Part shown: positions 1 to 64,000 of the stretch, piece after piece
Layout: each line of letters opens with the position of its first letter
How positions within the stretch are numbered: the first letter of the stretch is position 1
Assembly (NCBI RefSeq): GCF_030013595.1
Contig: NZ_CP122768.1
From: Escherichia coli
GTDB taxonomy: Bacteria; Pseudomonadota; Gammaproteobacteria; Enterobacterales; Enterobacteriaceae
Direction: 5' to 3' (one strand)
DNA: 64,000 nucleotides
Program-made: the position numbers and the translations under genes
The notes under the pieces: generated by a model
Seen by the model: only the letters and a program-made list of their open reading frames with translations
Told to the model about the DNA's origin: nothing
The model's database searches: none

Positions 1-10
1 TTTCTCCTGT

Positions 11-36
11 AAATAAAAAAGGGCCACCAGCGGCCC
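11..36 (-). terminator. putative intrinsic terminator
   Basis: GGGCC/GGCCC inverted repeat at 21-36; the plus-strand A-run at 11-20 gives a U-tract for minus-strand transcripts. Confidence 0.4.
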
Positions 37-162
37 GTAAAAAACAACACCCCGTCAAAGGCACCCGCAGATACCTTTTGTGTGGTGTATTCAGATTTGA
101 CATACGCTGAGCAGGGCGAAGAAATGAAAAAGGCCCGCAGTAGCGAGCCATGAAGAAACTGA

Positions 163-190
163 ATAAAAAAAAACCGCCTGGTACGGCGGT
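163..190 (-). terminator. putative intrinsic terminator downstream of the tRNA array
   Basis: ACCGCC/GGCGGT hairpin at 173-190 preceded on the plus strand by A9, i.e. a U-tract on the minus strand. Confidence 0.55.
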
Positions 191-453
191 TAAGATGAAT
201 TTCCAGGTTTTGCTTAATACGTGATTAATCTCAACGTTTTTTATAGATGTTAACAACATCGGAATGATGCATCACCGGCCCTGTCAGGAAATACAACATC
301 TCCACCGATAATGCACCATTACGCTGTTGTAAAAAGACAGCACTGGGCTGTAACCGATATCACGTATTACAGAACAGGATGTGGATAAAGATTCAGGAAA
401 ACATCCCACATATAATATGTCAGTGCCCAAAACAACCTGGTATCGTCTACTGC

Positions 454-528
<75 letters not shown>

Positions 529-531
529 ATA

Positions 532-607
<76 letters not shown>

Positions 608-609
608 AC

Positions 610-686
610 TGGACCGCCACCGGGGACTCGAACCTCGCACACTCAACTTAAAGGGTTGACGCTCTTTCCCGATGAGCTAGTGGCGG
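610..686 (-). tRNA. atypical tRNA-like gene, apparent anticodon UUU (Lys) or degenerate Arg-like
   Basis: acceptor CCGCCAC/GTGGCGG, T-loop TTCGAGT and 3' CCA are present, but the anticodon loop is CCTTTAA (C at position 33) and the T-stem has one A-C mismatch. Confidence 0.5.
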
Positions 687-687
687 T

Positions 688-763
688 TGGTGGCCCTTGC
701 TGGATTTGAACCAGCGACCTGGCGATTATGAGTCGCTCGCTCTCACCACTGAGCTAAAGGGCC
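688..763 (-). tRNA. tRNA-Ile2/Met, anticodon CAU (ileX/ileZ-like)
   Basis: 76-nt cloverleaf: acceptor GGCCCTT/AAGGGCC, anticodon loop CTCATAA, 3' CCA; close to E. coli ileX as recalled. Confidence 0.8.
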
Positions 764-973
764 GGGCGCAGGATAATAACGTTACAAAATCAATGTTGCA
801 AGCATTCAAAAATCACCTGGTTAAAAATCACCCTTACTTCCTCCACCAGCGCATTCACCATGTCTATCCGAGATAAGTGGCACAAAAAAAACCACATTTG
901 GGCGGGTTTTGTTTGCTTTTGCCATCACGTACAAAATCGGCAAAATATCAGATTTGCATAAAATATATGCCTT

Positions 974-1669
974 TCAATCTACTTTTGCAACACTTTGCTT
1001 TGAAAATGCCGCCTTTTGTTTTGAACGCGTTCTCATTACAAACAATAAAGCCCCACTATCCAGTCGGTAAAAAATGTGTTTCATTGCAACCCAGTGACGA
1101 GTAAATGTTTTGGACCAGTTTTTAGTTGTCACTCCCGCCAGTAATGCCAGCTCCTGGTATTCATAACCTTCCCCACCAAAAAGTTCTGCTTTTACTGCCT
1201 GCGCCGCCAGCCAGATTAATTTTTTCAGGCGTTCCTGCGTTTTCCCTGCAATTTTTCTGGTACCGGATTGAGTATTAAATTCGTTCCACGCCCACTGTGT
1301 TATCGCGATCTGATGCTCCCAGCAAATGTTTCCGCCGTAACACCACAACAACCAGGCTTTATGATGCTCTTCAAGAGACAGCACAGCCCGCCGCCATGAT
1401 GATGTCGAAAACTCAACCGGGCTGACCAGGGCAATTGATGAGCCTTTCGCCAGTGATTGTTTTCCCGGGATTGGTGGATTATCCCGCGTTATCATTTTTC
1501 CAGTCACTTCATCGCGGTACCGGATTTTTTTACGCCTGTAACGCCCTGTATCAAACATGGCATTCTCCTGCCAGGCTTCAAGCTGACCTTTTGTTGCCCC
1601 ACTCAAATCAGCGGTGGCGATAATGAGCTGCTCGCGCACAAACTGTAAATACTGGTTATTCATGCGCAC
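974..1669 (-). CDS. putative late-gene antiterminator (Q-like), 231 aa
   Basis: ORF directly downstream of rusA and upstream of the tRNA/late leader, which is the Q position in lambdoid phages; called by position, no sequence match to lambda Q recognised. Confidence 0.5.
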   Translation of the reverse strand: MRMNNQYLQFVREQLIIATADLSGATKGQLEAWQENAMFDTGRYRRKKIRYRDEVTGKMITRDNPPIPGKQSLAKGSSIALVSPVEFSTSSWRRAVLSLEEHHKAWLLWCYGGNICWEHQIAITQWAWNEFNTQSGTRKIAGKTQERLKKLIWLAAQAVKAELFGGEGYEYQELALLAGVTTKNWSKTFTRHWVAMKHIFYRLDSGALLFVMRTRSKQKAAFSKQSVAKVD

Positions 1670-2025
1670 TCCAATTCTGTGATTTTTATCCCCAGCCGCC
1701 CACCAGGAACGAGCTGACCGCGCACAATATTGATTTCATCAAGCTGCTCGTCGTCTATGAGTAGTCCGGCATGCGTCAGCGCATCCAGTGGTGCTTTCAG
1801 GATATTGTCCAGGTCACGACGACGTTTATCCGGTGGCTCTGCAATCACCTTTATCGCCAGCCTTCCGGACAGGTTTAATTTCAGTCGCTGCTGGCGAACA
1901 ATTAGCGCCACATCCCGGCGATAACGCTCGCCGGCTTTTGATACAAAATATGTGCTGCCACGACGTCGCCAGTAGGTGTTCACCGTCGGCGGGTAAGGCA
2001 AAACAAATTCTATGCGTTCAGTCAT
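1660..2025 (-). CDS. rusA: Holliday-junction resolvase RusA
   Basis: 121-aa ORF with RusA family signature (…RRRRDLDN…LDAL…GGRL…I…E…), typical size and position. Confidence 0.85.
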   Translation of the reverse strand: MTERIEFVLPYPPTVNTYWRRRGSTYFVSKAGERYRRDVALIVRQQRLKLNLSGRLAIKVIAEPPDKRRRDLDNILKAPLDALTHAGLLIDDEQLDEINIVRGQLVPGGRLGIKITELECA

Positions 2026-2026
2026 T

Positions 2027-3085
2027 TCATGCTTTCCACTTCAGGACACCCGAATTTTTCGCGTGCATTAAAAAACGAATCAGCAACAACAGCTGGCTGC
2101 CGTGTTTTTCTTCAAAATCTTTTACCCCAGCATGCAGTTCGTTATGGCATTTGCGGCACAGCGGAATAACAAACAAATCGTCAGCCTTTGTTCCCATCCC
2201 TCCCAGCCCATGACCAATGATGTGGTGCGGATCATCTGCCTGATTGCCACACGTCACGCATTTCTGCGTTTTTACCCAGCGCGTGTATACGGGCATCTCT
2301 TCCCGTTGTGGTTTCTGGCGCTGGAGATACTGAGCCGGAGACTCCGGATCAACGGCAATGCTGACCACCGTCTTTTCCTGTGGCAGGCTCTGTTGCTGGT
2401 GGACGTGAGGCGGTAGCACAATATTTTTTGTGCGCTGCTTCAGTATGCTGGTGGCTGTCTGCTCTCCAGGTACGATGTCGCTGTCGCGGTACACTGAGAG
2501 GATTTTTTCCGTACGTAATCCCAACGAACGACGTAATACTGCCTCCGGTAGCGCGTCCGCCACCTGATTGCAGACCGCCCACCAGGATAACTCAGCCAGC
2601 GATAATTCCCGCTCCTGCGCACCGCTTATTGCGTGACGGATGACGTCAATCATCCATGCTGTCAGGTTTTGTTGAGCAAGTTGCTCAAGTGATTCTGAGG
2701 TCTGGTCACGCAGCTGGTTGTCGCAGTGCCAGCACAACACCATCGCGCCGGTGCCGTAACGATGTATGACGGTTTCGCTGTGGTGATAGTCACCATGAGG
2801 CCACTGGCAGGATTTAACATGACGCAGGAGCCAGTCAGACAGTGCACCAGCGCCGCCGGCAGCACGAATCACCCGTTCGTCGCTGAAAAATGGCAGTAAT
2901 GATTTATCTTCCGCCAGCGGCTGGCGAACGGCAGGAACAACTCCGGACGGCAGACCACGCATGCTTTTCGGTTCCGGCTCCACCAGCACTCGAGGGTTAT
3001 GAAATACCTGCATGGATTCACGGCCCGGCTTTAGCACCACCAGCCCAAGTTCCGGTACCGGAACAGGTCGAAGCAATACCCGCAC
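2027..3085 (-). CDS. DUF968/YdfU-like phage protein with C-terminal Cys/His (HNH-like) motif; start uncertain
   Basis: 352-aa ORF; C-terminal CVTCGNQADDPHHIIGHGLGG…CRKCHNELH motif; same position as ydfU in Qin. Confidence 0.6.
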   Translation of the reverse strand: MRVLLRPVPVPELGLVVLKPGRESMQVFHNPRVLVEPEPKSMRGLPSGVVPAVRQPLAEDKSLLPFFSDERVIRAAGGAGALSDWLLRHVKSCQWPHGDYHHSETVIHRYGTGAMVLCWHCDNQLRDQTSESLEQLAQQNLTAWMIDVIRHAISGAQERELSLAELSWWAVCNQVADALPEAVLRRSLGLRTEKILSVYRDSDIVPGEQTATSILKQRTKNIVLPPHVHQQQSLPQEKTVVSIAVDPESPAQYLQRQKPQREEMPVYTRWVKTQKCVTCGNQADDPHHIIGHGLGGMGTKADDLFVIPLCRKCHNELHAGVKDFEEKHGSQLLLLIRFLMHAKNSGVLKWKA

Positions 3086-3086
3086 G

Positions 3087-3365
3087 TTACCTCCAGATGC
3101 GTTGCTGGAATGTGCGGGACGGACGCGGTGGGCGTTCGGAATAAGGGAGTCTGACGTAGATTATCCAGTGACGATAATCGAGGCTGAGGGCTTTCCTAAA
3201 CTCATACCCACGTCTGCGGTAGTTCTGAATCAGCCATTCGGCCTGTTCTTCAGTGCAGGGGTCATGCTGATGCCAGTCATATTTGAATGTGTGAGAACAC
3301 CGCCCGTGCCTGCTGGCAAGGTCGGTTGAATCATCAGAATTGTGATGTTGGGTATAGCGTGCCAT
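3087..3365 (-). CDS. hypothetical phage protein (nin-region, 92 aa)
   Basis: ORF tightly packed (2-nt gap) upstream of the DUF968 gene on the same strand. Confidence 0.5.
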   Translation of the reverse strand: MARYTQHHNSDDSTDLASRHGRCSHTFKYDWHQHDPCTEEQAEWLIQNYRRRGYEFRKALSLDYRHWIIYVRLPYSERPPRPSRTFQQRIWR

Positions 3366-3431
3366 CGGTTTTCTCCGGTGGCACGGTGTTACTCAGCAGG
3401 AGTTCAATCCTGTTCTGGATTGTAGATGAGT

Positions 3432-3692
3432 TTATTCTTCTGCAAAAGCAGAAAATCCAGCCTTAAGACCAATCTCTTTCAGAACCTGTAATGATGTTAC
3501 AAATTCATCTTCACGCAAAATAAAACCGTCCGTCATAAGCTCATCAACAAAATAAATTAACACAGCTCCGCTCTTCCTTTGTTGAGATTGCAAACATTTA
3601 ATTCGGCAGTGACTGGCTATAACTCCATTCTCAACGCGTACAGCATAGAGGCCATTTTCACTAAAAATTTCACAAAATTCTTCGATTTTCAT
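3432..3692 (-). CDS. hypothetical protein, 86 aa
   Basis: ORF with AAGGA Shine-Dalgarno upstream of the ATG; lies downstream of the 9-bp repeat tract. Confidence 0.45.
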   Translation of the reverse strand: MKIEEFCEIFSENGLYAVRVENGVIASHCRIKCLQSQQRKSGAVLIYFVDELMTDGFILREDEFVTSLQVLKEIGLKAGFSAFAEE

Positions 3693-3834
3693 CTTCAGAA
3701 TCCTTCCAGATAAATAGCTCTCCCCTTCTCAGGGTCCATCCCTCTTGTCCCTGCGCGCTACTCAAAACAGGAGGATTCTAATTAATCTTTATTTCTAAGC
3801 AACGCAAAAAACAAACCAAAAAAAAGACAAAACC

Positions 3835-3933
3835 ACAAACAATACAAACAATACAAACAATACAAACAATACAAACAATACAAACAATACAAACAATACA
3901 AACAATACAAACAATACAAACAATACAAACAAT
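3835..3933. repeat. perfect tandem repeat (ACAAACAAT) x 11
   Basis: eleven identical 9-bp units read directly in the sequence; preceded by an A/C-only tract from about 3801. Confidence 0.95.
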
Positions 3934-4010
3934 ACAGGCGCATCGATAATTAATTAACTTATCGGGTTACAAGGTAATATAACTTCAGTTAAAATTATTA
4001 ATCTCTTATT

Positions 4011-4040
4011 CGTGAAAAACAAAACCCGCCGAAGCGGGTT
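4011..4040 (-). terminator. intrinsic terminator of the hok transcript
   Basis: CCCGC-CGAA-GCGGG hairpin at 4025-4038 followed on the minus strand by TTTTGTTTTT. Confidence 0.6.
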
Positions 4041-4108
4041 AAGTGCGGGTGCTTTGAGGATGCCTGACACATCAGAGGTGGCGAGGGATTTCTCCCTCGC
4101 CTGGTCTC

Positions 4109-4264
4109 TTACTCCTCAGGTTCGTAAGCTGTGAAGACAGCGACCTCCGTCTGGCCGGTTCGGATTCGTACCTCGCAGAGGTCTTTCCTCGTTACCAGTG
4201 CCGTCACTATGACGGTTAAACAGATGACGATCAGGGCGATTAACATCGCCTTTTGCTGCTTCAT
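4109..4264 (-). CDS. hokD: Hok/Gef-family type I toxin (HokD/RelF-like), 51 aa
   Basis: hand translation gives MKQQKAMLIALIVICLTVIVTALVTRKDLCEVRIRTGQTEVAVFTAYEPEE; below the 60-aa cutoff of the ORF track. Confidence 0.85.
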   Translation of the reverse strand: MKQQKAMLIALIVICLTVIVTALVTRKDLCEVRIRTGQTEVAVFTAYEPEE

Positions 4265-4474
4265 AGCCTGCTTCTCCTTGACCTTTCGGTCCGTAAGAGG
4301 CTAATCTCTATGTGTCGCATAGATATGGCCTCAGATTAATGTTAAGCGTCTTGCAGGACGCGTAATGTTAACTGGGGCTTTTCTCTATCTGCCTTTTGGT
4401 GTTCATGCCTGAGGCAGATAGCCTCAAGCACCCGCAGCAATTCTACTTAACTCTCCTTTTCCCGCAAACCGTTT

Positions 4475-4558
4475 TTATCCCCATCGGCAAATCGAATACA
4501 CCACCAACGCCACCGCCATCGCAATTCCTACTGTAGTGAATGCCTCAGGCCAGGTCAT
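4475..4558 (-). CDS. small hydrophobic peptide, 27 aa (MTWPEAFTTVGIAMAVALVVYSICRWG)
   Basis: AGGAGG Shine-Dalgarno 7 nt upstream; ATG overlaps the stop of the upstream 131-aa gene (ATGA); predicted single membrane helix. Confidence 0.4.
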   Translation of the reverse strand: MTWPEAFTTVGIAMAVALVVYSICRWG

Positions 4559-4950
4559 CGATTCACCTCCTGCTCAATATTTTTAAGGTCATTTTCCGCA
4601 TACAGTATTGCTGTCCTGGCTGCTCGTAACCGGGCTTTGGCGTTTTTCTCTTCACGTTCAAGTTTTGCCACAGCTTCACGAAGAGCATCCCGCTTTGCAT
4701 AGAGTGATTTTATCTCAGACACTATGTTTTCACCGTTTCTCGCACGCTCGAGAACAAGCTCGAACGGATCTAAAGCCAATCCGCATCGGTTACAGGTAAT
4801 CGTACGATTCACTTCTGAAATTGTTGTACGGATATGCTGACAGCATTTTTGCTCGCCGCTTTTTCTGTCGGTTATCACAACGTTGAGGAGTCCTTCCTCC
4901 TCTGATTTTGGCTGTACCAGGGTGATAACATTGTCGACTTCATTTTTCAT
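4555..4950 (-). CDS. hypothetical protein, 131 aa, Cys-rich N-terminal half and coiled-coil C-terminus
   Basis: ORF translationally coupled to the DUF551 gene upstream (ATG overlaps its stop); CC-x-H…C-x2-C motif; heptad-like K/E/A-rich tail. Confidence 0.55.
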   Translation of the reverse strand: MKNEVDNVITLVQPKSEEEGLLNVVITDRKSGEQKCCQHIRTTISEVNRTITCNRCGLALDPFELVLERARNGENIVSEIKSLYAKRDALREAVAKLEREEKNAKARLRAARTAILYAENDLKNIEQEVNR

Positions 4951-5483
4951 CAGTTCACCTCCTGCGGTGGTTCTGGTAGCGGCATCCAGTGAGTTGCCTG
5001 CTCAATATCATTACCCGGCTTAATCGTTGCATCCCCTCTCCGGAATGTACTTCCGGTATAGCGTGCGGAGCATATTAGCGGTTCAACCAGAGAGCTATCG
5101 AAATTCACCGAAATGATCACGTTCTGATTCTTCTCAGGCATTCGCTCACTACAGCTTATCCAGTCATTTTTAATGCCACTATCCTGACTCTGAAGCATAG
5201 TGGCGCGGTGACACCAGATAATCCAGCCAAGCGCCATATCCCATGCCATGTATTCGCTATCGCCATTTTTTGCCCTGCGACGATCTACAGATTCCCCGAA
5301 ACGCTTCTCCATAAATAATTCATAGGCTGCCCGTTCATCCGATACTGCTTCCAGCGATGCCAGTGCGATACGAAACACATCAGCAAGTAGGCTGTTTGAA
5401 GATTGGTTATCGTGCGCCGGATCGCTCAGGAAACCAGTGATGAATGATTTAATCTCCGCGTTTTCTCTGGTAATAGTGGTCAT
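4950..5483 (-). CDS. DUF551-domain phage protein
   Basis: C-terminal …ERMPEK…THWMPLPEPP motif typical of DUF551; start chosen at the ATG preceded by AAGGAG. Confidence 0.6.
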   Translation of the reverse strand: MTTITRENAEIKSFITGFLSDPAHDNQSSNSLLADVFRIALASLEAVSDERAAYELFMEKRFGESVDRRRAKNGDSEYMAWDMALGWIIWCHRATMLQSQDSGIKNDWISCSERMPEKNQNVIISVNFDSSLVEPLICSARYTGSTFRRGDATIKPGNDIEQATHWMPLPEPPQEVN

Positions 5484-5484
5484 A

Positions 5485-5703
5485 TCAGTTCTCCTTATAC
5501 GGATTAATTTTATTGTGCAGTGTGTTGAACGACGCCCATACCACGTCGTTATACAATTCAATAACGGGCTCAATTACTTTTCCGATTATCCAGGCCAGTA
5601 ATAGCGGGAATATCGGTATCATCAATACGATAAACAGAATGAGAAACAGAAATTCTGTCGCTCTACTTTTTCGCGGATATTCTTTTCTGAATAATGTAGT
5701 CAT
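5485..5703 (-). CDS. small membrane protein, 72 aa
   Basis: ORF with a long hydrophobic segment (FLFLILFIVLMIPIFPLLLAWIIG), packed between neighbouring genes. Confidence 0.45.
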   Translation of the reverse strand: MTTLFRKEYPRKSRATEFLFLILFIVLMIPIFPLLLAWIIGKVIEPVIELYNDVVWASFNTLHNKINPYKEN

Positions 5704-5830
5704 TTCTTACCGCCCTTTCGGGCGGCCTCCGGATGATTTGAGGGTGCAGGAATCCCTCCGGTTAAGGATTTAATAAAAACCACTTCTGATTTAAATTTTC
5801 AGTGTTTTGTTGTCAGGTGGTTTATCGCCT

Positions 5831-6412
5831 TTATGCTTCAGCCTTATTTCTCAGCCATACACAAACAGGGCCGTCTTCGGTGTCATGTATTGAACCAATA
5901 AACCAACCATCGCCCTCTGGTCGTTCCGGTTCCCATGCAGAAATATCAGCATCACACGCATCAAGGTCAGCACATCCTTCGTCTCTGAAGCAGAGGACGT
6001 ATTGAAGATTATTTTCCTCCATCCAGGCGTTAAACTCTTCCGTTGAAATATACTCCCGACCACCACAGAATTTTTCATATTCAGGATGCGTCCAGCAGCC
6101 ATATTCATCACGCATTACTGGTATTTCTTTAATTACGTTCATCAGTATCACTCCTAATGCTTTGTTAATTGCAGAATGGGCCATTTCGAATTCATCAGTT
6201 TTTCTGTCAGCAACACGAACCACCGCTTGCAGGGCTTCAAGTAATTCTGGTGCTGCCGCTAAAAGCTGAAAATTAGCTTTCTGCATCTGCCAGTCATTGT
6301 TGTATTTTGTCACCTTAGCAATTGCCTTATCGCGTTCACTATCCACTACCCAGCAATTAGCTGAACCGTGGAAACTTACATGCCATGGACCTGGTGTTCC
6401 TTTAAATTTCAT
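5831..6412 (-). CDS. hypothetical phage protein (Ead/Ea22-like?), start uncertain
   Basis: ORF 5831-6514; start placed at MKFKGTPGPW to limit overlap with the upstream gene; acidic Cys-containing C-terminus. Confidence 0.45.
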   Translation of the reverse strand: MKFKGTPGPWHVSFHGSANCWVVDSERDKAIAKVTKYNNDWQMQKANFQLLAAAPELLEALQAVVRVADRKTDEFEMAHSAINKALGVILMNVIKEIPVMRDEYGCWTHPEYEKFCGGREYISTEEFNAWMEENNLQYVLCFRDEGCADLDACDADISAWEPERPEGDGWFIGSIHDTEDGPVCVWLRNKAEA

Positions 6413-6683
6413 GCCATGATTTTTTGTATTGCTCACTCGCTTCCTCCCACGTTTTAATGCTTTCACCACAGAACGGGCAAAATGAAACCCGAACTGGTAA
6501 TTTAGAAAATTCACCGGATCGCAACATCACCAAATCAGGGCCGCGAGTTAAACTCTCATTCCAGATTTTGTATATCAGCAGGCCTTTTCGCGTCGTGTAT
6601 TCAGCATCATGCTCAAGGGATTTTGTCAGTGCCGTACACGGTTCTATCTGATTGCCCTTAACCTGGCATTTTGATTCACTCAC
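6402..6683 (-). CDS. hypothetical protein, 93 aa, with C-x2-C motif
   Basis: ORF in operon context; …FCPFCGESI… motif. Confidence 0.4.
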   Translation of the reverse strand: MSESKCQVKGNQIEPCTALTKSLEHDAEYTTRKGLLIYKIWNESLTRGPDLVMLRSGEFSKLPVRVSFCPFCGESIKTWEEASEQYKKSWHEI

Positions 6684-6957
6684 TGGTTGCTGTCTCCTGT
6701 CGGAACATCACGATCATCAGGCCATCTTTTGTTGCTACCCTGGCTGTTGTACCAGGCTCTATGCTGCTAAGGTCAAATGCATCACAGAACTCCTCTAACA
6801 CTTTCTGGCGTCTCTCCTGTTTGCGGCGCTTTTCCCACTGCTTCAGAAAAACAGAGGTCACCCACTTCCCCGCGCTGAACATGATGTAAAACCAACCAAG
6901 CAGAGCCAACCCCGTGTTGAGGGCTGTATCAATCGTTATTGTTGTGTCGATATTCAC
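6676..6957 (-). CDS. small membrane protein, 93 aa
   Basis: ORF with hydrophobic helix (LALLGWFYIMFSAG) and basic tail; overlaps neighbours by a few nt. Confidence 0.45.
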   Translation of the reverse strand: MNIDTTITIDTALNTGLALLGWFYIMFSAGKWVTSVFLKQWEKRRKQERRQKVLEEFCDAFDLSSIEPGTTARVATKDGLMIVMFRQETATSE

Positions 6958-7250
6958 TGTGTCTTCTCCTGGAAAATAACCGCATGCCCCAGTTTCTCCG
7001 CCAGTGCCAATTCTGCCTTAGCACCTGCTGACCGCTGCCAGCCTTTCAGCATGTAAATCGCATCCACACAACGAATCATTGCCATGCAAATATCCATGTA
7101 GTGTGGCTGTGTCAGCCCGTCTGGAAGTACTGCCGGGTTTAAGACTGTATGCCCTTCCCGTTTCAGTTCCTCTTCCGCCTTGTGGAACGCCTCACGGTTG
7201 AAATTTTTATACCCGGTCATCGGACCAGCGATATAAACCCTCACCCTCAC
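6954..7250 (-). CDS. DUF4406 protein (nucleoside 2-deoxyribosyltransferase-like fold)
   Basis: N-terminal MRVRVYIAGPMTG motif characteristic of the DUF4406/deoxyribosyltransferase-like family. Confidence 0.55.
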   Translation of the reverse strand: MRVRVYIAGPMTGYKNFNREAFHKAEEELKREGHTVLNPAVLPDGLTQPHYMDICMAMIRCVDAIYMLKGWQRSAGAKAELALAEKLGHAVIFQEKTQ

Positions 7251-7642
7251 GCCATCACCTCCTGAAAATTACCCTGATAAAACGCCAGCACTCGCTGCAT
7301 AACCTCACTCTTCCGGCACTCGCGGCAGATTATGTTCTGGCTCCTGTCGTAGCGGCGTATCTCTCCGTCTGGTAACTTTCGAATCAGCGTCTGGTCAGTT
7401 GTTTTCTCCGGCGTCTTACGCCATTCGCGATACGTCTGCTCTGACGTAAAAACACCGTATTTACCGGACATGTATAAATCGCCACAAGCCAGTACATCCA
7501 CAAGGCAGCGTCGGACCGAATGCCAGCCTGCTCCCGTCGCTCTCTCCAGTTGCGACATCGTCATGCGTCCATTTTTGCGTACCAATCCGATAATTCGTGC
7601 CTTCAGCTCTTCCCGCTGTTCGGGTGTAAAAGGTTTCGCCAT
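7247..7642 (-). CDS. hypothetical phage protein, 131 aa
   Basis: ORF directly downstream of the P-like gene, 4-nt overlap with the DUF4406 gene. Confidence 0.45.
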   Translation of the reverse strand: MAKPFTPEQREELKARIIGLVRKNGRMTMSQLERATGAGWHSVRRCLVDVLACGDLYMSGKYGVFTSEQTYREWRKTPEKTTDQTLIRKLPDGEIRRYDRSQNIICRECRKSEVMQRVLAFYQGNFQEVMA

Positions 7643-7671
7643 AAACCCTCCCGGTAAAATTACTTATCAAC

Positions 7672-8214
7672 TCAAACAAAACCTGCCGCTTTCCTGCGTT
7701 CATATTCCTGTTTCAGCAACTCAATTGGAGTTGGCCCCGACGGGCGTTCTGGTGCTGCCAGTTGCCTACGGACGGGTGGAACACTCAGTCCGTTACCAAC
7801 ATGCTTTGCCCATTTCGCTAGTTGCCGTTCTGCAAGCCGTTTTAACTCCCCTTCGGTCATCTGGCGCTCAATCCCCTTTGAACGCAGCTCGAGACAAATG
7901 TGATACAGCACAGGCTGAGACCACGGGTATTTATCGCTTCCGTCGTATCGCCAGGACTCGTTGCGCCAGCGTCGGTACTCCTCCATCACGTTATCCACCG
8001 TCAGACCAAATGGATTTGCCCCGCTCTCCGAAATCAGCGCCACAAACTCAGCCAGGTCCGGAGGCCATGTTTCACCCGCCCGGCAGCGGTCCATGCACTG
8101 GCGGCAGACCTGCCGGATTTGCTGCTCAGTCATCGCGCCAATCTGTGCAATCCAGAGCTTCGAAGGTGCGGCCCCGTTCTTCTGGGTCCAGCGGTTCGAA
8201 TAAACCTCCCCCAT
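7672..8214 (-). CDS. replication protein P-like (helicase loader), start uncertain
   Basis: C-terminal half resembles lambda P (…YPW…ELKRLAERQLAKW…); the ORF extends to 8337 but that overlaps the O-like gene. Confidence 0.6.
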   Translation of the reverse strand: MGEVYSNRWTQKNGAAPSKLWIAQIGAMTEQQIRQVCRQCMDRCRAGETWPPDLAEFVALISESGANPFGLTVDNVMEEYRRWRNESWRYDGSDKYPWSQPVLYHICLELRSKGIERQMTEGELKRLAERQLAKWAKHVGNGLSVPPVRRQLAAPERPSGPTPIELLKQEYERRKAAGFV

Positions 8215-9166
8215 GAGTTCCCACAGCTTCCAGGCCGTTTCCGTCGCTGATAAATCCGTTTTCACGTTCCCACTGCTCACGTGCTGCCCGAATTTCCTGA
8301 ACTGCCCGTGATGCGGTGCCACCTGGTGCTGCTGCATGGTTTACCCCCTTGCTGACTGGTTTAACCTGTGCCCTGACGTGATTTACGTGACGGGCGAATT
8401 TCTGCTCCCACTGAACCTGCGTGAACACTTTGCCCTCATCGCTCCAGTAATCCCGGAATGCGGCAAGTTCAGCAGGTGTAAATTCCGGCTCCGGCAAAGC
8501 CATCCCCCACAACGCAGCCCGTCGTCGAAAATCCCGTGACGGATGCCAGCTATCGGTCATCGGAAATTTTCCGATGGGTTCGCTCAGGCCATCCAGGAAT
8601 ACGGGTGGCACTGCCTGTAACGACAAAACTTCCTGCTCACTGGTCGGAGCACTCTCGCGTGCGTTATGTGTGGGGTTTAGATCTTTGGGTTCCTTTGGGT
8701 TCCGTGATCCGTTTTTGGGTGTCTTTGATGGAAAATTTGGGTGTCTTTGGTTATTTTCCATGCAGCTAAGAGTTCCGTTTTTGGGTCTGTTTTGTGCTGA
8801 AACATAACCATTTTCGGTACTGTTTTTATTAACAGTACCAATTTTACCCACCTTTAAAGACTCCCGTTTTTGGGTGTATTCAGGCTCGGCAACACTTTCT
8901 TCTACACCGATAAGTCGGTACACCACAATTTGCTTTGTTCTGCCTTTTCTCTCACCGGTATCAACAATTAACCCAATCTCCATCAGGTGTCGTAAGCTGT
9001 CCTGCACAGTCTTTTTGTTCAGTTCCGTTACTTCTGCCAGTGCAGATACAGACGGGTATGCACACAAATCGGCACCGCACATATCAGCAAGCCAGGTCAA
9101 TACTGACTTACTGGATGAACTGCCGGTTTTCACCTTTTTAGCCCATCGTAGTGCATCGATACTCAT
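8126..9166 (-). CDS. replication initiator O-like protein
   Basis: N-terminal helix-turn-helix replisome-organiser region; iteron repeats embedded mid-gene as in lambda O. Confidence 0.65.
   Translation of the reverse strand: MSIDALRWAKKVKTGSSSSKSVLTWLADMCGADLCAYPSVSALAEVTELNKKTVQDSLRHLMEIGLIVDTGERKGRTKQIVVYRLIGVEESVAEPEYTQKRESLKVGKIGTVNKNSTENGYVSAQNRPKNGTLSCMENNQRHPNFPSKTPKNGSRNPKEPKDLNPTHNARESAPTSEQEVLSLQAVPPVFLDGLSEPIGKFPMTDSWHPSRDFRRRAALWGMALPEPEFTPAELAAFRDYWSDEGKVFTQVQWEQKFARHVNHVRAQVKPVSKGVNHAAAPGGTASRAVQEIRAAREQWERENGFISDGNGLEAVGTHGGGLFEPLDPEERGRTFEALDCTDWRDD
8684..8879. repeat. iteron-type replication origin within the O-like gene
   Basis: at least four copies of CCGTTTTTGGGTGTC-like units (8709, 8736, 8775, 8863), TTTGGGTTCC direct repeats, and an AT-rich palindrome GGTACTGTTTTTATTAACAGTACC. 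Confidence 0.65.
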
Positions 9167-9689
9167 ACGAACCCCTGGCAGACATTTGTTTATCTGCAAA
9201 GTAATATTGGTATTGCTGACGATACGCGTGCTTGAAAGCAATAGCTTTTTCTATAAGCTCGTCAGTCTCACGTTCCACAACAGCTGGATCCGCAAAAAGC
9301 AGCCCGGACTCCACCACATCGCCATATTCTTTGTTTAACCCGGCGATCATGTACGTAATGCTTTTTCCGTCAGTAATTTCACAATACAACCTGAAATCGC
9401 TGATCCGGATAGCCTCCATAATTGCCGGAATCAGCGCCGTGAATTTTTCCCGCTTATCCCTGGTGTCGATAGCTTTCCAGCGTTCGAATATCTTCACCCG
9501 GTTAACGCCCAGCGCCCGTTGATCAACCGCGCCATCATCAAACGTGACGCGTTGAACATCGATGTTCGGGCGTTCTTTCAGAGCCCAGAAGGCTTCCGTG
9601 ATTAATATCGTCGCCTGCTCCTGTGTCATTCCTGGTCGGCACACCCAGGCATCCAGAGCCTCACAAACCTGTTCAGGGGTGATTTTCAT
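9138..9689 (-). CDS. early-region protein in the cII position (YdaT-like?), 183 aa
   Basis: ORF between the cro-like gene and the O-like gene; weak recalled resemblance to YdaT-family proteins. Confidence 0.4.
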   Translation of the reverse strand: MKITPEQVCEALDAWVCRPGMTQEQATILITEAFWALKERPNIDVQRVTFDDGAVDQRALGVNRVKIFERWKAIDTRDKREKFTALIPAIMEAIRISDFRLYCEITDGKSITYMIAGLNKEYGDVVESGLLFADPAVVERETDELIEKAIAFKHAYRQQYQYYFADKQMSARGSYEYRCTTMG

Positions 9690-9900
9690 TGTTCAACCGC
9701 CCCGCCCGCTTTGCCTTACGATATTCGTCATAAACTTTGGGGTCGTACTGAAGTTCCCCGCCGGATGCCTCTTGCAGGCGCATCGCGCGACCTTCAGGAA
9801 CCAGTTCCCCCCATGCAGCAATGCTTGCCAGCCTAACTCCTGCGGCATTGGCAAGCTTTGTTTTGCTGCCAAAAAACGCTATAGCATCAATTTTCAACAT
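9673..9900 (-). CDS. dicC: DicC-like (Cro-type) repressor
   Basis: 75-aa protein close to DicC as recalled (…FGSKTKLA…AAG…LVPEGRAMRLQEASGGELQYDPKVYDEY…); divergent from dicA. Confidence 0.75.
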   Translation of the reverse strand: MLKIDAIAFFGSKTKLANAAGVRLASIAAWGELVPEGRAMRLQEASGGELQYDPKVYDEYRKAKRAGRLNNENHP

Positions 9901-9908
9901 ATCGAGCT

Positions 9909-9926
9909 CCTTAGATTTTCCTAAGG
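9909..9926. promoter_or_regulatory. palindromic operator CCTTAGATTTTCCTAAGG in the dicC-dicA intergenic region
   Basis: perfect 18-bp inverted repeat between divergent repressor genes; related CTTAGG half-sites at 9945-9975 and 10457-10509. Confidence 0.5.
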
Positions 9927-9976
9927 AAACTAGATCGTAGAGAAACCTAAGTCAAGAAAAATTAGAATTCCCTAAT

Positions 9977-10384
9977 ATGAAAAACGAAACCTTCGGTGCT
10001 CGCCTCTTACATAGGCGTAAAAAATTAAAACTGTCTCAGGCCGCATTAGGTAAGCTGGTCAAAGTGGCTCACGTAACAATTTCTCAATGGGAAAGAGATG
10101 AAACACAGCCGGCGGGGAAAAGATTATTCGCACTGAGCCAAGCGCTTCAGTGCTCACCGACTTGGCTTCTTTTTGGGGATGAAGATAAACAACCAGGCGA
10201 ACCGATCCCGGATAATCAGCCAGCCATTCTGACAGAAGATCAAAAAGAGTTACTTCAACTGTTCGACGCACTGCCTGAGTCAGAGCAAAAGGCCCTGTTG
10301 TCAGAGATGCGTGCTCGAGTTGAAAATTTCAACAAACTTTTTGAAGAACTACTCAAAGCTCGCAAAAGAAGCGCAAACAAATAA
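9977..10384 (+). CDS. dicA: DicA-like HTH (XRE family) repressor
   Basis: 135-aa protein close to DicA as recalled (…SQWER…FALS…LQCSPTW…FGDEDKQP…NFNKLFEELLKAR…). Confidence 0.8.
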   Translation: MKNETFGARLLHRRKKLKLSQAALGKLVKVAHVTISQWERDETQPAGKRLFALSQALQCSPTWLLFGDEDKQPGEPIPDNQPAILTEDQKELLQLFDALPESEQKALLSEMRARVENFNKLFEELLKARKRSANK

Positions 10385-10586
10385 TCCCCTTTTTTCTCCA
10401 CACCCTGTAATAAAAAGCACAAACTTTCAAACACTTGTGTTTTTTACATCAAAAAACTTAGGTTTTTCTACATAAAAATCTTGACCACCAGCCTTAGGTT
10501 ATTCTAAATTTCATTCATCAAGACACCGCACGGTGTTCTCAGCAAACAGTTCCGCCACCCCGGCGTTAAGGGGAAATGAGGTCAAC

Positions 10587-10739
10587 ATGGATACTATCGA
10601 TCTTGGCAACAACGAATCTCTGGTATACGGCGTGTTTCCCAACCAGGACGGCACATTCACCGCGATGACGTATACCAAAAGCAAAACGTTTAAAACCGAA
10701 ACTGGCGCTCGTCGCTGGTTAGCCAGAAACACTGACTGA
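10587..10739 (+). CDS. ydfA: YdfA-like protein (DUF1391)
   Basis: MDTIDLGNNESLVYGVFPNQDGTFTAMTYTKSKTFKTE… matches YdfA of Qin as recalled; first gene of the dicB operon. Confidence 0.7.
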   Translation: MDTIDLGNNESLVYGVFPNQDGTFTAMTYTKSKTFKTETGARRWLARNTD

Positions 10740-10750
10740 TGAGGCTGACG

Positions 10751-11389
10751 ATGGAATTTAAAGATTTACCAATATCAATACAGGAAATGGCCGCTGATGT
10801 GATTCGCTCGCAACTGGCGCGGAACCCAATGATATTAGTAGATAAAGTGTTCATCAGAAATTTATCAAATCATGTCCGCAATTCTTTTACCGGACTGTAT
10901 TCATATTCGTTCACAAACAATCATTGTGTAGAAAATAAAGCAAAGCCCATTGCAGAAACGATAACGCAAAACATCAATACGAAACAAACCGAAGAAGAAA
11001 TTGACCAGTTTACCCGTGATGCTGGCTTAAAATGCAGGAAAGAAAAATCGCCATATGCGGGAAATATGTTTGTTTATGACAACCTTATCCGAATTCGTGG
11101 CGAAATTCCGACTGAATACCTGGCAAGAATTCACCAGGCATTACTTAAAAATCTGGAAACGGAAGTATTTGATGGCAATACCAACGGCTCCTTCGTGGTG
11201 TCAACTCTCGCAAAAGAGTGGGATACAGATAATCGCTGGAATGTTGCTACATGGTTATTCAGCAACAAAGCTGCTGCCCTGGAAGCTGCGGCCTGTATTT
11301 GCGACCTGCTAAGGACAGACCGCAAATACAACCTGGATGTGTATAGCTATATTTATGCTGAACACTATCCGCTATGGATTAACTGGTAA
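10751..11389 (+). CDS. hypothetical protein, about 212 aa, no recognisable domain
   Basis: AT-rich ORF; GAGG Shine-Dalgarno before the second ATG; occupies the ydfB/ydfC position. Confidence 0.55.
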   Translation: MEFKDLPISIQEMAADVIRSQLARNPMILVDKVFIRNLSNHVRNSFTGLYSYSFTNNHCVENKAKPIAETITQNINTKQTEEEIDQFTRDAGLKCRKEKSPYAGNMFVYDNLIRIRGEIPTEYLARIHQALLKNLETEVFDGNTNGSFVVSTLAKEWDTDNRWNVATWLFSNKAAALEAAACICDLLRTDRKYNLDVYSYIYAEHYPLWINW

Positions 11390-11599
11390 TTACAAAGCTG
11401 TACCAGCAGGGCCACGGCGACCAGCGCCACGATTGTAATCAATGATGCCATTATAAAGCGCATTATTTAATTTATCGTCGAATGCCGATTCTGTGAGCCC
11501 TAGATCTGAATGAGTTTTTAATAACCCTGATTGCCTGAGTTGATTAACCAGGCATTCAATCTGTTTTTCAATAAGCGGATGTATTGGCTTGTTTGGCAT
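11390..11599 (-). CDS. hypothetical small protein, 69 aa (MPNKPIHPLIEKQIECLVNQL…)
   Basis: GGAGG Shine-Dalgarno 4 nt before the ATG; stop codon abuts the stop of the convergent 212-aa gene. Confidence 0.5.
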   Translation of the reverse strand: MPNKPIHPLIEKQIECLVNQLRQSGLLKTHSDLGLTESAFDDKLNNALYNGIIDYNRGAGRRGPAGTAL

Positions 11600-11924
11600 T
11601 TTATCCTCCATTGAAGTTACTGGTTGAGAATGGAGACCACACGTGACAGCGTGTTGTCGTGCACCGGACACGGATAAGAATCCGGCACTGACAGTTTACT
11701 GAAAGGATATATCCCTGAAAAGTCAGGGCATAACGCGAAAGCGCACGGCGGAGGTGTCTTTTCCTTAGAAGGCTTGTCGTTAGATTTCTTCGATTGTGCG
11801 CTTCCGGTTGTAGCACTCCGCGAAATGGCGCGGCGGTAAGTATGGCGGGGTTATTCCTTCCCCGTTGAGGACACCGGGTTGTCAGGTTGACCATACGCTT
11901 AAGTGACAACCCCGCTGCAACAAC

Positions 11925-11988
11925 CCATGTTGATTACCTTTTGGTGGGTATCCGTTTTTTGTTTTCCCTTGTGATACCCGCCCTTTTT
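11925..11988 (+). ncRNA. dicF: DicF-like small RNA (divergent)
   Basis: upstream of dicB; TTTGGTGGGTATC…GATACCCGCCC hairpin followed by TTTTT resembles the recalled DicF 3' end; boundaries approximate. Confidence 0.4.
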
Positions 11989-12173
11989 AAAGTGAATTTT
12001 GTGATGCGGTGAATGCGGCTCAGCGCACGCGGAACAGTTAAAAAAGTGATCGGTACTCTGTATTTGTTTTATGGAGTTGGTTTCCCTGTATTCCGGCGTT
12101 AATTGTTAACTGGTTAACGTCACCTGGAGGCACCAGGCACCGCATCACAAAATTCATTGTTGAGGACGCGATA

Positions 12174-12362
12174 ATGGAAACGTTATTACCAAACGTCAAT
12201 ACGTCTGAAGGTTGTTTTGAAATTGGTGTCAGAATCAGTAACCCTGTATTTACTGAAGATGCCATTAATAAGAGAAAACACGAACGGGAGCTATTAAATC
12301 AAATATGCATTGTTTCAATGCTGGCCCGTTTACGCCTGATGCAAAAAGGACGCTGCCAATGA
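12174..12362 (+). CDS. dicB: cell-division inhibitor DicB
   Basis: 62-aa protein METLLPNVNTSEGCFEIGV…ICIVSMLARLRLM… close to K-12 DicB as recalled. Confidence 0.85.
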   Translation: METLLPNVNTSEGCFEIGVRISNPVFTEDAINKRKHERELLNQICIVSMLARLRLMQKGRCQ

Positions 12363-12562
12363 ATACAGCATTTGCACTCGTTCTGACAGTTTTTCTTAAT
12401 ACAGGCGAACCAGTCGATCTTGTTATTGGTATACATGACTCAATGAAAGAATGCATGGCTGCCGCAGCGGAACAGAAAATTCCCGGCAACTGTTATCCGG
12501 TTGATAAAGTTATTCGCATGGACAATAACGAAATCCCGGCAGGACTTAAAACAGCACCGTAA
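12359..12562 (+). CDS. ydfD: YdfD-like small protein
   Basis: MNTAFALVLTVFL…AAAEQKIPGNCYPVDKVI… resembles YdfD; ATG overlaps the dicB stop. Confidence 0.6.
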   Translation: MNTAFALVLTVFLNTGEPVDLVIGIHDSMKECMAAAAEQKIPGNCYPVDKVIRMDNNEIPAGLKTAP

Positions 12563-12639
12563 TTAATATCCGGTTTCATTTTTATATGCCAGCAATGGCA
12601 GGGATTTGTTCACCCTAAAAATAGTTACGAGGTTTATCA

Positions 12640-15102
12640 ATGAGCGCTGATAAAGAAGAAATTGCACTATATTACGAAGCCAAAAATGACAAAGTCAGAA
12701 AACGCCTTGGGATTAAAGGCGGTTTTTACTGGCGCACAGCAAAAAAATTATCGATTGCAATATCACGCGGTGTTGTCGCAATGGACGATGCCGGATTTGA
12801 CGAAGAGGATTTTAAAAAACCTGTTCGCGTCCATTTACCCGTTGTGAATGACCTTCCTCCGGAAGGCGTGTTTGATACCGAATTCTGCAACCGATACGAA
12901 AAAGGCGGGGAAGATGGTATCACAATGGTACTTATCGCGCCCTCTGTTCAGGACAAACCAGCCAGCACTGACAATACCAACGTCAACGGTGAAGACATGA
13001 CTGAGATTGAGGAGAATATGCTCCTGCCAGTTTCAGGTCAGATTCTGCCTGTTCGATGGCTGGCGCAACACAACAGCGAAAAACCGATCACGCACGTTTC
13101 GCGGGACGAACTGCGCGCATTACATAACGCACAGGATGAAAAACTTCCCGCCGTTACCGCGCTGGCCATCTCAAATAAAGCAGCGCAACTCGAACCACTG
13201 GAAATTCGCGATCTCCACAAACTGGTACGCGACACTGACAAAGTTTTCCCTAATCCTGGTAATTCAGACCTGGGACTGATGACCGCTTTTTTCGAAGCAT
13301 ACCTGGGCGCTAACTACACCGATCGCGGTCTGCTTACAAAAGAGTGGATGAAGGGAAATCGTGTTTCACGTATCACCCGCACGGCTTCCGGCGCTAATGC
13401 TGGCGGCGGGAACAAAACCGATCGCAATCCGAATTTAGTACACACCTTCGATACGCTGGATGTGGAGATTGCAGCAGCCACACTTCCGATGGATTTTAAT
13501 ATTTATGAAATTCCGGGCAGCGTTTATCGTCGCGCAAAAGAAGTCGTCCGGAAGAAAGAAAGTCCGTTCAAAGAATGGTCCGCAGCACTTCGCGCAATCC
13601 CGGGTATCCTGGATTATTCCCGTGCCGCTATTTTTGCACTTATCCGGAGCGCCCACCCTGAACTTTACCTCTACAGGGTACGCCTTCAGGTGTATATCAA
13701 CGCCCACTTAACGGAGACTGATCACGAGAATCCTACCGAGGAAACTCTCGCTGCTGCACGACATACACCGGAAAAAGATATCCTGGAAGAAGTTAACCGC
13801 GAACTGGCTGCTGCTAAACACGAAACAGAAGAAGAAAAAAATAATGAGGAAAAATCACAACCGTCTGACGCAATGGCAGATGAACAGGCAACGACTGAAA
13901 CAATGGAGCCGGATACAACTGAACATCGCCAGGACACGCAATCGCTGGATACTCAGGCGCAGATAGATCCGGTTAATCAGGTAAAAGTTACCGCTGACGA
14001 AGTAAACAAAATTATGCAGGCAGCCAATATCAACCAGCCTGACGCCAATCAGTTGCTTGCTGTATCACGTGGTGAATTTGTTGCAGGGATTAGCGACCCG
14101 AATGATCCGAAATGGGTGAAGGGGATTGAAACCCGCGATTCAGTGAATCAGAACCAGCAAGAAATGGAACAGAACGACCAGAAAGCGGAAAAAAACAGCC
14201 CAAATGCGTTACAAAACGAGCCAGAAACGAAACAACCTGAGCCAGTAGCGCAACAGGAATCGGAAAAAGTCTGCACCGCCTGCGGTCAGAGCGGTGGCGG
14301 CAGCTGCCCTGATTGTGGCGCGGTGATGGGCGACGCAACATACCAGGAAACATTCGATGAAGAGAATCAGGTTGAAGTTCAGGAAAATGATCCGGAGGAA
14401 ATGGAAGGCGCTGAACATCCACACAAGGAGAATGCTGGCAGCGCTCAGGACCACGCCAGCGATAATGAAACTGGCGAGACGGCAGATCCCTTAATTGCGG
14501 TGAACGGTCATCACGTTATCACATCCACCAGCAGAGTGTGGTACCACCTGATGATCGACCTTGAAACAATGGGAACCAACACCAATGCGCCCATCGTGGT
14601 TATTGGTGCGGTTTTCTTCGACCCACAAACAGGGGAAATCGGGCCAGTATTTTATATCGTTATCAGTCTGACTGACGCAATGAATACAGGGGCTGTTCCT
14701 GACGGTGGAACCATCGAATGGTGGCTGAAGCAGTCCAGTGAAGCCAGAGCTGCCATTTTAACAGACCAGGTAAAACTGAAGGATGCCCTTTCGCGGTTTC
14801 GGGAGTTCATCAACGAATACTCAGATGAAAAATTCGTTCAGGTATGGGGTAATGGTGCAACTTTCGATAACGCAATTTTGCGCACCTCATACGAACGTCT
14901 GGACATCCCCTGCCCGTGGCGCTACTACAACGATCGCGATGTACGCACAATCGTTGAGCTGGGAAAAACCATCGGTTTTGATGCCAGAACAGCTATCCCG
15001 TTCGAAGGTGTACCCCACAATGCACTGGATGATGCCCGTCACCAGGCGAAATACGTTTCAGTAATCTGGCAAAAACTGATCCCGAGTCAGGCTGATTTTT
15101 AA
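12640..15102 (+). CDS. prophage exonuclease (YdfE/exodeoxyribonuclease VIII-like), 820 aa, with C-terminal DnaQ-like DEDDh 3'-5' exonuclease domain
   Basis: C-terminus has Exo I (MIDLETMG), Exo II (WGNGATFD) and Exo III (HNALDDARH) motifs; acidic low-complexity linker and C-x2-C-x9-C-x2-C motif; sits upstream of xis-int. Confidence 0.7.
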   Translation: MSADKEEIALYYEAKNDKVRKRLGIKGGFYWRTAKKLSIAISRGVVAMDDAGFDEEDFKKPVRVHLPVVNDLPPEGVFDTEFCNRYEKGGEDGITMVLIAPSVQDKPASTDNTNVNGEDMTEIEENMLLPVSGQILPVRWLAQHNSEKPITHVSRDELRALHNAQDEKLPAVTALAISNKAAQLEPLEIRDLHKLVRDTDKVFPNPGNSDLGLMTAFFEAYLGANYTDRGLLTKEWMKGNRVSRITRTASGANAGGGNKTDRNPNLVHTFDTLDVEIAAATLPMDFNIYEIPGSVYRRAKEVVRKKESPFKEWSAALRAIPGILDYSRAAIFALIRSAHPELYLYRVRLQVYINAHLTETDHENPTEETLAAARHTPEKDILEEVNRELAAAKHETEEEKNNEEKSQPSDAMADEQATTETMEPDTTEHRQDTQSLDTQAQIDPVNQVKVTADEVNKIMQAANINQPDANQLLAVSRGEFVAGISDPNDPKWVKGIETRDSVNQNQQEMEQNDQKAEKNSPNALQNEPETKQPEPVAQQESEKVCTACGQSGGGSCPDCGAVMGDATYQETFDEENQVEVQENDPEEMEGAEHPHKENAGSAQDHASDNETGETADPLIAVNGHHVITSTSRVWYHLMIDLETMGTNTNAPIVVIGAVFFDPQTGEIGPVFYIVISLTDAMNTGAVPDGGTIEWWLKQSSEARAAILTDQVKLKDALSRFREFINEYSDEKFVQVWGNGATFDNAILRTSYERLDIPCPWRYYNDRDVRTIVELGKTIGFDARTAIPFEGVPHNALDDARHQAKYVSVIWQKLIPSQADF

Positions 15103-15154
15103 TGTTCAACCGTCGCCAGTTGTCGTTGGTATTCTGCAACTGGCGCGTTCCGGA

Positions 15155-15433
15155 GTGATAACCATGAGCGAACAGTACCTGATAACGCTCGACGAGTGGA
15201 AACCAAAACGGTTCAGTCTCCCAATAACAAACACCACCCTGGTGAAATACGGAAAACTAGGATACATCGTTCCAAGACCACAAAAAATTCGTGGGCGTTG
15301 GCTGATAGATCGCCGGGCAGTATTTGTTGGACCTGGTGAAACAGGAATTGCGCCGGAAATTCATACTGGCGATGATGATGCACTGAAGGAGATTTTAACT
15401 CATGTCACCGAGGCCACGAAAAAACAGCACTGA
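15155..15433 (+). CDS. xis: excisionase (Xis)
   Basis: lambda-Xis-like N-terminus (…LITLDEW…RPQKIRGRWL…), directly upstream of and overlapping int. Confidence 0.7.
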   Translation: MITMSEQYLITLDEWKPKRFSLPITNTTLVKYGKLGYIVPRPQKIRGRWLIDRRAVFVGPGETGIAPEIHTGDDDALKEILTHVTEATKKQH

Positions 15434-16520
15434 CGTAGCCGGTCTTTACGAAAAGTTTGATCGCAGAACTGGCAGGGTTTACTACCAGTATAAAAACCCT
15501 GTGACTGGAAAATTTCACGGACTCGGAACAGACAAAGGTAAGGCAGAAAAAATCGCTTCCACAGCCAATCAGCGAATAGCTGCAGCAGAGGCTGAATATT
15601 TCATGCGCAAAATTGATGAAAGTCCGTCAGCAACAAAACGTCGGGGTATCAGATTAAAGGCATGGGTTGATCGATATCTGAAAATACAGGACGCGCGACT
15701 GAAAAATGGAGATATTGCAGCTACAACTCACAAAGAAAAAGCCCGAATGGCTGCATACCTGGTTTCCCGTCTGGGAAACCACCCATTGAAAGAACTGGAA
15801 GTAAGAGACTTTGCATTAATACTGGATGAGTGGCTGGATAAAGACATGGTCAGCACAGCGAGAGTAAATCGCGGATTATGGGTTGATATTTATAAAGAAG
15901 CACAGCATGCAGGGGAAGTTCCTCCTGGATGGAATCCTCCGGAGGCTACCCGTAAACCGATCCCTAAAGTAACCAGAGCCAGGCTCACCATGGAAGACTG
16001 GCAAAAAATTTACAATGCAACGCCTGAAAAACACTTTATCCGTAACGCAATGCTTCTTGCGATTGTTACTGGTCAGCGCCGTGATGACATTTGCCACATG
16101 CGTTTTTCAGATGTGTGGAACGAACACTTGCATATCACCCAGGGAAAAACCGGAATGCGTCTGGCGTTACCGCTTACACTACGCTGTGATGCCATTGGGA
16201 TAACGTTAAAAGAAGTTATTGATGGGTGCCGAGACAGAATATTAAGTCCATATCTAATCCATAGTCGGCACCAGAAACAACCGAAGCCGATGAGTAAAGA
16301 CAACCTGAGCGACTACTTTGCCAAAGCACGGGATCTGGCTGGGATAATTCCACCAGCAGGAAAAACTCCGCCAACATTTCATGAACAACGCTCTCTATCA
16401 GAACGGCTGTACCGTGCACAGGGTATCGATACAAAAACATTACTAGGACATAAAGTCCAGGCAACCACCGATCGCTATAACGATACTCGAGGTCAGGAAT
16501 GGGTTAAGTTGGTTATTTGA
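15402..16520 (+). CDS. int: tyrosine-type site-specific integrase
   Basis: 372-aa ORF with an integrase-typical C-terminal region (…HEQRSL…LLGH…TDRYND…), next to the chromosome junction. Confidence 0.85.
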   Translation: MSPRPRKNSTDVAGLYEKFDRRTGRVYYQYKNPVTGKFHGLGTDKGKAEKIASTANQRIAAAEAEYFMRKIDESPSATKRRGIRLKAWVDRYLKIQDARLKNGDIAATTHKEKARMAAYLVSRLGNHPLKELEVRDFALILDEWLDKDMVSTARVNRGLWVDIYKEAQHAGEVPPGWNPPEATRKPIPKVTRARLTMEDWQKIYNATPEKHFIRNAMLLAIVTGQRRDDICHMRFSDVWNEHLHITQGKTGMRLALPLTLRCDAIGITLKEVIDGCRDRILSPYLIHSRHQKQPKPMSKDNLSDYFAKARDLAGIIPPAGKTPPTFHEQRSLSERLYRAQGIDTKTLLGHKVQATTDRYNDTRGQEWVKLVI

Positions 16521-16570
16521 CAAACACCATATGGAATATCCGTCACCATCTCAGGAAAAAAGTGTTGTAA

Positions 16571-16690
16571 AATGCGTGGCCTAGTTTTGGGGAAACGTTT
16601 TGGAGAGATTTTGGAGAAAGGAAAAAATTGAATAAATTCAAAATCCTGAAAGTGTCCCGCCTTATGAATAAGAAGGTGGAACTCGAATGA
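16571..16690 (+). pseudogene. potB: displaced 3' end of potB at the prophage-chromosome junction (att region)
   Basis: reading frame ends …SRLMNKKVELE with TGA overlapping the potC ATG, matching the recalled PotB C-terminus; upstream codons are not PotB-like; potA and the 5' part of potB are absent. Confidence 0.55.
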
Positions 16691-17481
16691 TCGGTCGACT
16701 GCTTCGCGGCGGTTTTATGACCGCTATCTACGCGTACCTGTATATTCCAATCATTATTTTGATTGTGAACTCTTTCAACAGCTCGCGCTTTGGCATCAAC
16801 TGGCAGGGTTTTACCACTAAATGGTATAGCCTGCTGATGAACAACGACAGTCTGTTGCAGGCAGCTCAGCATTCATTGACGATGGCGGTGTTTTCAGCGA
16901 CGTTTGCTACGCTTATCGGTTCACTGACGGCAGTTGCGCTGTACCGTTATCGCTTTCGCGGTAAACCGTTCGTTAGCGGAATGCTGTTCGTGGTGATGAT
17001 GTCGCCAGATATTGTGATGGCGATTTCTCTGCTGGTGCTGTTTATGCTGCTGGGTATTCAGCTTGGCTTCTGGTCGCTGCTGTTCTCGCATATCACCTTC
17101 TGCCTGCCGTTTGTGGTGGTGACGGTGTATTCGCGCCTGAAAGGTTTTGACGTGCGAATGCTGGAAGCGGCGAAAGATCTCGGTGCCAGCGAATTTACCA
17201 TTCTGCGAAAAATCATTCTGCCACTGGCAATGCCAGCGGTAGCGGCGGGCTGGGTGTTAAGCTTTACCCTGTCGATGGACGATGTAGTAGTTTCTTCGTT
17301 CGTCACCGGACCAAGCTATGAAATTCTGCCGTTAAAAATTTATTCGATGGTCAAAGTCGGCGTATCGCCGGAAGTTAACGCGCTGGCAACCATATTACTG
17401 GTGCTGTCGCTGGTGATGGTAATTGCCAGCCAGCTTATTGCTCGTGATAAAACGAAAGGTAACACAGGGGACGTTAAATGA
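16687..17481 (+). CDS. potC: spermidine/putrescine ABC transporter permease PotC
   Basis: 264-aa ORF recognised as PotC; overlaps potD start as in K-12. Confidence 0.95.
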   Translation: MIGRLLRGGFMTAIYAYLYIPIIILIVNSFNSSRFGINWQGFTTKWYSLLMNNDSLLQAAQHSLTMAVFSATFATLIGSLTAVALYRYRFRGKPFVSGMLFVVMMSPDIVMAISLLVLFMLLGIQLGFWSLLFSHITFCLPFVVVTVYSRLKGFDVRMLEAAKDLGASEFTILRKIILPLAMPAVAAGWVLSFTLSMDDVVVSSFVTGPSYEILPLKIYSMVKVGVSPEVNALATILLVLSLVMVIASQLIARDKTKGNTGDVK

Positions 17482-18524
17482 AAAAATGGTCACGCCACCT
17501 GCTCGCGGCGGGTGCTCTGGCACTGGGCATGAGCGCCGCTCACGCCGATGACAACAACACGCTGTATTTCTACAACTGGACCGAGTACGTGCCGCCAGGA
17601 CTGCTTGAACAGTTCACCAAAGAAACCGGTATTAAGGTTATCTATTCGACTTACGAGTCGAACGAAACCATGTACGCGAAGCTGAAAACGTACAAAGACG
17701 GTGCCTATGACCTGGTGGTTCCTTCAACCTATTACGTCGATAAAATGCGTAAAGAAGGGATGATCCAGAAGATCGACAAGTCGAAGTTAAGCAATTTCAG
17801 CAACCTCGATCCAGACATGCTCAACAAGCCGTTTGACCCGAATAACGACTATTCCATTCCGTATATCTGGGGTGCGACGGCGATTGGCGTTAACGGTGAT
17901 GCGGTAGATCCGAAATCCGTTACCAGCTGGGCCGATCTGTGGAAGCCTGAGTACAAAGGCAGCCTGCTGCTGACCGACGATGCCCGTGAAGTGTTCCAGA
18001 TGGCGCTGCGCAAACTGGGCTACTCCGGTAACACTACCGATCCGAAAGAGATTGAAGCTGCATATAACGAGCTAAAAAAACTGATGCCAAACGTAGCAGC
18101 GTTTAACTCCGATAACCCGGCTAACCCGTACATGGAAGGCGAAGTTAACCTCGGCATGATCTGGAACGGTTCTGCTTTCGTTGCACGCCAGGCGGGTACG
18201 CCTATTGACGTGGTGTGGCCGAAAGAAGGCGGTATTTTCTGGATGGACAGCCTGGCGATCCCAGCAAATGCCAAAAACAAAGAAGGCGCGCTGAAATTGA
18301 TCAACTTCCTGCTGCGCCCAGATGTGGCAAAACAGGTTGCAGAAACTATCGGTTATCCAACGCCAAACCTTGCGGCGCGTAAGCTGTTAAGTCCGGAAGT
18401 GGCGAACGATAAAACGCTCTACCCGGATGCTGAAACCATTAAAAATGGTGAATGGCAGAATGACGTTGGCGCAGCCAGCAGCATTTATGAAGAGTATTAT
18501 CAGAAGCTGAAAGCAGGACGTTAA
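17478..18524 (+). CDS. potD: spermidine/putrescine-binding periplasmic protein PotD
   Basis: 348-aa ORF with signal peptide, recognised as PotD. Confidence 0.95.
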   Translation: MKKWSRHLLAAGALALGMSAAHADDNNTLYFYNWTEYVPPGLLEQFTKETGIKVIYSTYESNETMYAKLKTYKDGAYDLVVPSTYYVDKMRKEGMIQKIDKSKLSNFSNLDPDMLNKPFDPNNDYSIPYIWGATAIGVNGDAVDPKSVTSWADLWKPEYKGSLLLTDDAREVFQMALRKLGYSGNTTDPKEIEAAYNELKKLMPNVAAFNSDNPANPYMEGEVNLGMIWNGSAFVARQAGTPIDVVWPKEGGIFWMDSLAIPANAKNKEGALKLINFLLRPDVAKQVAETIGYPTPNLAARKLLSPEVANDKTLYPDAETIKNGEWQNDVGAASSIYEEYYQKLKAGR

Positions 18525-18533
18525 TTCAGCAAG

Positions 18534-18562
18534 CGGGCGGTGGTATTACCGCCCGTTTTTTA
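18534..18562 (+). terminator. intrinsic terminator after potD
   Basis: CGGGCGGT/ACCGCCCG hairpin followed by TTTTTTATTT. Confidence 0.75.
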
Positions 18563-18581
18563 TTTAGCAAGGATGTGGCTA

Positions 18582-19043
18582 ATGAGTCAGGACAGTAGAG
18601 TTTTCTTTCATATATTCCTCGGTATCGGTCTGGTACTGATCCTCATTTCTGTTGTTGTCTTTTATAACCAGTTCACCTATAGCAAAGATGCGATTCATAC
18701 TGAAGGCGTCATTGTTGATACCGTCTGGCACTCCAGTCATTCTCATCGCACGGGTAAAAATGGTTCGTGGTATCCCGTCGTTGCCTTTCGACCGACGCCT
18801 GATTACACGCTAATTTTCAATTCGAGTATTGGCAGCGATTTTTATGAAGACAGCGAAGGCGATAAAGTTAATGTTTATTATTCTCCAGGACATCCTGAAA
18901 AGGCTGAGATAAATAACCCGTGGGTTAATTTTTTTAAATGGGGGTTTATCGGCATTATGGGCGTTATTTTTATCTCCGTCGGTTTATTAATCAGTATGCC
19001 CTCCTCTAAAAAGACACGCAGGAAACGGAAGTCCCGCCCATGA
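18582..19043 (+). CDS. ymfA: inner membrane protein YmfA
   Basis: ORF 18540-19043; start set at MSQDSRVFF to match the 153-aa K-12 protein. Confidence 0.8.
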
Positions 19044-19825
19044 AAAAAATCATAATATTGCTCAGTTTACTGATACTCCTGCCTCTGACGGCAACCAGTA
19101 ATCCATTGATTCCAATAATGAAGACTCTTTTTACAGATGTTACAGGTACTGTACCGGATGCTGAAGAGATCGCGCATAAAGCCGAGCTTTTTCGCCAACA
19201 AACCGGGATTGCGCCGTTTATCGTGGTTGTACCTGGCGTTAATGAAGCAAGCTTCAGGCAAAATGGCAAAGCGATGCTGGCGCATGCGTCATCTTCATTG
19301 AGTGATGTAAAAGGCAGCGTCCTGTTACTTTTTACCACCCGCGAGCCACGGTTAATTATGATAACCAACGGCCAGGTTGAAAGCGGTCTGGACGATAAAC
19401 ATCTCGGCCTTCTGGTAGAAAATCACACTCAGGCTTATTTACATGCGGACCTCTGGTATCAGGGAATCAATAATGCATTGGCTGTTTTACAAGCACAGAT
19501 ATTAAAACAACCGACGCCGCCACTGACATATTATCCGCATCCCGGACAACAGCAGGAGAATGATCCTCCCGGCAGTACCACGATATTAGGTCTTTTTGCC
19601 TGGGCAGTTGCATTCATCGTCTTTACTGCATTTTTTTACTACACGACGCGCCTTAATTATGCATTAAAGTTTGCAGTGGCGATGACTATTGCCAATATGG
19701 GTTATCAGGCTTTATGTTTGTACATCGATAATAGCTTGGCGATTACCAGAATATCGCCGCTCTGGGCAGGGCTGATTGGTGTCTGTACGTTTATTGCCGC
19801 GTTGTTATTGACGAGTAAACGGTAA
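19040..19825 (+). CDS. ycfZ: inner membrane protein YcfZ
   Basis: 261-aa ORF overlapping the ymfA stop; K-12 synteny. Confidence 0.85.
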
Positions 19826-19852
19826 AAGAGGCAGTAAAGTGTGCGTTTATTA

Positions 19853-19950
19853 TGCCGGATGCGGCGCGAACGCCTTATCTGGCCCACAAAACCCGCAAAT
19901 TCAATTAATTGCGTCCCCTTGTAGGCCTGATAAGCGTAGCACATCAGGCA
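19853..19950. repeat. REP elements (pair)
   Basis: GCCGGATGCGGCG…CGCCTTATC and GTAGGCCTGATAAGCGTAGC…CATCAGGC REP consensus sequences. Confidence 0.8.
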
Positions 19951-19962
19951 ATGCTTCCTGCT

Positions 19963-20784
19963 TTATAAGCCCTTCAGCAACTTTTCAACAAACTCTGGCA
20001 CCACCTGGCTTGCCGGGCCGTAATATTTCTCGGCAAATTCATTACCGACCTGGCTTGGTTCAAGATTCAGTTCCACGGTGTGTGCGCCATGCAGTTTCGC
20101 TTCGTGAACAAACCCAGCCGCCGGATAAACATGCCCTGATGTACCAATGGCAATGAAAATATCGGCCATTGACAACGCCATATAAATTTCATCCATGCCG
20201 AGTGGCATTTCGCCAAACCAAACGACGTGCGGGCGCAAGGGTGCCGGGAACTGGCAACAATGGCATTTATCTTCTGGCGTAACGTCTTCGGTCCAGTCGA
20301 GAACCTGACCACTTTGCGAACAACGAACTTTTAGCAGTTCCCCATGCATATGAATGACATTGGTATTACCTGCGCGTTCATGCAGGTTGTCTATATTCTG
20401 CGTTACCAGCAAAAAGCGATCGCCGAGGGCGTCTTGCAGTTTAGCCAGCGCAAGATGCGCGGCGTTAGGCTGAATTTCTGGCTGCTGCAGCTGTCGGCGA
20501 CGGGCGTTATAAAACGCTTGCACCAGTTCAGGATCGCGATCGAAACCTTCCGGCGTTGCCACATCTTCAACCCGATGTTCTTCCCACAGGCCATCTGCGG
20601 CGCGAAAGGTACGAATACCTGATTCCGCAGAAATACCTGCCCCTGTCAGTACGAGTACTCTTGGTTTTTCCATTGCTTCCGGCACCACTTTATCTCTGAA
20701 AAAAATACGCTGACGCAAACGCTCGCGCAGACGGCGTTTATTTTTACGAAAACGACTTAACCGATGACCCCGACGCGACAGCAT
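19963..20784 (-). CDS. cobB: NAD-dependent protein deacylase (sirtuin) CobB
   Basis: 273-aa ORF recognised as CobB (GAGIS…FR… motifs); K-12 synteny. Confidence 0.9.
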
Positions 20785-20799
20785 AGCAACCTCTGTTGT

Positions 20800-21711
20800 T
20801 TAATCGGTTAGATGTAGGAAGGCCGCACCACGCATTCCTCCCGCATCACCGTGGCGCGCGCGTTCAATGCGCGGAACACGAGCTACAGGTAAGAGATGAC
20901 GAGGCAGCCTGTCCGCCAGTTGCGTTGTGATTGCCGGGAAATTCGATAAGCCACCACCAATGACGACCAGGTCAGGGTCAACAATGGTCAGGATATTTCC
21001 CAGACAAACCGCTAATAAATCCAGATAACGCTCAACGTGCGCCCTTGCCTGCTCATCACCTTGATCATAAAGCGCAATAATTTCGGGAGCCTGCAACGGT
21101 TGATGATAATAGTGTTGATACAGCCACGCAAAACCGCGACCAGACAGATAATTTTCAATGCAGCCATGCTGACCACAGCCGCAGCGGCGTAACGGGAAAT
21201 CCAGCCCCATCATGGTTAACGCATCAACCGGCAGACGCATATGGCCAAACTCGCCGGTAATATAGCTTTTACCGGTAATTGGTTTACCGTTGAAAATCAG
21301 CCCGCCGCCAACGCCGGTGCCGAGAATCAACCCCATCACCAGTGGATATTGAGTAAATTCATCATCCCAGGCTTCTGAAAGGGCAAAACAGTTGGCATCG
21401 TTATCAAGGCGGACATCGCGATCAAGACGTGCGCTCAGGTCGGCACGCAGCGGTTTACCGCTGGCAGCGGGGACATTGGCGGCATACAGCGTACCATCTT
21501 CTGTTTCCGGCATTCCCGGAATACCGATGCCGACAGAGCCTTTACAGCCAAAACGTTGGTCAGCTTCAGCTACCAGCTCACACACTGCATCTAAAAATGC
21601 GTCATAGCTGTCACGCGGTGTCGGCACCCGCTTTTCCCACTGCAACTGCCGACCGCTATCAAACACGCCAAGCGCAATTTTTGTTCCACCAATATCAAAC
21701 CCGTAATACAT
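20800..21711 (-). CDS. nagK: N-acetyl-D-glucosamine kinase NagK
   Basis: ORF to 21771; start set at [11 protein letters not shown] (ROK-family motif), 303 aa. Confidence 0.9.
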
Positions 21712-21739
21712 TGCCGCTCCTTGTTTTAATGTACTGCCT

Positions 21740-24988
<3,249 letters not shown>

Positions 24989-25137
24989 TCAATCGGCTAA
25001 AGGGCCTCATTTTCTCATCGGCCTTGTAGCCTGATCTTTATCTGAAAAATAACCAAATACAGACAGATACGCATTACACCACGCGACTGGCCCCTCAGGA
25101 TCAACAGCATGTTAAATAAAAAGAGCGTGTTGTCCTG

Positions 25138-26211
25138 ATGAAACAAAAAGAGCTATGGATTAACCAGATCAAAGGGTTATGTATTTGTCTGGTGGTGATT
25201 TATCACTCGGTTATTACCTTTTATCCGCATCTGACCACTTTCCAGCATCAGTTATCGGAAGTCCTGAGCAAATGCTGGATCTATTTCAATCTTTACCTTG
25301 CACCCTTTCGTATGCCGGTTTTTTTCTTTATATCCGGCTATTTGATTCGCCGCTATATCGACAGCGTACCGTGGGGAAATTGTCTCGATAAACGGATCTG
25401 GAACATCTTCTGGGTGCTGGCGCTTTGGGGCGTGGTGCAGTGGCTGGCGTTAAGTGCGCTGAACCAGTGGCTGGCACCTGAGCGCGATTTAAGCAATGCC
25501 TCCAATGCCGCTTATGCCGATTCCACCGGTGAGTTCCTGCACGGGATGATCACCGCCAGCACCAGCTTGTGGTATCTGTATGCGTTAATTGTCTATTTCG
25601 TGGTATGTAAAATTTTTAGCCGTCTGGCGCTGCCACTATTCGCCTTGTTTGTACTGCTGAGTGTGGCGGTTAATTTCGTTCCCACGCCGTGGTGGGGATT
25701 GAACAGTGTGATCCGCAATTTGCCTTATTACAGCCTTGGCGCATGGTTTGGCGCAACATTAATGACCTGTGTTAAAGAGGTGCCGTTGCGCCGCCATCTG
25801 CTGATGGCTTCTTTGCTGGCTGTTCTGGCGGTCGGTGCCTGGTTGTTTACTATCTCGCTGCTGTTGTCGCTGGTATCGATTGTGGTGATCATGAAACTGT
25901 TTTATCAGTACGAGCAACGTTTCGGTATGCGCTCCACCAGCCTGCTGAATGTGATTGGCTCCAACACCATTGCTATCTACACCACCCATCGCATTCTGGT
26001 AGAAATATTCAGCTTAACTCTGCTTGCGCAAATGAACGCGGCACACTGGTCGCCGCAAGTCGAACTGACACTCCTGCTGGTTTATCCCTTTGTCAGTTTG
26101 TTCATCTGTACTGTTGCGGGCTTGCTGGTAAGAAAACTTTCACAGCGTGCATTCAGCGATCTGTTGTTCTCCCCGCCTTCACTGCCCGCTGCCGTCAGTT
26201 ACTCCCGCTAA
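25138..26211 (+). CDS. ycfT: inner membrane acyltransferase-family protein YcfT
   Basis: 357-aa polytopic membrane ORF; K-12 synteny. Confidence 0.85.
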   Translation: MKQKELWINQIKGLCICLVVIYHSVITFYPHLTTFQHQLSEVLSKCWIYFNLYLAPFRMPVFFFISGYLIRRYIDSVPWGNCLDKRIWNIFWVLALWGVVQWLALSALNQWLAPERDLSNASNAAYADSTGEFLHGMITASTSLWYLYALIVYFVVCKIFSRLALPLFALFVLLSVAVNFVPTPWWGLNSVIRNLPYYSLGAWFGATLMTCVKEVPLRRHLLMASLLAVLAVGAWLFTISLLLSLVSIVVIMKLFYQYEQRFGMRSTSLLNVIGSNTIAIYTTHRILVEIFSLTLLAQMNAAHWSPQVELTLLLVYPFVSLFICTVAGLLVRKLSQRAFSDLLFSPPSLPAAVSYSR

Positions 26212-26338
26212 GCCATCGCCCCAGCCGGGGCGATTCAATTTGCTAAACCATGTCGATTACGGATAATGAACAGCATTGCTTATCAGAGATATGCCCCCAT
26301 ATGTTGAGGCATATCCTAACGAGAATCTGACAACCGTT

Positions 26339-29300
26339 ATGCCTGAACAATATCGTTATACGCTGCCCGTCAAAGCGGGTGAGCAGCGTCTGCTGGGCGA
26401 GTTAACCGGCGCTGCCTGCGCGACGCTGGTAGCGGAAATTGCCGAACGTCACGCCGGTCCGGTGGTACTCATTGCACCAGATATGCAAAATGCTCTGCGT
26501 TTGCATGATGAAATCAGCCAGTTTACCGATCAAATGGTGATGAATCTGGCGGACTGGGAAACTCTTCCCTACGACAGTTTTTCGCCTCATCAGGACATTA
26601 TCTCCTCGCGCCTTTCCACCCTTTACCAGCTACCGACGATGCAGCGTGGCGTACTGATTGTTCCGGTGAATACGCTTATGCAGCGCGTTTGCCCGCACAG
26701 TTTTCTCCACGGTCATGCGCTGGTGATGAAAAAAGGTCAGCGCCTGTCACGAGATGCATTACGAACCCAACTGGACAGCGCCGGTTATCGCCATGTTGAC
26801 CAGGTGATGGAGCACGGCGAATACGCCACGCGCGGCGCGTTGCTGGATCTCTTCCCGATGGGGAGTGAGCTGCCTTATCGTCTTGATTTCTTTGATGATG
26901 AAATCGACAGCCTGCGGGTGTTTGACGTCGATAGCCAGCGCACGCTGGAGGAAGTAGAAGAGATCAATCTGCTGCCCGCGCACGAATTTCCGACCGATAA
27001 AGCGGCAATTGAACTGTTCCGCAGCCAGTGGCGTGATACCTTCGAAGTGAAGCGCGATCCAGAACATATTTATCAGCAAGTGAGTAAAGGCACATTACCT
27101 GCCGGGATCGAGTACTGGCAGCCATTGTTCTTCAGCGAACCACTGCCGCCGCTGTTCAGTTATTTCCCTGCCAATACCTTGCTGGTGAATACTGGCGATC
27201 TGGAAAACAGTGCCGAACGTTTCCAGGCTGACACGCTGGCGCGTTTTGAGAATCGCGGCGTCGATCCGATGCGTCCACTGTTGCCACCACAATCGCTCTG
27301 GCTGCGGGTAGACGAGCTCTTTTCAGAGCTGAAAAACTGGCCGCGTGTGCAGCTAAAAACTGAACATTTACCGACAAAAGCCGCGAATGCCAATTTAGGT
27401 TTCCAGAAACTGCCAGACCTGGCCGTTCAGGCACAACAAAAAGCGCCGCTGGATGCGCTACGTAAGTTCCTCGAGACTTTCGACGGTCCGGTGGTGTTCT
27501 CGGTAGAAAGTGAAGGTCGCCGTGAAGCGCTGGGTGAACTGCTCGCACGAATTAAAATTGCTCCGCAACGCATTATGCGTCTTGATGAAGCCAGCGACCG
27601 TGGGCGTTATCTGATGATTGGCGCTGCCGAACATGGTTTTGTCGATAAGGTGCGTAACCTGGCGCTGATTTGCGAAAGCGATCTGCTCGGTGAACGTGTT
27701 GCCCGCCGTCGTCAGGATTCTCGCCGCACCATCAACCCCGATACACTGATCCGCAACCTCGCGGAGCTGCATATTGGCCAGCCGGTGGTCCATCTGGAGC
27801 ACGGCGTCGGTCGCTATGCCGGAATGACCACGCTGGAAGCGGGCGGCATTACTGGCGAGTATTTGATGCTCACCTATGCCAACGACGCCAAACTGTATGT
27901 TCCGGTGTCGTCACTGCATCTGATTAGCCGTTACGCCGGTGGCGCGGAAGAAAACGCCCCGCTGCATAAACTTGGCGGCGATGCGTGGTCACGCGCGCGG
28001 CAGAAAGCGGCGGAAAAAGTGCGTGATGTGGCGGCAGAATTGCTGGATATCTACGCGCAACGCGCCGCCAAAGAGGGCTACGCGTTTAAACACGATCGTG
28101 AGCAGTATCAGTTGTTCTGCGACAGCTTCCCGTTTGAAACCACGCCGGATCAGGCGCAGGCCATTAATGCGGTGCTTAGCGACATGTGTCAGCCGCTGGC
28201 AATGGATCGTCTGGTGTGTGGCGATGTTGGCTTTGGGAAAACTGAAGTCGCGATGCGCGCCGCTTTCCTGGCAGTAGATAACCACAAGCAGGTGGCGGTG
28301 CTGGTGCCTACCACCCTTCTCGCGCAGCAGCATTACGACAACTTCCGCGACCGTTTCGCCAACTGGCCAGTACGCATCGAAATGATCTCCCGTTTCCGCA
28401 GTGCCAAAGAACAGACGCAAATCCTTGCGGAAGTGGCGGAAGGGAAAATCGATATTCTGATCGGTACGCACAAACTGCTGCAAAATGACGTCAAGTTTAA
28501 AGATTTAGGCCTGCTGATTGTCGATGAAGAACACCGCTTCGGGGTACGTCATAAAGAGCGCATTAAAGCGATGCGTGCGAACGTGGATATTCTGACGCTT
28601 ACCGCTACGCCGATCCCACGTACGCTGAATATGGCGATGAGCGGAATGCGCGATCTGTCGATTATTGCCACGCCGCCCGCCCGTCGTCTGGCGGTCAAAA
28701 CGTTTGTCCGCGAGTATGACAGTCTGGTGGTCCGGGAGGCGATCCTGCGTGAAATTTTGCGCGGAGGACAGGTTTATTATCTCTACAATGATGTGGAAAA
28801 CATTCAGAAAGCCGCCGAACGGCTGGCAGAACTGGTGCCAGAAGCGCGGATCGCCATCGGTCACGGGCAGATGCGCGAGCGCGAACTGGAGCGGGTGATG
28901 AATGATTTCCATCATCAACGTTTCAACGTGCTGGTTTGTACAACCATTATCGAAACCGGGATCGACATCCCGACAGCCAACACCATTATTATTGAACGCG
29001 CGGATCACTTCGGTCTGGCGCAGCTGCACCAGTTGCGCGGTCGCGTCGGGCGTTCGCATCATCAGGCATATGCATGGTTGCTGACACCGCATCCAAAAGC
29101 GATGACTACCGATGCACAAAAACGTCTTGAAGCGATTGCCTCGCTGGAAGATCTCGGGGCAGGTTTTGCGCTGGCAACGCACGATCTGGAGATTCGCGGC
29201 GCGGGTGAATTGCTTGGCGAAGAACAAAGCGGCTCAATGGAAACTATCGGTTTCTCGCTGTATATGGAGTTGCTGGAAAACGCCGTCGATGCGCTGAAAG

Positions 29301-29785
29301 CCGGACGCGAGCCGTCGCTGGAAGATCTCACCAGTCAACAAACAGAAGTCGAGCTGCGGATGCCGTCGCTGTTGCCGGATGATTTCATTCCTGACGTGAA
29401 TACGCGTTTGTCGTTCTATAAACGTATTGCCAGCGCCAAAACGGAAAACGAACTGGAAGAGATCAAAGTTGAGCTTATCGATCGCTTCGGCCTGCTGCCG
29501 GATCCGGCGCGTACCCTGCTGGATATTGCCCGTCTGCGCCAGCAAGCGCAGAAACTGGGGATCAGGAAGCTGGAAGGTAATGAGAAAGGCGGCGTGATCG
29601 AATTTGCCGAGAAGAATCACGTTAATCCGGCATGGCTGATTGGTTTGCTGCAAAAACAGCCGCAGCATTACCGCCTTGATGGTCCGACGCGCCTGAAGTT
29701 TATTCAGGATTTGAGTGAGCGGAAAACGCGTATCGAATGGGTACGCCAGTTTATGCGTGAACTGGAAGAGAACGCCATCGCTTGA
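26339..29785 (+). CDS. mfd: transcription-repair coupling factor Mfd
   Basis: ORF 26276-29785; start set at MPEQYRYTLP (1148 aa); helicase motifs GDVGFGKTEVA and DEEHRFG. Confidence 0.95.
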   Translation: MPEQYRYTLPVKAGEQRLLGELTGAACATLVAEIAERHAGPVVLIAPDMQNALRLHDEISQFTDQMVMNLADWETLPYDSFSPHQDIISSRLSTLYQLPTMQRGVLIVPVNTLMQRVCPHSFLHGHALVMKKGQRLSRDALRTQLDSAGYRHVDQVMEHGEYATRGALLDLFPMGSELPYRLDFFDDEIDSLRVFDVDSQRTLEEVEEINLLPAHEFPTDKAAIELFRSQWRDTFEVKRDPEHIYQQVSKGTLPAGIEYWQPLFFSEPLPPLFSYFPANTLLVNTGDLENSAERFQADTLARFENRGVDPMRPLLPPQSLWLRVDELFSELKNWPRVQLKTEHLPTKAANANLGFQKLPDLAVQAQQKAPLDALRKFLETFDGPVVFSVESEGRREALGELLARIKIAPQRIMRLDEASDRGRYLMIGAAEHGFVDKVRNLALICESDLLGERVARRRQDSRRTINPDTLIRNLAELHIGQPVVHLEHGVGRYAGMTTLEAGGITGEYLMLTYANDAKLYVPVSSLHLISRYAGGAEENAPLHKLGGDAWSRARQKAAEKVRDVAAELLDIYAQRAAKEGYAFKHDREQYQLFCDSFPFETTPDQAQAINAVLSDMCQPLAMDRLVCGDVGFGKTEVAMRAAFLAVDNHKQVAVLVPTTLLAQQHYDNFRDRFANWPVRIEMISRFRSAKEQTQILAEVAEGKIDILIGTHKLLQNDVKFKDLGLLIVDEEHRFGVRHKERIKAMRANVDILTLTATPIPRTLNMAMSGMRDLSIIATPPARRLAVKTFVREYDSLVVREAILREILRGGQVYYLYNDVENIQKAAERLAELVPEARIAIGHGQMRERELERVMNDFHHQRFNVLVCTTIIETGIDIPTANTIIIERADHFGLAQLHQLRGRVGRSHHQAYAWLLTPHPKAMTTDAQKRLEAIASLEDLGAGFALATHDLEIRGAGELLGEEQSGSMETIGFSLYMELLENAVDALKAGREPSLEDLTSQQTEVELRMPSLLPDDFIPDVNTRLSFYKRIASAKTENELEEIKVELIDRFGLLPDPARTLLDIARLRQQAQKLGIRKLEGNEKGGVIEFAEKNHVNPAWLIGLLQKQPQHYRLDGPTRLKFIQDLSERKTRIEWVRQFMRELEENAIA

Positions 29786-29926
29786 TGGTTAGATTGGGGG
29801 CGTTTCTGCGCCCCCATCTGCAACATTTACAAATTCTTTGCACTTCCCTGCACTATCCGACACTGTCACCATCCATAATTCAGGCTTATCTGTTTATTAC
29901 AATAACCTTATATTTATTATGGATTT

Positions 29927-30892
29927 TTGGTGATGATCAAAACGCGTTTTTCTCGCTGGCTAACGTTTTTTACGTTCGCCGCTGCCGTGGCGCTGGCGCT
30001 ACCGGCAAAAGCCAACACCTGGCCGCTGCCGCCAGCGGGCAGTCGTCTGGTTGGCGAAAACAAATTTCATGTGGTGGAAAATGACGGTGGTTCTCTGGAA
30101 GCCATCGCCAAAAAATATAATGTCGGCTTTCTCGCTCTGTTACAGGCTAACCCCGGCGTTGATCCTTACGTGCCGCGCGCGGGTAGCGTGTTAACGATCC
30201 CGTTGCAAACCCTACTTCCAGATGCGCCGCGCGAAGGCATTGTGATCAATATTGCGGAACTGCGTCTCTATTACTACCCGCCGGGTAAAAATTCGGTAAC
30301 CGTGTATCCCATCGGCATTGGTCAGTTGGGTGGTGACACGCTGACGCCAACGATGGTGACTACCGTTTCGGACAAGCGTGCAAACCCAACCTGGACGCCA
30401 ACAGCGAATATTCGCGCCCGTTATAAAGCTCAGGGGATTGAGCTACCTGCAGTGGTTCCGGCAGGACCGGATAACCCAATGGGGCATCATGCGATTCGTC
30501 TGGCGGCCTATGGTGGCGTTTATTTGCTTCACGGTACGAACGCCGATTTCGGCATCGGCATGCGGGTAAGTTCTGGCTGTATTCGTCTGCGTGATGACGA
30601 TATCAAAACACTCTTTAGCCAGGTCACCCCAGGCACCAAAGTGAATATCATCAACACTCCGATAAAAGTCTCTGCCGAACCAAACGGTGCGCGTCTGGTT
30701 GAAGTACATCAGCCGCTGTCAGAGAAGATTGATGACGATCCGCAGCTGCTGCCAATTACGCTGAATAGCGCAATGCAATCATTTAAAGATGCAGCACAAA
30801 CTGACGCTGAAGTGATGCAACATGTGATGGATGTCCGTTCCGGGATGCCGGTGGATGTCCGCCGTCATCAAGTGAGCCCACAAACTCTGTAA
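29927..30892 (+). CDS. ldtC: L,D-transpeptidase LdtC (YcfS)
   Basis: 321-aa ORF with signal peptide, LysM-like region and YkuD catalytic motif (…HGT…SSGCIRL…). Confidence 0.9.
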   Translation: MVMIKTRFSRWLTFFTFAAAVALALPAKANTWPLPPAGSRLVGENKFHVVENDGGSLEAIAKKYNVGFLALLQANPGVDPYVPRAGSVLTIPLQTLLPDAPREGIVINIAELRLYYYPPGKNSVTVYPIGIGQLGGDTLTPTMVTTVSDKRANPTWTPTANIRARYKAQGIELPAVVPAGPDNPMGHHAIRLAAYGGVYLLHGTNADFGIGMRVSSGCIRLRDDDIKTLFSQVTPGTKVNIINTPIKVSAEPNGARLVEVHQPLSEKIDDDPQLLPITLNSAMQSFKDAAQTDAEVMQHVMDVRSGMPVDVRRHQVSPQTL

Positions 30893-30973
30893 ATCCTGGA
30901 TAAAAAAATCCCCGCGACACGGCATGTCGCGGGGAAAAAATCAGCAGTAGCAGGCATTAATGAGGGTTAATGC

Positions 30974-31231
30974 TTATTTATAAATTACTGCTGTTCCATG
31001 GAGGGTATTTGGACCGGTTACAGAAGTAATACGGAATGATTTTGCGCCCATCTCATCCGCTTTTTGCGCCAGCTGCTCTTCCAGCGATCCCAGATTTGTC
31101 CCCGCGTTAGCACTGATAGTACCGACTTTTTGTTGGCCTTCTGGCGTTGACTGAACTTCGACAGCCGCAAAGCTGGCAAATGACATGGAGCTTAAAATCG
31201 CCGCAGCGATGAGGGTTTTTACGTTTTTCAT
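30974..31231 (-). CDS. bhsA: multiple stress resistance protein BhsA (YcfR)
   Basis: 85-aa ORF with signal peptide; K-12 synteny. Confidence 0.85.
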   Translation of the reverse strand: MKNVKTLIAAAILSSMSFASFAAVEVQSTPEGQQKVGTISANAGTNLGSLEEQLAQKADEMGAKSFRITSVTGPNTLHGTAVIYK

Positions 31232-31471
31232 AATAGTGGCCTTATGCAGATGAATGACGTCGCAAGCAATTACTTAACGATCGATAACTAAATGATAGAT
31301 GTGATCTGGATCACATACAAGATATTTTTTATAACAATCATTAATTAATTTAAAAATCTTTAAATTTCAGTTAAATAGAAAGCAATTATTTTTATGGTTT
31401 GTGGACTGGTGAACGGAGGTGATTATTTTTATAATAACCTTTCAATCACAGTCACCAGGTACAACGGCATC

Positions 31472-32104
31472 ATGGCAACTGACTCAACACAATGTGTAAA
31501 AAAAAGCCGTGGCCGCCCAAAAGTGTTCGACAGGGATGCCGCGCTTGATAAGGCCATGAAATTGTTCTGGCAGCACGGTTATGAAGCGACTTCTCTTGCG
31601 GACCTCGTCGAAGCGACCGGAGCCAAAGCGCCCACGCTATACGCGGAATTTACCAACAAAGAGGGGTTATTTCGCGCCGTACTCGACCGCTATATCGATC
31701 GTTTTGCCGCTAAGCATGAAGCACAGCTGTTTTGTGAAGAGAAAAGCGTGGAGACTGCGCTGGCTGACTATTTTGCTGCCGTCGCCAACTGCTTTACCAG
31801 CAAAGACACCCCGGCTGGCTGCTTTATGATCAACAACTGCACCACCCTCTCCCCGGATTCCGGAGATATCGGCAATACGCTGAAATCACGCCATGCGATG
31901 CAAGAGCGCACTTTGCAGCAGTTTTTATGTCAACGACAAGCGCGCGGGGAAATCCCGACCCACTGTGACGTGACGCATCTGGCAGAATTCCTTAATTGTA
32001 TTATTCAGGGGATGTCGATCAGCGCACGCGAAGGTGCATCGCTGGAAAAACTGATGCAGATTGCCCGAACGACTTTGCGTTTATGGCCCGAACTGGTGAA
32101 ATAA
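31472..32104 (+). CDS. comR: TetR-family repressor ComR (YcfQ)
   Basis: start set at MATDSTQ (210 aa); N-terminal TetR HTH. Confidence 0.85.
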   Translation: MATDSTQCVKKSRGRPKVFDRDAALDKAMKLFWQHGYEATSLADLVEATGAKAPTLYAEFTNKEGLFRAVLDRYIDRFAAKHEAQLFCEEKSVETALADYFAAVANCFTSKDTPAGCFMINNCTTLSPDSGDIGNTLKSRHAMQERTLQQFLCQRQARGEIPTHCDVTHLAEFLNCIIQGMSISAREGASLEKLMQIARTTLRLWPELVK

Positions 32105-32165
32105 GTCGCAAAAAAAGCCCCTCAGCCTGAGCGAATGAGGGGCTAAATTGCAGAGTACAGCCTTG

Positions 32166-32705
32166 TTATACTTTGTTATTCAAAATCAGTTGCCCGTTGC
32201 TATCTAGCGGGATCTGCGTACCCGGATCGCGGTCCATGCGGATTTTGCCCTGCTGATCGCCAATCTTATAGGTCACATCATAACCGAGCATTTTTTCTGA
32301 CTTGTCATACACCGTTTTACAACGCTGTTGCGTAGTCGTGTAAGTATCGCTTTCCTGGAGAGAGCCCTGGATCTGGTTACCGGCATAGCCACCTCCCAGC
32401 GCCCCCACAACAGTGGCGACATCTTTACCGCGACCACCGCCAAACTGATGCCCTATCACGCCGCCAGCAACAGCGCCGAGCACCGACCCGGTAATGCGAT
32501 TTTCATCCTGCACCGGTCGACGATGGGTCACTGTGACGTTGCGACACTCCTGACGCGGTGTTTTAACCGTTTCCTTGATTGGGGTTGCAGAAACAACCTG
32601 AGCGTATTGCGGGCCACGTTCAAACACGTTCAGACTGGCCACTGCCGCTACGCCCAACGCAGCTGCGACACCAATCCCGATACCCGCCAACATTGATTTA
32701 TTCAC
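32166..32705 (-). CDS. ycfJ: glycine-zipper protein YcfJ
   Basis: Gly-rich zipper motifs; start set at GTG to match the 179-aa K-12 protein. Confidence 0.8.
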   Translation of the reverse strand: MNKSMLAGIGIGVAAALGVAAVASLNVFERGPQYAQVVSATPIKETVKTPRQECRNVTVTHRRPVQDENRITGSVLGAVAGGVIGHQFGGGRGKDVATVVGALGGGYAGNQIQGSLQESDTYTTTQQRCKTVYDKSEKMLGYDVTYKIGDQQGKIRMDRDPGTQIPLDSNGQLILNNKV

Positions 32706-32828
32706 GGGAACACCTCCTTCTTTGCTGTTATGCCAATCATGCAAGCGAAGGAGAAAAGCAGCTATCAGACAGAAGATGAAAAGCGCGGGAATGGCTGGAA
32801 ATACTTAGGGATTCGGAGGAGTCTGAAG

Positions 32829-32919
32829 GAATGCCTGATGCGACGCTTAACGCGTCTTATCAGGCCTACCGCTCGTACCATTTGTCCAGGGCGGATGAAG
32901 CGTTTATGCCCCATCCGCC
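32829..32919. repeat. REP elements
   Basis: …GCCTGATGCGACGCTTAACGCGTCTTATCAGGCCTAC… REP consensus. Confidence 0.75.
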
Positions 32920-32931
32920 AGTACAAGCCGA

Positions 32932-34236
32932 TTAATGCAACTTCAAACGTGGACGGATAACGCGGTTAATACTCCCCACCAGCATCATTAATCCGGTTTT
33001 AAAGTAACCATGCAGCGCAATCTGATGCATTCTGTACAGCGAGATGTATACAAAGCGCGCAATTCGTCCTTCAATCATCATTGAGCCGCGCGTCAGGTTA
33101 CCCATCAGGCTACCGACGGTGGAGAAGTTCGACAGCGATACCAGAGAACCGTGATCTTTATACTGATAATTTTTCAGCGGCTTACCATTCATCTGCGCCA
33201 GAATGTTGTTCATTGCGCAGGTTGCCATCTGGTGTGCGGCCTGCGCACGCGGCGGAACAAAGCCCCCTTCCGGACGCGGGCATGACGCGCAATCGCCAAT
33301 AGCGTAAATGTCTGGATCGCGAGTGGTTTGCAGCGTCGGTTCCACCACCAGCTGGTTGATACGGTTGGTTTCAAGACCACCGATATCTTTCAGGAAGTCT
33401 GGCGCTTTGATCCCGGCTGCCCACACCATCAGATCAGCCTCAATATATTCGCCATCTTTAGTATGCAGGCCGCCTTCATCAGCACTGGTGACCATGGTTT
33501 GCGTCAGCACGCGAACGCCAAGTTTCGTTAACTCATTATGGGCCGCAGCAGAGATACGTGGCGGTAATGCAGGCAAAATACGTTCGCCCGCTTCTACCAG
33601 CGTTACGTTCAGGGCTTCGTTGGTCAGACCTTTATAGCCGTAGCTGTGCAGTTGCTTGACCGCGTTGTGCAATTCAGCGGAGAGTTCTACACCCGTCGCG
33701 CCGCCACCGACAATCGCAATGTTCACTTTGCCATTCGCGCCCAGGTTGGCGGAGTATTTCAGGAACAGATTCAGCATCTCCTGGTGGAAGCGACGCGCCT
33801 GGTGCGGGTTATCGAGGAAAATGCAGTTCTCTTTGACACCTGGTGTATTGAAATCGTTAGAGGTGCTACCCAGCGCCATTACCAGGGTGTCATAGGCGAT
33901 TTTACGTTCCGGAACCAGCAATTCACCTTTTTCGTCGCGCAGTTCTGCAATAGTGATTGTTTTCGCTTCACGATCAATATCAATGACGGAACCCAGCTGG
34001 AACTGGAAACCATGATTACGCGCATGGGCCAGATAGCTCAACGCATCAACGCCTTCATCAAGCGAGCCAGTCGCCACTTCGTGCAGCAGCGGTTTCCACA
34101 GGTGGCTGTGGTTACGATCGACCAGCGTGATTTTGGCTTTTTTCTTGCGTCCCAGCTTATGCCCCAGCTGTGTTGCCATTTCCAGCCCACCAGCACCGCC
34201 GCCGACAATCACAATTTTTTTCAATGGCGTAGTCAA
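32932..34236 (-). CDS. ndh: NADH:quinone oxidoreductase II (NDH-2)
   Basis: FAD/NAD-binding GGGAGG and GGGATG motifs; start set at TTG to match the 434-aa K-12 protein. Confidence 0.9.
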
Positions 34237-34507
34237 CGTGACCCCCTTAAATTTATTAACCAATTGTTAATTAATGGTTGTTAACATAGCTCTTAATTAA
34301 CAACAGGTTACAGCAATGAAAATGTTCTTCGCTATTGAGAATAACATGAATGGTGCATTGGTCATACCAAAATTGATGTTAATCAAGTTTTGTTGCTGAA
34401 AAGATAGGCGACTTTACCGGGCGAGATCAAAAAACAGAGTTTGTTGTTTATTATTTGAGCTAATTTATGAGAGTGGTATAGCGTGAGGGGTGTATGGAGG
34501 ACGTTCG

Positions 34508-34630
<123 letters not shown>

Positions 34631-34635
34631 GGCAT

Positions 34636-35178
34636 TTACCCGAGGGTTTTGAACGCTTTAATGCGCTGCAAATGCGGGGAGATATTCTTGAATTTGTGCG
34701 TCTGCTCTTCGTCCCAGACAATCTCGTAATAATGATGCAGCTCTTCAGATGTCCGCTGGCTGTTAAGCGCTTCATCATTACGCGACAAAATCACCAGGCA
34801 ACGATCGCGATTCTTCTCACGGAAGTTGGTCACACACTTAGTGGCAATATCGGCATACTCTTCCGGGCGATCAATCTTGCCTTCCATGTTCTCATAAGGG
34901 AACAAATTAGGGTTGAAGATCACCTGGCGGATATCGCAAAGAAAACCAATCCGTTCCGCCCAGTATCCGCCCAGACCAACGCCGCAAATCAGCGGACGCT
35001 CGTCGACGTTCAGTTGCAACATTTTGTCCACTTCTTTGAGCAGATGCTGCATATCATGTTTCGGATGCCGCGTACTGTAGCTTATCAAGCGTACATCCGG
35101 GTCAATAAACTGCAATTGTAAGACTTTCTCGTGGTTACCCGGACTGTTAGAGTCAAAACCGTGTAAATAGATAATCAT
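34636..35178 (-). CDS. ycfP: UPF0227 esterase-like protein YcfP
   Basis: start set at [10 protein letters not shown] (180 aa); K-12 synteny. Confidence 0.85.
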
Positions 35179-35200
35179 CGCTTCCTCACATAAGCCAGGG

Positions 35201-37041
<1,841 letters not shown>

Positions 37042-37061
<20 letters not shown>

Positions 37062-37683
37062 CTTTACCTGACCAGATAATTTCGCCCGTCTGCACCAGCA
37101 TTAGCTGCATTTGTAGGGTCGGAGCGTTAACGTTGCCAGAGGCACTGGAGTATAGTACGTAATGAGCGCCGACATTGCGGGCAATGCCTATGGCTTTACT
37201 ACGGGTGCCTAAACTGTCCTGCGGCGACAAACCTAACTGTTGCTTTGCCATCGACAGCTGCTGGGCGGAAACCAGGGTAAATTTACCGTTATTAGCCAGC
37301 GCATTTCGCAGCGTTTCGGTCGCTTCTGCGGCATTCAGCGAACCGTTAGTACGGTTGTTAACGCTATCAACCAGCAGGACGCTACCCGCAGTCACGCCGT
37401 CAGCCCCAAGCATCTTACTGACCATCGGCTGCATTGCACCATTCCAGTCATAATGGCGAATATGCGGCGCAGGCGGTGCAGTTTGATCTTCGTGCTCAAT
37501 TGGGCCTGGCTGCTGCGGGATCGTCGGCACCGAGGGCACTGTGGGGACAGGCTGTTGTGGCTCGGCTGGTTGTTCCGGCGCTGGTTTCACTTCTTCTACC
37601 GGTGCAGGTTCACGTTGCCCCACACACCCGGCGAGAAACATCGCCAGCGCGGTAATCAAGGCGTAGCGACTCATTTTTGTCAT
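37042..37683 (-). CDS. lpoB: penicillin-binding protein activator LpoB
   Basis: lipoprotein signal (…LAGC), Pro-rich linker; 213 aa. Confidence 0.85.
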
Positions 37684-37696
37684 CAAGATTCACCCC

Positions 37697-38074
37697 TTAC
37701 AAATATAGATAAAGTCTGACTTTGTGCGCCCCCAGAAAATTGGCGCTGCCGTACAGCGTTACCGCCGAATGTGCGGGAATGGTAACGCTGCGTGGCCTTT
37801 CCAGAGGATGCATCTCCAGCCCTCTGGCGTCATACCAGTAAAAACGATAATGAACGGTAACGGGTTCTTGCCTTTCGTTATAAAGCGTTGAGGATGCTGA
37901 AGGTTGAATATCAGACGTCGAAAGGACGGGCTTTTCTGCACTGATGCCCGCAGCCAATAAAGATGACTCCATCACCAGCGATTGCTCATCATTCACCGGA
38001 ATTTCCGGATGTGTACGACAGCCCACCAGCACTAACAACGCCAGAGACACCAGCCCAAAGCATCCTTTTCTCAT
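37697..38074 (-). CDS. ycfL: lipoprotein YcfL
   Basis: 125-aa ORF with lipoprotein signal; K-12 synteny. Confidence 0.8.
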   Translation of the reverse strand: MRKGCFGLVSLALLVLVGCRTHPEIPVNDEQSLVMESSLLAAGISAEKPVLSTSDIQPSASSTLYNERQEPVTVHYRFYWYDARGLEMHPLERPRSVTIPAHSAVTLYGSANFLGAHKVRLYLYL

Positions 38075-38076
38075 CG

Positions 38077-38436
38077 TTACAGACCTTTATGCGCCAGCAT
38101 TGGTCCCAGCGGACGGCCACCCAACAAGTGCATATGGATGTGGTAAACCTCTTGCCCGCCGTGGCGGTTGGTGTTCATGATCAGACGATAGCCATCTTCG
38201 GCAATACCTTCTTGCTCAGCAATTTTTGCCGCTACGGTGATCATGCGTCCCAGCGCCTGCTCATGCTCAGCAGACACGTCGTTCACAGTTGGAATGAGGA
38301 TATTTGGAATGATCAGAATATGCGTTGGCGCTTGCGGCGAAATATCGCGAAACGCCGTTACCAGATCATCCTGGTAGACGATATCGGAGGGGATCTCACG
38401 ACGAATAATTTTGCTAAATATAGTTTCTTCTGCCAC
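38077..38436 (-). CDS. hinT: purine nucleoside phosphoramidase HinT (HIT family)
   Basis: HIT motif HxHxHLL; start set at GTG to match the 119-aa K-12 protein. Confidence 0.9.
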
Positions 38437-38769
38437 GACATTTTCCTTTTTCAAATAGCCATGCGTTGCGCCATGCTACGCCGCGCCACACTGCGAGTAT
38501 AGAGTATGGTCGAGTTAAACCTGCTCTTTCAACCTTAACTCACGATTTCTTAAGCAAAAAATCGTTTTGCTGCCGTATATATCGCCATTATTCCCATTTC
38601 TGCCTGCGAATGCGCTGAAAAGACATTCTCTGTTTGGTTTACACGCCAAACATGAATGCGTACATTTCTCATTTGCATTTACATACAAAATTATTCGCAC
38701 ACTAAATATAACCGCTCATCACCCTCCTCCGGCATGAGCCTGACGACAACATAAACCAAGAGATTTCAA

Positions 38770-40959
38770 ATGCTTTCAACACAATTTAACAGGGATAATC
38801 AATATCAAGCCATCACCAAACCGTCACTGCTTGCCGGTTGCATTGTACTGGCACTATTACCTTCTGCCGCTTTTGCTGCACCAGCCACTGAAGAAACGGT
38901 GATTGTTGAGGGTTCAGCCACAGCTCCAGATGATGGCGAAAATGATTACAGCGTAACGTCTACCTCTGCAGGTACCAAAATGCAGATGACTCAACGTGAT
39001 ATTCCTCAGTCGGTCACTATTGTTAGCCAGCAGCGGATGGAAGATCAGCAGTTACAAACGCTGGGCGAGGTGATGGAAAACACGCTGGGGATCAGCAAAA
39101 GTCAGGCGGATTCCGATCGTGCTCTTTATTATTCCCGCGGATTCCAGATCGATAACTATATGGTTGATGGTATCCCCACCTATTTTGAATCGCGCTGGAA
39201 TCTGGGCGACGCACTTTCTGATATGGCACTGTTTGAACGCGTAGAAGTTGTGCGTGGCGCGACAGGCCTCATGACCGGGACGGGTAATCCATCTGCGGCA
39301 ATTAATATGGTTCGAAAACACGCGACCAGTCGTGAATTTAAAGGCGATGTCTCGGCGGAATACGGTAGCTGGAACAAAGAACGGTATGTGGCGGATTTAC
39401 AAAGCCCACTCACCGAAGATGGTAAAATCCGCGCACGAATTGTCGGCGGCTACCAGAATAACGACTCATGGCTGGACCGCTACAACAGTGAAAAGACCTT
39501 CTTCTCCGGCATTGTCGATGCTGATTTAGGCGATCTTACGATGCTTTCAGCCGGTTACGAATATCAGCGTATTGATGTTAATAGCCCAACCTGGGGCGGT
39601 TTACCGCGCTGGAATACTGATGGCAGCAGCAACAGTTACGATCGCGCACGCAGTACCGCACCTGACTGGGCGTACAACGATAAAGAGATCAACAAGGTCT
39701 TTATGACCCTGAAGCAGCGGTTTGCTGATACCTGGCAAGCGACACTGAATGCCACCCACTCCGAAGTCGAATTTGACAGCAAAATGATGTATGTCGATGC
39801 CTATGTAAGTAAAGCGGATGGTATGCTGGTTGGGCCATACAGTAATTATGGACCTGGCTTTGATTATGTCGGCGGCACCGGTTGGAACAGCGGCAAACGT
39901 AAAGTTGATGCGCTGGATTTGTTCGCTGACGGTAGTTATGAATTGTTTGGTCGTCAGCACAATCTAATGTTTGGTGGCAGTTACAGCAAACAAAACAATC
40001 GTTACTTCAGTTCATGGGCCAACATCTTCCCGGATGAAATTGGCAGTTTCTACAACTTTAATGGCAATTTCCCACAAACCGACTGGTCACCACAGAGTCT
40101 GGCGCAGGACGATACCACACATATGAAATCGTTATATGCTGCCACTCGAGTCACCCTTGCCGATCCGCTGCATCTGATCCTCGGCGCACGTTATACCAAC
40201 TGGCGGGTTGATACGCTGACTTACAGCATGGAGAAAAACCACACCACGCCTTATGCTGGTTTGGTATTTGACATCAATGACAACTGGTCGACCTACGCCA
40301 GCTATACCTCTATTTTCCAGCCGCAAAATGATCGTGACAGTTCAGGCAAATATCTGGCTCCAATCACCGGTAACAACTACGAGCTGGGTCTGAAATCGGA
40401 CTGGATGAATAGCCGTCTGACCACCACGTTAGCCATCTTCCGTATTGAGCAGGATAATGTCGCTCAGTCCACCGGTACACCTATCCCCGGCAGCAACGGC
40501 GAAACCGCCTATAAAGCGGTGGATGGGACAGTCAGTAAAGGTGTGGAATTTGAACTCAACGGCGCAATTACCGACAACTGGCAGCTGACGTTTGGCGCAA
40601 CGCGCTATATTGCAGAGGATAACGAAGGAAACGCCGTTAATCCTAATCTGCCACGCACCACGGTTAAAATGTTCACCAGCTACCGGTTGCCTGTCATGCC
40701 AGAGTTGACGGTCGGCGGTGGTGTTAACTGGCAAAATCGCGTGTATACCGACACCGTGACACCGTATGACACCTTCCGCGCCGAGCAAGGTAGCTACGCG
40801 CTGGTGGATCTCTTCACCCGCTACCAGGTGACGAAAAACTTCTCGTTACAGGGGAACGTCAATAACCTGTTCGACAAAACCTACGATACCAACGTGGAAG
40901 GTTCTATCGTCTACGGCGCACCGCGTAATTTCAGCATTACCGGCACGTATCAATTCTGA
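38770..40959 (+). CDS. fhuE: TonB-dependent ferric coprogen/rhodotorulic acid receptor FhuE
   Basis: 729-aa ORF with signal peptide, TonB box and C-terminal …TGTYQF. Confidence 0.9.
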   Translation: MLSTQFNRDNQYQAITKPSLLAGCIVLALLPSAAFAAPATEETVIVEGSATAPDDGENDYSVTSTSAGTKMQMTQRDIPQSVTIVSQQRMEDQQLQTLGEVMENTLGISKSQADSDRALYYSRGFQIDNYMVDGIPTYFESRWNLGDALSDMALFERVEVVRGATGLMTGTGNPSAAINMVRKHATSREFKGDVSAEYGSWNKERYVADLQSPLTEDGKIRARIVGGYQNNDSWLDRYNSEKTFFSGIVDADLGDLTMLSAGYEYQRIDVNSPTWGGLPRWNTDGSSNSYDRARSTAPDWAYNDKEINKVFMTLKQRFADTWQATLNATHSEVEFDSKMMYVDAYVSKADGMLVGPYSNYGPGFDYVGGTGWNSGKRKVDALDLFADGSYELFGRQHNLMFGGSYSKQNNRYFSSWANIFPDEIGSFYNFNGNFPQTDWSPQSLAQDDTTHMKSLYAATRVTLADPLHLILGARYTNWRVDTLTYSMEKNHTTPYAGLVFDINDNWSTYASYTSIFQPQNDRDSSGKYLAPITGNNYELGLKSDWMNSRLTTTLAIFRIEQDNVAQSTGTPIPGSNGETAYKAVDGTVSKGVEFELNGAITDNWQLTFGATRYIAEDNEGNAVNPNLPRTTVKMFTSYRLPVMPELTVGGGVNWQNRVYTDTVTPYDTFRAEQGSYALVDLFTRYQVTKNFSLQGNVNNLFDKTYDTNVEGSIVYGAPRNFSITGTYQF

Positions 40960-41018
40960 ATAACACCTGTAAAAAAGGCAGCCATCCGGCTGCCTTAGTC
41001 TCCCCAACGTCTTACGGA

Positions 41019-42452
41019 TTAGTGGTTACGGATGTACTCATCCATCTCGGTTTTCAGGTTATCGGATTTAGTACCGAAAATCGCCTGAACACCAGAACCA
41101 GCAACCACTACGCCCGCTGCGCCCAGTTTCTTCAGGCCAGCCTGATCCACTTTAGACACATCAGCAACGCTGACGCGCAGACGGGTAATACATGCGTCGA
41201 GGTTAGTAATGTTTTCTTTACCACCAAATGCAGCAACCAGAGCCGGTGCCATTTCGCTGGTACCTGTCGCTTTTGCATCTTCAGTCGCATCTTCACGACC
41301 CGGCGTTTTCAGATCCAGTGCTTTAATCAGCACGCGGAAGATGGTGTAGTAAACAATCGCATAACCGATACCGACGATCGGGAACAGCCACAGTTTGCTG
41401 CTGTTACCAGACAGAACGATGAAGTCGATCAGACCGTGCGAGAACGACGTACCGTCACGCATCCCCAGAAGAATACAGATTGGGAATGCCAGGCCTGCCA
41501 GAATCGCGTGGATGATGTACAGGATCGGCGCAACGAACATGAAGGAGAACTCGATCGGCTCGGTGATACCGGTCAGGAACGAGGTCAGCGCCGCGGAGAT
41601 CATAATACCGCCCACTTTCGCGCGGTTTTCTGGTTTAGCAGAGTGCCAGATAGCAATTGCGGCAGCTGGCAGACCGTACATTTTGAACAGGAAGCCACCA
41701 GACAGTTTACCCGCAGTCGGGTCACCCGCCATATAACGCGGAATGTCGCCGTGGAAAACCTGACCTGCTGCGTTGGTGTATTCACCAATTTGCATCTGGA
41801 AAGGTACGTTCCAGATGTGGTGCAGACCAAACGGTACCAGGCAACGTTCGATGAAACCGTAAATGCCAAACGCAACTACCGGGTTCTGGTAAGCAGCCCA
41901 CTGAGAGAAGGTCTGGATTGCAGAACCAATAGGCGGCCAAATGAAGGACAGCACAACGCCAGTAAAGATGGCAGCCAGGCCTGAAATGATCGGCACAAAG
42001 CGTTTACCGGCAAAGAAGCCAAGATACTCAGGCAGCTTAATACGGTAGAAACGGTTAAACATGTACGCTGCGATCGCACCGGAGATTATCCCCCCGAGTA
42101 CGCCAGTATCCGCCAGGTGTTTAGAGGCGATTTCTTCAGCAGGTAAATGCAGTACCAGTGGCGCAACCACGGCCATGGTTTTAACCATGATGCCATAGGC
42201 AACAACTGCGGCCAGCGCGGATACGCCATCGTTATTGGTAAAGCCGAGGGCGACACCGATCGCAAAAATCAGTGGCATGTTTGCAAAGACGGAACCGCCT
42301 GCTTCTGCCATAACATGCGATACAACGGCGGGCAGCCAGCTGAAATTCGCGGAACCGACGCCCAGCAGAATACCTGCGATAGGCAGTACGGATACCGGCA
42401 GCATCAGCGATTTACCGACCTTTTGCAGGTTAGCAAATGCATTCTTAAACAT
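41019..42452 (-). CDS. ptsG: PTS glucose-specific EIICB component PtsG
   Basis: 477-aa ORF recognised as PtsG; C-terminal IIB domain with CITRLR. Confidence 0.95.
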
Positions 42453-42746
42453 AATTGAGAGTGCTCCTGAGTATGGGTGCTTTTTTTACGTTCTCACGCG
42501 TGGCAAGGGGGGAGAGCCTCGCCGTGTACAGGGCATCTAAGCGCCCTTTATTTATTACACAGAGTAAAATAATTCAGTGCCGATTTGTTTGACGGCTATC
42601 ACGTTTCAACTTCAGATCATTGGAGAAGTTGCACATTTTGACAAAACATATGTCACAATATTTCAAACGTGGTTATTCACCGCCCAATTTTTGGCGGTGA
42701 ACTTTACTCGTTTTAGCCATTAATTACGAGCTTTAAAAAAACTCAT

Positions 42747-43544
42747 TCAACGGATGGATTGAAGGCGGGAAGCGTCGATGTGAAACAGACGGGCGAAGTT
42801 ATCGGTGGTTACCTGCGCCAGTTCTTCAACGGCAACACCTTTCAACACAGCCATGTTTTCTGCAACGTCACGAACCATCGCAGGTTGATTCTCTTTTCCT
42901 CGATGCGGAACCGGTGCAAGGTAAGGTGAGTCAGTTTCTACCAGTAACCGATCCAGGGGGACATAACGCGCGGCATCGCGCAGTTGCTCCGCATTACGGA
43001 AGGTCACAATGCCGGAAAAGGAGATGTAAAATCCGAGATCCAGTAATTTTCCCGCCGTTTCTCTGTCCTCTGTAAAACAGTGTAGTACGCCACCGCAATC
43101 CGTCACTTTTTCTTCGCGCAGAATTGCCAGCGTATCGGCGCGGGCGTCACGGGTGTGGACGATAACCGGCTTGTTCAGTTCACGACCAATCTGGATATGA
43201 TGGATGAAGGACTCTTGCTGCCGTACTTTAGTTTCCGGCGTGTAATAATAATCCAACCCGGTTTCACCCAGCGCAACAACGCCCTCTTCTGCCGCCAGAC
43301 GGCGTAAATCTTCTACATCGTAGGGATCATTCTGGTTGAGTGGATGCACGCCACAAGAAAATACGACGTTGTCACGTTCGCCTACCAGATCCCGCATGTG
43401 TAAATAACCCGGTAATGTTGTGGCGACTGCCAGACAAAATTTCACATCGCGTGCGGCGGCTTTCGCCAGAACGTCATCCACGTCCTTATGCAAAGATTCA
43501 TAATCCAGTCCATCGAGATGGCAGTGTGAGTCGACTAAAAACAT
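42747..43544 (-). CDS. ycfH: TatD-family metal-dependent DNase YcfH
   Basis: start set at MFLVDSHCHLD (265 aa). Confidence 0.9.
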   Translation of the reverse strand: MFLVDSHCHLDGLDYESLHKDVDDVLAKAAARDVKFCLAVATTLPGYLHMRDLVGERDNVVFSCGVHPLNQNDPYDVEDLRRLAAEEGVVALGETGLDYYYTPETKVRQQESFIHHIQIGRELNKPVIVHTRDARADTLAILREEKVTDCGGVLHCFTEDRETAGKLLDLGFYISFSGIVTFRNAEQLRDAARYVPLDRLLVETDSPYLAPVPHRGKENQPAMVRDVAENMAVLKGVAVEELAQVTTDNFARLFHIDASRLQSIR

Positions 43545-43554
43545 GATGTCTCTC

Positions 43555-44559
43555 TTAAAGATGAGGAACCGGTAGCACAACGCCCGGTTGCAGGTAATGC
43601 TCAATACGCAGTAAAAGATCGGTGATGAGAAGCTCGCGGTTGATGCCTGTGACAGACATTAACTGTTCACGAATGTGGCAAACATCCCCCAGTATAGCCT
43701 GCAGGCGCGAGGGAGAAAGATGATTTGCCAGTTCGACGACCAGGCCCGGCACATCAACATTGGTCACCTGCGCAGCGCCATGATGGCGTTTTAGCGCATC
43801 CATCAGCAACGTTGCCAGCCAGTGTAAACGCGCCGGAGCTTGTTCATGATTAAGGGCCGCTAGCAGCGAATACCAGTCGCCCGATTGCACGCTATATGCC
43901 AGCGCCTGACACAATGTTTCACGAGCCTGCCAGTTATCTCCCTGAAACAACGCCAGTGCCGCCCCAGGCGAACCGGCGCTTAAGCGCAATGCGGCAAGTA
44001 GTGCATCCTGTGACATTGTCACTTCGCGTGAAAGCCAGGTCACGGCGTACTGTTCCGGCGGCGGCGCAAGGTAATGTAACCGACAACGACTACGTAATGT
44101 TGCCAGTAAACGTTCAGGCTCGCGGGTAGCCAGGAAAAACCAGGTTTCTGCTGGTGGCTCTTCAAGCGTTTTCAGCAATGCGTTAGCCGCGGCGTCAGTC
44201 AGTAAGGCAGCATCGGTTACCCAGACAACTTTCGCACCACCTAAGCGTGCGTGCTCATTTAACTTTTCGGTGACTTCACGTACCGCATCAATGCCCAGCG
44301 CATTTTTCCCTTTTTCGGGAGCCAGGGTGTAATAATCGGGATGCGTGCCAGCCTGCATCAACTGACATCCACGACAGTGACCGCAACTTTTGTGGCCCTG
44401 CGGTTGTTGGCAGAGTAAATAACGGCTCAGGGCGTAGATTAAAGCATCATCGCCCATGCCCGGTAACGCCTGAATGAGTAGCGCATGGTGACCTCTTCCG
44501 GCCTGATAGCTGGCTACCAGTTTTTCGAAATCAGGTCGTAACCATGGATACCATCTCAT
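43555..44559 (-). CDS. holB: DNA polymerase III delta-prime subunit HolB
   Basis: 334-aa ORF; AAA-like N-terminus and zinc module C-x-H-C-x2-C. Confidence 0.9.
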
Positions 44560-45197
44560 GCGTCCAACTCCTTCACCCAGTTGGTCACGGTAGTGCGGAT
44601 TGCATCCATCACGGCCTCCAGCGGCTGGGTGGCATCAATGGTATGAATGCTTTTATCTTGTGCTGCCAGTTCCAGATAGCGGGCGCGGGTGCGATTAAAG
44701 AAATCGAAAGACTCTTGCTCAATACGATCCAGCTCGCCGCGCGCACGCGCGCGTTTTAAGCCAACCTCCGGGGTAACATCGAGATAGAGCGTTAAGTCGG
44801 GGCGAAAATCCCCGAGAACAGCATCACGCAGTGTTGCCAGCATATGTTGGTCAATACCACGTCCTCCACCCTGATAGGCTTGAGTGGAGAGATCGTGGCG
44901 ATCGCCAATCACCCAGGTGCCGTTAGCCAGCGCAGGTTTGATGACCGTTTCTACCAGTTGAACGCGCGCGGCATAAAACATCAGAACTTCGGCTTTATCG
45001 GTAATGACTTCATCGCCTACCGATTTGATATCCAGCACCAGGCTTCTTAACTTTTCGGCAAGTTGCGTACCGCCAGGTTCCCGAGTGAAAACCATGTCGC
45101 GGATACCCAGTTGCTCGAGCGTCTCAACCACCACGTTACGCGCGGTAGTTTTGCCTGCGCCTTCCAGCCCCTCAATGACGATATACTTACTGCGCAT
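44556..45197 (-). CDS. tmk: thymidylate kinase Tmk
   Basis: P-loop GLEGAGKTT; 213 aa. Confidence 0.95.
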
Positions 45198-46209
45198 TTT
45201 TTTCCTTAAGCACTTTCAGATAATCCTGCACAGACTTGTTATGACTGGCAAGATTGGTATTAAACGTGTGACCACCTTTACCATCGGCCACAAAATAGAG
45301 ATACGGCGTTTTTGCCGGATGCGCAGCAGCCTTCAGCGAATCCGCCCCCGGCGTCGCTATCGCACCTGGCGGCAGACCGGTAATGGTATAGGTGTTATAC
45401 GCTGTCGGCGTTTCCAGGTCTGCACGAGAAAGTTTGCCATTATAACGCTCTCCCATCCCGTAAATCACGGTCGGGTCGGTCTGCAGGCGCATACCAATGC
45501 GTAAACGGTTGATAAATACTGAGGCAACCTGATCGCGTTCACTGGCAACGGCGGTTTCTTTTTCGATAATTGATGCCATCGTCACCAACTGGTTTTTATC
45601 TTTATAAGGCAGACCGTCCGCACGCCCTTCCCAGGCGCTATCGACCGCTTTCACCATTTTCTTGTGCGCTCGCTTGAGTAACGCGACATCGGTGGTATTG
45701 GCGGTATACATCCAGGTGTCTGGCCAGAACCAACCTTCAATCCACTCCGGGTTTTCCAGTTCAAGTGCCTGCGCTACGGTGGCGTACTTATCGTCGCTCA
45801 GCGTGTGCTTGATATACGGGGCCTCACGCAATTGCTTGAGGTAATCGCTCAGACGCATCCCTTCTACCAGTCGCAGAGGGAACTGTGCTTCTTTACCGCT
45901 TTCCAGCAATTTCAGCATCTCGCGCACGGTCATCTGCGGTGTAAAGCGGTAAGTCCCGGCTTTAAAGTGAGAAAGATCCGGTTCGATACGCAGCAGCCAT
46001 TGGAAAACCCGTGGGCGATTGATGATCTTATCGGCATAAAGCTGTTCACCGAGCGCCAGACGTCCGGTCCCTGGCTTCAGGGTAAATATCGTCTCTTCTT
46101 TGATAAGCAATTTGCTGTCGGCAAGATGGCGAACCTTCCAGACGCCCACACCAGCGGCGATACCCAGTACCACCAGCAATAACAAGATAATCAATAACAC
46201 TTTTTTCAT
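45187..46209 (-). CDS. mltG: endolytic murein transglycosylase MltG (YceG)
   Basis: 340-aa ORF with N-terminal membrane anchor; K-12 synteny. Confidence 0.9.
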
Positions 46210-46211
46210 GA

Positions 46212-60298: not shown

Positions 60299-61942
60299 TT
60301 AGCGAATGTTAATCAGCGCATCAAAAATCGCGTTTGCCGTCTGCAGAACCTGCGCATTCGCGAGGTAATACTGCTGAAAACGTTGCAGATTTCCGTACTC
60401 CTCATCGAGATTGACACCGGAAATCGACTGCTGCTGATTGGAAAGCTGCGTCACCACATTACCTTGCGTGGTGCTACTGGTTTTCAACGTCGCGGTTTTA
60501 TTACCGATATCACTCACTAACGAGGCATAAGCGTCGTTAAAGGATTTCGCACCACCCACCGTTTTACTGTTGCTTTGCAGATCCAGCAGGGCCTGACCGT
60601 TGCGGTTGTCGCTATCACCCGCATCTTCTGCGCTCGCCATGGCGATTTTCGCTTCGTCGGTGATTAATACATCCATGTTGACGATGGCGTCACTTACCGG
60701 TTTCAGCGTGAAGCTGTCGTTAACGGCAGGCGTTCCTGTAAACGTCAACTCCAGACCATCAAATGCCACTTTACCGTTGGCATCCGGCGTCACCGTAAAA
60801 GTGGTATTGCTGGCAAGGCGGGTGACCTGCCACTGATTATTATCGAACGAGATTTTGTAATCTGTCGCCAGTACCGCGGAGGCATCAGTTACCGTTGCAC
60901 CGATCGCAACGTCACCATTGTTTTTCGTGTTTTGCAGTACCGCGGGCTTACCGATAGCAAAGAAATCTTCACCGGCATCGCCGTTAGCATCAAATCCGGC
61001 TTTGTGTTGGGTGTTGAAAGCCTCGGCAAATGCCAGCGCCAGTTGTCCAAGCGTATTACGCGTCTGGTCCAGATCCTGAGAACGGAATGTCAGAATGCCA
61101 CCCAGCGACCCGGTATTCAGTAATTTTTCAGGGATCTCAATATTGCCTGCCGTCCCATCAACATAAGCGACAGTCGTACGAGAAGGGTCGGCGCTGGAAG
61201 GAACTGCCGCAAGTTGCCGCGCCGTACTTCCCTGAACCAGTGAGTAGCCATTGGCCATCGTGATATTATAAGTGCCACCATCCTGAACGCTGACTTCTAC
61301 GCCAACAATCTGGTTTAATTCGCTCACCAGTTGATCGCGTTGATCCAGCAGATTGTTAGGTGACGCCCCTGCCCCCACGCCTGTCAGGCGGGAGATTTGA
61401 TCGTTCAGGCTGGCGATTTGTTTAGCGTAATTGTTGATCTGATCAACGCTGGCACCTATCGCGATATTGACCTGTTTGTCCTGGTCGCGCAGATATTGAT
61501 CGGTGGTTTTAAACTGATTCACCAACCCTTCTGATTTCCCAATCAGCGCCTGGCGCGCTGCCGGGTCTTCCGCGTTACTCACCAGCGTTTGCAGGCTGGT
61601 GAAGAAATCCTGCATCTGTGTTGCCAGCGAAGAGGTACTGGTGGAGAGCATATTGTCGATTTTCGACATCTGCTCATAGCGGGCAGTCAGGCCGCTACTT
61701 TGCGTCTGCGCCGCACGTAACTGGTTGGTAATAAACGCATCATACTCACGCTGCACACCAGAAACGTAGACGCCATTGCCAACCCAGCCGCCAGCGCCCA
61801 ACGTGCTATTGGCCTGCGTCATAATAGTGGTTTGGCGGGTATATCCGGCAACGTTATAGCTGGAGATATTATTACTTGCCGTATTTAACGCCGCCTGGGC
61901 CGCGTTCAGTCCGCTCATGGCGTTATTGATCAAGCTGGACAT
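60299..61942 (-). CDS. flgK: flagellar hook-associated protein 1 FlgK
   Basis: 547-aa ORF recognised as FlgK. Confidence 0.9.
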   Translation of the reverse strand: MSSLINNAMSGLNAAQAALNTASNNISSYNVAGYTRQTTIMTQANSTLGAGGWVGNGVYVSGVQREYDAFITNQLRAAQTQSSGLTARYEQMSKIDNMLSTSTSSLATQMQDFFTSLQTLVSNAEDPAARQALIGKSEGLVNQFKTTDQYLRDQDKQVNIAIGASVDQINNYAKQIASLNDQISRLTGVGAGASPNNLLDQRDQLVSELNQIVGVEVSVQDGGTYNITMANGYSLVQGSTARQLAAVPSSADPSRTTVAYVDGTAGNIEIPEKLLNTGSLGGILTFRSQDLDQTRNTLGQLALAFAEAFNTQHKAGFDANGDAGEDFFAIGKPAVLQNTKNNGDVAIGATVTDASAVLATDYKISFDNNQWQVTRLASNTTFTVTPDANGKVAFDGLELTFTGTPAVNDSFTLKPVSDAIVNMDVLITDEAKIAMASAEDAGDSDNRNGQALLDLQSNSKTVGGAKSFNDAYASLVSDIGNKTATLKTSSTTQGNVVTQLSNQQQSISGVNLDEEYGNLQRFQQYYLANAQVLQTANAIFDALINIR

Positions 61943-62007
61943 GGAGGTTCCTTATAAGCCTTCAATTACAGAGTATTATCGGCAGCGACCCGCCGGACTT
62001 GAGTTAT

Positions 62008-62949
62008 TCAGAACAGATTATCAATGTTCATGCTGTAGGTTTTGCTCACCTTGTCGCTTATCGATTTCATCTGCTGAATCATGTTGGTGAGTTTGCGGGC
62101 ATAGTGAGGATCGGTGGCATAGCCCGCGTCCTGTAGGGCCTGCGCCCCCTGCTCCGCACTCGCGGCGGTCGTCACGGCGGCGTAGCGCGGGTTACGCGTT
62201 AACAGCCCAACGTAATCCGACAATGCTTCCAGATACGAGCTGTAGACCCGAAACTTCGCTTTTACTTTCTTCGCTTCGCCATTTTCATATTCAGTCGTGG
62301 TGATTTCAGTGACTGGCCCTTTCCAGTTGCCAGAGGCTTTGACGCCAAACAGGTTATAGCTCGGCTCGCCGTTTTCACGGCGGATTTGCCGTTGTCCCCA
62401 GCCAGACTCCAGCGCCGCCTGAGCGAGGATCAAATGATGTGGCACACCGCTTTGCTGGCTTGCCAGTTGGGCGGGCAACGAGAGTTGCGCGAGGAATGCT
62501 TTACTGTCACCCGGCAGCGAATCATCGTAGTTACGTGGTACGGCCTTTTGCACCAGCTGCGAAAGCGTCTGATTTTGATAACGCACCACGGTTTCGAGCG
62601 GGAATTTCATCGGTGCTGCTGGCGTGGACTCCTCTGGCAATGGTTGTTCTGGCGTCATCTGTTTAACCATCATCTCTGCCAGCCCCAGACCTTTGCCCGC
62701 CGTCATCTGTTGGGCAATCTGCTGGTCATACATACTGGTATACAGGCGAGTGTGCTCGCTGCTGAACAGGCCATCTTTTGGTAAAGCGTCGCGCATGCTT
62801 TTCAACATCATCTGCACGAACATCCCTTCCACCTGGCGGGCCACCGGACGGATATTTGCCGCCGGATCTTCGCCCGCTTTCGCCTTAAGTTCGTTGAGCG
62901 ATTGTGCATCCCAGGCCGCACTTGCCAGTAGTTTGCTGTCGCTGATCAT
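62008..62949 (-). CDS. flgJ: flagellar peptidoglycan hydrolase FlgJ
   Basis: start set at [10 protein letters not shown] (313 aa); C-terminal glucosaminidase domain. Confidence 0.9.
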   Translation of the reverse strand: MISDSKLLASAAWDAQSLNELKAKAGEDPAANIRPVARQVEGMFVQMMLKSMRDALPKDGLFSSEHTRLYTSMYDQQIAQQMTAGKGLGLAEMMVKQMTPEQPLPEESTPAAPMKFPLETVVRYQNQTLSQLVQKAVPRNYDDSLPGDSKAFLAQLSLPAQLASQQSGVPHHLILAQAALESGWGQRQIRRENGEPSYNLFGVKASGNWKGPVTEITTTEYENGEAKKVKAKFRVYSSYLEALSDYVGLLTRNPRYAAVTTAASAEQGAQALQDAGYATDPHYARKLTNMIQQMKSISDKVSKTYSMNIDNLF

Positions 62950-64000
62950 CAGATGATTTCCAGTTTTGCCCGCAGACATCCCGCACTTTGCATTGATTGC
63001 AGTATGGACATCAGATCCATCGGCGTAGCGCCCAGCGCATTGAGCGCACGCACCACGTTATTGAGGCTGGCGCTGGAACGTACGCTTTGCAGCGAACCGC
63101 CGCTCTGGCGTAAATCGATCTGCGTTTGTGGAGTAACCACAGTCTGCCCACCACCAAACGGTGTATCTGGCTGGCTGACATTGGCCTGGCGATTAACTGT
63201 TACTGAGAGATTCCCCTGCGCTACCGCGCAGCTGTCGAGGGTCACTTCGCGATTCATCACCACCGAACCAGTGCGCGAGTTAATCACTACTTTAGCGTCC
63301 TGCGGGGTGACATTAACCTGCATATTCTGGATATCGGCAAGGAAACGGACCTGGGAACTGTTGCCACTCGGTACGCGCACCTGAATAGTCCGCGCATCTA
63401 ACGCGGTGGCGCTGCCATATCCACGCACACGGTTGATGGTGTCAGCGATTTGCTGCGCCATACTGAAATCTTCGTCGTTAAGTTGCAAATTAAGGGTATT
63501 CCCGACGCCAAACTGGCTGGGCAATTCACGTTCAATAACCGCACCATTGGTGATCCGTCCACCGTTCAGTTGGTTCACCTGAACACTGCTACCGCCAGCG
63601 GAGGCCCCTGCGCCGCCAACCAGAATATTGCCCTGCGCCAGCGCATACACCTGACTGTCAACGCCCTTAAGCGGTGTCATCAATAACGTACCGCCACGCA
63701 GACTTTTGGCATTTCCCATGGAAGAAACCACCACGTCAATGGTTTGCCCCTGACGTCCAAACGGTGGAAGTGACGCTGTCACCATAACCGCAGCGACGTT
63801 TTTTAGCTGCATATTAGTGCCCGTCGGAACGGTAATTCCCAGCTGTGAGAGCATGTTATTAAGCGTTTGTGTGGTAAACGGCGTCTGAGTTGTCTGGTCA
63901 CCTGTACCATCAAGCCCCACCACCAGGCCATAGCCAATCAGTGAGTTTTGCCTTACCCCCTGAACACTGGTGAGATCGCGAATACGCTCAGCCTGAGCAG
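62949..64000 (-). CDS. flgI: flagellar P-ring protein FlgI (5'-truncated by the window end)
   Basis: open frame runs from stop at 62949 to the window edge; recognised as FlgI. Confidence 0.85.

Follow-up and report, generated by a model that had tools for sequence, protein, structure and literature searches.

Which sequences does the DicA-like repressor of an Escherichia coli prophage recognise, do they control both the lysis-lysogeny switch and the dicB operon, and do they give this prophage the immunity of its K-12 relative Qin? These questions arise from a divergent dicC-dicA gene pair found in 64,000 nucleotides of contig NZ_CP122768.1 (the whole stretch analysed, hereafter the window). 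The region very probably controls lysis versus lysogeny in a lambdoid, P22-like prophage and is of the Qin DicA/DicC type, with five sites bound by DicA. It is a predicted heteroimmune allele of the known Qin switch, in which familiar biology is coupled to a different site sequence.

Genes, operator-like sites and promoter elements

The dicC-like (Cro-type) and dicA-like (repressor) genes are divergent, with start codons at 9900 (minus strand) and 9977 (plus strand), and are followed by ydfA, all within positions 9673-10739. The gene names given by the initial annotation are borne out by identities to the K-12 proteins of 62% for DicA, 84% for DicC and 94% for YdfA. The prophage adjoins potC; its gene content includes replication genes, exo, xis and int, and its left end is cut off by the window edge. 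The dicB operon also contains a DicF-homologous region, of which the sRNA body has diverged and yields no Rfam DicF match. No credible match to known RNA families was found at 9850-10650. The possibility that the ydfA leader is a structured RNA was examined and set aside, its single-sequence fold being no better than shuffles (z = 0); RNAalifold on 21 sequences predicts no pairs in it, which is not a clean negative, since the MAFFT alignment mis-registers the first hairpin.

Table 1. Features of the immunity region and related genes (window coordinates; scores are those of the operator matrix)
Feature	Position	Strand	Remarks
rem-like gene, candidate DicA antirepressor	3432..3692	-	69% identity to Rem
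dicC-like gene, Cro analogue	9673..9900	-	75 aa; 84% identity to K-12 DicC; Pfam P22_Cro E=3e-13
Putative operator Oc	9909..9926	.	CCTTAGATTTTCCTAAGG, the "palindrome" of the initial annotation; core 9910-9925 CTTAGATTTTCCTAAG; score 21.2
Predicted dicC promoter -10	9927..9932	-	TAGTTT, read from the sequence; 17 nt from the -35
Putative operator Om	9936..9951	-	CTTAGGTTTCTCTACG (minus strand); score 22.3
dicC promoter -35	9950..9955	-	TTGACT (minus strand)
Putative operator Oa	9961..9976	-	ATTAGAATTCCCTAAT (plus strand); score 17.2, lowest of the five
dicA-like repressor gene	9977..10384	+	135 aa; P22 C2-like HTH domain and two-helix C-terminal domain, without peptidase domain
Probable dicA terminator hairpin	10411..10446	+	12-nt arms, 11 complementary (92%), then U-run; -9.6 kcal/mol, z = -3.9
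Putative operator OB2	10457..10472	+	CTTAGGTTTTTCTACA; just upstream of the ydfA/dicB-operon -35; score 25.3
Predicted leftward early promoter, dicBp analogue	10481..10510	+	-35 TTGACC 10481-10486; 18-nt spacer; -10 TAAATT 10505-10510
Putative operator OB1	10493..10508	+	CTTAGGTTATTCTAAA; score 26.2, best of the window
5' leader of the ydfA-dicB operon	10516..10586	+	conserved across immunity types
ydfA (DUF1391)	10587..10739	+	first gene of the putatively repressed operon
dicB, cell-division inhibitor	12174..12362	+	downstream in the ydfA operon; 89% identity to K-12 DicB

Five related 16-bp sites with the consensus CTTAGGTTTTTCTAAA are present, three in the dicC-dicA spacer and two at the ydfA/dicB-operon promoter (Table 1). 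They share the half-site YTTAGR around an A/T-rich centre and span 16-18 bp. The initial annotation had described one perfect 18-bp palindrome between the divergent genes and CTTAGG half-sites between dicA and ydfA. The 18-bp sequence is indeed there, as Oc, but it is not a perfect palindrome: upon direct reading, complementarity is confined to the two arms of 6 bp, CCTTAG and CTAAGG, and the centre between them (ATTTTC, 6 bp) is not self-complementary. The CTTAGG sequences upstream of ydfA likewise exist, not as half-sites but within full 16-bp sites, CTTAG-N6-CTAca in OB2 and CTTAG-N6-CTAAa in OB1. The inventory becomes three plus two sites, Om and Oa having been overlooked.

All five sites are interwoven with predicted promoter elements. 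Oc begins directly after the predicted dicC -10 and overlies the predicted dicC start site; its right arm contributes part of the dicC ribosome-binding site (CTAAGGAG, minus strand), and its position matches that of the K-12 Oc, for which an overlap with the -10 of the dicC promoter mapped there has been reported (PMC3441716). Hexamers equivalent to this -10 occupy the same position in K-12 (TATCTT) and in the immunity types T3 and T4. Om fills the dicC promoter spacer and reaches over the final 2 nt of the -35. The latter reads AGTCAA on the plus strand in all four immunity types examined and in P22; within the window type, AGTCAA predominates, several diverged loci having AGTAAA and one (L011) AGCCAA. 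Oa adjoins the dicA ATG and includes the predicted dicA -10, TAGAAT (9963-9968, plus strand). As dicA has no Shine-Dalgarno sequence, a leaderless mRNA is expected, as seen for K-12 dicA by dRNA-seq (PMC4681348, Fig. 2A). OB1 overlies the spacer and -10 of the predicted leftward promoter, its right arm doubling as the -10, and the position of this promoter is shared by every immunity type and by P22 PL. Furthermore, Om is 94% complementary to OB2 and Oa 83% complementary to OB1. The -10 assignments are weak consensus matches.

Conservation, covariation and competing readings

A matrix was built from 47 sites of 19 diverged loci, the window being excluded, that share the same helix-turn-helix (HTH) at protein identities of just 64-85%. 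Scanned over about 128,000 positions, it returns the five window sites as its top five (26.2, 25.3, 22.3, 21.2 and 17.2), two of which also score on the opposite strand (15.2, 12.0). The best score outside them is 13.4, and no third operator, of the kind cited for the leftward promoter of K-12, was retained. The best candidate by eye, at 10434-10449 (CTTGTGTTTTTTACAT), fits only with an indel, is not conserved across the diverged loci and overlaps the dicA terminator; the third leftward site cited for K-12 is not convincingly detectable in the K-12 sequence either. Pattern and matrix scans found no DicA sites elsewhere in the window, the rem region and host genes included. Two matches, one at 47140 and one at 47168, were put down to chance; they fall at the 3' end of a host coding region and within it, and by eye the sequence appears to be fabF.

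The sites are retained in the 19 diverged relatives with the same HTH. Three sites lie upstream of dicA in 17/17 diverged loci listed; at the leftward promoter of these loci two sites are recognisable, of which a strict pattern caught just one in 9 loci. Since the spacer from Oc to the dicA ATG is wholly conserved within the type, within-type conservation cannot separate operators from promoter elements. Comparison of the four DicA immunity types and P22 shows site positions that are fixed relative to the -35 TTGACT, the -35 TTGACC and the dicA ATG, while the half-site varies; the leftward -35 has the variants TTGCC in type T3 and TTGACG in T4. Each locus is best fitted by its own operator pattern, with 6, 7, 6, 7 and 4 mismatches on the diagonal of the comparison vs 11-20 off it. 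The five best window sites show 16 mismatches to the P22 pattern and 12 in total to the K-12 pattern, vs 6 to their own, CTTAG-N6-CTAAG; P22 itself shows 4 to its own. The operator sequence varies with the repressor HTH. A 1-bp geometry difference between window-type and P22-type operators was considered and dropped, all types aligning in a 7-4-7 frame. The initial proposal that the same repressor acts at the switch and at the dicB-operon promoter is supported, at the level of sequence, by the shared motif, its positions relative to the promoters, its conservation and this covariation.

One alternative, that such repeats occur by chance in intergenic DNA rich in A and T, draws on the window-wide count: with up to 2 mismatches allowed, CTTAG-N6-CTAAG occurs 14 times, no more often than in shuffles (16 expected). 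However, 5 of these 14 fall inside the 278 bp of the two intergenic spacers (Poisson P ~7e-9). In 20,000 dinucleotide-preserving shuffles of each spacer, at least three sites arose in the first at a frequency of 1e-4, at least two in the second at 1.4e-3, and five in total never. With these composition-matched local shuffles, the top five ranks in an independent matrix, the conservation in diverged loci and the covariation across immunity types all against it, chance is regarded as refuted. It is also very improbable, though slightly less so, that the inverted repeat of Oc is an RNA hairpin of the dicC 5' leader masking the ribosome-binding site (CUAAGGAG) rather than a protein site. Its right arm does overlap the dicC Shine-Dalgarno sequence, but the predicted dicC start, placed from the -10 position, lies inside the left arm, so that the hairpin could not form in the transcript. 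Moreover, the other four sites are in positions senseless for a hairpin, and relatives retain, besides the arms, a directional and non-symmetric spacer.

A more serious reading takes Oc, perhaps with OB1 and OB2, as the sole true DicA site, Om and Oa being mainly DicC/Cro sites or promoter elements that resemble operators through A/T richness and common ancestry. When each K-12 site was assayed alone in vivo, DicA bound Oc but neither Om nor Oa (PMC3441716); in the window, Oa has the lowest score and contains the dicA -10, and part of the dicC promoter (-35 and spacer) lies within Om. Against this, Om and Oa agree with Oc in arms and spacing, Om is nearly an inverted copy of OB2, and both sequences shift with the repressor type while the promoter hexamers stay. 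Moreover, P22 and lambda repressors bind cooperatively as a rule, which assays of isolated sites would not reveal. We consider this restricted set of DicA sites unlikely, and retain the reading in which the repressor would occupy all five.

Relation to Qin, P22 and other repressor systems

Qin of K-12 is the closest characterised relative. It shares the gene order dicC <- -> dicA -> ydfA ... dicB, the repressor length of 135 aa and the C-terminal domain of that repressor, a Rem homologue, three spacer sites and two recognisable sites around the leftward -35 TTGACC at the same positions, the core TTAG-N6-CTAA, and an Oa abutted by the dicA start codon. One study gives the same layout from sequence, with three operators cited per region after Bejar 1988 (PMC10448788). 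In K-12, DicA occupies Oc in vivo, and a single base change abolishes binding (PMC3441716). The promoter dicBp is repressed by DicA, 165-fold-reversibly via Rem (PMC10448788), and the DicA site at dicBp has been rated as low-evidence and of unknown location (PMC7567609).

The two prophages differ in several respects. The window repressor has a diverged HTH, with helix 2 reading SQAALG vs TQRSLA in K-12, and the half-sites are (C/A)CTTAG vs TGTTAG, from which a different immunity is predicted. The sequence marks of the Qin specificity, TGTTAG half-sites with Oc as TTGTTAGTCATAACTAACAA and a helix 2 starting with TQR, are absent from the window prophage, where helix 2 starts with SQA. With site sequences unlike the TGTTAG-N6-CTAACA of K-12 Qin, the prophage is predicted to be heteroimmune to it. 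Besides, the replication genes, exo, xis and int of the window prophage are lost or truncated in Qin, and the DicF equivalent is diverged in the window.

The resemblance to P22 immC extends to the repressor itself. The DicA N-terminal DNA-binding domain is 62-69% identical to that of C2 (E=1e-21; 1ADR/2R1J), and its predicted fold superposes on the C2-operator complexes 3JXB/2R1J with an rmsd of 0.4-0.6 Å and a TM-score of 0.96-0.98. Two DNA-contacting residues of the C2 complex, Val33 and Gln37 (PMC5175364), are conserved in DicA, and DicC belongs to the P22_Cro family. Both regions have three operators, a -35 TTGACT and a last operator abutting the repressor ATG, as well as a leftward -35 (CTTGACC in PL) flanked by two operators 35-36 bp apart; in the 7-4-7 frame, TT at half-site positions 3-4 is common to both. 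In contrast, the P22 consensus is ATTTAAG-N4-CTTAAAT (PMC5175364) and that of the window CCTTAGR-N4-YCTAAGG, and P22 has OL1-3, of which the third has no counterpart found in the window. The similarity to C2 ends at residue 69: where C2 continues into a LexA-like cleavable C-terminal domain, DicA is predicted to end in a short domain of two helices. Among Pfam families, only those of HTH type (HTH_3) match DicA, with no Peptidase_S24 (LexA-like) match.

Lambda CI/Cro offers the same general plan, with divergent repressor and Cro genes, a tripartite operator overlapping PR/PRM, a second operator set at PL and a leaderless repressor mRNA. Its operators and Cro fold, however, have no detectable sequence relation to those of the window, and CI is RecA-cleavable. 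A short HTH repressor with a helical C-terminal domain, controlled by an antirepressor, is instead found in Gifsy GfoR/GfhR and in the SinR-SinI and SPbeta-type repressor-AimX systems. SinR and the phi106/SPbeta repressors have a similar predicted architecture (structure-match ranks 5, 9 and 13), although full-length superpositions are poor (rmsd 9-10 Å) and the C-terminal domains have no sequence relation.

The form of the repressor bears on induction. The initial annotation had linked the state of the sites to prophage inducibility, which is partly right, with the reservation that the repressor has no S24 cleavage domain. As DicA lacks a RecA-cleavable domain, induction would be expected through a Rem-like antirepressor or through lost repressor stability. 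In K-12, derepression is not RecA-based: it involves the small protein Rem as an antirepressor of DicA, heat or urea, and a bistable DicA/DicC flip (PMC10448788). By analogy, the Rem-like ORF at 3432-3692 may act as the antirepressor here. No LexA-type CTGT-N8-ACAG sequence was found near dicA, dicC or rem; the sole perfect match in the window, at 8820-8835, lies inside a replication gene.

Proposed working of the switch and its implications

By analogy with K-12, and in view of the covariation, we infer that DicA occupies these sites and keeps both promoters repressed. The 135-aa protein would act as a dimer, contacting the five sites through its P22 C2-like HTH. As Oc covers the predicted dicC start site and Om the -35 and spacer, the bound repressor would silence dicC together with the early genes transcribed rightward (ydaT, replication). 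The dicC-dicA spacer would be the analogue of OR, in which Oa overlies the -10 and the start of a leaderless dicA transcript; DicC, or excess DicA, on Oa would turn dicA down. The leftward promoter would correspond to OL/PL and to dicBp of K-12. With OB1 on its spacer and -10, and OB2 abutting its -35, the same repressor would silence ydfA, the DicF-like region, dicB, ydfD, exo, xis and int. DicC probably acts as Cro, reading the same sites via the common TTAG...CTAA core.

The immunity types lend themselves to a further, tentative proposal, which we hold to be possible rather than probable: the DicA-type immunity regions of enterobacterial prophages would form a natural allelic series, in which heteroimmunity between the window and K-12 types depends for the most part on a single outer base pair of the operator, recognised by the beginning of helix 2, with cross-talk at the level of DicC. 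The base before TTAG is G in the K-12 and T3 types and never G in the 47 window-type sites. The window type and T3 have the same recognition helix although their operators differ, and the outer base may be read by the start of helix 2 (TQR vs SQA), not by the recognition helix. As the DicC recognition helix, (V/I)RLAS, is common to the window, K-12 and T3 types, the DicC of one prophage could flip the switch of a co-resident prophage that is heteroimmune with respect to DicA. If true, this would mean Cro-level cross-talk in strains with several such prophages.

The region is found in 748 of 5,426 complete E. coli genomes, and is 95% identical to its counterpart in ompW-site prophages recorded with Stx2a-converting phages. 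Little of this is new in principle; a very common class of E. coli prophages retains an intact P22-like switch, which would govern dicB as well as excision and recombination genes. With the 16-bp motif and the five positions, the promoters and operators of dicC, dicA and the dicB operon can be annotated in prophages of this immunity type; the positions help the design of reporters, and the motif makes it possible to predict shared immunity among co-resident DicA-type prophages. The comparison of four immunity types also provides a data set on how the specificity of C2-like repressors changes.

Five putative operators around dicA

At 9909-9926, CCTTAGATTTTCCTAAGG is found where the initial annotation placed a perfect 18-bp palindrome between the dicC-like (Cro analogue) and dicA-like (repressor) genes; the symmetry was overstated, the complementary part being two 6-bp arms in inverted orientation, with 6 bp lacking symmetry between them. 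A search of the 64-kb window for CTTAG-N6-CTAAG with at most two mismatches yields 14 matches against 16 expected, no excess over chance, but five of the 14 fall within the two spacers flanking dicA: the putative operators Oc, Om and Oa (centres 26 and 25 bp apart), and OB2 and OB1 between dicA and ydfA (36 bp apart). The sites proposed earlier between dicA and ydfA are present, but as full sites, not half-sites; that inventory was real, yet missed two of the five. Among 20,000 dinucleotide-preserving shuffles per spacer, at least three sites occur in the 76-bp dicC-dicA spacer with a frequency of 1e-4 and at least two in the 202-bp dicA-ydfA spacer with 1.4e-3, while a total of five never occurs; the observation of sites is therefore real.

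Features of the prophage region, in window coordinates
Feature	Position	Strand	Details
Four tRNA genes	457-763	minus	near Q antiterminator region
rem-like gene	3432-3692		69% identity to Rem
Tandem array	3835-3936		9-bp unit ACAAACAAT, 11.3 perfect copies (100% matches)
sok antitoxin RNA (hok/sok)	4262-4433		in early region
Replication-initiator-like ORF	8126-9241	minus	
LexA-box-like sequence	8820-8835		CTGTTTTTATTAACAG
dicC-like gene	9673-9900	minus	75 aa; 84% identity to K-12 DicC; Pfam P22_Cro match
Oc	9910-9925		dicC-dicA spacer
Predicted dicC promoter	TTGACT 9955-9950; TAGTTT 9932-9927	minus	17 nt between; consensus and positional analogy
Om	9936-9951		dicC-dicA spacer
Oa	9961-9976		dicC-dicA spacer
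-10 TAGAAT	9963-9968		inside Oa
dicA-like gene	9977-10384	plus	135 aa; 62% identity to K-12 DicA
Hairpin and U-run	10411-10446		folding z = -3.9
OB2	10457-10472		dicA-ydfA spacer
Predicted leftward promoter	TTGACC at 10481; TAAATT ending 10510		18 nt between; promoter scan
OB1	10493-10508		dicA-ydfA spacer
ydfA-dicB operon leader	10516-10586		
ydfA	10587-10739		YdfA 94% identical
216-aa ORF	10739-11389		no Pfam match
DicF-homologous stretch	11939-11990		
STnc100 sub-threshold match	11995-12151		34.5 bits (gathering score 47), E=1e-5

The sites coincide with putative promoters, assigned at all three places from consensus matches and positional analogy. Om occupies the spacer and two -35 bases of the predicted dicC promoter, and Oc starts directly after its -10, spanning the expected start site and partly supplying, with its right arm, the dicC ribosome-binding site (CTAAGGAG). 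Oa adjoins the dicA ATG, without a Shine-Dalgarno sequence, and contains a good -10 eight bases upstream of this ATG, for which no recognisable -35 is found. This layout is the signature of a predicted leaderless, activator-dependent repressor transcript, as for lambda PRM. Differential RNA-seq shows that the dicA mRNA of K-12 has no leader (PMC4681348, Fig. 2A). A consensus dicA promoter was not found by Yun et al., who report that DicA activates dicA (PMC3441716). Past the hairpin that is probably the dicA terminator, OB2 lies immediately upstream of the leftward -35, and OB1 overlies the spacer and -10, its right arm CTAAAT being also the -10. Phage P22 (L090) follows the same plan, with OR1-3, an identical TTGACT, OR3 adjoining the c2 ATG, and a PL that has OL1 and OL2, separated by 35 bp, on either side of its CTTGACC.

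Comparison within and between immunity types

A scan of viral contigs gives 80 loci. The window-type helix-turn-helix is found in 70 loci (66 from viral contigs, the window, and its close relatives L002-L004), 19 of which encode DicA proteins 64-85% identical to that of the window; their flanks have diverged, so their hosts are probably other than the window's. The three sites upstream of dicA are kept in 17/17 diverged loci listed; at their leftward promoter two sites are recognisable, of which the strict pattern picks up only one in 9 of the loci. A weight matrix built from 47 distinct sites of the 19 diverged loci only (consensus CTTAGGTTTTTCTAAA, 19.4 bits) ranks the window sites 1-5 of ~128,000 positions, with scores of 26.2, 25.3, 22.3, 21.2, and 17.2, the highest score elsewhere being 13.4. 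One limit applies: a single immunity type keeps all of the sequence between Oc and the dicA ATG, and within-type conservation therefore has no power to separate operators from promoters.

Comparison between types does separate them. It covers K-12 Qin (L001), L002-L004, and the T3 (L005, L006, L008) and T4 (L007, L009) types from E. coli genomes, with spacers aligned by anchoring on the -35 hexamers. Site positions are common to all types, and half-sites are type-specific. For every locus scored against each pattern, the best match is its own: summed over five sites, mismatches number 6, 7, 6, 7, and 4 to own patterns and 11-20 to foreign ones. Phage mEp460_ev081 is probably of T4 type, its coverage (40%) and identity (92.8%) equalling those of the T4 genome hit H9.

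Half-sites by immunity type
Type	Pattern	Half-site (P22-style 7-4-7 frame)
Window	CTTAG-N6-CTAAG	CCTTAGR
K-12 and T3	GTTAG-N6-CTAAC	TGTTAGY
T4	TTGAG-N4-CTCAA	TATTGAG
P22	TTAAG-N4-CTTAA	ATTTAAG

The T3 immunity region of E. coli prophages has the look of a recombinant. Its recognition helix is almost that of the window type, as is the right half of the spacer between dicC and dicA (CCTAAGTCAAG to the dicA ATG); helix 2, Oc, and the sites at the leftward promoter resemble those of K-12, and the middle operator retains just one window-type half-site. In L004 (E. coli RM9975, window type), dicC is frameshifted with dicA and all five sites intact, which would keep the switch permanently repressed.

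Repressor, Cro, and specificity

Residues 2-69 of DicA match the N-terminal domain of P22 C2 (1ADR, 2R1J, 3JXB; E=1e-21), and the AlphaFold2 model (pLDDT 87) superposes on C2-operator complexes within 0.4-0.6 Å. The proteins of the window, K-12, and T3 all retain Val33 and Gln37, two residues that touch DNA in the C2 complex (PMC5175364). Pfam matches are restricted to helix-turn-helix families; residues 87-133 are predicted as two helices, and neither Pfam search nor structure prediction reveals an S24 peptidase domain.

Half-sites aligned in the 7-4-7 frame have TT at positions 3-4 in all types. T3 DicA shares the recognition helix VAHVTISQWE with the window and its helix-2 start (TQR, not SQA) with K-12, and its sites are GTTAG, K-12-like. 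Because of this combination, and since G precedes TTAG in 0/47 window-type sites, we infer that the window and K-12/T3 immunities may be set apart by the start of helix 2 together with the outer base pair, in agreement with what the N-terminus of helix 2 does in 434 repressor. Window, T3, and K-12 DicC have a common recognition helix, (V/I)RLAS, and the operators of these types a common core, TTAG...CTAA; T4 DicC resembles P22 Cro (..AAVSQW), and T4 sites are P22-like.

Prophage setting and relation to K-12 Qin

The window from 1 to ~16520 is a lambdoid prophage early region (Q, rem-like, hok/sok, O/P-like replication genes, ydaT, dicC, dicA, ydfA, dicB, ydfD, exonuclease, xis, int), and the prophage runs past the left edge; host genes on its right (potC, potD, cobB, nagK, lolCDE, and others) show up to 99.9% identity to E. 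coli. The dicC-dicA-ydfA region reaches at least 80% coverage in 748 of 5,426 complete E. coli genomes, and is 95% identical to the matching region of ompW-site prophages recorded with Stx2a-converting phages.

Several neighbouring elements deserve mention. The tandem array lies between the rem-like ORF and hok/sok, ~140 bp upstream of the former, and could be a length-variable element acting on rem expression. The window has a single perfect CTGT-N8-ACAG, the LexA-box-like sequence. It is located within the replication-initiator-like ORF and may be part of an A/T-rich origin region instead of serving SOS control. The operon leader is nearly invariant over four DicA immunity types and recognisable in diverged loci even with a different downstream gene; kept in it are the blocks CATCRAA..CACNGCACRGTG..CTCAG..AACGTTCCGC, a short GC hairpin, and AAGGG. 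Some paired changes in the GC stem, seen by eye (CGCC/GGCG, CGCT/AGCG, AGCCAG/CTGGCT), suggest a putative nut- or put-like antitermination element; the leader has no Rfam match and a single-sequence fold z of 0, and RNAalifold, run on an alignment in poor register, gives no consensus pairing. Immediately 3' of ydfA, the 216-aa ORF takes the place of K-12 ydfB/ydfC in the repressed operon. The DicF-homologous stretch keeps the flanks and terminator tail around a diverged sRNA body, without an Rfam DicF match even at E<=1, and the prophage may have a DicF variant acting on other targets, or none. The STnc100 match lies just upstream of dicB.

In Qin, Bejar et al. 1988, as cited in PMC10448788, used the analogy with lambdoid immunity regions to place three operator-like sequences in the spacer between dicA and dicC and at dicBp. 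K-12 Oc (TTGTTAGTCATAACTAACAA) is bound by DicA in vivo, a single base change abolishing binding, and isolated Om and Oa are not bound; DicA represses dicC and activates dicA (PMC3441716). It also represses dicBp, with Rem as antirepressor; derepression, RecA-independent, occurs spontaneously in ~1% of cells and upon heat or urea (PMC10448788). For dicBp, the DicA site is still rated low-evidence, location unknown (PMC7567609).

The main proposal of the initial annotation, one repressor for the switch and the dicB-operon promoter, is supported. Very probably, the five sites serve the DicA-like repressor as operators, which it shares with DicC, and they are arranged as an OR of three and an OL of two. 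No description of the operator sequence of this allele was found in the literature; the system itself is known, and the region is a routine variant of it, an allele predicted to be heteroimmune. The suggested link to inducibility holds in part: repressor, Cro, operators, and rem-like gene all look intact, but the late region lies outside the window, and induction in the DicA class proceeds without repressor cleavage.

Follow-up and report, generated by a model that had tools for sequence, protein, structure and literature searches.

A convergent, co-inherited pair of prophage genes of the phrog_2151 and phrog_4274 families in the early operon of dicB-type Escherichia coli prophages

Results

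The region studied within the window (i.e., the whole 64,000-nt stretch of E. coli DNA analyzed here) was found to represent the early-left (dicB-type) operon of a lambdoid prophage. Genes were named using the RefSeq annotation of L001, a locus 98.5% identical to the window. A Cro-like gene (9673-9900, minus strand) and a gene encoding a DicA/CI-like HTH protein (9977-10384, plus strand), both recognized from the list of open reading frames (ORFs) and the L001 annotation, are followed by a promoter-like site, TTGACC-18-TAAATT (10481-10510, plus strand), which was found by consensus scan only. This site occupies the position of K-12 dicBp, downstream of the dicA-like gene, and is a candidate equivalent of dicBp, the repressor-controlled early promoter from which ydfA and the gene that follows it would be transcribed. 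The first early-operon gene, ydfA (DUF1391; 10587-10739, plus strand; ORF and L001 annotation), ends 11 nt before the start of a gene encoding a 212-aa protein (10751-11389, plus strand), which faces a gene encoding a 69-aa protein (11390-11599, minus strand). Beyond this pair, a gene-free stretch of approximately 575 nt leads to dicB (12174-12362, plus strand; ORF and L001 annotation), a downstream gene of the same operon that encodes a cell-division inhibitor, and dicB is followed by a DUF1482 gene and a gene for a RecE-type exonuclease.

An earlier, sequence-only reading of this DNA had described the pair as a 212-aa plus-strand gene and a 69-aa minus-strand gene with its own GGAGG ribosome-binding site, and the ORF list and the sequence agree with this description and its coordinates. 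The stop codons are directly adjacent, as that reading had noted for positions 11389 and 11390 (TAA at 11387-11389, TTA at 11390-11392), and no terminator was found between the two genes in a scan of this region of the window. The AT-richness that had been remarked on is mild, with a GC content of 0.37 to 0.47 across the pair.

Translation of the larger gene from the ATG at 10751, which has a GAGG Shine-Dalgarno sequence 6 nt upstream, yields 212 aa, and translation from an alternative ATG at 10739, which overlaps the ydfA stop codon, yields 216 aa; MEFKDL is the start of all homologues. The protein matched phrog_2151 over its full length (E = 3.2e-97, residues 1-212 on profile positions 1-212), and its homologues are named Ybl81 in some records. 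The 69-aa protein matched phrog_4274, also from end to end (E = 2e-41, residues 1-69 of 69). A search of 5.8 billion proteins returned approximately 130 clusters for the large protein, nearly all of the same length, and 35 to 50 clusters for the small protein, again nearly all of the same length; all of these clusters came from Escherichia or Salmonella, and hundreds of same-length homologues were found for each protein. Pairwise comparison with the O157:H7 copy by the Nei-Gojobori method gave dN/dS ratios of 0.28 for the large gene, 0.14 for the part encoding its C-terminal domain (C-domain), and 0.27 for the small gene (0.1 to 0.27 overall, with dS of 0.34 to 0.73). Judging from these sequence comparisons, both ORFs are under purifying selection (dN/dS 0.14 to 0.3). 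Taken together, the full-length PHROG matches, the hundreds of same-length homologues and the low dN/dS ratios show that neither ORF arose by chance and that both genes are real and selected.

Both genes are annotated merely as hypothetical. The RefSeq label of a pseudogene with a missing N-terminus, which is attached to the window-type large gene in L001 to L003, is an artefact; the ORF is intact, and the 516 bp accepted by PGAP start exactly at the end of a divergent N-terminal allele, so that the call can be traced to the polymorphic N-terminal module described below. No motif had been recognized in either protein from the sequence alone, and the database searches bear this out: no family was found for either protein in Pfam, NCBIfam or PADLOC (PADLOC-DB v2 at E <= 0.1), no match was found for either among PDB sequence profiles, and profile-HMM searches placed both only in PHROG families of unknown function, phrog_2151 and phrog_4274. 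No toxin or antitoxin domain was recognized in either protein by family profile or fold, and a literature search found no paper mentioning ybl81, the RefSeq accessions or the PHROG ids of the pair.

The large protein is modular, consisting of an N-terminal module (N-module), a disordered linker and the C-domain. In the AlphaFold2 model, which is of only moderate quality (mean pLDDT 60), these parts appear as an N-terminal two-helix hairpin (residues 1-55, pLDDT about 60-68), a disordered stretch (residues 55-100) and a beta-beta-alpha-beta-beta-alpha fold modelled over residues 101-190 (pLDDT 70-88). The conserved alpha/beta C-domain itself comprises approximately 110 aa (residues about 101-212, window about 11051-11389). 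No HTH was found in the E. coli 212-aa protein, either by family profiles or in the AlphaFold2 model. The small protein was modelled as a two-helix hairpin (helices 8-24 and 37-61, pLDDT 76), in which two amphipathic or soluble helices are followed by a basic tail. This C-terminal tail, [GH]-R-[RKS]-x-P-[AG]-G-x-x-L-COOH, is conserved and predicted to be disordered, a combination that would be typical of a partner-binding or degradation tag. Structure searches with Foldseek found no fold relatives, as the search against AFDB50 returned only the large protein's own family and the search of the 69-aa hairpin against the PDB returned nothing below an E value of 3. A paralogous relationship between the 69-aa protein and the N-module of the large protein was rejected (hhalign probability 0.2%).

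The GGAGG of the small gene (minus strand; plus-strand CCTCC at 11605-11609) precedes its ATG by 5 nt. It forms part of a leader delimited from the sequence (11600-11640, minus strand), which also holds an inverted repeat, CUCCAU/AUGGAG (11606-11637, minus strand), that is retained in the leaders of both E. coli and Salmonella and could sequester the Shine-Dalgarno sequence. The corresponding hairpin was predicted in four of five homologous leaders, but it did no better than shuffled sequences and is noted here only as a side observation. A scan found no sigma-70 promoter close to the small gene, and inspection by eye identified only weak hexamers and no LexA box. The only minus-strand sigma-70-like site near the pair, TTGACG-17-CATTAT (12171-12199, minus strand), lies inside the start of dicB, 570 nt upstream of the small gene; a transcript from this site would reach the small gene and would be antisense to the dicB leader as well as to the hairpin at the DicF position and the RNA element, both of which are described below.

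Further analysis of the large gene showed that the N-module (MEFKDLP...NVR.AF.GLY; two helices, approximately 55 residues; window 10751-10915, plus strand, and also L005 2513-2887) is common to many proteins of 64 to 179 aa with unrelated C-termini, which belong to phrog_1363, phrog_6937 and phrog_9419 and are encoded in the same position after ydfA. This site is therefore a polymorphic locus with a constant head and a variable tail. The first 133 nt of the cassette used as query (window 10739-10871), which end at approximately residue 41 of the 212-aa protein and thus within the N-module, recur as a module of their own in about 850 other E. coli genomes, where they follow ydfA and lead into other C-termini. 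The N-module alleles of the window and O157 are only 47% identical, and the remainder of the protein is much closer.

A census of 5,426 complete E. coli genomes identified the part encoding the C-domain in 750 places in 599 genomes and the 69-aa gene in 743 places in 596 genomes, so that only about 7 of the 750 C-domain places do not have the small gene. The pair is hence carried by about 11% of complete E. coli genomes (approximately one in nine), mostly of EHEC serotypes, and most of the sampled EHEC strains of O157:H7, O145, O111, O103 and O26 carry it; it is absent from UTI89, the strain used in a paper on a cell-division screen. In a survey of 137 loci having the neighbouring RNA element in common, every small gene (19 of 19) was accompanied by the C-domain. 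One exception in the opposite direction was found in strain A19 (L006), where an intact 211-aa gene is present and the small gene is replaced by another convergent gene (L006 3179-3691), which encodes a 170-aa protein of phrog_1244 with a coiled coil and CxxC...CxxC motifs. A prophage can therefore carry the large gene without having the small one. Among the 50,697 deposited phage genomes, the small gene was absent from all and the large protein was matched only through its N-module, which suggests that the pair may sit mainly in defective prophages.

An exhaustive HMMER search of 1.84 billion cluster representatives found only two distant relatives of the C-domain (34-41% identity), both of which are Salmonella prophage proteins of 220 to 307 aa with other N-terminal parts. 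Some of the Salmonella large proteins carry a CII/XRE-like HTH (phrog_4836, E = 3e-8; phrog_4, E = 5e-11). Each Salmonella large gene is followed by a convergent gene encoding 64 to 69 aa, with 3' ends overlapping by 11 to 53 nt, and the small proteins encoded there are 41-54% identical to the 69-aa protein of the window; the 64-aa relative also matches phrog_4274 (E = 5e-9). The motifs EKQIEC..QL..SGLLK and F..KL and the C-terminal tail motif are common to the Salmonella and window small proteins, and the tail motif is thus kept at 41-54% overall identity despite its predicted disorder. The Salmonella copies lie directly after an int-repressor-cox immunity region and not after dicA-ydfA. Together, the Salmonella and E. 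coli loci show three architectures of the large protein, in which the same C-domain faces the same small gene. The separable 133-nt head and the Salmonella N-terminal variants place the recombination junctions inside the large gene, upstream of the C-domain, and none was found to separate the C-domain from the small gene. Together with the small protein, the C-domain represents one unit, inherited jointly across distant phages, although the tight linkage of adjacent genes could result partly from their physical proximity.

Comparison of related dicB-operon prophages showed that the presence of the pair is variable and that the slot in which it lies is combinatorial. In the 137 loci, which were collected as those sharing the downstream RNA element, ydfA, ydfB, ydfC, an N-module gene and the pair were found in all possible combinations within the stretch from the promoter to the RNA element. 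In the Qin prophage of K-12, ydfB and ydfC occupy the same slot of the dicBF operon, between ydfA and the DicF-precursor RNA region; like the pair, they are small accessory genes of unknown function, but they are both on the plus strand and are not homologous to it. The sequence-only reading had proposed that the pair replaces ydfB and ydfC. Both genes are indeed absent from the window, and tblastn searches found neither YdfB nor YdfC in pair-only loci such as L001 and L003; in L002 (strain PK8241), however, ydfB and a ydfC-like gene coexist with the pair and lie upstream of it (tblastn). The pair is therefore a cargo that is present or absent independently, rather than a substitute for ydfB and ydfC, and it is most likely one of the accessory cargos carried by a variable slot in the immunity-proximal early operon.

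Alignments and RNAalifold further identified a conserved structured RNA of the early-operon transcript immediately beyond the pair (11612-11925, plus strand, approximately 315 nt), which consists of a long stem (about 11736-11753 with 11788-11806) followed by a three-way junction (about 11806-11922). The element is better folded on the plus strand, with many G-U pairs that are valid solely there and some compensatory changes (RNAalifold and pair counts), and no Rfam family matched it. A 102-aa minus-strand ORF across the element was ruled out as a gene, as the indels among homologues are not multiples of three. The RNA element is more conserved in DNA than the proteins are, across E. coli, Salmonella and even phage P1, and its hosts include Qin-like prophages (K-12 among them), Salmonella int-cox prophages that do not have DicF, Stx phages and P1. 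In P1, the match begins 43 nt downstream of the -10 hexamer of P1ban, a promoter controlled by C1. The small gene invariably borders the element on its 5' side. Since K-12 and most other loci carry the element without the pair, it is part of the framework of the operon and not part of the cargo. The K-12 homologue lies between ydfC and dicF, just upstream of DicF, and overlaps the precursor of DicF that is generated by RNase III; processing by RNase III in this region of K-12 has been reported to generate a 190-nt DicF species (PMC10448788). The element may thus represent an uncatalogued leader or processing RNA of early operons.

The sequence-only reading had also assumed a DicF/dicB segment beyond the pair. 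A homologous segment with a hairpin and U-run is present at the position that DicF occupies in K-12 and O157 (11943-11988, plus strand; predicted fold -16.6 kcal/mol, z -3.9), but canonical DicF (Rfam RF00039) is not, since no match at E <= 1 was found in window 9500-13000, nor in L001 or L002; the K-12 and O157 loci (L017 and L004), used as positive controls, scored 75-77 bits. This hairpin may represent either an allele of DicF with a different seed or simply a terminator. A sub-threshold match to STnc100, a Salmonella sRNA family, was observed slightly downstream in the dicB leader (11995-12151, plus strand; 34.5 bits as compared to a gathering score of 47).

Discussion

A gene read against an early operon has a precedent in phage lambda, where the sequence record places sieB (34482-35036, plus strand) and N (35037-35438, minus strand) as convergent, abutting genes within the pL operon. 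Like the 69-aa gene, lambda and P22 sieB are read against a repressor-controlled early-left operon, have a stop codon that abuts that of an early gene, and lie between the immunity region and a kil-type division inhibitor. This precedent indicates that a counter-transcribed gene at this position follows an established arrangement for functions that are expressed in the lysogen, and the significance that the sequence-only reading had attached to the layout is supported to that extent. For P22, Ranade and Poteete (1993) reportedly found that an antisense RNA released from the pL transcript by cleavage acts as a switch on sieB translation. SieB itself differs from the 69-aa protein in that it is a membrane protein, has 184 aa in the lambda record and is not known to require a partner gene; the 69-aa protein, in contrast, is soluble and helical, has no PHROG or Pfam link to SieB and is tied to the C-domain that faces it.

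Overall, we consider it possible, although somewhat short of probable, that the pair represents a conserved mobile accessory module of the pL-like (dicB) early operon of enterobacterial temperate prophages, in which the small protein is the cognate partner, i.e., an antagonist or a regulator, of the C-domain. The large gene, which lies closely behind ydfA, would be read with the operon and so should be made when the prophage is derepressed, and the C-domain would be the working part of its product, grafted onto different N-modules in different phages. Neither a spacer nor a terminator separates the small gene from the large gene, into which it is read head-on; the product of the small gene would be made from the opposite strand as long as the early operon remains silent, i.e., in the lysogen, and this helical hairpin with its conserved tail would bind the C-domain. 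Firing of the operon would then switch off the small gene through head-on transcription and antisense pairing, a type of shut-off that is known for sieB of P22 and lambda and its sas RNA. We infer the physical interaction of the two proteins, the reciprocal timing of their expression and any phenotype of the pair, and the fact that no promoter was identified for the small gene counts against its expression in the lysogen as proposed. The separation of the two genes in L006, the absence of the pair from the 50,697 deposited phage genomes and the moderate quality of the large protein's structural model also speak against this reading. A more ambitious version of this model, which appears doubtful at present, is that the pair forms a new convergent prophage switch, with an early effector and a lysogen-made inhibitor linked by head-on transcription beside an RNase III-processed leader RNA. 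In EHEC and Salmonella prophages, such a switch would govern takeover of the host, self-immunity or exclusion, and it would represent a "convergent" toxin/immunity-like or regulator/anti-regulator system that does not have relatives among known families.

Alternatively, the two genes could be independent, with the 69-aa gene being a sieB-like moron expressed in the lysogen and its co-occurrence with the C-domain resulting from adjacency and shared descent. Lambda N and sieB abut in an identical manner although they do not function as a pair, ydfB, ydfC and other genes are present or absent independently of one another in this highly mosaic slot, and L006 shows that the two genes are separable. 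On the other hand, the association holds at 34-54% identity, on another prophage backbone and across three N-terminal architectures, the junctions lie within the large gene and not at the boundary of the two genes, and only about 7 of 750 places do not have the small gene, all of which makes independence unlikely.

The proposal that the pair is moron cargo, such as a toxin/immunity, superinfection-exclusion or anti-phage module, holds with regard to the pair being an accessory two-gene unit in a mosaic slot. Its functional part fared less well, as no toxin, antitoxin or defence match was found and the genes are convergent rather than co-directional; nothing so far marks the pair as a toxin-antitoxin or anti-phage defence system. 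As a specific explanation, a toxin-antitoxin, abortive-infection or other anti-phage module would have the C-domain as toxic effector and the 69-aa protein as labile antitoxin or immunity factor. Type II toxin-antitoxin systems resemble the pair in being prophage-borne, co-inherited two-gene units with a small partner that, like many antitoxins, has a folded (here helical) core and a conserved disordered C-terminal tail, and the location in a prophage accessory slot beside host-directed genes such as dicB is compatible with such a role. Type II pairs are, however, normally co-directional operons, whereas these genes are convergent and do not form a co-directional autoregulated operon; the putative toxin would lie on the phage early promoter, within a repressor-controlled lytic operon, and in strain A19 the large gene persists without the small one. 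In addition, no PADLOC model, no Pfam or NCBIfam toxin or antitoxin family and no toxin fold was matched, and the C-domain is fused to a CII/XRE-type HTH in some of the Salmonella proteins, which points to a regulator more than to a toxin. We thus regard this explanation as quite unlikely.

That fusion raises a further alternative, in which the pair would act in the lysis-lysogeny decision: the C-domain would serve an early regulator as its domain for oligomerization or sensing, with the small protein acting as its modulator in an anti-repressor-like or CIII-like manner, or controlling the RNA element and thereby the downstream expression of dicB and recE. In phage 186, CII is encoded directly after cox, and the Salmonella large proteins resemble the CII-type regulators of this phage in being encoded directly after cox/apl and in carrying a CII/XRE-like HTH; the invariable position of the small gene at the 5' side of the RNA element could also be explained in this way. 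By contrast, the E. coli 212-aa protein does not have an HTH, HMM comparison found nothing in known CII proteins that corresponds to its C-domain, and K-12 and many phages carry the RNA element without the pair. A regulatory role of this type seems quite improbable.

It is very unlikely that the 69-aa ORF acts mainly through a convergent antisense transcript that damps the early operon, with the peptide being incidental: OOP/cII in lambda and sas/sieB are precedents, the pair shares with OOP/cII a short convergent transcript that runs up to the 3' end of an early gene without a terminator in between (a layout that suggests antisense and RNase III control), and transcripts from genes whose 3' ends abut or overlap without a terminator must themselves overlap, but here the convergent transcript encodes a conserved, selected protein, with amino-acid-level conservation in the face of synonymous divergence (dN/dS 0.1-0.27), with length, start and tail motif kept at 41-54% identity in Salmonella, and with a strong GGAGG Shine-Dalgarno sequence that is also kept.

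While the type of convergent layout was known from lambda N and sieB, the present data add a selected, co-inherited module that is absent from known families beyond PHROG 2151 and 4274. The operon in which it is located is also the source of the division inhibitors DicB and DicF, and the pair represents a cheap target for studying prophage control of early expression, host physiology or exclusion. The region from ydfA to the DicF-precursor RNA is now defined as a combinatorial cargo slot, and an uncatalogued structured RNA that is common to Qin-like, Salmonella and P1 phages has been flagged.

Other RNA features were observed outside the early operon. Four tRNA genes (Gly-TCC, Thr-TGT, Lys-TTT and Met-CAT) and a hok/sok-type sok RNA are located elsewhere in the prophage (window 454-763 and 4262-4433, minus strand). 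The SraB sRNA and the rne 5' UTR element, found at window 53564-53732 and 55593-55929, are host landmarks, and their presence shows that the right part of the window represents chromosomal backbone near rne.

Follow-up and report, generated by a model that had tools for sequence, protein, structure and literature searches.

A probable minor allele of dicF, with a DicF-type terminator hairpin and changed seeds, in a Qin-like prophage of Escherichia coli

We propose that positions 11922-11988 of the window (the whole 64,000-nucleotide stretch of DNA that we analyzed) hold a minor natural allele of dicF: a terminator or attenuator that releases a short, DicF-homologous RNA with altered or lost targets. 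We lean towards this explanation, though only modestly. Comparison of natural alleles shows that the hairpin and the U-run that follows it are homologous to the DicF terminator and are structurally conserved. In E. coli K-12, DicF is a 53-nt, Hfq-dependent RNA that is processed from the ydfABC-dicF-dicB-ydfD transcript, and it represses ftsZ, pykA, xylR, and manX.

The arrangement that we propose, within a repressor-controlled early-left operon, is a conserved leader, then the short cassette, then a conserved long-range duplex, and then dicB. The hairpin would be an intrinsic terminator/attenuator that limits read-through into dicB. Termination would free a short RNA of about 45-67 nt, with a U-rich stretch, the hairpin, and a U-tail, and this RNA would be the same Hfq-type 3' module as in DicF.

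The dicF slot and its hairpin

Judging by the neighboring genes, the slot belongs to the early-left operon, under repressor control, of a Qin-like lambdoid prophage that is inserted in an E. coli-type chromosome. NCBIfam models identify DicC (9673-9900, - strand), DicA (9977-10384, + strand), and an exonuclease VIII-like (recE-like) gene (12640-15102). As with DicF, the location is in the dicA/dicC-controlled early operon and immediately 5' of dicB, according to both these NCBIfam neighbors and the alignment with K-12 and phage Tritos. The features of the slot are:

11922-11988, + strand: dicF-slot cassette (type B1a, "short form") of the Qin-like lambdoid prophage, upstream of dicB
11922..11942, + strand: short ("S") 5' module, AACCCATGTTGATTACCTTTT, predicted to be single-stranded, which takes the place of the K-12 module GCCCTCTGTTATCAATTTTCTGGTGACGTTT
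11943..11982, + strand: terminator-type hairpin (from fold prediction, the folds of the alleles, and stem covariation across allele types)
11943-11952 and 11973-11982, + strand: the hairpin arms, GGTGGGTATC pairing with GATACCCGCC
11953-11972, + strand: hairpin loop CGTTTTTTGTTTTCCCTTGT, 20 nt and U-rich
11983..11988, + strand: C and a run of five T, the presumed termination point, the same as the 3' tail of K-12 DicF
12174..12362, + strand: dicB, a cell division inhibitor gene and the next gene of the operon (NCBIfam NF049927, 128.8 bits versus a cut-off of 100)

Positions 11925-11988 read CCATGTTGATTACCTTTTGGTGGGTATCCGTTTTTTGTTTTCCCTTGTGATACCCGCCCTTTTT. A sequence-only reading of this DNA had noticed a terminator-like hairpin and T-run in the position of dicF, upstream of dicB, and the sequence, its neighbors, and the alignment with K-12 and Tritos all agree with this. 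The resemblance to the 3' end of DicF that it noted is also borne out, as the stem base and the U-tail match DicF.

As RNA, the hairpin has a predicted minimum free energy of -16.6 kcal/mol (z = -4.04), and none of 200 dinucleotide shuffles fold equally well. The T-run is 3' of the hairpin on the + strand only. By computation (the folding energy, the z score, the CUUUUU tail, and the covarying stem), the 3' end is predicted to be a terminator hairpin with a U-run, as in DicF. A generic terminator scan did not list the 11943-11982 hairpin because that scan allows loops of 3-8 nt only, and this loop is 20 nt. A run of five U and a loop of 15-20 nt are atypical for an efficient intrinsic terminator, and this counts against our preferred explanation. 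The window copy also has GGTGGG instead of the GGCGGG of the common allele. This C-to-T change creates a G.U pair that makes the hairpin less stable by about 1.9 kcal/mol (-16.6 in the window versus -18.5 kcal/mol for the common allele), and the exact window copy, with GGTGGG, is found in only 2 of the 91 genomes that carry B1a.

Could this be a chance hairpin, a protein-coding sequence, or a minus-strand element, with no relation to dicF? Two open reading frames do overlap the interval (11887-12012 on the + strand, 41 amino acids, and 11601-11909 on the - strand, 102 amino acids, both starting with TTG). However, the lengths of the cassettes (55, 62, 64, 67, 72, and 74 nt) differ by non-multiples of three, so there is no conserved frame, and the region is homologous to a non-coding interval in K-12. 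The shuffles described above argue against a chance hairpin and the position of the T-run argues against a minus-strand element. We consider these explanations very improbable.

At 10533-11599, the genes differ from those at the same place in K-12 (ydfA, ydfB, and ydfC). The open reading frames here, which have no NCBIfam matches, are:

10533-10739: 68 amino acids, replaces the ydfA/ydfB/ydfC region of K-12
10739-11389: 216 amino acids, replaces the ydfA/ydfB/ydfC region of K-12
11390-11599, - strand: 69 amino acids; its counterpart in C012, a near-identical strain, carries the annotation of a hypothetical protein

Because the minus-strand ORF at 11390-11599 separates the leader from the early genes upstream, we have to assume that transcription enters the slot. 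With a minus-strand gene inside the early-left operon, it is not obvious how transcription would reach the dicF slot and dicB in this prophage. We looked for a sigma-70-like promoter on the + strand of 11300-12400 and found none.

Elsewhere in the prophage part of the window, there is a cluster of four phage-type tRNA genes (457-763, - strand) and a full-length sok antitoxin RNA (4262-4433, - strand, 108.3 bits), which implies a hok/sok module. The 372-amino-acid ORF that follows the recE-like gene (15402-16520) has no NCBIfam match. The SraB sRNA (53564-53732, - strand, 203.3 bits) and the RNase E 5' UTR element (55593-55929, + strand, 260.1 bits) are host chromosome markers near rne.

Relation to K-12 DicF and to other alleles of the slot

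Of 5,426 complete E. coli genomes, 4,718 have homologs of the 502-nt interval at 11672-12173, and the identity is mostly 80-90%. Positions 11677-12173 align end to end with the ydfC-dicB intergenic region of K-12 Qin and also align with phage Tritos, whose slot carries a DicF annotation. The part upstream of the slot (11672-11925), which had been read as non-coding, is indeed so, and it is homologous to the K-12 leader. About 130 nt on the 5' side of the slot and about 55 nt on the 3' side are nearly identical to K-12, and 11922-11982 is a different cassette. Alignment to K-12 dicF, a check that the sequence-only reading had proposed, thus gives a homologous slot with a sharply bounded divergent cassette at 59% gapped identity. 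(The slot sequences that we compared are AACCCATGTTGATTACCTTTTGGTGGGTATCCGTTTTTTGTTTTCCCTTGTGATACCCGCCCTTTTT from the window and GCCCTCTGTTATCAATTTTCTGGTGACGTTTGGCGGTATCAGTTTTACTCCGTGACTGCTCTGCCGCCCTTTTT from K-12.)

K-12 DicF and the window allele have the same operon slot, with the same conserved leader on the 5' side and the same conserved pre-dicB duplex on the 3' side. The parts that are common to both RNAs are UUUGG.GG.UAUC.GUUU, GUGA, and CCGCCCUUUUU. In particular, the stem base and tail of DicF are kept (GGYGG...CCGCCCUUUUU; the GGCGG/CCGCC stem base and the CUUUUU tail), and the 5' side of the hairpin and the start of the loop can be aligned (UAUC.GUUUU...GUGA). The stem and loop also differ: the stem of this allele is a perfect helix of 10-12 bp, while the K-12 stem is interrupted, and the loop is 15-20 nt and U-rich, while the K-12 loop is UUUUACUCCGUG.

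The 5' part of the allele differs from K-12 DicF, as had been noted; in effect it is shortened by about 11 nt. Alignments show that these nucleotides of the K-12 5' arm (CUGGUGACGUU) are missing. The 5' single-stranded arm of DicF, UUUCUGGUGACGUUU, is not present, and ...GAUUACCUUUU is in its place. The predicted folds also give no counterpart in the window allele to the K-12 precursor hairpin (CUGUUAUCA/UGGUGACG), whose loop holds the 5' end of DicF. Instead of a precursor hairpin that presents the RNase E site, the prediction is a 21-nt unpaired linker (11922-11942). The divergence goes beyond the 5' region: the loop, which is the region of K-12 DicF that pairs with ftsZ, is replaced as well.

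A check against the Rfam model for DicF (RF00039), which the sequence-only reading had also proposed, gave no match in the window at the gathering score (48 bits) and no match at E ≤ 10 in 11600-12200 with permissive filters. Two other loci with the same hairpin type (B1 loci L050 and L067) had no match to the model at E ≤ 1. As positive controls, K-12 DicF scores 76.7 bits and Tritos scores 72.5 bits. We judged a covariance model of our own, built from non-B1 alleles, to be uninformative: with B2 included, a match is trivial (the 5' module is shared), and without B2, the result is the same as for Rfam.

We collected natural alleles from IMG/VR in two scans, the first for the conserved flanks and the second for the short 5' module, and we extracted the cassettes. 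The allele types are:

A1: K-12 type and the majority; Rfam 76.7 bits; 3,974 of 5,426 complete E. coli genomes
A2: K-12 5' arm with hairpin GGCGGCATCTG...CTGATGTCCGCC; 43.5 bits; about 305 records at 95% identity or above among the 5,426 complete E. coli genomes
B2: short 5' module with a hairpin whose stem is A2-like, GGCGGCATCAG...CTGATGTCCGCC; 34.1 bits; 84-92 complete E. coli genomes
B1: short 5' module with hairpin GGCGGGTATC...GATACCCGCC; no Rfam match; includes the window copy
B1a (the window type): at least 94% identity; 91 of 5,426 complete E. coli genomes (about 1.7%), always chromosomal
C: a short form, in E. albertii

A2 is found in, for example, O157:H7 and E. albertii. Carriers of B1a include O55:H7 (such as RM12579), O121 (with O121:H19 strains), porcine ETEC, and strain C012, and the B1a cassette is also in many prophage contigs from IMG/VR; it is neither a one-off nor an error. 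Gapped identity to K-12 DicF is 59% for the window allele, 63% for the B1 sub-variant B1f, 69% for B2, and 83% for A2, and the scores of A2 (43.5 bits) and B2 (34.1 bits) with the Rfam model are intermediate. In the gapped alignment of B1f, GGCGG(G)UAUC.GUUUU...CCGUGA is common to K-12.

Although the Rfam model fails to recognize B1, A1 and A2, A2 and B2, and B2 and B1 each have a module in common, so B1 is homologous to dicF. Together with the conserved flanks, this chain of alleles makes common descent with K-12 dicF well supported. The combinations of 5' module and hairpin type are long+H1, long+H2, short+H2, and short+H3, which indicates that modules are exchanged. The 5' module of B2 is identical to that of the window allele, and the short 5' module was invariant in all of the B1 and B2 alleles that we retrieved with a scan that was anchored on 19 nt of this module.

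The stem base, tail, and flanks are common to all of the natural alleles, while the upper stem and loop differ by type. The first five stem pairs are invariant across allele types, and the upper stem pairs are compensatory between types (GUAUC/GAUAC, AUAUC/GAUAU, ACAUC/GAUGU, and CAUC/GAUG). Within the B1 family, the stem is constant and the loop is the most variable part, with at least eight variants that differ mostly by indels in the U-run, around a GUUUU...UUUUCCC core.

This variation is relevant to another explanation, that dicF has decayed in these prophages. The slot would then hold only an intra-operon terminator or attenuator, in which the 5' seed was deleted and the loop drifted, and which leaves a fragment with no function in trans. 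The hairpin would persist because it sets the level of read-through into toxic dicB. The 5' arm and the precursor hairpin are gone, as this explanation would have it, and a hypervariable loop on a constant stem is what we would expect of an unconstrained terminator loop; on comparison of the B1 sub-alleles, this argues for relaxed constraint. Also, strain C012, which is the nearest relative, has homologs of the 502-nt intergenic region at two places, and a second dicF-type locus would relax selection on this copy. On the other hand, a U-rich loop of 15-20 nt with a UUUUCCC core is kept in nearly all of the B1 variants, and a small loop would serve a pure terminator at least equally well. Together, the S module, hairpin, and U-tail retain the layout of an Hfq-binding 3' module. 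Finally, complete genomes of Stx phages carry short alleles upstream of kil, so these alleles are not confined to decaying prophages. The lasting large loop and the alleles in Stx phages argue against simple decay, as far as sequence comparison can tell. Overall, decay is a real possibility but we rather doubt it.

The short alleles in Stx phages are from Shigella phage 75/02 Stx (L192, at about 1380-1450) and phiSTEC1589-Stx1c (L193, at about 1330-1400). Their hairpins are GGCGGACATC...GATGTCCGCC and GGCGGATATCAG...CTGATATCCGCC, and each is followed by the same conserved duplex element as in the window. Because these alleles adjoin kil instead of dicB, the module of hairpin plus duplex travels with either FtsZ-inhibitor gene. 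When we scanned genome contigs across species, using flank anchors that required exact matches, the locus was found only in E. albertii (A2 and C) and in one metagenome-assembled genome (MAG). In E. coli VL7S7 (NZ_CM177009.1, 4802434-4802478), a CDS that is annotated as ydfC covers an exact match of 45 nt to the B2-type hairpin, which points either to a rearrangement of the locus or to a CDS that was called across the sRNA slot.

Conserved RNA on either side of the slot

Two conserved elements flank the cassette:

11677..11921, + strand: conserved non-coding leader (aligns with K-12 Qin and phage Tritos; conservation profile of 137 loci)
11992..12157, + strand: conserved structured spacer from the slot to dicB (fold z = -4.57; conservation across loci)

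A comparison of 137 distinct loci shows that the interval is a conserved scaffold, which is interrupted by three variable islands: 11752-11771, 11922-11981 (the dicF slot), and 12042-12081. The 10-15 nt beside the slot on each side are fixed by our search anchors, but the conservation reaches far past them. The leader, at about 245 nt, is more conserved than the neighboring genes, and 11822-11921 is nearly invariant across the 137 loci. Its variable island is at about 11752-11771, and the aligned sequences of this leader and the K-12 leader differ by indels of 1-2 nt. The 3' domain of the leader is predicted to fold into a multibranch structure that is closed by 11807-11814/11914-11921 and ends exactly at the cassette boundary. 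We sought strong covariation support for the fold of the leader in an alifold consensus and found only 5 pairs with double changes. No Rfam family matches the leader at E ≤ 10. We consider the predicted structure to be plausible, and a role as a processing platform or in antitermination would be a guess.

In the spacer, a predicted long-range duplex of 20 bp (11992-12011/12138-12157) encloses a multibranch that contains the variable island at about 12042-12081. As in K-12, there appears to be a downstream duplex for an alternative 3' end of DicF, as the predicted duplex is conserved with K-12. Its 5' arm spans the position 19 nt past the terminator, and the 72-nt form of DicF is a product of RNase III (PMC5069750). 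The predicted pre-dicB duplex is likely to be the RNase III substrate that yields this long form, and it probably also gives the 5' end of the dicB mRNA.

The duplex is also the outer stem of a sub-threshold match to STnc100. Positions 11995-12151 score 34.5 bits against this Rfam family (RF02076), which is below the gathering score of 47; the local search gave E = 7.7e-06 over model positions 21-154 of 206. The outer stem and several segments can be aligned to the model (GGUGAAU ... UCACCUGGAGGCACCAGGCACC), and every dicF-type locus that we tested has the same sub-threshold score. However, the reported canonical copies of STnc100 have other positions in prophages, in the late region.

A similar evolutionary pattern has been described for the prophage sRNAs PasA and PasA-2, whose 3' terminator is conserved while their 5' parts diverge (Zhu, Shabalina and Storz, bioRxiv 10.64898/2026.05.13.724894). 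There, too, sRNA genes of prophages have spread horizontally, with a 3' end in common and seeds that vary. But the Pas sRNAs belong to the late (Q/lysis) region, and DicF is not mentioned in the preprint (bioRxiv 10.64898/2026.05.13.724894), while the dicF slot is in the dicB/kil early-left operon. We rejected identity of this element with the published Pas sRNAs or with canonical STnc100, as both are in the late region.

The slot might be a swappable seed cassette between two conserved RNA-processing scaffolds. The scaffolds would be the leader multibranch upstream and the RNase III-type duplex downstream, and phages would swap 5' modules and loops with one another, which would yield sRNAs that act on different targets in the host. 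In this scenario, B1a would be functional and retargeted, possibly to codons 2-8 of ftsA. We consider it unlikely that all of this holds.

Predicted targets and implications

The sequence-only reading had placed the pairing of K-12 DicF with ftsZ in its 5' portion, but the published genetics assign the pairing with ftsZ and pykA to the 3' part and the pairing with xylR to the 5' end (PMC5069750). The 5' arm UUUCUGGUGACGUUU is needed for regulation of xylR (PMC5069750). Because both of the validated DicF seeds are changed in the window allele, the short RNA probably lacks K-12-like repression of ftsZ, pykA, and xylR. The suggestion that a changed seed could mean a different set of targets is sound as logic: given the changes in the validated seeds, a different or lost target set is to be expected.

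We scored potential targets by the hybridization energy plus the opening energies of both partners, using start regions from -60 to +30. The panel was 54 annotated start regions from K-12 and 298 further start regions derived from ORFs (about 350 in total), not the whole genome. (Plain RNAduplex with the full-length sRNA and target gave long, unrealistic duplexes and did not separate real from shuffled pairs, so we used this accessibility-corrected scan instead.) For K-12 DicF and pykA, the score was -12.1 kcal/mol, which ranks first of 54, and 2 of the 298 further regions were equally good. For K-12 DicF and ftsZ, it was -8.3 kcal/mol, which ranks 7th of 54, and 35 of 298 were equally good. 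So the scoring is crude: this validated pair is only in the top 12% of the background.

The window allele scored -3.7 kcal/mol with ftsZ (28th of 54, with 154 of 298 background sites equally good), -4.1 with pykA, and -4.4 with manX, none of them better than background. The target predictions that had been suggested for ftsZ and pykA are thus negative by our scoring, and the predicted loop and 3' region do not have the complementarity to the ftsZ ribosome-binding site and to pykA that characterizes DicF. Pairing at background level with these three genes is what decay of dicF would lead to. However, because the scoring finds the validated ftsZ pair only in the top 12%, the lack of a predicted pairing with ftsZ is weak evidence. 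Some other B1 loop variants keep a modest anti-Shine-Dalgarno match to ftsZ (-7.5 to -7.9), and B2 has no pairing with ftsZ at the scoring threshold.

The best match of the window loop (11953-11972) is to ftsA at +4 to +25, which is codons 2-8 (UCAAGGCGACGGACAGAAAACU in K-12, L125:173-194). The predicted pairing has 18 bp and two 1-nt bulges, with a hybridization energy of -18.0 and a total of -12.9 kcal/mol. This raises another alternative: B1a could be a retargeted regulator of division that acts via ftsA, not via the ribosome-binding site of ftsZ. The ftsA site ranks first of the 54 start regions and none of the 298 further regions are as good, and its energy is comparable to that of the validated DicF-pykA pair under the same scoring. 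It is also within the early-coding window, where binding of an sRNA can block initiation. But its score is matched by 7 of 300 dinucleotide shuffles of the ftsA start region, which is rich in purines, and the complementarity is not conserved: the other B1 loop variants lose or shift the ftsA site (-4.9 to -8.8). Furthermore, only about 350 start regions were compared, and ftsA was in the panel just because it adjoins ftsZ. We regard the predicted complementarity as only a lead, and retargeting to ftsA as quite improbable.

Other candidates fared less well. The short 5' module (11922-11942), taken as the seed, gave nothing notable with ftsZ, ftsA, pykA, or manX (ranks 107-199 of 352). For a target inside the prophage or the window, the complement of the 20-mer loop matches only itself at up to 3 mismatches. 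A phage gene start that scored well in other loci is absent from the window.

Returning to our preferred explanation, if the short RNA acts in trans, it would do so via the U-rich/CCC loop on a different set of targets, and on these predictions we give roughly even odds that it acts in trans.

In the literature that we searched, we found no study of natural alleles of dicF, or of the expression, Hfq binding, or phenotype of this allele. A published survey of DicF counted only copies that were over 99% identical to the K-12 sequence (PMC5069750). Whether or not the short alleles are active, genome annotation and counts of DicF copy number in pathogens currently overlook them: B1a, which is without both of the validated seeds, is invisible to annotation that relies on Rfam. 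The value of the finding lies in annotation and in how the seeds of prophage sRNAs diversify, and not in a new kind of system.

As a classic example of an sRNA from a prophage, DicF connects phage genes with the division and metabolism of the host cell and, in EHEC, with virulence. Several distinct allele types, made by combining interchangeable 5' modules and hairpins, occupy the dicF slot. If they are active, then the targets of "DicF" would vary from strain to strain. If not, then the slot would be an example of a toxic prophage sRNA that was disarmed while its terminator was kept.

What the first reader, a model, noticed from the sequence alone, without database searches (positions are those of the whole stretch)
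12640..15102. 820-aa prophage exonuclease: long unknown N-terminus, acidic linker, Cys4 motif and DnaQ-like C-terminus
The gene occupies the exo/recE position upstream of xis-int. Its last ~220 residues carry clear DEDDh 3'-5' exonuclease motifs (MIDLETMG, WGNGATFD, HNALDDARH) rather than a RecE-type nuclease, and no recT/bet-like partner is adjacent. The first ~600 residues include a highly acidic tract (about residues 380-560) and a CTACGQSGGGSCPDCG motif. This could be a recombination exonuclease of a different mechanistic class, or an anti-defence nuclease.
Basis: partly seen in the sequence, partly recalled or inferred. Interest (0 to 1): 0.55.

Follow-up and report, generated by a model that had tools for sequence, protein, structure and literature searches.

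The report
RecE-family prophage protein with DnaQ-type exonuclease
This is a very common, already catalogued E. coli prophage gene in which the front 620 residues of the RecE recombination nuclease are joined to a different, DnaQ/DexA-type 3'-to-5' exonuclease; the gene is real and intact, but its biological role has not been tested.

Summary
The "long unknown N-terminus" is not unknown. Residues 58-619 are 56% identical to residues 50-591 of E. coli K-12 RecE, including the acidic tracts and the Cys4 motif. Homology stops exactly where RecE's 5'-3' nuclease domain begins. From there, residues 636-810 match the whole Rv2179c-like DEDDh exonuclease model (Pfam E 1.4e-69). All five catalytic residues are present, and T4 DexA is the closest solved structure. 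[quoted passage not shown] An identical protein is in NCBI. Homologues of the exonuclease domain occur in 76% of complete E. coli genomes. The same fusion occurs in isolated phages (Tritos, Evi), and a 2025 paper already describes DnaQ-like nucleases in lambdoid recombination modules. Purifying selection (dN/dS about 0.2-0.3) argues against a decaying remnant.

My best reading is a Mg-dependent 3'-5' DNA-end exonuclease carried on a RecE-type scaffold, in a Chi-rich prophage that depends on host RecBCD. The biological role is inferred. Anti-defence has no support, and a defence role like the published EcD/HREX homologue is possible but weak.

The parts
12640..15102 (+). Whole gene: 820-aa fusion of a RecE N-terminal region and a DEDDh exonuclease
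   Evidence: ORF. An identical 820-aa protein is in NCBI as 'exonuclease [Escherichia coli]' (P0001). dN/dS against three alleles is 0.20-0.28.
12640..12948 (+). N-terminal domain 1 (residues 1-103), a small alpha/beta domain
12964..13839 (+). N-terminal domain 2 (about residues 109-400), mostly helical; it includes part of the Pfam Exonuc_VIII match (residues 56-187, which also overlaps domain 1) and the conserved TRTASGANAGGGN motif
13846..14526 (+). Acidic, largely disordered central region (residues 403-629) with two conserved islands: two helices plus the SRGEFVxGISDPNDPKWVKGI motif (residues 452-493), and the Cys4 motif
   Evidence: pLDDT is below 50 at 403-451, 494-540 and 566-629. Net charge -23. 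The islands are nearly identical in K-12 RecE and in Tritos. dS is very low across 541-632 against otherwise divergent alleles.
14272..14319 (+). Cys4 motif CTACGQSGGGSCPDCG (residues 545-560), a putative zinc ribbon
   Evidence: Position. Conserved in K-12 RecE as CNACGQTGGDNCPDCG. AF2 predicts short beta strands with pLDDT about 75. The Pfam DZR match is weak (E 0.12). The motif is present in only 3 of 13 DEDDh-fused and 2 of 22 RecE-nuclease representatives.
14525..14532 (-). Chi site (GCTGGTGG) at the junction between the RecE-derived part and the DEDDh domain (codons 629-631)
   Evidence: Conserved in all six fused alleles examined and absent from K-12 recE. Nucleotide identity to other alleles drops just downstream of it.
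14545..15099 (+). C-terminal DEDDh (DnaQ-fold, Rv2179c-like/DexA-like) 3'-5' exonuclease domain, residues 636-820; catalytic residues D640, E642, D743, H793, D798
   Evidence: Pfam PF16473, E 1.4e-69, model positions 2-177 of 177. phmmer to T4 DexA 8kel, E 8e-9. Foldseek top hits are 8kel, REXO2, RNase T and Orn. pLDDT about 95. Catalytic residues are conserved in 12-13 of 13 fused and 49-50 of 50 stand-alone homologues.
15155..16520 (+). Excisionase (15155-15433) and integrase (15402-16520) immediately downstream; prophage end next to potC
   Evidence: PHROG 629 excisionase and PHROG 7244/1 integrase. Same synteny in Tritos, vB_EcoS-813R8, Evi and E. coli chromosomes.

Best explanation
The gene encodes a modular early-left-operon protein of a Qin/Tritos-like lambdoid prophage.

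Architecture:
- Residues 1-619 are the non-catalytic N-terminal region of RecE (exonuclease VIII). It has two confidently predicted folded domains, acidic disordered linkers and a Cys4 mini-domain.
- In place of RecE's C-terminal 5'-3' PD-(D/E)xK nuclease and the downstream recT, it carries a DEDDh (DnaQ-fold, Rv2179c/DexA-type) domain.

What is shown: the architecture, the exact homology breakpoint, the intact catalytic pentad, purifying selection, and the absence of any phage SSAP, SSB or anti-RecBCD gene in the operon.

What is inferred from family knowledge: the C-terminal domain is a two-metal 3'-to-5' exonuclease acting on free 3' ends of DNA, and probably a dimer like DexA, Orn and RNase T.

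What is inferred from context: the protein is made from pL during lytic growth. It is the only nuclease of a 'nuclease-only' recombination module in a Chi-rich phage that relies on host RecBCD/RecA.

Most likely job: trimming 3' tails so that phage DNA ends become blunt, RecBCD-loadable substrates, or otherwise editing 3' ends of recombination or replication intermediates. The RecE-type N-terminus would act as the targeting or assembly scaffold.

Rough sub-confidences: identity and architecture 0.95; 3'-5' exonuclease activity 0.85; DNA-end processing linked to recombination-dependent growth 0.4; the specific end-blunting-for-RecBCD step 0.25.
For: Architecture:
- RecE N-terminal homology: NCBIfam NF007259 matches residues 1-620 to model positions 1-603 of 877.
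- BLASTP gives 56% identity, residues 58-619 against K-12 RecE 50-591, ending where the RecE nuclease domain starts. That domain is placed at residues 564-866 in PMC11611040.

DEDDh domain:
- Pfam PF16473, E 1.4e-69, full model length.
- DexA is the best sequence and structure match in the PDB.
- D640/E642/D743/H793/D798 are conserved across fused and stand-alone homologues.

Selection and occurrence:
- dN/dS is 0.14-0.31 in the folded domains.
- The fusion is an uninterrupted ORF in other genomes.
- It occurs in isolated phages Tritos, Evi and HannyBb.

Context:
- The synteny cI...dicB-ydfD-exo-xis-int holds here and in Tritos and 813R8.
- There is no SSAP, SSB or anti-RecBCD gene.
- In Rac, by contrast, recE is followed by recT.
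- The stand-alone homologue epsilon34 gp34 (57% identity) sits between erf-ssb and abc2.
- Zheng et al. 2025 list DnaQ-like nucleases as Rec-module members. They define a Chi-rich, nuclease-only 'Tritos' class.
- The visible 16.5 kb of this prophage has 9 Chi sites, 7 in one orientation. About 0.5 are expected from composition and about 3.8 at the host density seen in the same window.
Against: - No biochemical or genetic data exist for the fusion protein.
- Host 3'-5' exonucleases usually inhibit rather than promote homologous recombination, as Zheng et al. themselves note.
- Stand-alone homologues occur in very different contexts: next to DNA polymerase I, in T4's dexA locus, or among unknown genes. 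The domain is therefore not tied to recombination.
- The family includes RNases (Rv2179c, Orn), so the substrate could be RNA or short oligonucleotides.
- The end-blunting step rests on my recollection of host ExoI/SbcCD literature. It was not tested here.
- Only part of the prophage is in the window, so an SSAP elsewhere cannot be formally excluded, although lambdoid SSAPs are normally in this operon.
Confidence: 0.5

Rival explanations
1. Superinfection exclusion or defence of the HREX/EcD type. The DEDDh domain would selectively degrade 5-hydroxymethylcytosine-containing DNA of incoming T-even phages and spare unmodified host DNA. The gene would then be a prophage-borne immunity factor.
For: PMC12153337 reports that an E. 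coli DexA homologue, EcD, cleaves T4 DNA but not unmodified dsDNA and protects cells from T4. The domain here is a DexA homologue with the same fold. From its primers EcD starts MIDTET..., and the spacing from its catalytic Asp to residue 78 equals that of this domain. Homologues are present in 76% of E. coli genomes, often in several copies, which would suit a defence gene.
Against: The two residues that paper ties to 5hmC recognition are not kept here: W152 aligns with Y763 and D169 aligns with A785. Most stand-alone enterobacterial homologues do keep W and D. The residue aligned to DexA D90, whose loss is said to define the defence type, is Asp here (D715), though the alignment is uncertain at that point. 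The gene lies deep in the repressor-controlled early-left operon with no promoter-like site in front of it, so expression in a lysogen is doubtful. No PADLOC model matches. The EcD sequence could not be retrieved, so its relationship to this allele is unknown. The HREX claim rests on a single study.
Confidence: 0.17
2. Nucleotide scavenging or oligonucleotide clean-up, like T4 DexA or oligoribonuclease. The enzyme would degrade ssDNA or short DNA/RNA oligonucleotides produced during lytic growth to recycle nucleotides, with no direct role in recombination.
For: DexA's classical role is host-DNA scavenging (PMC12153337). The next structural neighbours are Orn/REXO2 and RNase T. The Pfam family is named after the exoribonuclease Rv2179c. 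There is a weak NCBIfam match to oligoribonuclease.
Against: This does not explain why the domain is fused in frame to a 620-residue RecE scaffold that is under purifying selection, nor why it replaces a recombination nuclease at exactly the domain boundary. Temperate lambdoid phages are not known to degrade the host chromosome (my background knowledge).
Confidence: 0.13
3. Anti-defence nuclease. It would destroy a host immune nucleic acid or signal, such as retron msDNA, linear oligonucleotide messengers or guide RNAs.
For: Phage early operons often carry anti-defence genes. From my recollection, supported by the title of the preprint listed, RecE itself was reported to trigger a retron system by acting on msDNA. 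A 3'-5' exonuclease could attack free 3' ends of such molecules.
Against: No similarity to any known anti-defence nuclease was found. Cyclic oligonucleotide signals lack a free 3' end. Nothing in the neighbourhood or distribution points this way.
Confidence: 0.07
4. Functionless relic: an accidental in-frame junction left by deletion or recombination in a decaying prophage.
For: Many E. coli copies are disrupted or annotated as partial. Clear deletion products exist in the family, for example P0245, which joins RecE residues 1-528 to RecT 83-269. Asadulghani et al. judged most Exo VIII-type systems of O157 Sakai defective.
Against: dN/dS is 0.2-0.3 with conserved catalytic residues. The ORF is intact in distant alleles. 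It is present in plaque-forming or induced phages. The same architecture occurs in Salmonella, Enterobacter, Kosakonia and Pluralibacter.
Confidence: 0.05

Closest known systems
RecE (exonuclease VIII) of the Rac prophage, E. coli K-12
   Same: Residues 58-619 are 56% identical to RecE 50-591, including the Pfam Exonuc_VIII region, the SRGEFVxGISDPNDPKWVKGI island, the Cys4 motif and the acidic linkers. The position in the early-left operon upstream of xis-int is the same.
   Different: It lacks the whole catalytic PD-(D/E)xK domain (RecE about 592-866) and so, by homology, lacks 5'-3' dsDNA exonuclease activity. No recT, ralR or rcbA follows it. It scores 890 bits against the NCBIfam RecE equivalog, below the cutoff of 1269.
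T4 DexA (exonuclease A; PDB 8KEL/8KEN)
   Same: It is the best solved-structure match by sequence (E 8e-9) and by fold (Foldseek E 8e-10, TM 0.68-0.75 on the target). It has the same DEDDh catalytic residues.
   Different: Identity is only about 23-30%. DexA has extra loops and helices and is a stand-alone 227-aa protein of a virulent phage. Its 5hmC-recognition residues W152 and D169 correspond to Y763 and A785 here.
EcD / 'HREX' E. coli DexA homologue (PMC12153337)
   Same: It is an E. coli protein of the same short Rv2179c-like size class. It starts at the MID-x-ET motif, and its catalytic Asp and residue 78 have the same spacing as in this domain.
   Different: EcD is a stand-alone protein (starts MIDTET..., ends ...TIPETY) and is not among the 120 closest homologues of this domain. 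The residues said to define 5hmC recognition are not conserved here. No test has been done on a RecE-fused form.
Stand-alone DnaQ-like nucleases of lambdoid Rec modules (e.g. Salmonella phage epsilon34 gp34) and the 'Tritos' nuclease-only class (Zheng et al., Genome Res 2025, PMC12315714)
   Same: gp34 is 57% identical to residues 636-820 and sits in the run erf-ssb-gp34-abc2. Phage Tritos carries a direct homologue of this fusion (69.7% identity over residues 268-819) in identical synteny. It belongs to a Chi-rich class with a nuclease but no SAP, SSB or anti-RecBCD, as in this prophage.
   Different: gp34-type proteins are about 182-190 aa with no RecE part and have SSAP partners. Tritos has a different N-terminal 260-residue module (phrog_5943). 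The text of that paper that I could read does not describe the RecE-N::DnaQ fusion as such.
Rv2179c (M. tuberculosis) and oligoribonuclease / REXO2 / RNase T
   Same: Rv2179c is the founding member of Pfam PF16473, which this domain matches end to end. Orn, REXO2 and RNase T are the next structural neighbours after DexA.
   Different: Those are cellular RNA or oligonucleotide-processing enzymes, with 15-23% identity and no RecE-type extension.

Membership tests
RecE / exodeoxyribonuclease VIII (NCBIfam NF007259 equivalog) | Homology to the RecE N-terminal region (Pfam Exonuc_VIII PF06630 and beyond) | tested here: met
   PF06630, E 1.9e-26. NF007259 covers residues 1-620. 56% identity to K-12 RecE 50-591.
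RecE / exodeoxyribonuclease VIII (NCBIfam NF007259 equivalog) | Whole-protein score above the curated equivalog cutoff | tested here: not met
   889.8 bits against a cutoff of 1269. Only model positions 1-603 of 877 are matched.
RecE / exodeoxyribonuclease VIII (NCBIfam NF007259 equivalog) | C-terminal PD-(D/E)xK (RecB-like) 5'-3' nuclease domain | tested here: not met
   No alignment to RecE beyond residue 591. No PF12684/PDDEXK hit. The C-terminus is a DEDDh fold instead.
Two-component phage recombinase (RecET / lambda Red 'SynExo' type) | Adjacent single-strand annealing protein partner (RecT, Bet, Erf, Sak) | tested here: not met
   No SSAP among the ORFs from 9.9 to 16.5 kb. In Rac, recT follows recE. 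Only the part of the prophage inside the window could be checked.
DEDDh (DnaQ-like) exonucleases, Pfam Rv2179c-like PF16473 | Full-length match to the family profile | tested here: met
   E 1.4e-69, model positions 2-177 of 177, residues 636-810.
DEDDh (DnaQ-like) exonucleases, Pfam Rv2179c-like PF16473 | Catalytic D-E-D-D plus His (Exo I DxE, Exo II D, Exo III Hx4D) | tested here: met
   D640, E642, D743, H793 and D798. They are conserved in homologues.
DEDDh (DnaQ-like) exonucleases, Pfam Rv2179c-like PF16473 | DnaQ/RNase H-like fold | tested here: met
   AF2 pLDDT about 95 for residues 630-820. Foldseek top hits are DexA, REXO2, RNase T and Orn, probability 1.00.
DEDDh (DnaQ-like) exonucleases, Pfam Rv2179c-like PF16473 | Metal-dependent 3'-5' exonuclease activity | not testable with these tools
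   Needs an enzyme assay.
HREX / EcD-type hmC-DNA-specific defence exonuclease (PMC12153337) | Trp and acidic residue equivalent to DexA W152 and D169 (5hmC recognition) | tested here: not met
   Alignment A1 gives Y763 and A785. epsilon34 gp34 and most stand-alone homologues have W and D. The alignment is at about 30% identity, so it carries some uncertainty.
HREX / EcD-type hmC-DNA-specific defence exonuclease (PMC12153337) | Loss of the tetramer-forming Asp (DexA D90) | tested here: inconclusive
   The aligned residue is D715, but this segment aligns poorly.
HREX / EcD-type hmC-DNA-specific defence exonuclease (PMC12153337) | Protection against T4 and selective cleavage of hmC DNA | not testable with these tools
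   Needs plaque assays and nuclease assays.
'Tritos' class: nuclease-only Rec module in Chi-rich lambdoid phages (PMC12315714) | Nuclease present, with SAP, SSB and anti-RecBCD absent from the early-left operon | tested here: met
   Tritos itself carries the homologous gene in the same synteny.
'Tritos' class: nuclease-only Rec module in Chi-rich lambdoid phages (PMC12315714) | Four or more Chi sites in the active orientation | tested here: met
   Seven Chi on the window's minus strand and two on the plus strand within 1-16520. Only part of the prophage is visible, and the assignment of 'active' orientation is my inference from gene order.

The most novel reading that the evidence does not exclude
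The RecE N-terminal region may be an autonomous platform that does not care which nuclease it carries. It is a confidently predicted two-domain fold with no solved homologue. It is found joined to a 5'-3' PD-(D/E)xK head, to a 3'-5' DEDDh head, or to no nuclease at all. The DEDDh version would define a third phage recombination strategy: the phage supplies only a 3'-end-trimming enzyme that prepares its DNA ends for the host RecBCD-Chi pathway. The conserved Chi site at the domain junction would drive the exchange of nuclease heads.
Probability: 0.15. Interest if true: 0.6.

Novelty: already known. Interest (0 to 1): 0.27.

Why it matters
This is one of the most widespread prophage genes in E. 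coli. Homologues of the exonuclease domain are in 76% of complete genomes, with up to 8 copies per genome. It is still routinely labelled 'exodeoxyribonuclease VIII', which implies a 5'-3' RecE activity that it cannot have. NCBI's PGAP pipeline even splits the intact ORF into a 'RecE pseudogene' and an internally started '3'-5' exonuclease'.

Recognising it as a head-swapped RecE corrects that annotation. It also gives a natural handle on the long-unexplained RecE N-terminus: the same scaffold carries two nucleases of opposite polarity. And it bears on how lambdoid phages without an SSAP recombine. None of this changes current concepts, so the finding is useful housekeeping rather than a discovery.

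Tried and rejected
1. K-12 exoD (DLP12) as a remnant of this gene: no similarity.
2. Internal translation start at M638, which would give a stand-alone exonuclease: no convincing Shine-Dalgarno sequence upstream. The 183-aa database entries look like annotation of disrupted copies.
3. Finding the published EcD sequence among homologues. No protein starting MIDTET or ending TIPETY is among the 240 proteins retrieved at that point. The accession could not be fetched.
5. 'Other' C-terminal heads on RecE-N proteins. Pfam on 20 representatives without a detectable head found only Exonuc_VIII, plus two RecT junctions. At least one of these (P0245) is a deletion fusion.
6. A general link between stand-alone DEDDh homologues and recombination genes. 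The sampled phage contexts are heterogeneous.
7. PADLOC defence models: no hit.
8. Literature searches for the Pfam accessions or for a description of the fusion: nothing found.
9. Rfam and promoter/terminator scans around the gene: nothing relevant.
Full report
**Observation**

The window holds an uninterrupted ATG-initiated ORF at 12640-15102 (+) of 820 codons. A GAGG ribosome-binding site lies 8 nt upstream.

- MIDLETMG at residues 638-645
- WGNGATFD at 736-743
- HNALDDARH at 793-801
- CTACGQSGGGSCPDCG at 545-560

Residues 380-560 have net charge -23. The gene is followed directly by an excisionase (15155-15433) and an integrase (15402-16520), then by host potC and potD. The description is therefore correct. 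Only the size of the exonuclease domain (about 185 residues, not 220) and the word "unknown" for the N-terminus need correcting.

**What the protein is**

Three independent profile libraries agree on a two-part architecture.
- Pfam finds Exonuc_VIII (PF06630, residues 56-187, E 1.9e-26). It also finds a full-length Rv2179c-like 3'-5' exonuclease domain (PF16473, residues 636-810, model positions 2-177 of 177, E 1.4e-69).
- NCBIfam's RecE equivalog NF007259 matches residues 1-620 to model positions 1-603 of 877. It scores 890 bits, below the 1269-bit cutoff, because the last third of the model is not matched.
- PHROGs places the protein in several "exonuclease" families.

A direct BLASTP against E. 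coli K-12 RecE, taken from the Rac prophage, gives 56% identity for residues 58-619 against RecE 50-591. There is nothing beyond that point. The aligned part includes the acidic tracts, a nearly invariant island (SRGEFVxGISDPNDPKWVKGI) and the Cys4 motif, which is CNACGQTGGDNCPDCG in RecE. The homology ends just where the RecE nuclease domain begins. A review places that domain at residues 564-866 and calls the N-terminal part a "domain of unknown function" (PMC11611040).

In Rac the order is recE-recT-ralR-rcbA-xisR-intR. Here the gene runs straight into xis-int. The protein is therefore a RecE in which the 5'-3' PD-(D/E)xK head, together with recT, has been replaced by a DEDDh head.

**The C-terminal domain**

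- The only solved structures found by sequence are 8KEL and 8KEN (E 8e-9). These are T4 DexA (PMC12153337).
- An AlphaFold2 model of the whole protein gives pLDDT of about 95 for residues 630-820.
- Foldseek against the PDB ranks DexA first (E 8e-10, target TM 0.68-0.75). REXO2, RNase T and oligoribonuclease follow.
- The catalytic set D640, E642, D743, H793, D798 is complete. It is conserved in 12-13 of 13 fused and 49-50 of 50 stand-alone homologues.

**The N-terminal region**

The full-length model and a separate model of residues 1-404 (mean pLDDT 93, pTM 0.68) predict two folded domains:
- a small alpha/beta domain, residues 1-103;
- a mostly helical domain, about residues 109-400.

After these come disordered acidic segments (403-451, 494-540, 566-629). 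They are interrupted by two helices (452-493) and by the Cys4 mini-domain (541-565, pLDDT about 75).

The Cys4 motif is confined to the Escherichia-type branch. It is present in 3 of 13 DEDDh-fused and 2 of 22 nuclease-type representatives.

**Distribution and status**

- An identical 820-aa protein is already in NCBI as "exonuclease [Escherichia coli]".
- In 5,426 complete E. coli genomes, 1,199 carry at least 80% of the gene at megablast stringency.
- 4,135 genomes (76%) carry a homologue of the DEDDh-domain DNA, with a median of 2 and up to 8 copies. The particular allele here (95% identity or more) is a minority form, in 88 records.
- The fusion is present in isolated or induced phages, including Evi, Tritos, HannyBb, mEp460_ev081, vB_EcoS-813R8, PPompW and several Stx2a phages.
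- It is also present in Salmonella, Enterobacter, Kosakonia and Pluralibacter.

An exhaustive search of 1.84 billion representative proteins with the N-terminal 619 residues finds only 261 clusters. Among those of at least 450 aa:
- about 13-14 end in a DEDDh domain;
- about 22 end in a RecE nuclease domain;
- the rest have no recognisable head. This matches the "RecE-2" proteins without a nuclease domain mentioned by Zheng et al.. At least one (P0245) is a RecE-RecT deletion fusion.

Pairwise dN/dS against three alleles is 0.20-0.28 overall and 0.14-0.31 in the folded domains. The ORF is intact in the other copies examined. So the gene is maintained by selection.

The same comparison shows strong mosaicism. 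Tritos and Evi have an unrelated first 260 residues (phrog_5943). Their central linker and, for Evi, the DEDDh domain are nearly identical to the window at the DNA level.

**Context**

The visible 16.5 kb of the prophage has the lambdoid order Q...P-O-cII-cro / cI...dicB-ydfD-exo-xis-int. The order dicB-ydfD-exo-xis-int recurs in Tritos and vB_EcoS-813R8.

No early-left ORF matches an SSAP, an SSB or an anti-RecBCD protein.

The prophage part carries 9 Chi octamers, 7 in one orientation. About 0.5 are expected from composition. The 47.5 kb of host DNA in the same window has 11.

This is the profile that Zheng et al. (Genome Res 2025, PMC12315714) describe for lambdoid phages that depend on host RecBCD. 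Their class typified by phage Tritos has a nuclease but no SAP, SSB or anti-RecBCD, and has many Chi sites. [quoted passage not shown] I confirmed that epsilon34 gp34 is 57% identical to the domain here and lies between erf-ssb and abc2. An older survey of O157 Sakai simply called these genes an "Exo VIII-type" recombination system (PMC2669165).

**How it most likely works**

- Shown: the architecture, the breakpoint, the intact active site, selection, and the absence of a partner.
- Inferred from the family: two-metal 3'-5' exonucleolysis from free 3' ends, probably as a dimer.
- Inferred from context: expression from pL during lytic growth, as the only phage-encoded DNA-end enzyme of a RecBCD/Chi-dependent phage.

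The role I favour is trimming 3' tails so that ends become RecBCD-loadable, or otherwise editing 3' ends of intermediates, with the RecE-type N-terminus as a scaffold. This is a hypothesis only. It rests partly on my recollection of host ExoI/SbcCD end-blunting work. It must also be set against the general observation that 3'-5' exonucleases inhibit recombination.

**Rivals**

*HREX-type defence.* This is the only experimentally grounded alternative. An E. coli DexA homologue, EcD, was reported to cut hmC-containing T4 DNA selectively and to protect against T4. Several points weaken it here:
- The residues that study ties to hmC recognition (DexA W152 and D169) align with Y763 and A785 in this protein. 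Most stand-alone enterobacterial homologues keep W and D.
- The gene sits in a repressed operon with no promoter-like site ahead of it.
- No PADLOC model matches.
- EcD is a different, stand-alone sequence that I could not retrieve.

*Scavenging or oligonucleotide degradation.* This fits the structural neighbours, but not the selected fusion to RecE-N.

*Anti-defence.* It has no positive evidence.

*A functionless relic.* The selection data contradict it.

**Comparison with the known, and novelty**

The protein works, by inference, like DexA or Rv2179c-type DEDDh exonucleases, and it is a member of that Pfam family. It shares descent with RecE over three quarters of its length, but it fails RecE's defining catalytic and partner features. 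It should therefore not be called exonuclease VIII.

The sequence, the domain combination and the phage class are all already in public databases and, in part, in the 2025 literature. What I could not find stated in the text available to me is that the common "Exo VIII-like" prophage gene is a head-swapped RecE. That is an annotation-level insight, not a new kind of system. I rate interest as low to moderate.

Noticed in passing
L001:6001-8466 and L002:6001-8460 (E. coli chromosomes NZ_CP182374.1, NC_011415.1): RefSeq/PGAP annotates the intact 819-821-codon homologue as two features. One is a 'RecE family exodeoxyribonuclease' pseudogene fragment. The other is a separate '3'-5' exoribonuclease/exonuclease' CDS that starts at an internal codon. 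The reading frame has no stop, so this is an annotation artefact that probably affects thousands of genomes.
   Followed up: partly
window 14525-14532 (- strand): A Chi octamer lies exactly at the junction between the RecE-derived part and the DEDDh domain (codons for ITSTSR). It is conserved in all six fused alleles examined and absent from K-12 recE. Nucleotide identity to other alleles falls sharply just downstream, as if this were a recurrent recombination breakpoint.
   Followed up: partly
window 1-16520: The prophage segment is Chi-rich: 9 GCTGGTGG sites, 7 on the minus strand. About 0.5 are expected from composition, and the 47.5 kb of host DNA has 11. This matches the RecBCD-dependent 'no SAP' lambdoid classes of Zheng et al. 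2025.
   Followed up: partly
L012:4269-5108 (phage Tritos) and L004:5126-5965 (phage Evi): In these phages the first 260 or so residues of the homologous protein are a completely different module (phrog_5943, unknown function). The central linker and DEDDh domain are shared. The gene is therefore a mosaic of at least three parts.
   Followed up: partly
protein P0245 (703 aa, metagenome/genome representative): RecE N-terminal residues 1-528 are joined directly to RecT residues 83-269. This looks like a deletion that removed the RecE nuclease domain and the start of recT.
   Followed up: partly
window 454-763 (- strand): A cluster of four tRNA genes (Met-CAT, Lys-TTT, Thr-TGT, Gly-TCC) lies just downstream of the Q antiterminator gene (974-1669, -) inside the prophage.
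   Followed up: no
window 4262-4433 (- strand): An Rfam sok antitoxin RNA match (108 bits, gathering threshold 59) lies inside the prophage, implying a hok/sok-type toxin-antitoxin locus.
   Followed up: no
window 2027-3085 (- strand): A 352-aa ORF matches PHROG 96 'HNH endonuclease' over its full length (E 1e-163). It lies between the replication genes and Q.
   Followed up: no
window 16687-18524; L013:9027-10864: The prophage is integrated immediately upstream of an intact potC-potD. The GenBank 'phage' record vB_EcoS-813R8 contains the same junction and host genes (potC, potD, ymfA, ycfZ), so that record includes bacterial flanking DNA.
   Followed up: no
window 53564-53732 (-) and 55593-55929 (+): The host landmarks SraB sRNA and the rne 5' UTR element are present, consistent with an E. 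coli chromosomal location near rne and potABCD.
   Followed up: no
L008:2890-5804 (Oceanospirillum phage vB_OsaM_PD0307): A stand-alone homologue of the DEDDh domain lies immediately upstream of, and abuts, a DNA polymerase I gene. This suggests a proofreading-type partnership in that phage, a different use of the same domain.
   Followed up: no
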